DNA of 62,922 nucleotides, filler included, from Sanchytrium tribonematis (Eukaryota): the NCBI GenBank assembly GCA_018985235.1. It is 17 parts of 17 records of this genome, joined end to end, with 100 filler letters (N's around TTAATTAATTAA, not from the genome) between each part and the next. Parts side by side here need not be neighbours in the genome. Positions count along the whole stretch, not along the records: positions 13,664 to 33,614 come from JADGIG010000100.1; 16 more parts are not named here. One strand, 5' to 3'. A model generated the notes under the pieces. It saw nothing but the letters and a program-made list of their open reading frames with translations. It was not told the DNA's origin and did not search any database. This document shows, piece by piece, positions 1 through 62,922 of the stretch. Position 1 is the stretch's first letter, and each line of letters opens with the position of its first letter. The position numbers and the translations under genes are program-made.

Positions 1-11291: not shown

Positions 11292-11768
11292 ATGTTGGAC
11301 GAAGCACCATTGCCATCTCTAGTGATGCTGCTTACTCCAGAAGACTACCCTAAGCCATTTAGAACCCCTGATAAGCTGTACGCCCATCCAAATGACTATA
11401 TTGTCACAAATAACATCATTCAACCAAATATATTTTATTATAGACGTAATCAAAGGGCACGATTATTTCTGAGATTGTCTATTATAATTGAAAATGATCA
11501 ATATACCATTGCCACATTTCTATTAGACACTGGTTGTTGCACGCATCTTTATGTGAATGATAGATTATATGGTCTATTGAAACATCGCATTATGATGGAT
11601 GAGTTGGGATTTGAATATATTGAGATGAATATTCATGGTGACAGGGCCAAATGTCTTGTGAAAAGTACTGGAAATCAACAATCTGCAAATGTAATGGGTT
11701 TACCAATGTTGATTCTAATAGGAATCAATTTAAAACAAATGGGACACGCTCTGTGGAAACTAGACTAG
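11292..11768 (+). CDS. Single-domain retropepsin-like aspartic protease
   Basis: FLLDTGC catalytic-type motif and downstream NVMG. Confidence 0.55.
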   Translation: MLDEAPLPSLVMLLTPEDYPKPFRTPDKLYAHPNDYIVTNNIIQPNIFYYRRNQRARLFLRLSIIIENDQYTIATFLLDTGCCTHLYVNDRLYGLLKHRIMMDELGFEYIEMNIHGDRAKCLVKSTGNQQSANVMGLPMLILIGINLKQMGHALWKLD

Positions 11769-11831
11769 GAGAAAATCTTGGTTTTTTGTAAATTCAATTT
11801 AAAGTTTTTCAAGTCATTTACATTACAATAA

Positions 11832-11919
11832 CTAGACGAGGGTTGCTTGACCCGATTTACACTGTGAAAGCTAGACGAGGATCGTGACTTGATTTACGCT
11901 TTCAAAGCTAGACGAGGGT
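11832..11919 (+). repeat. Degenerate tandem repeat, 37-39 bp period, core CTAGACGAGG x3
   Basis: Cores at 11832, 11871 and 11908. Confidence 0.75.
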
Positions 11920-12267
11920 TTGTCGAACTTTAAGTTTTACACGTATTCAATTTATTCATTGTTTGTGCAATAAAGAAGAATACAGGAATTTTTATTAGTA
12001 AATTATTTAGTTATCTTTCTGATCTCAAGTCATAACTATAAAAATGCAAGACATGGAACATGTTTTCAAATGGTGCAACAGCTTCATTCAAATCAATGTT
12101 AAAAAGTATATAACCATTCGGGATTCCTATTCGAGTCGAATCAGCATCTACTATATCAACTATACATAGTTCATTGATTGGTTGTTTTGATTGGTTTGGT
12201 ACTTGACGATTTTGATTGGCACATGCACGTGTTTTAAGATTTCGGAAGTCTGATACATTGTTCCCCG

Positions 12268-12486
12268 ATGTTGTCGATTTTTTTTGCCATGTTAGTTGTC
12301 TCCCAAGGCTGTAACGATCCGTCTCTTTCAATTGAAAAAGGTCGATGTACAGACGATACTTTTACAGATAACAGTAATACAAATAATGTTTCAACAGGGC
12401 GTAAAAATGCATCAACTAACGATAAAGTGAGTTTATCCAGCGCCACCGGCCACGTTATGGGGCTCGTACTCTTTTGTTTACAATAA
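12268..12486 (+). CDS. Small secreted, possibly GPI-anchored protein
   Basis: Hydrophobic N- and C-termini with a Ser/Thr/Asn-rich middle. Confidence 0.45.
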   Translation: MLSIFFAMLVVSQGCNDPSLSIEKGRCTDDTFTDNSNTNNVSTGRKNASTNDKVSLSSATGHVMGLVLFCLQ

Positions 12487-12685
12487 ACGATTTAAAAATA
12501 GAAGACAGTCTGATTTGAATCATTATTCACTGGCAAGTTACCAGTATTTATTTTAAAGTTTCTTGACGATATCCAATCTCAAAACATGGATTGTGTCCCA
12601 TCGGAAACACATCCTTTAGACGCTCTTGGACGATCTAGAGTCCATATTGTTTTGCACATTTTCAATGGACTATTAAATCTGATTA

Positions 12686-12931
12686 ATGCCATCTCGATTT
12701 ACTTACATTCCAACCAACCCAGAGTACTTTAAATTGACAATAGCACTTGGACCAGTGCCAGATAAATACAAGAGATATCGTAGACCCTTTTGTGACATTC
12801 AAAGACCATATTTTTGCGATTTTTCAGGTTGTGATCGCAGATACGGTATGATTAGCCATTTAAATACTCATAAACGTATCAAAGACCACGGTGTCTCTGC
12901 CACAAAACATGATTTCAAACAGCTTGAATAA
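12686..12931 (+). CDS. Small C2H2 zinc-finger protein
   Basis: RPYFCDFSGCDRRYGMISHLNTHKRIKDHG. Confidence 0.8.
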   Translation: MPSRFTYIPTNPEYFKLTIALGPVPDKYKRYRRPFCDIQRPYFCDFSGCDRRYGMISHLNTHKRIKDHGVSATKHDFKQLE

Positions 12932-13272
12932 ATTGGTATGACCATTGTGCTTGGACTTAGGTCCTGAAAAATAAATACCTTTTTCAAAATAATATAAAAA
13001 TGAGACTAAATAAAGAATTTATAGCTACAGAGATAAAAAATTATTTTTGAAATTTTGAATCTTGTGAATGGAATGGATTCTGAGACATGTAAAAAAAAGA
13101 GATCCCGAGGTCTTTATGAGCCACACTTTTGACCAAACCAAGTAAATTGGATATCAAATCTATAGTTTGCAACAAAGTAAACGAATCTGTGTGGTTTCTA
13201 CTCCAAGAATTCAAATATCAACATGATTGGACAATATGAATTAAAGGAGATATCCTCTCGAAACTACTTCAT

Positions 13273-13563
13273 ATGACTTTGAATACATCCGCACCAATTC
13301 AAATTGACTATATTGAAGATGTAAAGTTAGATAAATCTGAAATTCTAGGTAGTGGTGCTTATGGTATAGTTTATCTTGGGGCATGGCAAAACCGAAAAAT
13401 TGCCATCAAAGTCATTAAAGATTTTGCATTTCGTAAGCCATACAGCACCCGAGTGAAATCAGATGCACTAGAATCGAGCACATCAGTGCTTCGTGAGGTA
13501 AAAGCACTTGGAACATTGACAGATTTTTCCAATATTTGCAAATATTATGGGGTGACTTGTGTT
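13273..13563 (+). CDS. Tyrosine-kinase-like protein kinase, N-lobe (partial)
   Basis: LGSGAYGIVY, IAIK; truncated by linker. Confidence 0.85.
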
Positions 13564-13755
13564 NNNNNNNNNNNNNNNNNNNNNNNNNNNNNNNNNNNNN
13601 NNNNNNNTTAATTAATTAANNNNNNNNNNNNNNNNNNNNNNNNNNNNNNNNNNNNNNNNNNNNTTTTTAAATTAATAATATACGAAAACCTTGCACCAAT
13701 CAGAAAAAAAATTGGCAAAACCACAATGTAATTCTATTGAGGCTACTAACATTTA

Positions 13756-14166
13756 TTATCTATAAACATCTTCAAATTTTACGACAGCTGTAGGAAGGGA
13801 CTTGACCATTTCTTTGGCAGTGACCTTGTCTTTTAGAAACACGTGAAAATGTCCATTATGGCCCGAAAGGCATCCGTCACATGGTCGTTTTACATAATAT
13901 CCGATAACGTTCCCACAGATCATACAAAATACATCAAAAAGCGAACACCCACATGTCGCCCTCTTGAAATTTTGATCTTCAAGCTTAGAAGCATTAATGA
14001 CTATGTCTGCGCTATAGAGAGATTTGGTGGGGTCGCTTAGAAGAGCAGATTGTGTAGATCTTGTAGTTAAAAGAGTATCACAGTATATGCATGACAATTT
14101 GAATATCTTTTTATGCCTTGACGTATGATTAGAATCATAAAGCACTCTTCTTCTTGGTGAGATCAT
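13756..14166 (-). CDS. FAM72-family zinc-binding protein
   Basis: CIYCDTLLTTR...ALLSD...LYSAD...CGC...CMICGNVIGYYVKRPCDGCL..HNGHFHVF; start position uncertain. Confidence 0.8.
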   Translation of the reverse strand: MISPRRRVLYDSNHTSRHKKIFKLSCIYCDTLLTTRSTQSALLSDPTKSLYSADIVINASKLEDQNFKRATCGCSLFDVFCMICGNVIGYYVKRPCDGCLSGHNGHFHVFLKDKVTAKEMVKSLPTAVVKFEDVYR

Positions 14167-14297
14167 AAAAATGATCCCTTTGTTCCTTTTTATACTTGCC
14201 AAATTAATTAAAGCTATCACGCTGCTTCAAAAAACCAATCAAGTAATCTTTTGTAACCTGCGAAAAGAATAACTGGTTCACAAATTACAATTATTTA

Positions 14298-17200
14298 TTA
14301 TCTGTCATGAGATCTAGATCTGCGATGTTGATGAACTCTGATAGGGCGTACTACGCTGATTGTGTGTCGTCTGTCCAATTTTCTTTTCTCCGGAGATTTT
14401 ATTATGGACTCTGCCCTTCCCACGCCATCTTCTTTCGAAAAAGCAAAGCCGTGATGTTGCTGATCTCCATTCAATATGATTACGCTGGATTGATTTGATA
14501 AAATGCTGTTTCTATGGTTTAAGTTGGTATTGATAGGATCTGGTATAAGCGGCTGTAGCCCAAATTTGCTTGAATTTCGCTCCAAAACACTAGATGGTAA
14601 TGGAGATGCTATTATTTGTGGCAAAGGAGACCTCAATTCTAAAGAGGAGTATCTAGGCAATTGCTGTGGTTCAGTAACGATGGTCAGTCCCCCTGTCTTG
14701 TAAATCTCTTGAAATATATCAATATCAGTGCTAAAATAAGTTCTTCTCATAAATTCGTATAACAACCAAGGTAGTTGACATAGACTGGTGGTCATTATTA
14801 GCGTGAACCAAAATATAATTGAACCAAGTGTAGTATTCACAACACCATATAGAGGACTTTGTACCGCGAAACTGGCACCTATAACATATATTAAGATAGT
14901 CAAAGTGCTTCCCCAAACAAATGCCAAATGTATAATTGTCCAATATTTTGAGCATAATAAACAGTACAAATTCGCATTTAGAACTGCAGCTATAGCCATA
15001 GTTGTCCCAACCGTAATTTTGTCTACTGTACGACCGCCGTCCAATATAATATTATAATATGCCAAAAACGGTACATAGAAGCAAATAACTGACTGATATA
15101 ATCCCACGAACATGACAAGTAGAAAATTTTGATACGTGTATATACTGTTAGATTGGCTACATTTGTAAAGAGACGGAACGCCTAAAAGTACACTCCTTTC
15201 AACTGTTTTATCAAATCCTCCGATAGCTGCGACTGGCAAGGCTGTAAATAAAACATTAAACATCATCATATAAGAAAAATCCCAAACATACTCATAGCTG
15301 AAAAATGAATGGAATTGAAACCAAAACAACACACCTACCCAAATTACATTCTTTTGAAAAAATGTTAAAATCATCCACGAGATTCTGTGGTAATTCCAAT
15401 GCCCATGAACTAATACAAGGGAAACAAGAAAGCGAAACTTATCAATCGCATAGTCTGCATTCATAGCCGCTTGCATTCCTTCCACACCTCGTATTCCAAC
15501 GCCGATGTGTGCAGTTTGAATCATATTGACATCGTTCGCGCCATCTCCAATTGCCAAGGTAATGACGTCTTGCTTCAGCCGAACCATTTTAACAACTTCA
15601 GCTTTTTGCAAAGGACTAACACGGCAACAAATGACTGACGAACATCTAGCACAAAATCTCAAGAATAGATCCACATGGATCGGAGATAAGGCTTGTTCAA
15701 GGGCTTCTCCATCAATAACAAGCGCATTATTGTTAATATTCACTTGTAGTTGCTTTGCAAAAAGCTCCAGTTCGGTGGAGATATCAGCTTGCTTGCCGCG
15801 AATAACGAAGAGTTTTTGTTCTGGCTTTAGTAAATGTGTACTAAACCCAATGGACATTGCAGTTTCTACTTTGTCGCCTGTCAAAATCCAAACCAAAATA
15901 CCAGCCTCTTGGAATAATTTAATTGCTTGTGGAACATATTCTTGAAGTTTGTCTTCGATTCCTGTAGCTCCCACAATTGTCCAATCTTGTTCAATCTCGT
16001 CGTAAAGTCGAGCAATTTGGTCTTTAGAAGCTTCGCTTTGCAGTACATCTTTATATCGTTTCTGCCAAGATTGGTAATAATCTGGTTTTATCTCTTTGTA
16101 CGAAAAACACAATGTCCTTAATCCAGATTGGGCAAAACTCTGCAGATGAGAATCTATGCTGATTTGAACAGAGGGATTGGGTATGCAACGTTTGAACATT
16201 AAATCATCTGCCCCTTTAGTGAATAGAATGATCTTTCCATCAAAACTTTGAACAATCACACTCATTCTTTTTCGAGAGCTTGTAAATTCGATTACATGAA
16301 GAATTGTATAATGATAAGATTTTTCTCTGATTTTTAAAGTAATCATGTTTCCATCACGATGATCAAATACGAACCCACAATCTTTGGCTTTGGTCAGCAA
16401 TGCTATTTCGTCTGGACTTTCACTAACGTATATTTTATTTTGATCCTTATGTTCAATGACAACCGTGTGACAGCACAGTAAGATTGTAAAAAACACATCT
16501 ATGTCTCCGTCAATAGGGAGTGGATTGTCCATTGTATATCGATTATGCATTATTCCACACGCTATAAAATTCATTTTGTTTTCTGTTAAGGTCCCAGTTT
16601 TATCACTAAATATGATATCAACCAAACCTAATTCATCGGCCAAAGTCCATGTACGAGCCAGGGCAGGTTGTTTCCCTCGCATTTCTTTATCACAGTATAT
16701 CCAATAGGATTGCAATCCTTTAATAATTTCTACTGTTATAAACAGCGAAAGTGGAACTATATTTTGGAAAGCCAATAAACCGTCAAAAATATGGAGAAAA
16801 GCTAAAAAATACTTATTTTCTGACGCACTAAACCAAGGATCAAGACTAGCATCGACGACGAAACCAACAGAACTGATGAACACAAACAAGAGCAATAAGA
16901 GGAGATTACCAATAACAAATGGGTTTGTTTTTCGATCGACGCTGCTAAGTTTTTGGCCTTTTGTTCCGGTGTTCATTTGTATCCTAGTTTCTTGACCCGT
17001 ATAGATCACTACACCGACTATAAAATCAGTGTGCTTTAAAGTGCACCCTCTCCATATGGTATTATCAAGAGACAATGATTTACCGTCGTAGTTCCCAGAA
17101 AAAGAATAAATTTGATTAATTGGTTCTTCAACTTGAATTGGTAATTTAGGCACATCAAGCCTTTTCAAGACATCCGCTTTTAAAGGCAAAGTAGAGATAC

Positions 17201-17675
17201 TGGATCTCAATTTCATGTTAGTCTCCCCATCAAGATTTTTCGTTTCAATATAGCAGTAACCATTGTTTTCACTTGAATGCAAAAGAACAATGTCAGCAGG
17301 AATTTGCTGATCTTCATAAATTACAACTATATGGCCTAATTTGATATCTCGGCTAGCTAGATGGCCGATTCCGAAAATTTCAAATGTCAAATTGTTTTGA
17401 ATTAAATCGCTCTTATACCGTTGATAATCTTCTAAAGCATCCTTAAGCATACTTACAGCTACGACTGCGATCAATGGTACAGCCGCAAAAACAGGACTTG
17501 TTATTGCAAATAAAGGACATAATTGTAATATCAGTAGAAACAGGAAGTAAAAATTTGCCCATTTTGAAAATTGAAATACGATGTTTTTGGGTATGAAGTT
17601 TGCAATAGTATAATGCGTTGTTTTAATTAAATTAGAGCTCAAGATTATTGGTTCATTGATGGTCAAAGACCTCAT
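14298..17675 (-). CDS. P4-type phospholipid flippase ATPase
   Basis: ETKNLDGETN, SDKTGTLT, LTGDK, AIGDGANDV and TM segments. Confidence 0.95.
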   Translation of the reverse strand: MRSLTINEPIILSSNLIKTTHYTIANFIPKNIVFQFSKWANFYFLFLLILQLCPLFAITSPVFAAVPLIAVVAVSMLKDALEDYQRYKSDLIQNNLTFEIFGIGHLASRDIKLGHIVVIYEDQQIPADIVLLHSSENNGYCYIETKNLDGETNMKLRSSISTLPLKADVLKRLDVPKLPIQVEEPINQIYSFSGNYDGKSLSLDNTIWRGCTLKHTDFIVGVVIYTGQETRIQMNTGTKGQKLSSVDRKTNPFVIGNLLLLLLFVFISSVGFVVDASLDPWFSASENKYFLAFLHIFDGLLAFQNIVPLSLFITVEIIKGLQSYWIYCDKEMRGKQPALARTWTLADELGLVDIIFSDKTGTLTENKMNFIACGIMHNRYTMDNPLPIDGDIDVFFTILLCCHTVVIEHKDQNKIYVSESPDEIALLTKAKDCGFVFDHRDGNMITLKIREKSYHYTILHVIEFTSSRKRMSVIVQSFDGKIILFTKGADDLMFKRCIPNPSVQISIDSHLQSFAQSGLRTLCFSYKEIKPDYYQSWQKRYKDVLQSEASKDQIARLYDEIEQDWTIVGATGIEDKLQEYVPQAIKLFQEAGILVWILTGDKVETAMSIGFSTHLLKPEQKLFVIRGKQADISTELELFAKQLQVNINNNALVIDGEALEQALSPIHVDLFLRFCARCSSVICCRVSPLQKAEVVKMVRLKQDVITLAIGDGANDVNMIQTAHIGVGIRGVEGMQAAMNADYAIDKFRFLVSLVLVHGHWNYHRISWMILTFFQKNVIWVGVLFWFQFHSFFSYEYVWDFSYMMMFNVLFTALPVAAIGGFDKTVERSVLLGVPSLYKCSQSNSIYTYQNFLLVMFVGLYQSVICFYVPFLAYYNIILDGGRTVDKITVGTTMAIAAVLNANLYCLLCSKYWTIIHLAFVWGSTLTILIYVIGASFAVQSPLYGVVNTTLGSIIFWFTLIMTTSLCQLPWLLYEFMRRTYFSTDIDIFQEIYKTGGLTIVTEPQQLPRYSSLELRSPLPQIIASPLPSSVLERNSSKFGLQPLIPDPINTNLNHRNSILSNQSSVIILNGDQQHHGFAFSKEDGVGRAESIIKSPEKRKLDRRHTISVVRPIRVHQHRRSRSHDR

Positions 17676-17779
17676 TATTCTCCAAAGTTTCAAAATTATT
17701 ACCTGTAAAAAGTCAAAAGTCTAAAAGCCAATCAAGATGTTTGGTGATCAATTAAAAAGTCCAACCCATTGCCTTTTAA

Positions 17780-18454
17780 ATGCATCGCAATCTTTCAATA
17801 ATCGAGCAATTGCCTGACGACATTCTATTTACTTTGTTTCGATATGTTGATGACGTCGATTTAATTTGCCTAAGCATGGTTTCAACCAAATTGCAACAAG
17901 GACTAAAAAAGTTCGAATCACTTCTACAGCAGTTGAAGAGAAATCATTTGGTGTATTTATTTCAAAGAAAACAGCGACCTACATTGGATCAACTGGTGCC
18001 AAATATTGTTCCCGGAAATTCCAGCTTAATTTTAAGTGGAAATATTTCCACACTTTTATTCATCTCAGTCCGTCAAAAAGATTTGGCCAAAAAATTTATC
18101 AGAGACAGAATGAGTAGGAAATTGTCAAAAAGACCAAGTCCAGATTCTATCAGTCACCAAATTCTGCCAAAAATCTACCGTGGGGCCGATTCTCAGGTGG
18201 CAAAAGCCGTATATCAAATATCCAAAGATTCTAGAAAGAATAATATTAAGGCAATGATAAGCATGCACTTGATGAATAAGAAACCTAGATGGGGAGTATT
18301 ATTTAGTTCTATTGAAAAACTTTTGCGATCCAAATTATCCAATGGTTTCGATGTAGCTCTGCAAAGATTCCAAATAGAAACGCAATTATTGGTCTGCCCT
18401 CCAATTAAATCTAAAAAAGTTTACTTTGAATCGCTATCTCTCATAAAAAAATAA
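17780..18454 (+). CDS. F-box protein with RPEL-like repeats
   Basis: IEQLPDDILFTLFRYV F-box; RPTLDQLV and LSKRPSPDSI. Confidence 0.6.
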   Translation: MHRNLSIIEQLPDDILFTLFRYVDDVDLICLSMVSTKLQQGLKKFESLLQQLKRNHLVYLFQRKQRPTLDQLVPNIVPGNSSLILSGNISTLLFISVRQKDLAKKFIRDRMSRKLSKRPSPDSISHQILPKIYRGADSQVAKAVYQISKDSRKNNIKAMISMHLMNKKPRWGVLFSSIEKLLRSKLSNGFDVALQRFQIETQLLVCPPIKSKKVYFESLSLIKK

Positions 18455-18469
18455 AATTTTATTGGCCAA

Positions 18470-19953
18470 ATGGAAAACGTTTTACAATTAACATCAGAAG
18501 AAAAATTGGAGTATAAATTTCATGATTTATCTACCAAAACAGCTAGCATAAGATCATTGATTATCTCAGAATTTGAAATTTTTGAAAATATCAATTTTGC
18601 TTCCCTCGTTAGAACCGATATTAATGAGATTAATAATCCAATCAAGCGTGAACAAATTTTATATTCAAATCCTCTTATGCCATGTATGTTTAGTACTCTT
18701 CAACGAGTAGTGAATGAAAACACTCTGACTGTGGAAGAAAGAAGACTAGCTCGCAAGAAGCTACGAGGTATAATACCCTTGAGCGCATTCGCAAATTTTC
18801 TAGCCAATCGTAAAATCAAACTTATTTAGACAATTGCTTCAAATATTTCATAAACTGCGTGGTTATGACTGATGTAACAGTATTGGCATTATATGTTCAA
18901 TTGCAAAATTCATCCCACCCATTTTTATATTATCAAGGTGCAATTTCAATTTCGATTTTAATTATTTATGTCTTCGAACTAATAATTAAAGCTTTCGATA
19001 ACAAATCCGCCATGTGGAAAAACAAATGGGAAATTTTTAACCTTACAATTACTTTTTCTACGGCTTTACTTGAACTAATTATCATGTTTGTGTCAGAAAG
19101 AGGAATTGCTAGAAGTAAAAAGTTGGAGAATCTGCGAATTTTGAGGGTCTTTAGAATTTTCAAGCTGGTCGCAAATATTGCGCACTTAAGGATAATTATC
19201 AAAACGATTACAGTAGCATTCAGACCCTTATTATATATTGGCGTCTTAATGCTGATGGCTTTAGGATTATTCTCAATAGTGGGTGTCTCTCTTTTTTCTT
19301 CGGATGCAATAATAGGTATTAAAGGAAGGAGGTTCAACTCATTAGGAACCAGTATAGCCCTTTTATATCAAATTATGACTTTAGACAACTGGACTGATTC
19401 GTACTTTGATCTAATAGAGGTCCTAGATCCTTTAATTGTGTCGGCATATTTTGTCTTATGGATTTGTCTTGGTGCATTCATTTTCAAAAATGTCTTCGTT
19501 GGAGTTCTTGTGAATAATTTTGCGAAAGTAGACGAAATGCTGCGAGAAGAGCGCGAGCGACTCAAAAAATTTTATAAATTAGGTTTAATGAAGAAAAAAT
19601 TTCAAGGTGAATTAAAAAGAGCTGAAGTAAGATTGGAGAAAGCTGGTTCCTATGTGTTCCAGCTATCTAAACAAAGGTTGAAGCAGACAGATGATTATCT
19701 ATCACCTATTGGAGCTCAAGTCAAAAAGAATTATTCATGGGCCAATTTTGCCACAAGACAAGACCTTGTCGATTGGGAAACAATTCTGAGAGAAACCATA
19801 TCAGCCATTACCTTAAATACTAATCAAGTGAAGTGGCCCAGAAAGTTATCATACGAGTATCTACAAATTTTGTCAAGCATGCAGGAAGATATTGAAGAGT
19901 TGACTCAAGTCGATATTTTGGCAAATCAGCTTATTTTAGAAATTCTTCAATAA
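18470..19953 (+). CDS. CATSPER2: CatSper2-like cation channel pore subunit, 2 exons (~487 aa)
   Basis: 6-TM channel; S4 LRILRVFRIFKL; pore MTLDNW; CatSper2-type N-terminal IRSLIISEF and C-terminal DWETIL...WPRKLSYEYLQIL; 20-nt intron joins the two ORFs. Confidence 0.85.
18810..18829 (+). other. 20-nt intron GTAAAATCAAACTTATTTAG
   Basis: Removal gives ...FLANHNCFKYFINCVVMTD, restoring the S1 helix in frame. Confidence 0.88.
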
Positions 19954-22128
19954 AGCAAAAAGTTTACTTTTTCTCTTCTATACCATAGATATAACGCCAC
20001 CAGTAGCAGCAGGAAACTCAAGAATGTCAACGACAAAATCAATACCTCTGTTTCTAACCGCATAGGTGCACCAATTACATTTAATATAAATTCATACTCA
20101 AAAGCGCAAAACGAATTCGAGTCTAACGCTCTGAGTTTAAAAACATAAAATTCATCCTGGGTGGAAGACCAAATGATACTGTTGGAAGAATTACCATCGA
20201 AGATCACATAGGGATCGACATTATTAGGTATTTGACAAGCGGACAGCGGATCCGTGTAGGGATTGTAGGTTGAATTGGGCTTTAAAGAAAAATAGCAGCC
20301 AACATCACTAGCCAAAGTTGACCAAGTGAAAGAGTACCTGCCGTACTTCTCAATCAATACGAAAGACCCAATCTGCGCCGTTTCTCCAGCGGAAGAGTTT
20401 CTTCGCACTTTCAAGTGTGGTAAAAATTCATCATTGTAATTAGTATAGTATACATCAGCACATGAATATAGGACTAATTGGTCGAGACTCCCGGTGCCAT
20501 ATTCTTGACTATTGAAATATTTTTGAGCTTTCAGCTGAATATTGATATCTAGACATTCTAATTTGTCAAGTTCCAGTTCAATGGATAGACTAGGTGGACA
20601 ATCTCGATAAAAATAATCCACATTCGGCCCCGAGCATAGAGAATAAAATGATTCGGTCCACCAAAAAACGGCAGATGACTCTGATATTATTAATTCTGAA
20701 AGAGTAGCAATTACATCAGTGGAAACTTTTTGCACAATTGATAATTGCTCACCAAATATATTTCCATACGGTGAAGAAAATTTTCCGACCAACCTTTCAA
20801 ATTTGTCTAAATAAATATCATTATCATAGTATGGTAAATCAATCAAGCTAACACTAGTACAATCTTCCCCGCTACATAAAAACAAGATACCTACTATTGG
20901 CAATAAATTCAATTAAATCAATTTCAATCCATTTTCCAGATTCAAAAAATTTGCAGTAACCTAAGAGATTGCAAAAGAAAGACCCTGGTACAATATCAAG
21001 CCTTTTCAAATAAAACTTATCAATAAGACCAATATAAAGATTCTGATCAATTGAGTATACCAGTCGTCCTGAAAATCTGATATTATTAGTTACATTTCCC
21101 AAATTATGTTCATTGTATATCAAACCAGATTTAATTATTAATTCGTCAGCAGTAATTTGATTTAAAACCTTTTCCTCTGACTGAGTCAATGAAAAGGTAT
21201 TCAAATCGATAGAAAAATAACCAGTGGAATTTTTAACAGACAATGATCTTGCTCCAATATTCACCAAGGAGTAATTTTGAGAGTTTAATTTGTCTCCATT
21301 AATGAAAAGCTTGTCTCCAAACACTATTGCATAATACGGAATGATTCCGTCAAGAATAAGAAATTCCTCGCAATTATTTGTCCAAGAAGTGTTTTCACCA
21401 AAATATAAGCACTGTTTTTGAAAATTCTGTATTACCAACGAGTCGGAAGTGATTTTCAAGTCAAAAATTGCATCAGGAACAGATAGATAATATTCTTGGT
21501 CGCTTACATATTTAATAAAGTTTAATCCCTTTTTGTAGAAAACGCTTTCGTAAGCAGTTAATGAATTGCTTTGAAAATCCAAATTTGAAGTCGGATTATC
21601 CAGTAAGAAAGAAAAATACGAATTCCAGTGAAATATGCGAAATAATTTGCGCAAGTTCAATTGAATCAACTTATCCCTAATGGGGCAACTTCCATATAAG
21701 ACTCTCCCAGCGCTGAGCAATACGTACTCCCATTTTCCGATTCTTTCTATTAGCTCCAAGCTGTATATCCCTTGGGAGTAGTTCATAATTTTCAAGTCAT
21801 TTCTTCTCTTTGCGGTTATACGAATGCCATGTCGAATAAGCGTTTCTGTCACATCTCCTTCATTGCTAATAAGGGAAACTACTAAATGCGTGGAATTGAA
21901 TGAATGACTATAATCTACGCAGGTCTTATCAACGAGACTGATTGTAGCTCTCAAAGTTCCATTCCTAAAAACTGATGTCCCTAGATTTGCGCAAATTACA
22001 TTTGAGCTTGATATTACCACACAGCCTTGTGGTACTATCCAAAACCGCAAATCAACCCCATATATATTTACATCTTTGTAATACTGAGTCGATTTAAAAA
22101 CCAGGCCAAGGACAGCGAAGAAAAACAT
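19947..22128 (-). CDS. CatSper auxiliary subunit, epsilon/delta-like, 2 exons (~720 aa)
   Basis: Signal peptide, large Cys-containing ectodomain, single C-terminal TM; C-terminal FVLIEKYGR...VGC...PYVIF...SIIW...YVFKLRALD.NSFC...F.L.V.GAP resembles CatSper epsilon/delta. Confidence 0.72.
20872..20890 (-). other. 19-nt intron GTATCTTGTTTTTATGTAG
   Basis: GT-AG ends; removal fuses ORFs 20872-22128 and 19947-20912 in frame (2163 nt); closely resembles intron 908-926. Confidence 0.85.
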
Positions 22129-22163
22129 CTTAAAACAAAGAAATTATCAAAAATAATATTTAT

Positions 22164-22766
22164 TCATAAATTAATAACCTCTTTCTTAATAGAGTGTTCT
22201 TTAAATTCTGATGATCTCACCATCTCACAATATGCTACCAACTTTGCAAAAGATAAATTAAGAGCGTCAGTCCGCGAAGGCTTCAATGATTTTGTAGAAG
22301 ATTCTCTACCTCTAGACCCCTGATTCTTGTGTGAGTACTTGAAATCCGCATATTCTAGTCTCGGGGATAATGATAAATTACTAGCTTGTGACAAATCATC
22401 GCAACTCTTTAAATCTGGACTTGAATCACTCGAACGTGACTTAGATTTAGCTCTTTTGTAATACAATTGAGAAGAACTCATTTCGTGAATTAATTTAACA
22501 TGTTTTCGAGCATCATGACTTCTTTTAAATCGTTTGTCACAATGAGGGCATTTGAAAGGCCTAAAGCTAACGTGGCAAAGTAAATGTGATATAATTCGGT
22601 AACGCTTTGATACACTGACTTGACAGTGCAGCCAATTGCAATTATACTCGCCATTACTAGTTTTTGAGCTATCAATATGTTTTTGAACAAGATGCTCATA
22701 CAGCTGCTCGGAATTTGGAAACGCCATAGTACATTCACCCCATGAACATTGTTGAACTTGACTCAT
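22164..22766 (-). CDS. Three-finger C2H2 transcription factor (PacC/GLI-like)
   Basis: CSWGEC..LYEHL..H, CNWLHC..RIISHL..H, RPFKCPHCDKRFKRSHDARKH. Confidence 0.8.
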   Translation of the reverse strand: MSQVQQCSWGECTMAFPNSEQLYEHLVQKHIDSSKTSNGEYNCNWLHCQVSVSKRYRIISHLLCHVSFRPFKCPHCDKRFKRSHDARKHVKLIHEMSSSQLYYKRAKSKSRSSDSSPDLKSCDDLSQASNLSLSPRLEYADFKYSHKNQGSRGRESSTKSLKPSRTDALNLSFAKLVAYCEMVRSSEFKEHSIKKEVINL

Positions 22767-22976
22767 TGTCGTTTCTAGGGTGACGGGGCTGTCGCTTTTT
22801 AAAATGGACTACGGAGTGAAACATAAACATGATTGGCCAAGTTGCTATCAACATACCAATCATATATTAAACACAAGATAACACGGCTAGTCACAGAATT
22901 GATGTTACTGCGAGGTATTTTATTTCATTTGAAAGATTGCTCCTATCCTTCTTTGTAAAACTTTAGGGGTTGATTT

Positions 22977-23378
22977 ATGATTATACGAGTCAAACGAAAA
23001 GCTGTAGAAAGCGCGTTAGACGAATATAACATGGGAAATAAAAAATTCAAGTATATTGCGAGTCATCCCTCAAGTCAATCTGATCCGAAATTCAGAAATG
23101 CACTTGATATTCAAATGAACTCTACTACTTTGAATCGTAAAGATTCAATCGAATCTTTGGAACTTGAGATATCGAATATAGATCTTGGCGATGAATTTGT
23201 TTATGATTACTACGAACTAGATTATTCTTTCGATTTGGAAGAAAATTCGAGCAATAATATTTCCGAGGTTGATTATCCCGATGAATCTTTAGACTCTGAC
23301 TTACGATCATTCTATACTGATGAATTTTTATCGACCTCAGAGATTGACGATGATGAATGGTATGAAGTCACTGATTGA
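22977..23378 (+). CDS. Iwr1/SLC7A6OS-like RNA Pol II import factor
   Basis: IRVKRKA, FVYDYY and DYPDE motifs; acidic tail. Confidence 0.65.
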   Translation: MIIRVKRKAVESALDEYNMGNKKFKYIASHPSSQSDPKFRNALDIQMNSTTLNRKDSIESLELEISNIDLGDEFVYDYYELDYSFDLEENSSNNISEVDYPDESLDSDLRSFYTDEFLSTSEIDDDEWYEVTD

Positions 23379-23442
23379 CGAAGAAAACTGGTATTAATTC
23401 TCAGAGCTATTGTTTAAAAATTAAATTATGATAAATTTATTA

Positions 23443-24258
23443 CTAATCGATTCCTTGATCTTTCATATTTTGCTTAATTACATCAAACACTTTTAGCATT
23501 TTTCTTCTAGCACCCAATGCAGCGACACCCGCCTTCTCCAATGCATCCTCGTCCATTTCGATCCATTCTTTCCAATTATACGATTCCAAATTATCAGAAT
23601 ATTTATGTAGCCGAAGAGTTTTCAAGAAACTAGGCAAATCCTCGAGCTGTTTAAAATCAATTACATCTGGAATTTTCCCTTTAGAAGAAGAAGTGCTTCG
23701 GCTTACCGATGCAGGATTGACTGGGATAGAGAATTCTTCTACACCAGCTTTTCGGCTAGGAACCGTTTGTGACCTTCTCAAAGGATTTGGAGAAGTGACT
23801 TGAATCATTGGCGGCATTATGTCAAGTAATGGAGAAGTTGACCTAATTTGCGGTGATTTTGGCTGCATGAAAGGCGCCAATCTTGACCCAAGTGGAGAAA
23901 TAGAACTTTGGAATGGATCCTCATTATTAGAATCCATCATTGGAGACAAAACGTTTGTTTTTTGACCAAGATCTTTAAGTACTCCAATCAAGAATTTAAC
24001 TTGCGCTGGATTTATGTGCTGTAGCAAATTGAAAAGCGTAGTTGTTTTCTCTGTCACATTCAAATGTTTAAACCACTGCTCGATTTGACAGAGATCTTTT
24101 GTAAATTGAGGTTCTAAACTTTTTGCCATGTCCTCAATCATTGATTCGTAATGCGTCCAATCAATTGGATGCATCCGCGGACTTAAGGGAGATGCCAATG
24201 GCGTTGGTTGAGCACTCTTACTTAAATATTGTGTACTTGGGATTAACCTGTCGGACAT
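23443..24258 (-). CDS. VTS1: Vts1/Smaug SAM-domain RNA-binding protein
   Basis: IEQWFKHL...LLQH; SAM LRLHKYSDNL...GVAALGARRKML. Confidence 0.9.
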   Translation of the reverse strand: MSDRLIPSTQYLSKSAQPTPLASPLSPRMHPIDWTHYESMIEDMAKSLEPQFTKDLCQIEQWFKHLNVTEKTTTLFNLLQHINPAQVKFLIGVLKDLGQKTNVLSPMMDSNNEDPFQSSISPLGSRLAPFMQPKSPQIRSTSPLLDIMPPMIQVTSPNPLRRSQTVPSRKAGVEEFSIPVNPASVSRSTSSSKGKIPDVIDFKQLEDLPSFLKTLRLHKYSDNLESYNWKEWIEMDEDALEKAGVAALGARRKMLKVFDVIKQNMKDQGID

Positions 24259-24433
24259 AAGAAATCGAGATTTTGGATGTTTTAAACTAAAGTGCCATCA
24301 AATCATTGGCCAGCAATTAATTTTTTTTTCTGATTGGACTACAAATTCATTAGCCAAATGAAAATTAAAGAAAAACTGAATGAATAAAATGTATTCCATT
24401 CCAATTTGGCAGCAATAGATAAGATCAAGGAAT

Positions 24434-24853
24434 TTAAGACAAATAGCCAATTTTATTTGCAATTTCAAGTGCATCAGAGTCTGCTGTCAATCTGACATAT
24501 GCTTTTTTATCTCCAGAAGGTCTAATCAAGGTGTTAACTTTATATACTTCAATACCATACAATTCATGTAAAGATCTTGCGATTGTTTTCTTGCTGGCCT
24601 TCGGATCAACAATGAATACTAATGTATTCTCTTCCTCAAGCTGTTTAGTGGTAGACTCTGTGCTTAAAGGGTACTTGACAACTCTGAAGGCGTCCATTTT
24701 GTTAACGTGGCCAAGTTTTTTTTGAGATTGGCGTTTAAGTCTCAAAGTCTTTGGACGAATAAATTTTGGGGAAGTTCTAATTGATTTTTTTGTACTTGAT
24801 TGATTTCCCTTCTTCACGCTAACTGCTGCTTTTTTTGCTTTGGTAACTGCCAT
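24434..24853 (-). CDS. RPL25: 60S ribosomal protein L25/L23a (uL23)
   Basis: FIRPKTLRL, ENTLVFIV, VNTLIRPSGDKKAYVRL, IANKIG. Confidence 0.97.
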   Translation of the reverse strand: MAVTKAKKAAVSVKKGNQSSTKKSIRTSPKFIRPKTLRLKRQSQKKLGHVNKMDAFRVVKYPLSTESTTKQLEEENTLVFIVDPKASKKTIARSLHELYGIEVYKVNTLIRPSGDKKAYVRLTADSDALEIANKIGYLS

Positions 24854-24880
24854 CTAGATTTTGAGGAAGCAAAAGAGGCA

Positions 24881-25282
24881 ATGGAGCAAACACGTGAATG
24901 TAAATTCTCGGAATTTTGTTTCGGACTTCAGGAGATGCACCCGTTGTCTAGAGTAACTCGTCAAGAAACCAAAAAGTATACACATGAACAAAAAGTAAAA
25001 CGTAGTAGAAAAATGAATGTCTGTAAATACTACCCGGAGCTATATAAACTGAGATATTTTCAGAAGCAAGAAAAAATTCATAGTCTTTCAGAATTGCGTG
25101 AGATCGCCAAGTTGTATATTAATCATGTTAGGTTAGAGAACAAGTTTTTTGCAGACATCGAAGAGAGAGCCTGGAAAGAGCATTGCTTTAAGATTCCGGA
25201 CCTCATTTCAAAAAAAAATTATGAATTACTTGCGAAATGGAACGGGAATAAGAGTCACTCAATAAAATTCTCGATTATTTAA
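24881..25282 (+). CDS. Hypothetical protein
   Basis: Open frame from ATG 24881 ending at a TAA next to AATAAA. Confidence 0.45.
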   Translation: MEQTRECKFSEFCFGLQEMHPLSRVTRQETKKYTHEQKVKRSRKMNVCKYYPELYKLRYFQKQEKIHSLSELREIAKLYINHVRLENKFFADIEERAWKEHCFKIPDLISKKNYELLAKWNGNKSHSIKFSII

Positions 25283-25302
25283 TAAATAAAAAATTGGTTG
25301 GG

Positions 25303-25420
25303 ATTTGTGGCAATTTTCAAGAAAAGGAAAGCCCCCTTCTGAGAATAATTGCCGAGGTATTCTCCAGAACAGCAAGTGCGTTATTAAAATCACAACACGA
25401 CTCTAATGTGTTCTGTGGAG
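25303..25420 (-). ncRNA. Box H/ACA snoRNA, snR11/SNORA3-like
   Basis: Hairpin-H box (AGAATA, 25358-25363)-hairpin-ACA (25306-25308); first pocket ATTAGAGTC complementary to LSU GACUCUAGU; pocket top 14 nt from the H box. Confidence 0.7.
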
Positions 25421-25487
25421 TTTGGCGGGAGGTCAAGAAAAATGCGATTAAAACTCAGAGACACGTGGTCGGACCAATCAAATTTAT

Positions 25488-26039
25488 TTAAGCAACTAGA
25501 GCTGAGGCAGTAGCTGAGCTATATTTCCAAGTTGGAGGCAAATTGCCAACTGACTTATAGTATCGTGCCAGTCGATGAATTCTGCTTTCAATTAAGATGA
25601 GACGATATTTTGCATCTCTATCTTTTCGATTTCGTTCCATATGTTTTCGAACATTTACTGCTTTCTTGATTAAACAATACAAGTCCTCAGGAATTTCTGG
25701 TGCCAGTCCCTTCGTTAGTTAAATTCGCTCAGTATGTTGCATTCATCAGTTGTTCAGAAACACAGACCAATGTATATTGCAAAAACATCCCAGCGGCTCA
25801 CTTACCTTTGACTTAAGCAGTCGAAGAACAGAGTTACCAGTTATGCTTTTGACTTGAGGAACTCCCATGGTGTCTCTTAAAAGTACACCAATTTGGGATG
25901 GAGTCATTCCTTTTCTTGCCAATCTAACAATCTGATCGACAACCTCATCGGGAGAAGATTTGACCCAAGCAGGTGCGCTGCGCACGTAAGGGAGTGCGCT
26001 CGATGATATTCCTTTTCCTTTAGTATGCATTCGTCCCAT
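25488..26039 (-). CDS. RPS13: 40S ribosomal protein S13 (uS15), 2 exons, 151 aa
   Basis: [15 protein letters not shown]...[14 protein letters not shown]; intron 25710-25805 (GTAAGT...ACTAACGAAG). Confidence 0.97.
25726..25795 (-). ncRNA. Intronic box C/D snoRNA, U18/SNORD18-like
   Basis: Terminal stem CGCT/AGCG; D' CTGA preceded by TTGGTCTGTGTTT (pairs with LSU AAACACGGACCAA); C' TGATGA; D CTGA; C box degenerate. Confidence 0.85.
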
Positions 26040-26239
26040 TTTAAGATAATAGTTTGTAAACGAATGGGTGGGAAAAATCACAATAAATTCACGTGTTTTT
26101 GACCAATCAGAATCAAACATTTGAAAGATTGTTGTTTGAACGACCCTCAGTCAAGAAAATGTTTTGATGCAAGCTTTTACAAATATTACATGATTGGATC
26201 AAAATTTATTTTTATTGCTCATTCCCCGATTGCTTTTAA

Positions 26240-26977
26240 ATGGAAGGGAAACTAGTTGAAAAAGTTGTTAAACATGCAAAATCATTCAAACAATTCCAAC
26301 CTGATCCTACACAAGGACTCAGTAGCGAAAATGGCATTCAGAAACTAAATTTAACCTCACCGGAAGATAATGTTCGTAATGAAGCAGAAAAACAGCCTGT
26401 GTCGAGAGATTCACTAGTGACAGATGTTGAAGAACAATACACGAAGCTCGTTGATGAGGAGGTGAACTCGTGTAAAGCCGAGTCAAATTTGGATGAGTCT
26501 GTTAAAGTTCAAATAGAGGCGGAAATCCAAACGATTAAACCTGATCCTGATAGTGATGTGGAACAATCCACTAAGCTTTCACAATTTAAAAAAAAGGATC
26601 AAGATTTCAGACCTGTCGTAGAAGAACTATCAAAAAAGTTAGACATTGTTATGAAGAAGTCATCTTTTAGTCCAGAGTTGTCGAATAAACTCAACAACAT
26701 GAAAGCAGAAAACTCGTCAGTTGTTCGTGAAGATTCCAATTTGGATACAATTTCCGTTGAGAAATCTGAAGAAGCATCTGATACGTCTACAGGAAAATCA
26801 AATTCAGAGAGGAGCGGCAAGCCCGAAGAACGTGAATACTCATCAGGCAACGAGCCAGAAACTGCAAACCTATCACATATTCAAGCTGATGACGATCAAT
26901 TGTCCAAAAAATTGAGTGACTCGAAGAAGAAAGATTCTTTCATGAAAAAATTCAGAAAACTATTTTCATTTTGCTGA
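26240..26977 (+). CDS. Low-complexity Glu/Ser/Lys-rich hypothetical protein
   Basis: 245-aa ORF with no recognisable domain. Confidence 0.6.
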   Translation: MEGKLVEKVVKHAKSFKQFQPDPTQGLSSENGIQKLNLTSPEDNVRNEAEKQPVSRDSLVTDVEEQYTKLVDEEVNSCKAESNLDESVKVQIEAEIQTIKPDPDSDVEQSTKLSQFKKKDQDFRPVVEELSKKLDIVMKKSSFSPELSNKLNNMKAENSSVVREDSNLDTISVEKSEEASDTSTGKSNSERSGKPEEREYSSGNEPETANLSHIQADDDQLSKKLSDSKKKDSFMKKFRKLFSFC

Positions 26978-27024
26978 AAACTGCTGATTGAATAAAAAAT
27001 ATAAATCCTTCTCCGTGTTTAAAA

Positions 27025-28590
27025 ATGAGTAACCCTTTACAATTATTTGAAAATGGAGCACAGGAAGAAAGAGGAGAAGAAGCCAGGCTTTCCATATTTG
27101 TTGCTGCTGCTGCTATAGGTGACTTGATTAAAAGCACTCTAGGGCCTAAAGGAATGGACAAAATTTTACAGAGTGGCAGCAGTATGCAAGTAACAAATGA
27201 TGGTGCAACGATTCTTAAGAGTGTGATGATTGACAATCCTGCTGCTAAACTACTGGTAAACTTGGCGCAAGCACAAGATGATGAAGTAGGAGATGGCACA
27301 ACTAGTGTGACTGTTTTAGCAAGTGAATTATTGCGTCAAGCGGAAAAACTTGTGGATCAACGTATCCACCCACAAATTATAGTTCAAGGGTATAGATTAG
27401 CATCGCAGCATGCGATCAAGGCCCTACAAGCTAAGAAGAAGACATTAGTTGAAGCAGATTTGCGAGAATATCTTATTAAAATCGCAAAAACAACTTTGTC
27501 CTCTAAGGTACTAAACCAAGACAAGGATTACTTTGCTAAAATGGTAGTCGATGCTGTCTTGAGACTTAAAGGAAAAGGCGATCTGAATTTAATCCAAATT
27601 ATTAAAAAAATGGGTGGTAAACTGCAAGACTCATATCTCGATGATGGGTTTATTTTAGACAAAAGTATTAGCGTCAACTCCCCTAAAGAAATGACTGACT
27701 GTAAGATTCTGATTGCAAACACCCCCATGGATACCGATAAAATTAAGGTATTTGGTGCAAGAGTAAAAGCTGACTCCACACAGCAATTAGCTGATTTGGA
27801 AAGGGTAGAAAAAGAAAAAATGAAGACTAAAGTTGAGAAAATCAAAGCTCATGGTGTCAATGTATTCGTGAATCGTCAATTGATATACAATTATCCCGAG
27901 CAGCTGTTGGGCGATGCTGGCGTATTAGTTATCGAACATGCAGACTTTGATGGTGTAGAAAGATTAGCCTTGGTTACAGGGGGGGAAATCGCATCCACCT
28001 TCGATCATCCGGAACTCTGTCAACTAGGAAAATGTGGAAAAATTGAGCAAGTCATGATCGGCGAGGATAAATTGATCAAGTTTACGGGAGTTGTTGGAGA
28101 AGCATGTTCCATTGTTCTTAGAGGTGCTACCAACCAGCTCTTGGATGAGGCGGAGAGGAGTATTCACGATGCTTTATGTGTGTTAACTCAAACTGTAAAA
28201 TATCCAGAAACTGTATATGGGGGAGGGTGCTCGGAAGTTTTAATGGCGGAGGCTGTTGATGAATTGGCTCGATCAACTCCGGGAAAAGTTTCCTTTGCAA
28301 TTACAGCATTTGCTGATGCCTTAAGATCACTACCAAGAACTATCGCCGAGAATGCCGGATTGGATGGCAACGATTTACTCTCTAAATTGCAAACTGCGCA
28401 TGTTAACGGCCAAACAAATTTCGGGATCAATGTTTACAGCAATGAAGTCTCGAGTATGGATGCATTAGGAATTGTCGAGTGCTTTAAGGCTAAAAAGTGT
28501 GTAGTTGTCAATGCCAGTGAAGCTGCAGAGATGCTACTGAGAGTCGACGATGTTGTTAAACGCGCTCCTAGACAAAGAGAGAGACATTAA
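27025..28590 (+). CDS. CCT2: T-complex protein 1 subunit beta
   Basis: [36 protein letters not shown]. Confidence 0.97.
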
Positions 28591-29283
28591 ATGCGAGATA
28601 ATAAATCTTATAACAAGTATCTCCCTTTTATGACAATTCAAAATATTCGCGAAGAGTTACTTAACCTAGACTCACTTCGCCAACAGCTAACGCAAAAGCT
28701 TATTTCATTAACCCAAAGGCTTCAAGAGTCAAGAACCAATTTGACAGATCCACTTGTAATAGATGGGTTTCCTAGGAATGATATTGACCTTTATCAAGTC
28801 CGTACTTTAAGACAAAATTACAGAATTACGCAGAATGACCTATACGAAATAGACAAAAAAATCGAAACTCTGCTGCCTCAAGCACTCTCGGCGACTGTTG
28901 AATCAACTCAAAATTTATCACATCAACAGTCAAATTATGTAGAAAATGCTACTTATGAATTGCCTAAAGAATGGCACATTATTGTGAACGCAGTCGATCC
29001 AGATTCTCCAGCTTATATAGATGGGTTGCGGCGTGGTGATATCATTTTCAAAATCAATGGTCTCGGAATCACAAAGTTGAACTCCGGATGGATTTTTAAT
29101 GGAGAAAACTTTAGGTCTGAGACGGAAATTCTGGAGCGTATTTCTATCTTGATTATTGAGCACAATCCACTTAATTTGAATTTAGTAAGAGGTTTTGATG
29201 AAACTCAAATTGTTTTAATTCCCAGAAAATGGAGCGGTCACGGACTTTTAGGAATCCACATGAAGCTTCAGGAACAGAAATAA
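28591..29283 (+). CDS. NAS2: 26S proteasome assembly chaperone Nas2/PSMD9
   Basis: PLVIDGFPRNDIDLYQVR, PDZ domain, PRKWSGHGLLG; start may be the second ATG. Confidence 0.88.
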   Translation: MRDNKSYNKYLPFMTIQNIREELLNLDSLRQQLTQKLISLTQRLQESRTNLTDPLVIDGFPRNDIDLYQVRTLRQNYRITQNDLYEIDKKIETLLPQALSATVESTQNLSHQQSNYVENATYELPKEWHIIVNAVDPDSPAYIDGLRRGDIIFKINGLGITKLNSGWIFNGENFRSETEILERISILIIEHNPLNLNLVRGFDETQIVLIPRKWSGHGLLGIHMKLQEQK

Positions 29284-30647
29284 AATTTTAAAAGTTTACT
29301 TTTAATACTCGCAATTTGCGCAAATACGGAACTTCTGCTAGTTCCGCCTATGCTATTTCTAGATTCTACGGCTTCAACTTCATTAAAAATTGCAAAAATA
29401 TCGGCGCCGATTCTAGCATCAATGTTTTGAAATTCTTTAAGGGTAAGATCGTCCAAATTTTTGAGTGCAGATTCTGAAAATAATATACATTTGCCTGAAA
29501 TATGATGCGACTCGCGAAAAGGAACGCCTTTTTTAACCAGATAATCCGCCAGTTCAGTTGCGAACATGTCCTTAGTAATAGCCAGCTTCATTTTCTCTGG
29601 AAAAACTTTAAGAGTGTTGATCACGCCGTCGGCAACCTCAAGACACAAGATCATAATATCAAAAGTTTCAAAAAGTGACGCTTTATCATCTTGAAGATCT
29701 TTGTTGTATGTGGATGGAAGACCTTTAATACTGATAAATAAAGATGTTAAAAGCCCAAAAATTTTGCCACTTTTTCCACGTAAAAGCTCCAATGCATCCG
29801 GGTTCTTCTTCTGAGGCATCAATGAGGAGCCACTGGAAAACTTGTCACTGCATTTCACAAATCCAAATTCAGACGAGGAGTATATAATTAAATCTTCGGC
29901 CCATCTGCTAAGGTGATTTGAAAATAAAGAACTTGTCCACAGAAATTCCAAAATAAAATCTCTATCACTGACGGCGAAAAGACTATTTTCCAAATTGCTG
30001 CTAAACCCTAAGGAGGAGCAAAGTTTCTCTCTATCAATTCCGAAAGGATTTCCACTAAGAGCACCGGAGCCCAATGGATTTCGATCAATTCTTCGTAGAA
30101 TTTGAATAAATCTTTCGATATCATCTATTAAATTCCAAGCAAATTGAAGGTTCCAATGTGACCAACGAATTGGCTGGGCTCTTTGCAAATGAGTATAACC
30201 AGGAAATATAATTTCAATATCTCGCTTCGAAATTAACAAAATAGAGTCAACTAGTTTCTTTAGTTTCTCCAAAACAGTTACAACAGCTTTTTTAAGCCAA
30301 AGTCTCATGTCTGTGACAACTTGGTCGTTTCTGGAGCGCCCGGTGTGAAGTTTCTTACCGGTATCGCCAATTAGTTCAATCAGTCGTCTTTCGTTTGCTG
30401 TGTGTACATCTTCATCTTCGGGTTTAATGGAAAATTTTTTAGAAGTCCACTCGTTTTTTATCATTGATAACCCCTCAGTGAGCTGGGTTAGCTCTATTTC
30501 CGAAATCAAATTAGCCTCTTTCAGTGAACTTGCATATGCAATTGAGCCTTCCAGGTCTTCCACCGCCAATCTTCGATCCACTTGAATTGAGTAATTGATT
30601 TCTCTAAAGAGCTTTTCAGAGCCTTCAGCAAATCTACCACCCCACAT
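29268..30647 (-). CDS. ARG4: Argininosuccinate lyase
   Basis: MWGGRF, HTGRSRNDQ, SSGSSLMPQKKNPD. Confidence 0.97.
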   Translation of the reverse strand: MWGGRFAEGSEKLFREINYSIQVDRRLAVEDLEGSIAYASSLKEANLISEIELTQLTEGLSMIKNEWTSKKFSIKPEDEDVHTANERRLIELIGDTGKKLHTGRSRNDQVVTDMRLWLKKAVVTVLEKLKKLVDSILLISKRDIEIIFPGYTHLQRAQPIRWSHWNLQFAWNLIDDIERFIQILRRIDRNPLGSGALSGNPFGIDREKLCSSLGFSSNLENSLFAVSDRDFILEFLWTSSLFSNHLSRWAEDLIIYSSSEFGFVKCSDKFSSGSSLMPQKKNPDALELLRGKSGKIFGLLTSLFISIKGLPSTYNKDLQDDKASLFETFDIMILCLEVADGVINTLKVFPEKMKLAITKDMFATELADYLVKKGVPFRESHHISGKCILFSESALKNLDDLTLKEFQNIDARIGADIFAIFNEVEAVESRNSIGGTSRSSVFAQIASIKSKLLKFYFCS

Positions 30648-30944
30648 GTCCGGAAAAATTCGGCGAATTTATTTACTAGACTGAATTTATCAAACCGTAA
30701 AAGAGTGTGAAAATTATAATCTGGCCCGTTTTAAGTTTATCTCTCTATGCAGTCAATCTAATTAGTTTTTGATTTTAAGGTAAAACAAACACTTAGGAAA
30801 GAAACCGTGGTGTATATATGGATTTGGGGTTAAGAAATAAACTGCATAGACTAGTGTGAACATTGGTGTGCGACACGCAATACCAAAACACCGAAATAAT
30901 GATCAACTTTTTATTGGGGCTGTTACATATACTCCCCTAGAAAT

Positions 30945-32447
30945 TTAGTAGTGCTTCTGACTTTCTAACCAACTTAAAACTTGATTCCTATCAGTCGGGT
31001 GATTTTCTATCTGGTAGGCCAGAATCTTATTTAGCCAACAGCCAACCTCCACTCCTTCCACACATTTTAATTTCATTACGTCTTTTCCGTTCAAGATGGG
31101 TTTCCATGATGTGATATTTTCAAAATCAAGACATTTGATTCTGTCAAATATATTTTCGCAGGTTAATTTGGTTAAATCAAGAATGTCAGGGTCAATGTTT
31201 TCACTGTATTTAAGAGAATTTGAGTCAAATTCAATACTGGCTCTACTAGCTATGTTTATAATGCTTGCCAACATTAAAGACAGATTGAAATCTTTTTCAA
31301 TTGAGTGTTCTCGAAGCAAAGTACCAAATTCCAATTTGCTCAGGGTGTCTAAAGACTTTGAAAAGACCAATTTTTGGAGTTTGCAGGCCTTGGATGCCAG
31401 TTCGATAGCAAAATTATTATCTTTCTTGGAAAATTTGAAATGGTGTACTGTTAGAAAATTTGAAAATTCAGCGTTGCTATCATGAGATATTGTTGAGTCT
31501 ATATATGGAAGATACAAGGCAGCTAAATATAACAAACGGTATTTCACCCCGTCTATATCAAAATTTAGAATTTTAGTAAGTTTTTGAAGATTGAGAAGCC
31601 TGCTGATTAGGGCCACATAATGAGGTTCTTTCCGCATTTCAATGGTTATTCTAATCTTTTTCGAATTTCTTTTGACATCTAATGGAATTTCTTTTTCAAA
31701 AATACTACTATACACACCTGATTGACATAAAAGATGGATACCATAATCTGGATTGGCAGAACTCAAAATTTTATCAATCTCGATCACAACTCTTTCATTG
31801 CTCACTTTTTGCTTTAACGCTAACAAAATTTCGGGAATTTCGCACGCCCTCATAATTTCGTCACAAACTTTGAACTTCAATTTAGCAGCAAAACGAAATC
31901 CTCTAATAATTCTTAACGGATCATCCAGAAATGTCACTGTAGCATTCATGGGTGTTCTGATTATGCCATCATTCAGATCTTTAATTCCATTTTGAGTGAG
32001 GTCTTCGAGAGCACGAGACCGCAAGTTGTAAAACAAAGAATTAATGGTAAAATCTCTGCGCATAGCATCTTGCTTTGCAGAACCAAATTCCATTTCAGGT
32101 ATTCTTGAATGCAATGCGTAGGTTTCACTTCTTAAATTTACAAAATCGCATTCAAAACCACATACGTTGGCAGTGATAGTTTCGAGATGCTTGCTCTGAT
32201 CTGGATTCAAAGCAATCTTCCCAATGTGGCTCACCAAATTTTCTTCATGGTGATGGGATAGAGCATTTTGTAAACTTCTAATATATTCCGCACCTGTAAC
32301 ATTCTCTAACGCCACATCAATATCATTGCTATTTATCCCAAGTAATTTATCCCGTACCCAACCACCTGCAAATCGAATTTCAACATCTTTTACGTAGAGC
32401 AGGACATTGACGAGTTTCACCTCACTAGCTGACAACATCACTTTCAT
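30945..32447 (-). CDS. CCA1: CCA tRNA nucleotidyltransferase
   Basis: AGGWVRDKLL, DIDV, DAMRRDFTINSLFYN, FLDDPLR. Confidence 0.92.
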   Translation of the reverse strand: MKVMLSASEVKLVNVLLYVKDVEIRFAGGWVRDKLLGINSNDIDVALENVTGAEYIRSLQNALSHHHEENLVSHIGKIALNPDQSKHLETITANVCGFECDFVNLRSETYALHSRIPEMEFGSAKQDAMRRDFTINSLFYNLRSRALEDLTQNGIKDLNDGIIRTPMNATVTFLDDPLRIIRGFRFAAKLKFKVCDEIMRACEIPEILLALKQKVSNERVVIEIDKILSSANPDYGIHLLCQSGVYSSIFEKEIPLDVKRNSKKIRITIEMRKEPHYVALISRLLNLQKLTKILNFDIDGVKYRLLYLAALYLPYIDSTISHDSNAEFSNFLTVHHFKFSKKDNNFAIELASKACKLQKLVFSKSLDTLSKLEFGTLLREHSIEKDFNLSLMLASIINIASRASIEFDSNSLKYSENIDPDILDLTKLTCENIFDRIKCLDFENITSWKPILNGKDVMKLKCVEGVEVGCWLNKILAYQIENHPTDRNQVLSWLESQKHY

Positions 32448-32495
32448 GGAGACAATTTTGTAAGAAGGAATTTAGGCTATAGGATAAATGTAAAT

Positions 32496-33614
32496 TTATT
32501 TTATTTCGACACCGCTATCAAATTCACCTACTGCACTGCTGCTTGGAGGTCTTTTGACTCTTTTACGTCTCTCAACAAATTCAAAAGACCTTTTCCTTTC
32601 ATTTAAAACACGATCTGTTAATCTAGTAGGACTATCTTTGATTCCAAAAGATTTAGCAAGGTGCCCATAGTGAAGGCTTTTCACACTAAAAATATTTTTG
32701 CTAGTGTGAGAAGCATAAGCTCTCATAAAAGACATATATGCGTTTGCCGCGGAATTATAATAATCTTTATCACTAGCCACAAAATTTTCCAATTTTTTCT
32801 GATTAGCGTCTACGTAGTCTCCTTTTGGAATAATTGTGCTGTGCTGTATTTCGACTATTTTCAATCCTTTGTTTTGAATATACTCCAAAAAGTTTGTTTC
32901 ATGCTCTTGTATCATGATAATTGCACTACCCTTTCTATCAAGTCTAGCAGTACGACCCACTCTATGAACATAGCTTTGAATATCAGTAGGTGGATCCATT
33001 TGCAAAATCCAATCCACTCCTCGGAATTCAAGGCCTCTGGAACTGACATCAGTTGTGATTAAAATCCCCATCGGCGCCTTTAAAAAATTCAAGTATGAAG
33101 ACGATCGCTCCTTTTGCGGCATTTCACCATGTAGAGCATAAACCATATTTTTCCCACTGTCAAGCAGATGCAAAATCGAGCTTTTATAAAAATCAACCAT
33201 TTTACATGTTGATACAAAAACGACTAATTTCTTATTATAACCGGACCCATCAGATGCACCGGATAATTCCGACATCCAACCAATTCTAGGCTTCTCAGAC
33301 AAAATATTTTCAGATATTGACAACAGAAGAATAAACCTTAGGCTTGCAGGACAAATGCAATATGCCTGACTCAGTTGGGCAGGTGCTTCATATTCGCCAG
33401 AGCAGGTGATTCTCATAGGATTTGCGAAATTGATATTCACCAGTCGTTCTACCATCTCAGGCATCGTTGCTGAAAATAACCAAGTTCTCCAGTTAGAGTC
33501 AACAGCAGATTTTGATTTATGCTCCATAATGAGGTCAAATATGTTATAAATAGTTTTTTCAAATCCAAGTTCCATTAGTCTATCGGCTTCATCACACACG
33601 AGACACTCTAATTT
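32496..33614 (-). CDS. DEAD-box RNA helicase, Dbp7/DDX31-like (partial)
   Basis: DEADRLMELGF, SAT, YVHRVGRTAR, FMRAYASH...LHYGHLAKSFG. Confidence 0.88.
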   Translation of the reverse strand, partial: KLECLVCDEADRLMELGFEKTIYNIFDLIMEHKSKSAVDSNWRTWLFSATMPEMVERLVNINFANPMRITCSGEYEAPAQLSQAYCICPASLRFILLLSISENILSEKPRIGWMSELSGASDGSGYNKKLVVFVSTCKMVDFYKSSILHLLDSGKNMVYALHGEMPQKERSSSYLNFLKAPMGILITTDVSSRGLEFRGVDWILQMDPPTDIQSYVHRVGRTARLDRKGSAIIMIQEHETNFLEYIQNKGLKIVEIQHSTIIPKGDYVDANQKKLENFVASDKDYYNSAANAYMSFMRAYASHTSKNIFSVKSLHYGHLAKSFGIKDSPTRLTDRVLNERKRSFEFVERRKRVKRPPSSSAVGEFDSGVEIK

Positions 33615-33716
33615 NNNNNNNNNNNNNNNNNNNNNNNNNNNNNNNNNNNNNNNNNNNNTTAATTAATTAANNNNNNNNNNNNNNNNNNNNNNNNNNNNNN
33701 NNNNNNNNNNNNNNGT

Positions 33717-34079
33717 ATGGCCAATGCACCAGGAACCGGATCATTTCATGTTTGGGCTCGATATCAAGGTCTCGGAAGCGCATTTGCTCTCATTTTAGGC
33801 GGTGCATTACAATACTTTTACCCAATGACCTGGCTCATGTATTACGGAATTATTGTAGGAATAATAGTCGGAATAGTCGAATACCCTATTTATATTGATA
33901 AAATATTAAGAGAATTGTATGGTATGTTTTGGTTAAGAGGAATATTTTACTTATTTTTGAGTGGTGTTTGCTTCTTACAAGTTCCATTATTTCATGGTGG
34001 ATTATTTCTAGTTTGCACCGGCATAACATATCTCGTTGCTCATTTCAGAGGAGATGAATATGCCAAAAAGAAGAAGTAA
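33717..34079 (+). CDS. p22phox/NoxD-like NADPH oxidase small membrane subunit
   Basis: WARYQGLGS..LILGG...GIVEYP...WLRGIFYL...TYLVAHFRGDE parallels the p22phox TM core. Confidence 0.65.
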   Translation: MANAPGTGSFHVWARYQGLGSAFALILGGALQYFYPMTWLMYYGIIVGIIVGIVEYPIYIDKILRELYGMFWLRGIFYLFLSGVCFLQVPLFHGGLFLVCTGITYLVAHFRGDEYAKKKK

Positions 34080-34128
34080 TTTGTCAATAAAGATATTTAA
34101 GTCGACTTTACATCATTGTCCGTGTTAC

Positions 34129-34347
34129 ATGCAATTTTCTGGATTTCCAAAGTTGCAAATTGCTGCCAAACATTTAAAAAACAAAGATCCTGACAAATAC
34201 ATTGAAAGGGTTAATCAAATAGATGCGTATTGTGAAGAATTGATTCAGTATTTGAAAGATCTACCTGGTCAAGACCGCGATATCAAAGAACAACAAGAAT
34301 GGATAGAACAACTAAATGATCAACTTAAAATTTCAAATGAAAGGTAA
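34129..34347 (+). CDS. Small coiled-coil protein, possibly Mediator Med9-like
   Basis: LKDLPGQDRDIKEQQEWIEQL pattern. Confidence 0.35.
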   Translation: MQFSGFPKLQIAAKHLKNKDPDKYIERVNQIDAYCEELIQYLKDLPGQDRDIKEQQEWIEQLNDQLKISNER

Positions 34348-34351
34348 TTTA

Positions 34352-35911
34352 CTAAAAAATAAAGTCAGATTTAAATGCTCCCAGTTCTTTTTCGTCGCAT
34401 TTCGAAGCCAAATCAGTTCGATTCAGCATCAAGCAGGCCATTTTTAAAGTTGACCAGAGCGAGTCGCTTGTTTCCTGGCCTTCTTGAGATTGAATCTTTA
34501 AAGCTTGCAAAACATGTTCAACAGCTTCTCTGTAATTATTGTCGTTAACACAAGCAACTGCTAAATTATATCTGGCTCGGATGAATGAAGGGTGTAAATC
34601 TAATGCCTTAAAGTAAGCATTTCTAGCTTCCCCGAGCCTGTGTGAGTTGGCGTATGTGGCACCCAATTTGTTCCATATTTTATGGTCATCTGGACGAACC
34701 TTTAAAGCATTCGAAAAACATTCTACCGCCTTTTCAAAATCGCTTTTTGAATGCGAAAGAACTCCCATCATCACATTGAGATCAGCATCGATAGGATTTA
34801 ATTCCAGACAATTTTGAAGTCGCTCGGACAAACTTTCATCAACTCGAGACGTTTTAGTGTAGGGAACATCCTTAAATTCGGGATTTAAGTCTAACCAATG
34901 ATTAATCGCATCGTAAGCATCAAGTCTAAAATTTTCATTAGCGTAGACTACAGCAAGTGCTGCATATGCGTCCTTCATAGGTTCTCTCTCAACGCATTTC
35001 CTTAAAGCATAAATTGCATTCAGGTCAGACTCATTCTCATAATGGCGTATACCTAAACAAAACCAAGAAAATGCATCATTCGTTAGCTGAACTGCGGCCT
35101 CTAATGCTTTAATACTTTCATTCATACTAGAATCTACGTCATAAAGTTTTTCGATATAATCAGATTCTGCAGGAGCTTGAACTAGATATTCATTATTTGA
35201 TTTAAATGAATATGGCGGGTAGCGATGTCTTACTTGCTCAAACGTGTACCCATAACCACCATTATCAACATAGCCGTTGTCTGTTAAATAATCCTTTTGA
35301 AGCTCGTTCCAATCCTCATCGGTGACACCCTTTGTCAATTCTTCATTCTGATCTAAATTTTTTTGATATTGCTCCGTCCATTGATCCAAATCAGCTTTAA
35401 CAGTATCAAATCCTTGCTCTAAGGTGGGCTTCATCTCAAAATCCTCAATGTAGTCGCCCTCCTTAAATTCTTTCTTTTGCACAAATTCATTGTCAACTAA
35501 TTCAATTTCTTTGTTTTTGATTTGCTTTACAAACTTTATAAATTCAGTATTATTTAAATATTTGGCGTCTTGAGAATTTAAAATTTCGTTTGCAGCTGAC
35601 CACAAGTTTTCATTCACAACTTGATCTGTTTCTTTTACTTGCATCTGATCTAATTTAGAATCGAGATTGCTCATGACCATTTGATCAATGTTCTCGACTT
35701 TTTGCTGGGTATAAGCGGAATTTTGGGCTACTGCATTTGTATTAAATTGAAGATCCTCTTTACTACTATTGGTAAATGTATTTTTCGGAGTTGATTTGTA
35801 CTTTGCATTAAATTCATGTGTCCAGTTTTCATTTTTGATCTGTGCATTGTTTGAGACATTCGTTAATGCGGGCATTTGTGGCAGATGAATATTGGTGTTT
35901 TTGTCAAACAT
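34352..35911 (-). CDS. PEX5: Peroxisomal PTS1 receptor
   Basis: WxxxF/Y motifs; TPRs with WNKLGATYAN, FIRARYNL, LWSTL. Confidence 0.92.
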   Translation of the reverse strand: MFDKNTNIHLPQMPALTNVSNNAQIKNENWTHEFNAKYKSTPKNTFTNSSKEDLQFNTNAVAQNSAYTQQKVENIDQMVMSNLDSKLDQMQVKETDQVVNENLWSAANEILNSQDAKYLNNTEFIKFVKQIKNKEIELVDNEFVQKKEFKEGDYIEDFEMKPTLEQGFDTVKADLDQWTEQYQKNLDQNEELTKGVTDEDWNELQKDYLTDNGYVDNGGYGYTFEQVRHRYPPYSFKSNNEYLVQAPAESDYIEKLYDVDSSMNESIKALEAAVQLTNDAFSWFCLGIRHYENESDLNAIYALRKCVEREPMKDAYAALAVVYANENFRLDAYDAINHWLDLNPEFKDVPYTKTSRVDESLSERLQNCLELNPIDADLNVMMGVLSHSKSDFEKAVECFSNALKVRPDDHKIWNKLGATYANSHRLGEARNAYFKALDLHPSFIRARYNLAVACVNDNNYREAVEHVLQALKIQSQEGQETSDSLWSTLKMACLMLNRTDLASKCDEKELGAFKSDFIF

Positions 35912-36163
35912 AAATCTTCTAAACAAGGAGCCTTTTAAATCAAATCAAATCAAAAAGAGATTTATTAACATACTGATTCTGATGAATATGTATTCGATCT
36001 CAGGTTTGACTTTACTTTTATATTTTATATTATTTCTCTCTATTTTCTTTTACGGTTTTATATTTTTGTGTATTATATTTTTTTTGTCCCATTTTTTTAT
36101 TTTTGTTTTAAATTGTATTGCTAGTAGAATTTGTCTGCAGAATAGTGATTTTAGTAAATCAAT

Positions 36164-36311
36164 TTATTTTCTTATATGAAAGGCTAAATCTTCTTCAAAA
36201 AAGACAGTGTCATCATTCATCATTTCATATTCTTGTTCTTTAGCTTCGATTGTTACTGTAGAACGATCTGTCAATTTGCCACTGATAATTAATTTGGATA
36301 AAAGAGTTGTG
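36164..36311 (-). CDS. C-terminal fragment, possibly Hsp104/ClpB
   Basis: Hand translation TTLLSKLIISGKLTDRSTVTIE...HIRK*. Confidence 0.35.
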
Positions 36312-36618
36312 NNNNNNNNNNNNNNNNNNNNNNNNNNNNNNNNNNNNNNNNNNNNTTAATTAATTAANNNNNNNNNNNNNNNNNNNNNNNNNNNNNNNNN
36401 NNNNNNNNNNNTAAGAACAAAGATGAGTTGGTCATAAATTTGGATGTCATTGGATACAAAGTGTTCACTGCAGCTAAGGTGGCGAGACATGTGGTTGAAT
36501 AAATTTTTTTGAAATATTGTACGGGCGGGTTATTGGTTAAAAGTCTAATGCTTCAAAAGCCATTGCAAATGGTGCGTCAGTTTCTGATACTAATCTTAAA
36601 AAGCCAAAGAAACCCCAG

Positions 36619-37101
36619 ATGATGAAATATGTGGACGGAAAAATTAACAAACTCGACAAAAAGCTTGCAGACATCACCGGGTATAAATATTTACCTTATT
36701 CGGTAGTTATGAAAAGAGTCTGGGCATATGTTAATGAACATTCTCTTAAAAATGGCAAACTAGTTGTGCCTGACGCTAAACTAACCGCAGCATTTAATCA
36801 GACAGAGCCGTTTGAATTGATGTCAGTTTTGGGCAAAACTGCCAAGGGATTAATGGAAGACATCAAGAGAGAAGAAATTCCAAAACCAGATCTCGACAAG
36901 ACTATGGTTTATCTTCAAGAGCTGCAAGATGAATACCAAATAACCTTTGACAAGAAACGGGCCAAGTATGAAAAAGAATTAGAAATATACAATCAGAAAA
37001 CACAAAATATTGACAAAATGGATGTCGACGCAATTGACGACAACGGTGAAGGAGATTCGTCCAAGAAACAAAACTTGGTCGTTATTTCATCAGAAGAGTA
37101 A
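36619..37101 (+). CDS. SWIB/MDM2-domain protein
   Basis: LADITG...VVMKRVWAYVNEHSL...VPDAKL. Confidence 0.75.
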   Translation: MMKYVDGKINKLDKKLADITGYKYLPYSVVMKRVWAYVNEHSLKNGKLVVPDAKLTAAFNQTEPFELMSVLGKTAKGLMEDIKREEIPKPDLDKTMVYLQELQDEYQITFDKKRAKYEKELEIYNQKTQNIDKMDVDAIDDNGEGDSSKKQNLVVISSEE

Positions 37102-37157
37102 TAAATCCGGTGGATAAATTTTAAGGTGAGTAAAAATCCAAATTCCCCTAGTTAGAA

Positions 37158-39008
37158 ATGGCAACTTTTGGATTAATGTACCATGTCATCTCCAAATTTT
37201 TTATCATGGTTGTGTCAATTTTCTTTAGAGAGATTAAATCTAGAGGCAGTCATTATATACCAAAGAAAGGCCCTGTTATTTTCTCCATTGCGCCACATCA
37301 TAATCAATTTGTAGATCCTTTCACTGTATTGAAAACGTCAACGAGACCAGTGTCATTTTTGATAGCCAAAGCATCTTTGAGGCGAAAATTGGTTGGTATA
37401 TATGCCAATTGGATGAATTCTATCGGTGTAGAGAGACCACAAGATATCACAAAAAAAGGTGATGGACAAGTTATGATCAGATCCAAGTCATTTAACATTC
37501 TAGATGCCGATGCTGAGTTTCCTCAAGTTCTAGATGATCTAAATACCGAACTTAGAATCAAATTATTCGGATATGACACTGAGTTTACTAAAATGCAATT
37601 AAAAGGTACAATTTTAATTGAGAAAAATTCATTTTGCATTGTTGAAATTATAGACGACAGTACATTACTAGTGGATGCCAAAGTTAGTGACTGGAAGGCA
37701 ATATTTGATAAGCCATTCCATTTCAAATATCAACAGCCTACAAATTATGCTGATATGTACAAAGTTGTCGCAGATCATTTGCATGAAGGAAATTGTCTTG
37801 GAATATTTCCAGAGGGAGGTTCGCATGATAGAAGCGAGCTTCTTCCTATGAAGGCAGGCATTGCGATCATGGCCCTTTCGACATTGGTGGAGTATCCAAA
37901 TTGTGGACTTAAGATTGTGCCTTGTGGCTTAAGTTATTTCCATGCAGATAGATTCCGCTCCCGGGCAGTTGTTGAATTTGGACCACCATTTGAAGTCCCC
38001 GAAGAGCTAGTCGAGATGTACAAGACTGGGGGAAGTCAAAAAAGGGAGGCTTGTGGAAAATTGTTAGAAATGATTGTGACAGGGGTTCGCAATGTAACGG
38101 TTACTGCCCCAGATTATCAGACATTAGAAGTTTTACAGGTAAGTTTACAAAGAAAGATGAAAACTATACTTAATACAGAGTGATTCACCATGATGTTTTA
38201 ATTGTCATAGTTACTCTGACTTTTCATATCTAACGTAGGCAGTACGAAGAATGTACAAACCGCTTAACAAAAAGCTAACTATGGTACAAAAGCTGGAACT
38301 AACCCGGCGTCTAATGAAAGGTTATGTTGCAAATCGCAGTGATACCAGGATTCAATCCCTAGAGGTTGCCGTTTTAGACTATAACAAAAGTTTGAGCTAC
38401 TATGGTTTGCGTGACCACCAAGTGGAGAAGACCGCAATCTCTCGCCATGATGCGATATATTTATTAGTAGTCAGAATTGTATTATTGTTGACTTATGTTG
38501 CATTCGCAATTCCTTTTGCCCTACTGAATCTCCCAATTGCTCTTATCGCATCCGTCTTGTCTCAGCGTAAGGCTGCAGAAGCTCTTCGAGGAAGCAGCGT
38601 GAAGCTCGAAGGGCGCGATGTCCTGTCTACTTGGAAAATTTTGTTTGGTTTGGCCCTTCTTGCGGTTTTTTATTCCATATACACTATCGCATATTTTGTT
38701 CTTTTGATTAATTATGATTATGGAGTACTCTACAGTATCAAACATGCTCTCTATTTCTTCATCATGCTACCTTTTGGGACGTATGCTTCCATGCGATTAG
38801 GGGAAACGGGCATCGATATTTACAAATCCCTTAATCCATTATGGTATGTGGTCTTTCCAAATGTATTCTATTATCAACCTACAGAAAGACTAAGAGAGAT
38901 GCGGTCCAATCTAGCCACAAAAATTAATACTGTTATCAATGAGATGGGCCCAGCATTATTTCCAGATTTTCAGGTTTATTTCCTTTCAGACAAGGCACTA
39001 GAAGATGA
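37158..39008 (+). CDS. Glycerol-3-phosphate/DHAP acyltransferase (Sct1/Gpt2-like), 3' partial
   Basis: APHHNQFVD, IFPEGGSHDR, FRSRAVVEFG; intron 38139-38238 (GTAAGT...CTAACGTAG) joins LQ|AVRRMY. Confidence 0.92.
38151..38225 (+). ncRNA. Intronic box C/D snoRNA, snR63/SNORD46-like
   Basis: C-like AGATGA, internal TGATG, guide GTCATAGTTACT directly before D box CTGA (38216-38219); complementary to LSU AGUAACUAUGAC. Confidence 0.85.
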
Positions 39009-39182
39009 NNNNNNNNNNNNNNNNNNNNNNNNNNNNNNNNNNNNNNNNNNNNTTAATTAATTAANNNNNNNNNNNNNNNNNNNNNNNNNNNNNNNNNNNN
39101 NNNNNNNNCCCTCTTTTTAAACAATTTAGATTTTATTTATTCACTAGATCCCTTCATCACATACACTCTTGACCCATCTGGA

Positions 39183-39686
39183 ATGACTGGAAATACTCAA
39201 ATCCAATTAAATTACATAGATCCATGCATGAATCAAATTAAATCACATTTCCCAAAAATGGATTATTTTCATTCTGGCAGCAATCAATTGCAATTAGTAC
39301 TCTGTAATGAGCATGAATGCACTCCAAATCGTTATAATACCGTGCTAGTGAGCCTGATTCACATTATTTATGACAATCGTAAATCCCAAAAAGCAAAATT
39401 CAATTTTTATGAGCGTATTTTGGTGGCTCGTAGTTTAAATGCCCCTCATCACATTTTATTTTATTCTAAACCACTCTATATTAAAACTAATCATCCCAAT
39501 AATCTTATTTATTCTGAGAATCTCAATTTTATGCATCCTAAAGAAAACCCCAATAAATCCATTGGATATTTAAATACACCTGTAATTTATGGACATGGAA
39601 TTGACATGCCTGATTATAATATACCACTATACTCCAAATTTACATTTAAGACGTATTTAATGGATTCTAGACAAAATTGTAAATAA
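39183..39686 (+). CDS. Hypothetical protein (likely 5' partial)
   Basis: ORF only. Confidence 0.4.
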   Translation: MTGNTQIQLNYIDPCMNQIKSHFPKMDYFHSGSNQLQLVLCNEHECTPNRYNTVLVSLIHIIYDNRKSQKAKFNFYERILVARSLNAPHHILFYSKPLYIKTNHPNNLIYSENLNFMHPKENPNKSIGYLNTPVIYGHGIDMPDYNIPLYSKFTFKTYLMDSRQNCK

Positions 39687-39843
39687 ACGTTTTTGCAACG
39701 GAAACTGTTTCCAACAATTGAAGAATAAATATTATCAATGACGCGAATTAGTTATTTATTTTGCTATTACTAATTCCAGATTAGTTCGGAATGACGCGCA
39801 TATTTGAATTCTAAATATTTAAAAGCCACTTTTTGAAACAGAA

Positions 39844-40794
39844 ATGATTTTAATTCCATCTTTGAATGCATCTCAATACTGCTACAATTCAGTTTGCTTT
39901 GATTTTTTCATTAAAAATGATTTAATCACTACTCAATTTACTGTTACTGGTAATAATTGGGCATCTCTTGGAATTGGACCTGGAAATATGGTGGGTGATA
40001 TGATTGTCGTATGGCCATATTTAAACAACATTGTAGTGAGTAATAGAAAAGGAGTGAGTGAAGATTTACCAAAATATGTTGAAAATTCAAAATTAACATT
40101 TTCAAATGGTACCATGACCAATACTGGCTATACGATCAATGTAACACGTCCAATCAATGCAGTAGATGGATTTGATTATTCATTTGCTGATTCTCAATTC
40201 ATGGTGGCATTTGGATCAGCACCCAATTCAAACTCAACAAATGCAGATTTCCCAGAACATCGTGGAAATGCTAAAAATGCATTTTATTTGAATTTATTAA
40301 ATACTGGCACCAATAATAAACAGAATCATGGCATTGTCATGAGTTTAAGTTGGATGATTTTAGTCCCATTTGCTGTTTTAGTTGCTAGATTAAAACATCA
40401 AATTGGTAAATATTGGTTCCATTTTCACAGATTAATCAACTTCTGTGTATTCGCATTGAGTTTATATGGCTTAATTGCCATTTGGATCAGTAGAAATGGC
40501 ATTTTCCCATCCAAATTACATGTCATCATTGGTTTCGCATTATTAAGTACCATGGTCATCCAAATTGCACTCGGTTTTTATATTGATAAGAAATACAATG
40601 CCATTTGCACAGAAATCCCAACTAGAGATAAATCCCATTGGTGGATTGGTTATTTCTTGATGTTTGTTGCTGTTATCAATAGTTTACTACAATTTGATAA
40701 AAATGTGACTGCTTATTTATATTACATTTATGGTATTGGTGCATTGTTGATGTGCTGCATTATTGCTACCAAATGGTTGAAATTGAATAAATGA
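39844..40794 (+). CDS. DOMON plus cytochrome b561 membrane protein
   Basis: WASLGIG..M.GDMIVVWP DOMON; HGIVM..SW, WFHFH, HVIIG, HWWIG heme-ligand His pattern. Confidence 0.88.
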   Translation: MILIPSLNASQYCYNSVCFDFFIKNDLITTQFTVTGNNWASLGIGPGNMVGDMIVVWPYLNNIVVSNRKGVSEDLPKYVENSKLTFSNGTMTNTGYTINVTRPINAVDGFDYSFADSQFMVAFGSAPNSNSTNADFPEHRGNAKNAFYLNLLNTGTNNKQNHGIVMSLSWMILVPFAVLVARLKHQIGKYWFHFHRLINFCVFALSLYGLIAIWISRNGIFPSKLHVIIGFALLSTMVIQIALGFYIDKKYNAICTEIPTRDKSHWWIGYFLMFVAVINSLLQFDKNVTAYLYYIYGIGALLMCCIIATKWLKLNK

Positions 40795-41290
40795 AAGATC
40801 AAACGACGGAGATTTTTTTAAATATTTTATTCTTCTTAATTTTCTTAAATACCTAAATCTTATTTTATATCATTTATAATCTTATTGCTTGCACCTGTAA
40901 ACGAATAAAATGTCCCTGTACCATGCATTAATCCCAACGCATATATTTTATAGTGAATTGAATTACGCACAGCCGTATAAGTCGTATACCCCTCTATTTC
41001 ATTTTTGTCCATTTTAATTACCTTGTTTTTATAAAGGACAGGTGGCGATGTTGCTGGCTCAAATCCATTTGCATAAAATACAAAATCCTCTTTTTTCAGT
41101 TGTCTTTGTTTAAAGTCATCTACAGTCAAAATATCAATTGGCTGATAATGAAATGGTCTTGTAGCATATCTAATATCGTCTAATTTTCGCTTTACCAAGT
41201 AAAAGCACTTGTGATTACGAAATTTCTTTTGCAATTTTTGAATTATCAGTTTCGCAGTATCGCCTTCACCAACAATAGGAGAATTCGAAA

Positions 41291-41703
41291 ATGCTTCATG
41301 AAGATTCGAGCAATTCTGAGAAAGAGCGTAAAAAGATATCTAACAATGATTTGAATACAGGAATGAAACTGAGAAAGAGAAATACTATGTCCTATGCTGA
41401 ATTGGTGTCATTAGACGGGGTGAAAAATGTTACAAGTGCTAAAAAATTATGTCCAATTCCTGATTTAGGTGTCCCTGAAGCTGCAGAAGGTCTTTTAAAC
41501 ACTGTTTGGGCAAAATATGATTTGTCTATTGATAATGCGGCTAAATTGATTCATTTATTTGCTAAAATGGACAAAGAATGCTTTAAACTGGTCTGCACAA
41601 ATAGTTGTCATAACTGCCCTTGCTTGATTGAAATGAAACCACTTGGACATGATGTGTATCACTTAGGATGTACCGGACCATATTCCATGCCAATCAATGT
41701 CAA
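41291..41703 (+). CDS. Hypothetical protein (3' partial)
   Basis: ORF only. Confidence 0.4.
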
Positions 41704-41808
41704 NNNNNNNNNNNNNNNNNNNNNNNNNNNNNNNNNNNNNNNNNNNNTTAATTAATTAANNNNNNNNNNNNNNNNNNNNNNNNNNNNNNNNNNNNNNNNN
41801 NNNCAGAT

Positions 41809-42162
41809 TTATTGAAACAAATAAGCAGAACCATACAACACCAATGAGGCAACACCAACAGCACTTGTGTAAGATGCTGAAGAAGCCGTTGCTTCATTTT
41901 TATCAGGGGATTGACTGGAAGTATTGACTGGGACACCCACTCCGGTGATAAAATCATTTTGACATTGGCTTCTGCACACATCATCATTACAGTCATTGTA
42001 ACATGATAATGTTTTTGAAGCTAATGCGGGATCAGGATATGGAACTCCTAAGCATTTGGCTTGACAATTTACATCTGTGTCAAAACAGCCTGTTAAACAT
42101 TTTTGTTGATCATTATCCAATGTAGCAGTGACATTTGCAGCGTAGATAGTGGTAAAGATCAT
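41809..42162 (-). CDS. Small Cys-rich secreted/GPI-anchored protein
   Basis: CxxxC...CxxxC...VPYP...CxxxC pattern, Ser/Thr stalk, hydrophobic C-terminus. Confidence 0.75.
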   Translation of the reverse strand: MIFTTIYAANVTATLDNDQQKCLTGCFDTDVNCQAKCLGVPYPDPALASKTLSCYNDCNDDVCRSQCQNDFITGVGVPVNTSSQSPDKNEATASSASYTSAVGVASLVLYGSAYLFQ

Positions 42163-42466
42163 TCATAAATGGGTGATCCATTCAATTTAAGTGTTGATAA
42201 ATGAACAAAGTGCCAATCATAGCCTTGAAGTCGTGATTTTAAAATGGATTTCATTCATTTGGGATCGAATCTCATTTCATATGACACAATATGGGTAAAT
42301 GGATACTATTTGCAGCGCTAAATTACATTTAACAAGTGATAAATTCTCATTTTCCTCTATTGGGTTAAAAAACATTTAACAGCTCTGAGAATTATTTTGA
42401 TTGGATCTCATTTATTACTGTTTTGCACAATTCATTATAAAAGAGACCTACGCCATTCTGAATAAA

Positions 42467-42919
42467 ATGATCTTTTCTCTAACATTATCAGCATTAGTCA
42501 CAGAATTGGCATCAGCTTCATCTGATTTAAAATATGAACAATTGGTGATTTCACAAGAAAATGATTTCCAATGCTGTTTATCAAGTGGTAAAGTATATTG
42601 TCGTCCAAAGTCAAGTAAAACGGACTTTTATATGATGTCATTTGAGCAGAAATCGTTTCAAGCACTTTATGTAGAAGAAAGCAATGGTCAAATTTGTGCA
42701 ATTGAAACAAGTAGTACTGAAACAGAATCTGACAACACACACATTGGTATCAGTCAAAATGCAACAACAGTAACAACAACAGGGTCAACTTCGCATGTAA
42801 CCACGACTTACTTTGAAGTTACACGTGTCTGTATTTCTATTGGTAAAACATTTGAGCTTTCAGTTGCAAAAGCACCTGCAAAGAAAGTGGCAGAGGGCAT
42901 TATGAAAACGACTCAATAA
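42467..42919 (+). CDS. Small secreted Cys-containing protein (family member 1)
   Basis: MIFSLTLSAL signal; CCL..GKVYCR...QICAI...CISI. Confidence 0.65.
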   Translation: MIFSLTLSALVTELASASSDLKYEQLVISQENDFQCCLSSGKVYCRPKSSKTDFYMMSFEQKSFQALYVEESNGQICAIETSSTETESDNTHIGISQNATTVTTTGSTSHVTTTYFEVTRVCISIGKTFELSVAKAPAKKVAEGIMKTTQ

Positions 42920-43070
42920 ATCAGGTTTTAAAAATGATATTCAAAAATTGACTTGTCTCGTGCAGCAAGCAGTTGCAAACCAATAATCAAGAAATTAAGA
43001 TCGTTAGATTGGTTTGTAATTCATTTTAAAAGTTCAAGCATATTTAATAGGTCGTATCTCCCTTTTCATT

Positions 43071-43415
43071 ATGATGTTTACTTTCTTAACAATTTCCGCG
43101 TTGGCAACAACTTCAAAACTTGAAAAGCCATTCAAGGATATTATACAATATCAATACGATCCCACGATGGATGTTTGGTGTGTGGTTGCAAAATGGACGA
43201 AGAAGATCTATTGCAGAAATTATTTGCATCCCAAAGAATGGTTTAAAATGCCATTTGATGAGGTAGATTCATTATCAATTATTTCTCCCCAGATTTGTGC
43301 ATTACAACTGTTTAGTGCTGGAAATAAGAATGAATTGCCATCTTATACATCTAAATGTATTACCATTCATGGCAAATTTAATGGTAAAAAGGATGTAGCC
43401 CAAATTCCTAAATAA
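43071..43415 (+). CDS. Small secreted Cys-containing protein (family member 2)
   Basis: Signal peptide; paralog of 43679-44023. Confidence 0.8.
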   Translation: MMFTFLTISALATTSKLEKPFKDIIQYQYDPTMDVWCVVAKWTKKIYCRNYLHPKEWFKMPFDEVDSLSIISPQICALQLFSAGNKNELPSYTSKCITIHGKFNGKKDVAQIPK

Positions 43416-43678
43416 ATCCAATTGATTTTTAATTAATTTTACAAATAATTGAAATTGATCAAACTGACTGTTGTAGAACAATCGGACGCAAAAGAGAACC
43501 CCCTAACCTGGTCATTCAAATGAGTTTACACCCAATCAAATAAAATTGGAAACGCTTCTTGGTCCATTCAAATTTAACCAATCCTGTCAAAGCAATCCAT
43601 AGGAACAACAAACATTGGATAATAATTAATCATTTCTGATACATCACATTCAAAAAGAATTCAATCCTCGTGCTTTAG

Positions 43679-44023
43679 ATGCTTCTTTCCTTGTCAACTA
43701 TTTCTGCTTTGACCACATTTTCAAATCTTGAAGAGCCATTTAAAATAATTGAACATTATTCATTCGATAAATCGATGGATGTTTATTGTATTACCACAAA
43801 ATGGACCAAAAACATGTTTTGCAGAAAGTATTTGCAGCCCAAAGAATGGTTCAAAATGCAATTTGTAAATGTGGAATATATGTCCCTTCATGAATCGCAG
43901 ATTTGTGGACTAACCTATAGCGTACCCGAGGATAAAAACAATTTGCCAGGATATGTTACTAAATGTATTACCATCCATGGCAAATTCAATGGTAAAAAGG
44001 ATGCAGCCCAAGTTCCTAAGTAA
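43679..44023 (+). CDS. Small secreted Cys-containing protein (family member 3)
   Basis: Shares KWTK..CR.YL.PKEWFKM and KCITIHGKFNGKKD with 43071-43415. Confidence 0.8.
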   Translation: MLLSLSTISALTTFSNLEEPFKIIEHYSFDKSMDVYCITTKWTKNMFCRKYLQPKEWFKMQFVNVEYMSLHESQICGLTYSVPEDKNNLPGYVTKCITIHGKFNGKKDAAQVPK

Positions 44024-44357
44024 ATCTTGCATTTATTGCTACTTCTTCTGCTAAACGATTTCGGATGACCACTTTAAGCTGTTCACTGTAATGATACATC
44101 ATGCCCATCACTTCCGACAATGATAAACTCCCGTCAACATTCAACACATAGTCTATTAAAGTTTCTTTCATCGCAGCCAATTCTAGAATCTCTGACCAAT
44201 CGATTTTGTAAGGATCCTCATCCAACATCAAACAGCACAATTGCTCATAATACTGATATAATTCCCTATATTCATCACTGTTCTGTAATACAATAGTCTG
44301 GGGTGGGGTCAAATATCTGTCTTCATAAGTTCTTTCTGGAAATGGCAAATTCAACAT
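44016..44357 (-). CDS. Hypothetical acidic protein
   Basis: ORF only. Confidence 0.45.
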   Translation of the reverse strand: MLNLPFPERTYEDRYLTPPQTIVLQNSDEYRELYQYYEQLCCLMLDEDPYKIDWSEILELAAMKETLIDYVLNVDGSLSLSEVMGMMYHYSEQLKVVIRNRLAEEVAINARFT

Positions 44358-44491
44358 GTTTTGATTGCAGATGGGCTTCGATCTATTAAGTNNNNNNNNN
44401 NNNNNNNNNNNNNNNNNNNNNNNNNNNNNNNNNNNTTAATTAATTAANNNNNNNNNNNNNNNNNNNNNNNNNNNNNNNNNNNNNNNNNNNN

Positions 44492-45236
44492 TTGTCAAAC
44501 TAATGTTAAAAGTGTGCTTTACTCATTGAAAATTTTGCACAAGCTTTCTAAGGAAAATTTGTTGCGCACGATCTCCCTTTCCACACATAAAGGCCCAGAT
44601 ATATTCAAAAAACTTTTGATGATTCCATTTGAAGACCATCAGGTTCTTACCTTGAAACTTATCAAATTGGTCTTTCCATATAGCACTAGAAAATTCAGAC
44701 AAATGAATATGAAAATTGCAACGCAAATTTATTGTACTCTGCAATTTGATCCATTCGAAAACTTTCTGAAATTTCTCGAAATTCCGGAACAACTCCAAAG
44801 GGGAGAAGCGAAAGACTCCCAAAATAGGCAAATTATAGCTCAAAAATTGAATCGGCTCCTAGGTTCGGGATACTGGTCAAGTTTTAATGTAGAACACGAA
44901 TCTCATAGCGATCTTTTTGTAAGTGAAACAAATCTACTACACCTATTTACTCCGAAATCATCTTCACCTTCCATAGAAAATCTTCATGTATTTACCAACG
45001 AGCTTCTTCAGGAATCAAAAAATATTATTAGCAAAATCATAAAGGAAACTAGCTTTGTTCAAGCCGTGTGCGAACTGAGAGATATGGTCACAGAAGATCA
45101 AGATTTAGTTGCAGCCCAAGAAGCAAGTATGTGGATTATGAGCTTCAGTGATTTATTCAGTCCTCAGCCGCAGGAAGATCGAGACAATGATCAAGAAATA
45201 CCAGTCAAAATTATTGTAGACGAAATAAATACTTAG
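44492..45236 (+). CDS. Far11/STRIP (STRIPAK) C-terminal part
   Basis: LKILHKLSK...TLKLIK..FPYSTRKFRQMNMKI.TQIY. Confidence 0.75.
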
Positions 45237-46054
45237 TCACTGCTATATTCTACATTTCCCAAGACTTCCAATTCTTCTTCGCTTGAAGGTTTTTCTTTTT
45301 TTGGTTTTGATTCCTTGGCAACCTTTTTGTCACTCGTCAGAGTTTCAGCGACTTTATAATATGGCTCTGGAACTTCTATATCAACACCTTTATATTTTTC
45401 TATTTCTTCAACATCGCATCCACACATTTTTGCGAATTCCTTAGTTTCGATAAAATCACGGCGAGTTAGACACTTTTCTACCAAAATTGGGTTTTTCCTC
45501 TCCTCCAATTTATACTTATTTCTGACCTGAATTCTTGTTTTGCTGCTTAAAGCACTAGCAATAAGTCCAAAATCTGTCCCGAGAAGACTTAATAATTTAA
45601 AAAATTTGATTTCCTCATTACTTGACCAGGAAGTTCTACTATTTGCTTTCTTTTGAAAAGACTTTTCGGTCACAAATTCATCCTTTTCGTCCAGATTCTT
45701 AATATCTTTTGCTCTAGAATCAGTGACCACAATTTCGCCATTTACAATTTGCATTTGTTCAACAATCTCTTCTTGCTCCTCGGGAATAAATGCCTTAAGA
45801 ACTGGAGTTTTCTTTTTCTGGAGCAAAAATGATTCACCCGGTATAGGTTTTACAGTGCAAAATGCCTTGAGAGGCCATTCTGATCGAGGCAAGTCTTCAT
45901 ATAATTCAAAAGATTTGTCTCGCTTAATTCGCTTATTTTTTCTATTAAGTTGCTTGGAGGTATCGATTTTTGTAGTCTCACTCTCCTCAGTCGAGAAAGA
46001 TTCATTTTCTGTAGTGTCGCTGTCAGATATTATTCTTTTTGTTGACATTTTCAA
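45233..46054 (-). CDS. TFIIIB B'' (Bdp1)-like SANT-domain protein
   Basis: IVNGEIVV; WSSNEEIKFF.LLSLLGTDFGLI...RIQVRNKYKLEERKNP. Confidence 0.85.
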   Translation of the reverse strand: MKMSTKRIISDSDTTENESFSTEESETTKIDTSKQLNRKNKRIKRDKSFELYEDLPRSEWPLKAFCTVKPIPGESFLLQKKKTPVLKAFIPEEQEEIVEQMQIVNGEIVVTDSRAKDIKNLDEKDEFVTEKSFQKKANSRTSWSSNEEIKFFKLLSLLGTDFGLIASALSSKTRIQVRNKYKLEERKNPILVEKCLTRRDFIETKEFAKMCGCDVEEIEKYKGVDIEVPEPYYKVAETLTSDKKVAKESKPKKEKPSSEEELEVLGNVEYSSD

Positions 46055-46089
46055 CCCCTTAAAGAATCAAACTTATAAATATCGCGCTT

Positions 46090-47064
46090 TTATTTTATAA
46101 ATTCTCTACTAATTATCATTTTCATGACTTCGTTTGTGCCCTCTAAAATACAATGCACTCTCAAATCCCTTAAATATTGCTGAACTTTATAATCTTTCAA
46201 ATAACCATAACCACCATGCAATTGCAAACTTAATTAGCAAGAATCACCATTGATTTACGATATCGAAACAATTATCTGTTGCCAACATCTTAGCCATAGC
46301 ACATAATGAGGTCGCATCTTTAGATTTGAGATCAAGCTCCATAGCAGCTTGCCGAACCAGAAGTCTTGAAGATAATAATGACGCTGCCAAATCTGCTAGT
46401 TTAAATTGTGAATTCTGAAAGTCAATAATTCTTTTACCAAATTGCTTTCGGTTTTTACAATACTCGATTGTTTCTTTCAAACTACCATATGCACCACCGA
46501 GAGAACAAGATGCTATATTGATTCTTCCTCCATCTAGACCTTGCATAGCTATTTTGAATCCCTGACCTTTATGACCTAGCAAGTTATTCTTAGGTATCTT
46601 GCAATTATCAAATATAACCGACCTTGTGGGTTGTGAGTTCCACCCGAGCTTATTTTCTTTTTTCCCAAAAGACAAGCCATCAGTTCCCTTTTCAATTATA
46701 AAAGAGCTTATTCCTTTGGGTCCATCGTCTGAGGTTCTAGCCATAACGAGATAGAGGTCTGATTGACCTGCTCCACTAATAAAAGCCTTTGATCCATTCA
46801 ATATATAATGATCGCCTTTTTCAACAGCTGAAGTGACAAGTGAAGCCGCATCACTACCAGATGAAGGTTCAGTTAAGCAATATGAAGCCAGTTTGTCCAT
46901 GGAAGTTAAATGGTGTAGATGCTGTTCTTTCTGCTCGGTGCTGCCAAACTTATCTATCATGAATGCCACCATATTGTGAATTGATATATAAGCTGTAGTA
47001 GAAACATCGTGCTGGCTTAAACTCTCAAATATGATGGATGCATCTAGTCTTTTAAGATCTGATC
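46090..47064 (-). CDS. Acyl-CoA dehydrogenase (isobutyryl-CoA DH/ACAD8-like), 5' partial, 2 exons
   Basis: [28 protein letters not shown]; after intron removal [14 protein letters not shown]...ILEGTNEVM. Confidence 0.93.
46229..46247 (-). other. 19-nt intron GTGATTCTTGCTAATTAAG
   Basis: Removal restores [12 protein letters not shown]; contains CTAAT branch-like motif. Confidence 0.92.
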
Positions 47065-47164
47065 NNNNNNNNNNNNNNNNNNNNNNNNNNNNNNNNNNNN
47101 NNNNNNNNTTAATTAATTAANNNNNNNNNNNNNNNNNNNNNNNNNNNNNNNNNNNNNNNNNNNN

Positions 47165-49718
47165 AATATCCAATTTATGCCATTATGATTAATACATTCA
47201 AATCTAGTAATAATATCCAAGATATGCCAATTTACACAATTATGATCAACCAGAAATTGATTGTATATGAACATGTTCATTTGCAAGGCCCATTTGATTA
47301 TGAAATTGACTTGGTTGTGGATTTAATCCATTTAAATGGCAATTCTGTATTTTATAATTCTACTTTATTTTATTGGAAGTATATAAGCACCAGAATACTC
47401 ACTACAAATGATTTCAAATCACTTTATTTCAAAGTGATGCATGAAAATCAACAAATGTCTCAAATTAATTTAAATTTAATTTGTGAAAATGGACTGGTTC
47501 CAAATGTATTTGGCAAAAAATCTATTTCTAATAATATAAATGGCTATGATTTATGCGCAACATGTCCTACAGGTTCCATTTGTGATATAAATGGCCTAGA
47601 ATATCCAACTGGTCAAAATCATTATTATCGAGTCATATTGAATGGAGAATTGATTTATTACAAATGTTTATCAAATTATGCATGTAATGGTACAGATCTG
47701 TGCCAACCAGGCTATTCTGGATTAATTTGTGGGAATTGTGAATCAGGCTATTTTAGATCTAATTCTATAGATTGTTTGCCATGTCATCCACTTCCATTTA
47801 GTCTAATTGTATTTTTAGGAGTATTGGTGGTCATATTTGTGTGTTTATTGCTCATTTTAAAGATTAAATTTGGATCTATATTTTGTGTGATTTCCATTTT
47901 ACTCCAATATTTCCAGAATTTGTATATTTTCAAATCATTGTTACTTCAATGGTCACCCACAGTCAACACATTCTTTAATTATCTGAGTATTTTCAGTTTA
48001 AATTTGGATTTGGCCACTCCAGAATGTTATAATCAAAAAATCAATTATTTTGTAAAAGCCAAATTTATCATGCTGATTCCGATTATATTCTTGATTGTAC
48101 TTGTATTATTGAGTTTATTGAAATCCATGCCCATTAAATCCACTTTTAAGTTCATTTACTGCAAAATCAAAAAAATCAAATTTTCACAAAAATTGAAAAT
48201 GATTCATTTACAAACAAATTTATGGACGGCATTGGCTGCATACCATTTGTTTTTAATCACTATCTATGTCATGTTGTGTATTTGGATATTGAATTATTTC
48301 TCATGTATTTCTGTAGGGAATTCATTTGTTATGGAAAAAGCACCTGAATTTGAGTGTTTTAAAGGGGCACATTTGGATGAACTGAGTGTATTTGTATTTG
48401 GTACTGTGGTTTACGTTTATGGAATCCCATTTTACTTTGTTATTTTATTCATTATGAAAAATCAAATTATTTATTTAAAATGCATGAAATATGCTCAAAA
48501 TGTATTAACGAGTCGGCATAGTGATTATACGATTAAAGGACAAGTGATTGTAGTTGTATTGTTGATATGCAAGGGATTTATGGTAGCAGTGGCTGTATTT
48601 TTAAATCATTTGCCAATGGTTCAAGTCGTGCTTGTTTTGTTGCTTTTAATGGTTTATTTGAATTGCTTAATTCATTTAAAGCCATACATCTTAATAAATT
48701 ACACCAGAATTGACATTTGTTGTCAATATGCGAGTATTTTGATACTGGGATGCGGGATCTTATTTTACGTGATGGATACGAGTGAATTAAATGGATTTGA
48801 ATTGCCATTAAATGGGATAGTAATTGGATCTAGTGGGATCTTATTGCTATTGGTGATGATTCAAGTTTATAAAGATTTGAGAAATGAGTGGAGAATATTT
48901 GTTGCAAAAAGAATTTCAGAGAATAAAGAGATTTTGCAGCAAGATAAATACAAGAAATTCATAGATCATATCTCCAGTAGGGCATTGGAGCAACCTACTA
49001 TCACTATTAAAGTGAAACAAGATTATTTCCAATCTTTAAGTGAGCCAAAACCTGAAAAACCTGTTCGATGGATAGAAAAAGATGGTGTGCGTGAAGAAAT
49101 ACGTGAAGCACCTAAAAAGAGTAGCAAATTTAGCAGACATACCAAGATTGTCCCAGAAGAAACAAATGATTTAGATGCATCCAAAAAAGCAACTAAAACG
49201 TGGTTTACGAAACTCAATCTTGTTGGAATGGAACTTAACGATTCTCAAAATGATAAAATAAGAAAGGAGAAACTGATGGATGCAACGAATAAGAAGAAAG
49301 ATGAACTTCATGATCTCAAGGCTGTAACAGTAGATGAACACAAAAATTCAATCTTTGGAGCATTAAAAAGAGACAAAAATCCTAATTCGACTAAGAATGA
49401 TGCCAAAATAGAAGAAAAATTATTAAAATCTCCAAAATTAGACAGGAAATCATCCCAAAAGGAGATACAAGCCGAATCTCCTCTTAAATCTCCGAAATTA
49501 CCTTTCTTCAACAAGAAGAATAGCTCCATAGAAACTAAAAAGTCAGATAGTCCTAAAAACAAGAAAGAAGAAGTGATAAAACAAGGTTTACCACCAATTA
49601 TCACAAAATCACCAAATCCACTTTATGTAATGGATGAGGATGAATTACGACATGAAAATCTAAACCAGATTGTAGAAATAGTTGATAAAATTGTAGAAAA
49701 AGAACGAGCCAAGAAGAA
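47165..49718 (+). CDS. Multi-pass membrane protein with Cys-rich ectodomain and Lys-rich tail (both ends partial)
   Basis: CATCPTGSIC, CQPGYSGLICGNCESGYF..CLPC, then several TM segments. Confidence 0.75.
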
Positions 49719-50046
49719 NNNNNNNNNNNNNNNNNNNNNNNNNNNNNNNNNNNNNNNNNNNNTTAATTAATTAANNNNNNNNNNNNNNNNNNNNNNNNNN
49801 NNNNNNNNNNNNNNNNNNAATTTTTTCCACCAAACCTTTCACATTTTCCTTAAAAAGTGAATGGATATCAAGATATTCTGGAATGACTTGTGCTAAGTCA
49901 TTGTTGATTCCCCTACTCTTCATTTTATTCTTAATTGCAAGAATAATATGGAGAGTAGCCCCATCATTAAATTGAGATTTGGAGTATTTTTCTTTTGACC
50001 TGCCATTTCTAAAATCGAAAAATCCACCCATTAAACAAAAACACGG

Positions 50047-50529
50047 ATGTCTCGCATAATCTTTTACACAGATGATTCAAAGATCGTTGGGTTCAAAAAT
50101 TTAGATCCCATGGAATGCAGCTGGACGGGATTCAGCAAAATGATAAGAGATTCTGAAAAAGAAAAAATTGGATCCCTCCGTTTGGCCAAATACAGTGGAA
50201 AATCTTTCAGAATTGCCGTAGAAAAAAACAATCTTGAACTTAGAGACACTTTTCAAAGCACCATAACTGTTGAATTTTTTCGCGAAAAAGGCAAAGGCAT
50301 CATATTTAAATTTGGGCTGTATTTTGAAATGTCCACCACAATTTCTGACTTTAAAGAGCTTTTTCAGTTTGCAGTCGAAAATGCAAATATTTTTTTTAAA
50401 AATTTTAGTCTCTGTGCAGAAACTACGGAGTTGATTTATCCAAATGTGGATAACCCGCTGTACATAGTAAAGATCTATGATGTTTCCATCGTGGATGAAA
50501 TTCCAAATGACGGAGCCAATCAAGAATAA
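50047..50529 (+). CDS. Hypothetical protein
   Basis: ORF only. Confidence 0.5.
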   Translation: MSRIIFYTDDSKIVGFKNLDPMECSWTGFSKMIRDSEKEKIGSLRLAKYSGKSFRIAVEKNNLELRDTFQSTITVEFFREKGKGIIFKFGLYFEMSTTISDFKELFQFAVENANIFFKNFSLCAETTELIYPNVDNPLYIVKIYDVSIVDEIPNDGANQE

Positions 50530-50626
50530 AAACTTTGGGGATTCTTTATCAGATTACGCTAATATCTCATAAATATTTGCAAATAAGAGACTACAAATAG
50601 TTTTATTTGAATGTAGTATCTCAAAT

Positions 50627-52132
50627 CTATATCAAGATCCCTGCGATACAAGCATTAATTATCGTGCAGCAGGCACCTGTTAGCATCGCACTAACACCAA
50701 TCTTTGCTAATTCGTGTTGTCGAGTAGGTGCGATACTTCCAATTGTCCCGATAGTAATTCCGATACTCGACACATTTGCAAATCCACAAAGAGCGTAGGT
50801 GGCTAATAGATTTGTTCTGGTATCTACCGTGGCTTGAGATAATTGAATGTACGCAGCAAATTCATTTACAACTAATTTCAAACCAAGCAATTCAGACACA
50901 AAAGGAATCTGGTCGAATGGAACGCCCATCAAGAATGAAAATGGCTGAAATAAATAACTAAGGAGAATTTGGATTGTGATGGTGCGATCTACGATGAAAG
51001 CGCAAAAGTAAGACGTCAATTGATTCAAAAGTGCAAATATGCTAATAAATGCAATAATAGTTCCAGCAATAACACCTGCAATTTTCACTCCAGTAATGGC
51101 ACCTTCACCAGCTGCATCTAATATATTTGCTTGTTTTTCCATCTTTGGCAGTTGAACTTTCCCTTTGGTTATTGAAGTTTCTGTTTCTGGCAGTCTCAAT
51201 TTAGAAAACACCAGTGAACAAGGTGCTGCCATGACAGATCCAGTAAGTAAACTGACACTGTCGATGCCAAAACTCATGAAAGCAATCAAAACACTCCCAG
51301 CAACAGCAGCGAAACCAGAAACCATCACAGCGTGTAATTCAGAAAGTGTCATGAATTCAACAAAAGGTTTGACCAGCAAGGCACTTTCGCCTTGGCCAAC
51401 AAATGGAGATGCCGCAGCCACAATGGATTCTGAACCACTAGTATCCATCACAAAAACCATCAATTTGGCAACATGCTTTACAACATATTGCATGGCTCCA
51501 AGATAATATAACACTTGGATGAATGAAGCAAAAAAGATGACTGCTGGAAAAACGCTGACAGCAAATATTTTCGCTTCTGCAACTTCTTTACCGAATACAA
51601 ATTCAAGACCGGCTTTTGAAAACTCCATAAAGCTAGTGACAATCCCTGCTAGATTGATGAAAAATGTTCTACCAATAAAAGTTTTTAATACAAATAGTGC
51701 CAAAATGAGTTGCAAGTACAACCCGCAAACTACGGTTCTAAAATTAATGCTTTTCCGTGATCTACTAGTTATGTAAAAAAGACCAAGTAATACTACTAGA
51801 CCCCCGAGAGAACGCAATCGAAGCAGAGGATCGGTATTACTTAGAGAAAATCCAAATAAAATTAAAATATAAACAACAAACATTCCAAATAACATTTTGC
51901 TATTTAGGCTAACCACTGGGAAACTATAGTGATTTGAATAATTAAAGCATATGCACAACAATTTGTATGTCACCCAAATATAAAAAATGCACAATCCCGT
52001 GGCGTCCCATCCCTTTTTAATTACTGCAGTAATAATGTAAATAGTCAACAACAGTAATAAAGATATATAAATATAGAGTTTGTGCCTATTTACAGGCACT
52101 TTTTGACCATTGGATTTGTCATTGTGCTCCAT
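50627..52132 (-). CDS. Concentrative nucleoside transporter (CNT/SLC28)
   Basis: SIVAAASPFVGQGES, GFAAVAGSV, KLVVNEF, YALCGFAN; start taken at MEHND. Confidence 0.93.
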   Translation of the reverse strand: MEHNDKSNGQKVPVNRHKLYIYISLLLLLTIYIITAVIKKGWDATGLCIFYIWVTYKLLCICFNYSNHYSFPVVSLNSKMLFGMFVVYILILFGFSLSNTDPLLRLRSLGGLVVLLGLFYITSRSRKSINFRTVVCGLYLQLILALFVLKTFIGRTFFINLAGIVTSFMEFSKAGLEFVFGKEVAEAKIFAVSVFPAVIFFASFIQVLYYLGAMQYVVKHVAKLMVFVMDTSGSESIVAAASPFVGQGESALLVKPFVEFMTLSELHAVMVSGFAAVAGSVLIAFMSFGIDSVSLLTGSVMAAPCSLVFSKLRLPETETSITKGKVQLPKMEKQANILDAAGEGAITGVKIAGVIAGTIIAFISIFALLNQLTSYFCAFIVDRTITIQILLSYLFQPFSFLMGVPFDQIPFVSELLGLKLVVNEFAAYIQLSQATVDTRTNLLATYALCGFANVSSIGITIGTIGSIAPTRQHELAKIGVSAMLTGACCTIINACIAGILI

Positions 52133-52184
52133 CCCAATTGTTTCCTCCTGATTTTCTGCAAAATTATTATAACATGGAATATTG

Positions 52185-52298
52185 TTACACAAGTAACCAT
52201 TTTTTTCACCAAGGCAATTTCTTCCCGCAAGTACATATAGATTACACAAGTAACCATTTTCTTCACCAAGGCAATTTCTTCCCGCAAGTACATATAGA
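52185..52298. repeat. 57-bp tandem duplication (2 copies, 1 mismatch)
   Basis: Copies at 52185-52241 and 52242-52298. Confidence 0.9.
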
Positions 52299-52482
52299 TT
52301 TATTTTTCGTCTAAATTAGGCGACTTGAATCTAACAGACCCTGCGGAGACTAATCTACTCCAGAGAATNNNNNNNNNNNNNNNNNNNNNNNNNNNNNNNN
52401 NNNNNNNNNNNNTTAATTAATTAANNNNNNNNNNNNNNNNNNNNNNNNNNNNNNNNNNNNNNNNNNNNTTTTATTTATTTAG

Positions 52483-52935
52483 AAAGTCAAATGCGAAAAT
52501 AATGAATATACGCTCATTAATAATGATCCAAATACTTGTGCGTCATTATTGAAATTATGGATGAGAGAATTATTGCATCCATTGATACCACCAGAATTAT
52601 ATCAAGAATGTATCACACACCACGATAATCTTCAAAATTGTTTGTCTATAATTGAGAAATGTCCAAAATTGGAAAGGATGTGCTGCAAATATATGATTTA
52701 TGTCCTACAAATATTTAGCAAAGCAGAATATAGCAAATCTACAAAAATGAGTGTAAATAATGTCAGTATGGTCTTTGGACCTAATTTTTTGAGATGTCCA
52801 AGTGATTTGCCACAAGTTATATTTGAAAATACCAAATATGAACAAGGATTTTTAAAGACGTTGATTATTGGAAGTAAATACGCAGAGGATCCAGAAATGG
52901 ATGGTGTATTTGGTGAGATTTTTAGTAAATATTGA
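52483..52935 (+). CDS. RhoGAP-domain protein, C-terminal part
   Basis: ASLLKLWMREL..PLIP, TKMSVNNVSMVFGPNFLRC. Confidence 0.9.
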   Translation, partial: KVKCENNEYTLINNDPNTCASLLKLWMRELLHPLIPPELYQECITHHDNLQNCLSIIEKCPKLERMCCKYMIYVLQIFSKAEYSKSTKMSVNNVSMVFGPNFLRCPSDLPQVIFENTKYEQGFLKTLIIGSKYAEDPEMDGVFGEIFSKY

Positions 52936-53010
52936 TGATTATCATATTAATAGCCTACTAATTGAGTAGTTCAAATTTTCGAATTTGGTTACATTTCGAA
53001 AACCAACTTT

Positions 53011-53595
53011 ATGAAACACCTTGAAGAAACCAAATCAAATAATATATCTACGATCACACCACTTTGTGACTACCGTGTCATTGGAATTAGTGGCGCATTA
53101 GATAATCGGACAGACCTATCTAATCTTTTAGCTTATACGAATAGATTAATGGGAACTAATATATTCACTGACTTAATGAGCCCTATAAAGGTAGTCGGCA
53201 TGGCCGCATATGGTACCGGTTTGGATTTAGGAGCCCTATCAATCGCTGGGCATATTGACGAAGCTAGTGCCTATCAGGTCCTAGAACATTATTTGAAATA
53301 TTTAAAATCGATTCACAACTTTCCAAATTATTCATTATCAATGTTTAAAGATTTACTTAATGGAAAGGAAAAACAATATGATCTCTACATACCACGTTTT
53401 TCGGGAACGACTTGGTCAGAATTTCTTGATCATATCAACACAAATGATATCACTGTTTCGCACCATCAATCTCATATTATCAACGCACTATTAGAATTTA
53501 ATGAATACTTTAAAATAGATGGTAGAAAAATATTCGCTAGTGGATCTCTGCAAATGGAGAGGCTCAAATTGTTTTTTGACAAAAATCCAATTTAA
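53011..53595 (+). CDS. Hypothetical protein
   Basis: 194-aa ORF. Confidence 0.5.
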   Translation: MKHLEETKSNNISTITPLCDYRVIGISGALDNRTDLSNLLAYTNRLMGTNIFTDLMSPIKVVGMAAYGTGLDLGALSIAGHIDEASAYQVLEHYLKYLKSIHNFPNYSLSMFKDLLNGKEKQYDLYIPRFSGTTWSEFLDHINTNDITVSHHQSHIINALLEFNEYFKIDGRKIFASGSLQMERLKLFFDKNPI

Positions 53596-53702
53596 AAACT
53601 AATAAAATACTCTTTTATGAATCAAAGATTATCTCGCATGCATATCTATTGGTTCTTCAAATGTAACATTTATCCTCTAGAAGAGTCGCCAGAATATTTT
53701 GC

Positions 53703-54272
53703 TTAATCTGCATTCAAAATATGGACTATTCTAAATGGTGGAATCTTGAACCCTACAAAGCACCACATTAAAACATTCACAAAAACATAACCAATACAAA
53801 GAATAATAGACCATACTCGTACTGTCAAACCACGAATCCCAAAAAATGAAAATATTGGCATTTCCAATAAATCAGAATCACCATGAATTAACAAGGCTAT
53901 ACTACTTGTCACAACAATAGCAGAACACATAAATAATCCAATTAATGCAAATAATAATGAGCTGTGTACCTTGATTAAGGACGTGAGCCTCGAATAATAT
54001 TCTACTTCCGTTACGTATGGATCTAAACAACGAGTGCATTTAAATTCCAATAGTGGCAAGCTTTCTTCTGTATGAACATACCACAAGGATTCCCATAAAC
54101 TCAAATCCGGAGGCATATCAATTTCAGTATAATTTACAGATGGCAAATTATTAATAAACTGGTCCATGCATTTGGAATGAATATATTGTAGATCCGGGTC
54201 CAAACATCCTCTACATGGTCTTATAAATGTCTCTTCTTCATTTGTATCCCAGCAAGCCCAACACTGCGGCAT
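53703..54272 (-). CDS. RING-CH (MARCH-like) membrane E3 ligase
   Basis: CWACW...IRPCRGC...YIHSKCMDQF...CTRC plus two TM helices. Confidence 0.75.
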   Translation of the reverse strand: MPQCWACWDTNEEETFIRPCRGCLDPDLQYIHSKCMDQFINNLPSVNYTEIDMPPDLSLWESLWYVHTEESLPLLEFKCTRCLDPYVTEVEYYSRLTSLIKVHSSLLFALIGLFMCSAIVVTSSIALLIHGDSDLLEMPIFSFFGIRGLTVRVWSIILCIGYVFVNVLMWCFVGFKIPPFRIVHILNAD

Positions 54273-55458
54273 TTTCAACCTGAAAGGAAGTCAGGATATT
54301 TTAATCGAATCTTATCCAATCAAATTATTATTTCTAAATTAGCGACACTCAGCATGATTATATACCTTTTGGAAGTATTACCTAGGCCACTATTGTAAAT
54401 AAATCTGACCAAACCATTTATTAGCTGCAGCAAAATTGTGTAATTACTTTTTCAGAGACTTTGTTTTTTTTTTTTTTTCAATGTTTTTCAGAGAACACCA
54501 GCATCAAAAAACCCGCTAGTAGACCCGAAGGAGAACCGTAACCCTGCACCTAGAGACTTGTACACTAGTAGCTCCATGGCACCGGAGATGAGCAAGTGCC
54601 CCGGGGGTTCGCCTGTTATTGTTTGTTGAATAATAATGTACAATTATGAGTTAATCTTGCTTTCATTGTGATATTTGACAGGTGCTCAAATCTACCAAGT
54701 CATGTCGCACCAATTTGCAATATTTTGGATGATTTGAAAATGCTTCAGCCCTTGATTGGTGAAGTTTCAATTTGCTCACATTTAAAAATTGGATCAATTC
54801 CCCTTTGGACAATGGATCAAGAAAGAGGACACCATCATCAACAAAAAAGAGAAAGCCATCATTGGATTCGAAACTTGTGCTGCCTCTTCTGCTGTTACGA
54901 GATGTGTTGCGATTAATAAATGCATTAATGAGTTTTTTTAAATTTGTGAAAAGTTTATTGATTACAGATCCATATCCAGATCATCACTTAGCTCTATGTC
55001 TTCTTCTTCCTCTTCNNNNNNNNNNNNNNNNNNNNNNNNNNNNNNNNNNNNNNNNNNNNTTAATTAATTAANNNNNNNNNNNNNNNNNNNNNNNNNNNNN
55101 NNNNNNNNNNNNNNNAAATGTGGATACGCAAGATTTGTTGTCAGTAAATATTTTAATTATTTGAAATTCATCAAATAAATTATTCGATTTCAAGATATAA
55201 TTACTCCATCTCTTACAATAAAGGCGAAAACTCGAGCGGAAATTGTTCGATATGAGTGAGGAAATCATTTCAAATGACCAGTCCAGATATGCTACATAAT
55301 TATCCTGTGATTGAAAATGAGAAACGATTAACTTATAATTGTTTATTGAATGAAGTTAAAATTTTGAATTATTTACATAAAGAAGAAGAAATAAAATGAT
55401 GTTTTGGAATTGGTGTCATTTAATGAATTGAAATGTTAAATAAAATAAAAGTTATTTA

Positions 55459-56121
55459 TTACCAAATGACTGGATACCAAGATCTGACAGCTTTCGTGTT
55501 AAAGTATTCGGTTGCAAATATATCATTGAATGGAGTTGGCAATCGTGCGACGAAAGACTTTCCATCCTGGTGAGAAATTAATATTCTTAAAATTTTAGAA
55601 ATCAAAAATTTTTGATGTTCAAAAGATTTGGGTCTGTTCACAAAAAATGAATAGGCAGAAAAACGTAACATTTCAGGGAGATGTCCCACATTTAATGGAA
55701 TTAGGCTGCTGTACCATAGACTAAGTAAGTCCGTGTATACTTCATTCTGAGTGAATTGAATACCATAATTTTTAAAATAAAAGATCACATTATTACACGT
55801 GTTTCTCAAGTGTTTGTCGTAATTCCAACTTGTCACGTTTAGTTTAGTCAAATTTTCATCTATCCATTTTGACAAATAGTACAACATATTGGGTGCCCAA
55901 GCGGGATCATTAGTAGCAATCTCACCGATTTTTTCAACTTGACCGTCCCTCAAACCAAATAAATGAAAATATTTCTGTCGCATTATTTTGTCTGTAACCT
56001 TTGATAAGTCTCGCATGAAATTGTTCATGTTTAACAACGCAATGTCTTTTGCTTTTTCTTCTTCTGTTTCTGGCACAGGATGGATGATCATTCCAAACAC
56101 ACTGAACAAAGCAAACAACAT
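55459..56121 (-). CDS. Secreted hypothetical protein
   Basis: Short hydrophobic N-terminus; 220-aa ORF. Confidence 0.55.
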   Translation of the reverse strand: MLFALFSVFGMIIHPVPETEEEKAKDIALLNMNNFMRDLSKVTDKIMRQKYFHLFGLRDGQVEKIGEIATNDPAWAPNMLYYLSKWIDENLTKLNVTSWNYDKHLRNTCNNVIFYFKNYGIQFTQNEVYTDLLSLWYSSLIPLNVGHLPEMLRFSAYSFFVNRPKSFEHQKFLISKILRILISHQDGKSFVARLPTPFNDIFATEYFNTKAVRSWYPVIW

Positions 56122-56519
56122 GGGGAAATGATTTACTTTCGACTATAAATAATCTCAAGTGATACAATTGAGTACAAATTAACCCTTGCTGTATTGATTC
56201 GACCATACATATTTGTGCAATATTATAATTTCAAAAATCCCGTGATCAAAATCATAATTGTACAGTTAGATCTTACAGAAAGTGGCTTACTGTAGGCTCA
56301 AACAATATAAAATTAATAGAATTACTAATAATTCTCAAATTTTACCAAATGGATCATTTCTATTACAAAATGATCTGTGCGTTATCCATTTTATCTGTGG
56401 GGTATTGCAAAATATCATAGTCTGTCGGTGTCACTAATACGTTTTGTAAAATGCCACAACATCTCCTAGAATTACACATCATTTTTGTGCATTTTTGATG
56501 TCACCCCGGGTAAAACAAA

Positions 56520-57401
56520 ATGTTCTTTTGTATTTTATTGCATTCTCAAATTCTATTACAATCATCTATTGTAGATTTGAAAAATGGACCAGCGAATGTA
56601 AGACCACAAATTTATCAAAATGAAAATTATGTCATCAAATCATTTCAAATCGACGACATTTATCAAGGATTTGATGTTCAAAAAAAGAAAGTCAACACGT
56701 TTATGACACTGGCGAATGAAATCAACAATTTAATACATTTAAAACATTCAAATATTGTCAAGATTGAAGCTCACATTGTCAGTTATGAAACTGGATTTGT
56801 TGGGTATCGAATGCCAAAGTATAAATCTGATTTGTTTAATCTTTTGCAACATCAGGAACTAAACACCAATATTGCCTTGAAAATGGTATATCAAATATTA
56901 AGCGCACTCCACTATCTCGCGAGTTTACAAATAGCACATCGAGACATAAAGCCAGAAAACATCTTTGTAGATGAGAACTATAATGCCATTTTGGGTGATT
57001 TTGGATATGTAACAAAACAAAAGGAAGTGGATAAATTTCCAGGAACTTTAAGATATATTTCACCAGAAATCCGTCAATTTTATTTGTCGTCCAATAACGG
57101 TTTTCCGTGCAATTATGATTTAGTGAAATCAGATTTATTTTCATTTGGAAGTACGCTTTTTTATATGTTTGACTTGGAGGAAATCACCGAACAATTTTAT
57201 GATAGTGCTGTGACAAAATGCATTGAATTAACACACATTCAATTGAATGAAATTCACAATAATATTAATAATATTATTCAAAATAAAATTAAAACAATCA
57301 AAGAAATTGCTATTCTGTTGATTCAGTGCAAACCTGAAAATAGACCATCTGCATGGGATTTGATGCAATTGCCGATATTCAAGCAGTACAGGGCTGCCTG
57401 A
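56520..57401 (+). CDS. Ser/Thr protein kinase with hydrophobic N-terminus
   Basis: HRDIKPEN, DFG, GTLRYISPE, SDLFSFG; Gly-rich loop not evident. Confidence 0.88.
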   Translation: MFFCILLHSQILLQSSIVDLKNGPANVRPQIYQNENYVIKSFQIDDIYQGFDVQKKKVNTFMTLANEINNLIHLKHSNIVKIEAHIVSYETGFVGYRMPKYKSDLFNLLQHQELNTNIALKMVYQILSALHYLASLQIAHRDIKPENIFVDENYNAILGDFGYVTKQKEVDKFPGTLRYISPEIRQFYLSSNNGFPCNYDLVKSDLFSFGSTLFYMFDLEEITEQFYDSAVTKCIELTHIQLNEIHNNINNIIQNKIKTIKEIAILLIQCKPENRPSAWDLMQLPIFKQYRAA

Positions 57402-57781
57402 AGAGTGTGATAATAAATATAATTTAATTTTCAAATTATTCTGAAATTTTACCTCATTCCATTAAATATTTGCAAATAAAATCCATTTATTTTAATAATT
57501 ATGATCAAATTGATTGAGTAAAAAGTCTAATTTCATGACTTCATCTGTCCGTTGAGAATTGGTGTGAAATGATTGAAAATGGCGTCGTTTTTCTTGTTCT
57601 CTTTTGAATGATTTGTGGCATACTGGACATTGATGGGCTCTGTACTCTATATGGGNNNNNNNNNNNNNNNNNNNNNNNNNNNNNNNNNNNNNNNNNNNNT
57701 TAATTAATTAANNNNNNNNNNNNNNNNNNNNNNNNNNNNNNNNNNNNNNNNNNNNTCAAATATTATATAATTTTTCATACA

Positions 57782-59308
57782 ATGTCCATCGACATGCAGG
57801 AATACCTCAAGAATAAAATTAATCAAAGAGACCAGCTCAACTTGGAACCGTACCACCATATCGTTTATCTCCAGGATGAAATAGAAAGATTGCGAAAGTT
57901 GAATCAAATTGTAATGAAAAATGAATCAGAGGAAGAATCTACATTTATGAGATTGTATCATCAGTCGGAAGCCGATAACCACGCAACATCACTTGAAAAT
58001 GAAAGATTGAAGAAGCGGTGTGAAAAACTGCTTACTCAAAATCTCTCGCAACAACAAGATTTCTTAAAGTCAAAATCAAGCTTGGATAAAACATCGATTG
58101 TAGTAGAAAAACAATTAGCAGAAATACAAACCTTAAAAGAGGTGATAATGGAAAAAGATAAAGGCATTGAATTGCTTCACGACGAAATATCCTTGTTAAA
58201 CTTAGAACTTGCAAAATTGGATGAGAAATGTGCTGAATTAAAAAAAGAAAATAAAGATTTAATTGAAAGATGGCTAGAGCAAAAGCAAAAAGAAGTGGAA
58301 CTACTCAATAACGAATTGCATCATAGTCCTGAGCGATCTCCCACAAAGGCACATGAGTGGAATCTAGTTAGTCAAGACACTCAAGAAATGAACGTGTCAA
58401 GTTTGAGAATTGATTCTTCAGTAGTAGTAAGTGAGCAGGAAACTTATGCATTAGGTATTAATAGTGATGGAAGATATATGCTAGTGGGTGGTGCAGATAA
58501 GGTACTTAAACTATATGATTTGAAAAATATGGTTTTGGTGCATAAATTTGAGCCCGCGTTAGGAACTATATTTAGCACTTCATTTAATACCCTAGGCTCC
58601 AAATTTCTCTCGACATCCTATGATAAATCTGTAAGGTTGTACGATACTAGCTCCAAACAACTCATTTGGACATTAACTGGACATAACAGTAAGGTCACAT
58701 GTGCAACTTTTTCTGGAGATTCGGATAGAGTTATTAGTGGATCTTATGATCGAACTTTAAAAGTTTTCGATGCAGTTAAAGGATATTCTACAAGAACTAT
58801 TTTTGGGATTTCCAGTTTTAATGATTTAATATCAACGGATTATGCTTGTACAAAAATTGCTAGTGTTCATGTTGACGGCGCTCTTAGAGTTTGGGATATT
58901 AATAGAGGAGCATTGACTTTGGAAACAGAAAAGCATCCAAATGCAGGATTGAGTGTCTGCAAGGCAACCACTATACTAAATGATAATTGTGTATTGGCAA
59001 ATTATAGAGATGCAACAATTAAAATTATCGATATAAGAGATGGCAAACCTGTAAAGCATTTTCAGTCCCCATCTTATAATCTTGATAATTCGTATTCAAA
59101 AGCAAGCATCAGCATAGATGGGTGGAACATAGCTTCTGGTTCTCAGAATGGTTCCGTAATTTTCTGGGACTACAGAAATCCCGAGAAAGAACTTAAAGTT
59201 TTGTCTGATGGTCACGTATCTCCTGTTATACAGACAATTTTTCACCCTCAAAATACTGCATTTTTTAGCGTTGACCTAAAAGGTAGCAAACTCATCAAAT
59301 GGGCATAA
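57782..59308 (+). CDS. ATG16L-like protein (coiled coil plus WD40)
   Basis: LHDEISLLNLEL...LKKENKDLIERWLEQKQKE Atg16 coil followed by WD40 repeats. Confidence 0.85.
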   Translation: MSIDMQEYLKNKINQRDQLNLEPYHHIVYLQDEIERLRKLNQIVMKNESEEESTFMRLYHQSEADNHATSLENERLKKRCEKLLTQNLSQQQDFLKSKSSLDKTSIVVEKQLAEIQTLKEVIMEKDKGIELLHDEISLLNLELAKLDEKCAELKKENKDLIERWLEQKQKEVELLNNELHHSPERSPTKAHEWNLVSQDTQEMNVSSLRIDSSVVVSEQETYALGINSDGRYMLVGGADKVLKLYDLKNMVLVHKFEPALGTIFSTSFNTLGSKFLSTSYDKSVRLYDTSSKQLIWTLTGHNSKVTCATFSGDSDRVISGSYDRTLKVFDAVKGYSTRTIFGISSFNDLISTDYACTKIASVHVDGALRVWDINRGALTLETEKHPNAGLSVCKATTILNDNCVLANYRDATIKIIDIRDGKPVKHFQSPSYNLDNSYSKASISIDGWNIASGSQNGSVIFWDYRNPEKELKVLSDGHVSPVIQTIFHPQNTAFFSVDLKGSKLIKWA

Positions 59309-59310
59309 AT

Positions 59311-59984
59311 TTATTGAGAGACATTCATTGTACTCAAATCTACTGGACAGTCTATATAAATAACATAATACCATTATCGAGATTGATTTTTATAACCGGT
59401 TTTGCAAACCAATTTAATGGAGATGTGTCAATTTTGATCTCATATCTAAGTTGCAGTTTTCCTCTCGTGCCTCCGAGTGAGCCACACTTACTCATTATTT
59501 CACGATACGTACTTGCTTGATCTCCAGTCAATTTCATTACAACAGACACTGGAATATCCTTTTGTTGGTTCGAATTTGGAGTCACGTCAATTGTTGTGTC
59601 ACTGACCTGAGATATAAGCACATTAGTTTGGCGATAGTATATGTTGATACTCAAATGGTCTACTCTTAAACCATAAAAATTGTGATTCTCAATTCCTAAT
59701 TTTAAAACCCAATTCATATAAACACTAACAGCATTCAAATCTCCGCTTATAGTTCCACCTGAAAAAGTTCCGCCTTTGACCTGATATGGCGGATCCCCAG
59801 ATTTAATGTCATTCATTTTTATTACGGGAAGCGTAAAGGTACCTACAAATATAGTTAAAATCAATAAAATTATAAAAAGTGACGAACAGCAACACATTGC
59901 CACCCAACAAAGACAAGGCCTTCCTTTATATTCTTTAGGAGGACGCCTTACTCTTTGAAGTCTGTTTGATCGAGAAGTCGACAT
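59311..59984 (-). CDS. Type II membrane LEA_2-like protein, 2 exons
   Basis: Cys-rich TM, ENHNFYGL motif; intron 59352-59371 gives C-terminus NDCPVDLSTMNVSQ*. Confidence 0.7.
59352..59371 (-). other. 20-nt intron GTATTATGTTATTTATATAG
   Basis: GT-AG ends; the ORF stops at the acceptor TAG; splicing yields a DCP-containing tail ending in CAA-TAA (AATAAA). Confidence 0.7.
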
Positions 59985-60389
59985 GTTGATTTGTTTCAGA
60001 TATTGAAGTTTAGGACTTTACTGTTATTTATTTAGCTAACCTCACCCTTTCCTCTTCTAGCAATTGATTAAGTAGCTTTGTATCTGGTGATCTGGGAGAT
60101 AAACACAATTGAAAGGCATATGACCTAGCCTCATCAAGTAGTATCATAAGGAATTTATCATCTAGGACCGAGCTCTCCAATTTGGTTGCGGAGAGTCTTA
60201 TAATCATTTTCAAATACTCTATATCAATGTAGATCTGTTCGTATTGTATTGGAGTCAACGAATTTTTATGGAAAATTGTAACTCTATTTNNNNNNNNNNN
60301 NNNNNNNNNNNNNNNNNNNNNNNNNNNNNNNNNTTAATTAATTAANNNNNNNNNNNNNNNNNNNNNNNNNNNNNNNNNNNNNNNNNNNN

Positions 60390-60912
60390 TAGGAAATTGG
60401 AGTTTAAAAGGAAAAGAGACCCTAAAGATTTATTCATAGCGTTTCGAAATATCAAGGGCACGCGACTTAAATGGAATAATTTTTACGGAAGTGTTTTTGC
60501 CGTTCAAACTCCAGCTTACCTTGCAATAATTAGTGAGGAGGATGACAACATGTGGCATTTTGAAATGGGTGTAATCAAAAACCAATCCTTAAAGTATGGA
60601 AAATCATTTCCCAACATCGAAATCGCAGTCAAGTATGCGGAAACCATCATTTTCCGAAATTTTAGACATGACAGCATTTTATACGGAAAAAAGTCGCCTT
60701 TTCATTGGTCTTCAAAATCATCTAAAAGATCTGCTCAAGAAAATTTGATTAAAACTATTGACGATCAAAAAGATCCATCAATATCAAAACATTTGGATTT
60801 GTACTCCTCGATGATCAATAACTTCTCTGTGTACGATGTTGCGCTGCTAAAAAATAGGCTGCTTTTTTGGCCACATTACAAATTAAGAGGTTATCCATTT
60901 CAAAAAACCTAA
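60390..60912 (+). CDS. Partial hypothetical protein (weak resemblance to Irc3-type helicase C-terminus)
   Basis: AVKYAETI...W.....S.AQ..LI pattern; weak. Confidence 0.3.
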
Positions 60913-62150
60913 TGGGAGAAAACATGACAAAAAAGATTTTATCGAAATTAATATCTATCATAATGAAAGAGCGTCGTAAAATTGCAGTGCTAGAATCCAA
61001 AGACACTAATAAACCTTTAGAACAATCTCTTTCAGAGGTTGATGAAGGTCTGAATATTTTACGATATTTTGAGAATCAGGAAATAGTTTGGAAAATTAAT
61101 TCAATCTCAGGATCGATACAAAGATATCCGCTTGGTACCTGTTTGTTTATATTGCCTTTCAATTATCCATTTTTATTAAGTTGCTGGAAAATTGCGCCTT
61201 GTCTTGCTACAAACAATATTTGTTGGATAAAACCATCACCACATACCCCAAATTCCATAAAATATGTCGCTGAAAAACTTAATGAGCCTGAATTTTTGCA
61301 AGTCTTTAACTTAAACGAAGATGAAACCATAAGATTGATAAATAACGTTGATCACGTAGGATTCATAGGCGGTGATATTGGCGCAAGAGCAATATGGAAC
61401 GCCTCATATGGTAAAAGTGTATCCATAGAAGCCAGTGGTTGTAATCCGCTGATTATTGGAAAGGATTTTAATTTTGATCTTATGAATATTGTTGCTGATG
61501 CAATTTTAACGAATGCTGGTCAAAATTGCTGCAAACCGTCGTTAATATTTGTGCCAAAATCAATTTATGAGAAATTTGAAATATCTTTATGCAATTTTTG
61601 TGAAAAATACCCAATTATTCCGCTCTCAAATGAAGTTGTATTTGACAAATTTAACCTAGATACAAAAAATTTAGAATTGCATCCTGCTGTGAAAAAAATA
61701 GTGGTGAAATCTCAATTTTTACAGAATCACGTTTTCTCAACAAACCCCATTTTGTATAAATTCAACGAATGTATAGAAGACAAGGCACCATTGTTTAAGG
61801 AGATTTTTGGACCAACTACAACCTTAATTCTATATGACAATTTGACGGAAGTCTTGAAAATACTTGAAACCAACAAATACAAATTAGCTTTAGGCGTTTT
61901 TAGCTCAAATACCGCCTGGGCGCTTGATATTATATCTAAACTTAAATATGGGATGAACTGGATCAACGCATACAACAACTGTCCTCCTGATCTAAGTTTT
62001 GGGGGTTCTGAATTTAGTGGAACTGTTTGGTCTAAAGATTTAGGACGTCAGTCAATGTACTGCCTGACAAAACAAATCTCAGTCTATAATACATTTATTG
62101 ATACAAAAAGAAATGGAAATGATAGGGAATCAGTCGATGACAATTCTTGA
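60912..62150 (+). CDS. Divergent aldehyde dehydrogenase
   Basis: PFNYPF..WKIAPCLA..N...KPS..TP, SIEASG, NAGQNCC, KEIFGP, FGG; start uncertain. Confidence 0.88.
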   Translation: MGENMTKKILSKLISIIMKERRKIAVLESKDTNKPLEQSLSEVDEGLNILRYFENQEIVWKINSISGSIQRYPLGTCLFILPFNYPFLLSCWKIAPCLATNNICWIKPSPHTPNSIKYVAEKLNEPEFLQVFNLNEDETIRLINNVDHVGFIGGDIGARAIWNASYGKSVSIEASGCNPLIIGKDFNFDLMNIVADAILTNAGQNCCKPSLIFVPKSIYEKFEISLCNFCEKYPIIPLSNEVVFDKFNLDTKNLELHPAVKKIVVKSQFLQNHVFSTNPILYKFNECIEDKAPLFKEIFGPTTTLILYDNLTEVLKILETNKYKLALGVFSSNTAWALDIISKLKYGMNWINAYNNCPPDLSFGGSEFSGTVWSKDLGRQSMYCLTKQISVYNTFIDTKRNGNDRESVDDNS

Positions 62151-62513
62151 ATTTCGTTGCATTTTTCTATAGTCACAACGGGGTATTTGAACTCAAATTG
62201 ACATATTTTGCTGCACAAATATATGCTTGCAATGTCTTTTACCCCATATTTATCGCAAATGTTGTAATCTTTATTTTCAAGTACTTTCTCAAAATAGGTT
62301 TTGACATACAAAGTCTCATTTCCTGATTTGCACAAAGACTGAATCTCCAATGATCTCATTGGAATCCCTAATGCATCTATTTGCACGAATATGGGATAAA
62401 TGTTACACAGTAATAAAAACATTCAAAATGATAGGGAATTCTACATTATCCCCATTCAAACCCCATTTTTATGCGCAACTAAAATTGATTGGGCCCATTT
62501 TTTAGCGTGACAA

Positions 62514-62922
62514 TCACAATTCCTCCTGATTGGTGTTTGGCAGACTTTGGTTTTTTGGCAAAGCTTCATCGAAAATCGAGTTCCACGCATATTCTATTGT
62601 GGAACTTATAATGGTAGTCACTCTTGGCTTATTTGAGTTTGGAAATTTGCTTATTGCAATATAGGTTACCATAAAAATTACAATAACAAAAATAAACATT
62701 AACAGCATATAACATGTTGTCCGCCAAGTATCAGAATGCACTTTTTTAAGTTTCAACTGCTCTTCAGTCAAAGAGGCGGTATTTGCAGTCATTAAAAATT
62801 GAGTGTCAAATATTGTTGTTGAATCTTTTTGAAGGATTTGATTGAATCTCAGTTGCGATTCCTTTAAATCATTACCCATTCCTCGCATTTGCAAAAGGAC
62901 CTGTTCCTCAAGTTCGCTCTTT
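62514..62922 (-). CDS. ER SNARE Use1-like, C-terminal part
   Basis: Coiled coil LKESQLRF..IL.KD followed by a TM ending in ..KFP. Confidence 0.6.
   Translation of the reverse strand, partial: KSELEEQVLLQMRGMGNDLKESQLRFNQILQKDSTTIFDTQFLMTANTASLTEEQLKLKKVHSDTWRTTCYMLLMFIFVIVIFMVTYIAISKFPNSNKPRVTTIISSTIEYAWNSIFDEALPKNQSLPNTNQEEL

What the first reader, a model, noticed from the sequence alone, without database searches (positions are those of the whole stretch)
18470..22128. CatSper2 pore gene tail-to-tail with a CatSper-epsilon-like subunit gene
Seen: on one contig, a CatSper2-like channel (+) and a signal-peptide/large ectodomain/single-TM protein (-) converge and overlap by 7 nt (19947-19953); each has one tiny intron. 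Known: in the mouse CatSpermasome cryo-EM structure the pairs are CATSPER1-gamma, 2-epsilon, 3-delta and 4-beta, and CatSper pore genes have been reported in Allomyces. Inference: a zoosporic fungus encodes a sperm-type CatSper complex, with the pore subunit linked to what may be its structural partner. This could be an ancestral pore+auxiliary module or a chance result of genome compaction.
Basis: partly seen in the sequence, partly recalled or inferred. Interest (0 to 1): 0.85.

Follow-up and report, generated by a model that had tools for sequence, protein, structure and literature searches.

The report
Sperm calcium channel in crawling fungus
Two neighbouring genes encode relatives of the pore subunit CatSper2 and the helper subunit CatSper-epsilon of the sperm calcium channel, in what is likely a sanchytrid (an algal-parasite fungus whose spores crawl and drag a non-beating tail); their adjacency is likely a chance product of genome compaction, and the channel would serve calcium signalling rather than swimming.

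Summary
Observation confirmed: a 487-aa channel (+, 20-nt intron) and a 720-aa single-TM protein (-, 19-nt intron) converge and overlap by 7 nt. The channel is CatSper2-like (filter TLDNW; its last 80 aa hit only mouse CatSper2). The partner's C-terminal third is CatSper delta/epsilon-type (Pfam above cut-off; best fold hit 7EEB_H); its N-terminal 416 aa are unverified. The closest named relative is the sanchytrid Amoeboradix gromovi, where both genes share one contig, but so do three unrelated neighbours (C2H2, Vts1, RPL23A). In 0 of 5 other fungal accession series are CatSper2 and delta/epsilon adjacent, and an unrelated pair on this contig also overlaps tail-to-tail. An ancestral pore+auxiliary module is therefore not supported. 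Fungal CatSper genes are published. What I did not find in print is their retention in sanchytrids: A. gromovi carries CATSPER1-4, epsilon, EFCAB9 and TMEM249 although its pseudocilium is described as immotile. A strong axonemal-dynein annotation in the same table leaves a hidden swimming stage open. The scan noted CatSper auxiliary genes earlier in other genomes (e.g. Rozella), not this pair.

The parts
18470..18809 (+). CatSper2-like pore gene, exon 1 (cytosolic N-terminus)
   Evidence: 69/112 identical to A. gromovi P0007; no PDB hit on its own
18810..18829 (+). 20-nt GT-AG intron, phase 1 (splicing inferred)
   Evidence: P0007 has 7 extra residues at this place, consistent with a retained 21-nt intron (inference)
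18830..19953 (+). CatSper2-like pore gene, exon 2 (S1-S6 and C-terminal tail)
   Evidence: Ion_trans E 3e-29; 7EEB_B 103.6 bits in one stretch
19135..19164 (+). S4 voltage sensor, four basic residues at every third position
   Evidence: present in 4 of 4 sanchytrid-group sequences
19378..19392 (+). Selectivity-filter segment TLDNW
   Evidence: identical in 4 of 4 sequences
19711..19950 (+). CatSper2-specific C-terminal tail
   Evidence: only PDB hit under E 0.4 is mouse CatSper2 residues 523-582, E 4.7e-4
19947..19953 (.). 7-nt tail-to-tail overlap holding both stop codons
19947..20871 (-). CatSper epsilon-type gene, exon 2 (Ig-like region, stem, TM)
   Evidence: PF22850 31.8 bits against cut-off 27.4; PDB hits only epsilon; fold hits 7EEB_H and G
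19989..20045 (-). Single C-terminal TM helix (residues 689-707)
   Evidence: hydropathy; helix in the model
20872..20890 (-). 19-nt GT-AG intron (splicing inferred)
20891..22128 (-). CatSper epsilon-type gene, exon 1 (hydrophobic N-terminus and divergent ectodomain; fold unverified)
   Evidence: no significant match; weak Trp-Cys-Cys hint at the expected N-terminal place, 11 of 500 shuffles score as high
22164..22766 (-). C2H2 zinc-finger gene (synteny control)
   Evidence: a C2H2 gene is on A. gromovi NODE_302
23443..24258 (-). Vts1 SAM-domain gene (synteny control)
   Evidence: a SAM-domain gene is on NODE_302
24434..24853 (-). RPL23A gene (synteny control)
   Evidence: RPL23A is on NODE_302

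Best explanation
The two genes encode a CatSper2-like pore subunit and a shortened delta/epsilon-type canopy subunit that likely assemble, with subunits likely encoded elsewhere in the genome, into a CatSper calcium channel predicted to act in the zoospore's non-beating pseudocilium, and their adjacency is likely a chance rearrangement kept by ordinary sanchytrid synteny. Shown: gene structures, family matches, intact S4 and filter, and the shared block with C2H2, Vts1 and RPL23A in Amoeboradix. Inferred from the mouse complex: a 1-2-3-4 heterotetramer with an aspartate filter, and the epsilon TM packing on the CatSper2 voltage-sensor while its ectodomain joins the canopy. Inferred and untested: the trigger is a membrane-potential or pH shift downstream of the rhodopsin-guanylyl cyclase and cGMP-gated channel that sanchytrids keep, as in sea-urchin sperm. 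The Ca2+ entry would steer crawling, pseudocilium retraction or encystment instead of beating. Step odds: identities 0.93, chance linkage 0.8, sensory role in the crawling zoospore 0.55.
For: Channel: 7EEB_B 103.6 bits in one stretch against 46 for CatSper3 and 4, and 52 or less per single repeat for the two Cav alignments shown. The tail hits only CatSper2. The A. gromovi orthologue carries K16890, between K16889 CATSPER1 and K16891 CATSPER3, and that genome has separate CATSPER1, 3, 4, EFCAB9 and TMEM249 genes on five other contigs. Partner: PF22850 above cut-off; 33 of 34 HMMER hits have PF22850 as top family; a profile of 17 of them matches mouse epsilon end to end (1e-111) and delta only from position 203 (1e-61). 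All 5 fold hits under E 0.001 are CatSper auxiliary chains, epsilon first. Chance linkage. Convergent genes cannot share a promoter (established knowledge). Immotile pseudocilium and retained BeGC1/BeCNG1: PMC8371127 sections 9 and 10. An unnamed calcium channel is proposed downstream of BeCNG1 (PMC4046227 legend).
Against: The A. gromovi table lists an axonemal dynein heavy chain at 3572 bits (NODE_74.p1), against the paper's statement that axonemal dyneins are lost, so a swimming stage is possible. No beta or gamma subunit was found for a sanchytrid (K16893-5 absent, though the file is cut and eggNOG also missed epsilon). The N-terminal 416 aa of the partner match nothing significantly. Whole-protein scores of four-repeat Cav channels equal or exceed CatSper2, and the Atlas scores CatSper2 and CatSper3 clusters alike at 0.96. 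The other subunits were seen in the relative, not in this genome. A specific neighbour pair is unlikely by chance in one genome, about 0.1-0.2% for any of four matched pairs.
Confidence: 0.5

Rival explanations
1. Same proteins, but the channel serves a rare, unobserved swimming stage (for example gametes), where it controls flagellar beat as in sperm.
For: Axonemal dynein heavy chain annotation in A. gromovi. The related Paraphysoderma has amoeboid vegetative zoospores and flagellated cells thought to be gametes. CatSper auxiliary homologues are expressed in Allomyces sexual stages (bioRxiv 230292 passages).
Against: Sanchytrid zoospores were never seen swimming, and loss of inner-arm dyneins, IFT-A and delta/epsilon tubulin is reported. 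The dynein contig could be a contaminant: its coverage label is 1.17 against 0.09-0.66 for the other contigs listed.
Confidence: 0.25
2. The linkage arose in the sanchytrid stem but is now kept by selection, for shared chromatin timing or 3' coupling of two partner subunits.
For: Both genes lie on one contig in A. gromovi, and probably in a third, unnamed sequence set (same longest-contig length 5390). The pair matches the mouse pairing. The chance rate per genome is low.
Against: Three unrelated neighbours are conserved equally. The other subunits are scattered over separate contigs. A NAS2/ARG4 overlap of 16 nt is on the same contig.
Confidence: 0.12
3. The genes are decaying relics of the lost swimming apparatus.
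For: The epsilon clade sits on a long stem of about 2.5 changes per column. Its N-terminal part is 416 aa against 478-655 in 5 homologues.
Against: The channel keeps 53-55% identity and 141 invariant columns over 4 sequences, with filter and S4 intact in 4 of 4. Both reading frames are open. EFCAB9 (E 1e-39) and TMEM249 are kept in the relative.
Confidence: 0.08
4. The pair is an ancestral pore+auxiliary gene module inherited from early fungi or opisthokonts.
For: The pairing matches the mouse structure.
Against: CATSPER2 and D/E accessions are 1,649-4,676 apart in 5 of 5 series, including those recalled as Allomyces and Paraphysoderma of the sister phylum. No pore-auxiliary pair is closer than 92. 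This rests on 11 of 14 CATSPER2 and 14 of 15 D/E fungal entries, noisy orthogroups, and accession order as a proxy for gene order.
Confidence: 0.04

Closest known systems
Mouse CATSPER2 (PDB 7EEB chain B, 9UBW chain B)
   Same: Single 6-TM unit, basic S4, aspartate filter, and a matching C-terminal tail.
   Different: 487 aa against 588; one 20-nt intron; lineage with an immotile pseudocilium; gating untested.
Mouse CATSPER-epsilon (7EEB chain H) and delta (chain G)
   Same: PF22850 C-terminal domain, Ig-like/stem fold, single TM near the C-terminus.
   Different: 720 aa against 985; N-terminal domains and propeller not detectable; probably a pre-duplication delta/epsilon, since delta is reported to appear later (PMC5362262 passage).
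CatSper sets of zoosporic fungi (Allomyces and others; PMC13358043)
   Same: CATSPER1-4, B, G, D/E, T, EFCAB9 and TMEM249 are tabulated for flagellated fungi.
   Different: Sanchytrids are not named in that paper's main text or its supplement 1; there CATSPER2 and D/E are not adjacent; those fungi swim.
Amoeboradix gromovi NODE_302 p2 and p4 (EukProt)
   Same: 52% (channel) and 45% (epsilon exon 2) identity; one contig, shared with C2H2, SAM-domain and RPL23A genes.
   Different: NODE_302 has an M64 peptidase and no annotated P4-ATPase or F-box row; gene order and orientation there were not seen.

Membership tests
CATSPER2 pore subunit | One 6-TM voltage-gated unit, not a four-repeat Cav/Nav | tested here: met
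   One Ion_trans domain; 5 hydrophobic peaks plus a charged S4
CATSPER2 pore subunit | Aspartate filter [TS]xDxW (consensus recalled) and basic S4 | tested here: met
   TLDNW and four basic residues in 4 of 4 sequences
CATSPER2 pore subunit | Closer to CatSper2 than to CatSper1, 3 or 4 by sequence | tested here: met
   103.6 bits against 46; tail hits only CatSper2; K16890 for the orthologue (its name is recalled). Atlas does not separate 2 from 3
CATSPER2 pore subunit | Groups with CATSPER2 in a phylogeny of CatSper1-4 | not tested
   No reference CatSper1-4 sequences were returned by the searches
CatSper channel complex | All four pore genes and beta, gamma, delta/epsilon in one genome | tested here: inconclusive
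   No whole genome held; none elsewhere among 536 window ORFs. The relative has 1-4, epsilon, EFCAB9 and TMEM249; beta and gamma not seen
CatSper channel complex | Flagellar location and pH/voltage-gated Ca2+ current | not testable with these tools
   Needs imaging and patch clamp
CATSPER delta/epsilon | PF22850 C-terminal domain with one TM | tested here: met
   31.8 bits against cut-off 27.4; TM 689-707. The two sanchytrid homologues fall below the cut-off
CATSPER delta/epsilon | Ig-like and stem fold | tested here: met
   Model pLDDT 82; 7EEB_H 1.6e-11, G 1.1e-9. The model used an alignment of epsilon homologues, so it leans that way
CATSPER epsilon | Signal peptide, N-terminal domains and beta-propeller | tested here: inconclusive
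   Hydrophobic start; HHalign probability 1%; 9-44 of 500 shuffles score as high; single-sequence model pLDDT 34
CATSPER epsilon | TM pairs with the CATSPER2 voltage-sensor | not testable with these tools
   Inferred from mouse
Conserved pore+auxiliary gene cluster | Linkage kept beyond background synteny and across phyla | tested here: not met
   Flanking genes equally kept; adjacent in 0 of 5 other accession series

The most novel reading that the evidence does not exclude
Sanchytrids have kept a slimmed CatSper complex as a purely sensory Ca2+ channel in a cilium that no longer beats, wired behind their rhodopsin-guanylyl cyclase and cGMP-gated channel like the sea-urchin sperm cascade. CatSper would then be the unnamed calcium channel of fungal vision and a reason the pseudocilium persists.
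Probability: 0.3. Interest if true: 0.75.

Novelty: new member of a known kind. Interest (0 to 1): 0.45.

Why it matters
CatSper is known for tuning flagellar beat. Keeping it in a lineage described as unable to swim means either a motility-independent role or an unseen swimming stage, and both bear on the open question of why sanchytrids keep a pseudocilium. A compact, nearly intron-free fungal set with a short canopy subunit is also a candidate for heterologous reconstitution, whose lack is noted in PMC5362262. The gene linkage itself probably carries little meaning. The 19-20-nt introns explain why the public models truncate the channel (362 aa) and split epsilon.

Tried and rejected
Whole genome: none held. 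Metagenome scans with the channel alignment (417 pattern stretches, 0 confirmed) and with chytrid-like epsilon P0014 (144 stretches, 0 confirmed) gave no loci, so synteny outside sanchytrids rests on accession numbers. Homologue searches returned only 4 channel sequences, the window's own included, and nothing but itself for epsilon exon 1. The Atlas gave no usable hit for exon 1; its single-sequence fold was meaningless. Complex prediction of channel residues 6-250 with epsilon residues 95-321 gave no verdict (score 0.00, alignments not used, partner fold uncertain). Sequencing runs: no RNA holder listed. Exon 1 of the channel has no PDB hit alone. Epsilon trees (31 of 33 rows; 27 rows after also dropping 4 divergent ones) give a 100/100 sanchytrid clade, but its grouping with Sorochytrium and Blastocladiella has only 57/23. 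Frameshift errors in place of introns were rejected: canonical ends, breaks at the same places in homologues, a third such intron, and no differences (not independent). A non-CatSper 6-TM channel was rejected on the tail match. Cai et al. 2014 was not held. The second structural aligner was not obtained.

Full report
Observation. The window is a string of contigs between N spacers; the finding lies on a 20-kb piece, 13664-33614. The plus gene has exons 18470-18809 and 18830-19953 around a 20-nt GT-AG intron and gives 487 aa. The minus gene has exons 22128-20891 and 20871-19947 around a 19-nt intron and gives 720 aa. They overlap at 19947-19953. The 20-nt intron is the best of 4 options against the Amoeboradix homologue. 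A near-identical 19-nt intron separates the Peptidase_M1_N and Peptidase_M1 halves of another gene at 908-926. Splicing is inferred, not observed.

The channel. Exon 2 holds one Ion_trans domain. Against the PDB, four-repeat Cav channels lead on summed score, but mouse CatSper2 gives 103.6 bits in one stretch, the two Cav alignments shown reach 44.6 and 52.0 per repeat, and CatSper3 and 4 reach 46. The last 80 aa, outside the pore domain, hit only the CatSper2 tail (E 4.7e-4). The filter reads TLDNW and S4 has four basic residues in 4 of 4 sequences. The Atlas ranks a CatSper2 cluster first but CatSper3 clusters equally, at 0.96. No tree with CatSper1-4 references could be built.

The partner. 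Exon 2 passes Pfam's cut-off for CATSPERD-E_C, and its only PDB sequence hits are CatSper-epsilon. A full HMMER scan gave 34 hits; 33 have this family on top and 1 is an unrelated peptidase. A profile of 17 longer hits matches mouse epsilon along its length (1e-111) and delta from position 203 (1e-61). A model built with 33 sequences (pLDDT 82) finds only CatSper auxiliary chains under E 0.001, epsilon first; the alignment biases it. Exon 1 is not significantly matched by any method. The part before the Ig-like region is 416 aa against 478-655 in 5 homologues. It is best called a shortened, divergent delta/epsilon subunit.

The organism. The closest named proteins are from Amoeboradix gromovi: 52% for the channel and 45% for epsilon exon 2. 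With the shared gene block below and 30-39% GC (about 35% is reported for sanchytrids), the window is likely from a sanchytrid. No marker-gene tree was run.

The linkage. In A. gromovi both proteins come from contig NODE_302. The authors' eggNOG table lists 5 annotated ORFs there: an M64 peptidase, the channel (K16890), a SAM-domain protein, a C2H2 protein and RPL23A. The last three are the window's neighbours to the right of epsilon, so the pair is conserved as part of a wider block. Order and orientation on NODE_302 were not seen. For other fungi I read the accession columns of PMC13358043 supplement 1 by position (11 of 14 fungal CATSPER2 and 14 of 15 D/E entries). CATSPER2 and D/E are 1,649-4,676 accessions apart in 5 of 5 shared series, and no pore-auxiliary pair is closer than 92. 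The organism behind each prefix is recalled, two prefixes pool several genomes, the orthogroups are noisy, and accession order only stands in for gene order. On the contig the median gap is 47.5 nt (14 pairs), and NAS2/ARG4 overlap tail-to-tail by 16 nt. A matched pair is adjacent by chance in about 0.1-0.2% of such genomes, which keeps some room for selection, but a scan over many genomes and complexes will meet such cases.

The rest of the complex. The same table lists CATSPER1 (NODE_864), 3 (NODE_564), 4 (NODE_57), EFCAB9 (NODE_260) and TMEM249 (NODE_427) for A. gromovi. Beta, gamma and delta KEGG ids were absent, but the file was cut when stored and eggNOG also missed epsilon. The table also lists an axonemal dynein heavy chain at 3572 bits, which conflicts with the paper's statement that axonemal dyneins are lost.

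Mechanism. In mouse, epsilon pairs with CATSPER2, each canopy TM contacts S2 of its pore subunit, and the canopy is needed for assembly (PMC12851028 passages). Sanchytrid zoospores glide, drag a retractable immotile pseudocilium, and keep BeGC1 and BeCNG1 (PMC8371127 sections 9 and 10). In Blastocladiella, cGMP opens the K+ channel and an unnamed voltage-activated calcium channel is proposed downstream (PMC4046227 legend). Sea-urchin sperm models couple cGMP and a K+ channel to a CatSper module (PMC7067495 passages). I therefore infer a CatSper channel giving a Ca2+ signal in the zoospore; the main rival is a hidden swimming stage.

What is known. CatSper genes in Allomyces, including expressed B, G and D homologues, are reported (bioRxiv 230292 passages). 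Epsilon is reported as ancient (PMC5362262 passages). A 2026 survey tabulates CATSPER1-4, B, D/E, G, T, EFCAB9 and TMEM249 in flagellated fungi without naming sanchytrids. The sanchytrid genome paper has 0 mentions of CatSper in its main text, though its supplement holds the annotations; one supplement file could not be searched. A search for CatSper with sanchytrid names listed 20 of 22 papers; only 1 of those held CatSper, and it did not link them. Searches (titles and abstract starts seen; 7 of 7, 25 of 115, 25 of 315 listed) showed no report of pore-auxiliary linkage. Subscription papers, including Cai et al. 2014 and the mouse structure paper, were not read. Other papers were seen as passages only.

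Verdict. A real CatSper2 and epsilon-type gene pair, new members of a family already known in zoosporic fungi. The linkage is probably incidental. The interest lies in retention by a lineage described as non-swimming. Interest 0.45.

Noticed in passing
window 908-926 (-), 18810-18829 (+), 20872-20890 (-); weaker candidate 60838-60857 (+): 19-20-nt GT-AG introns, beside a roughly 96-nt intron in RPS13. Introns under 30 nt are described as rare, and sanchytrids are not named in PMC13644364.
   Followed up: partly
window 28591-29283 (+) / 29268-30647 (-): NAS2 and ARG4 overlap tail-to-tail by 16 nt; the CCT2 stop abuts the NAS2 ATG with no gap.
   Followed up: yes
window 17780-18454 (+): An F-box gene ends 15 nt before the CatSper2 ATG, so the channel's promoter must lie inside it or the transcripts overlap.
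   Followed up: no
A. gromovi NODE_74.p1 (PMC8371127 supplement 4): Axonemal dynein heavy chain annotation at 3572 bits, against the reported loss of axonemal dyneins; real or contaminant is unknown.
   Followed up: no
A. gromovi NODE_564.p1 and NODE_864.p2: ORF numbers with no eggNOG row on the CATSPER3 and CATSPER1 contigs; they could be divergent auxiliary subunits, as epsilon p4 also had no row.
   Followed up: no
PMC13358043 supplement 1, sheet 5: CATSPER1 and CATSPER3 entries are consecutive in two series (KAI9140843/4; KAG4092211/2): a linked pore pair or split gene models.
   Followed up: no
window 18865-19953 (P0005): The public model is 362 aa and starts at an internal Met, missing exon 1.
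   Followed up: yes
window 47167-49716 (+): An 850-aa open frame with no Pfam hit at E 0.001.
   Followed up: no
window 39823-40791 (+): DOMON/CDH-cytochrome plus cytochrome b561 protein.
   Followed up: no
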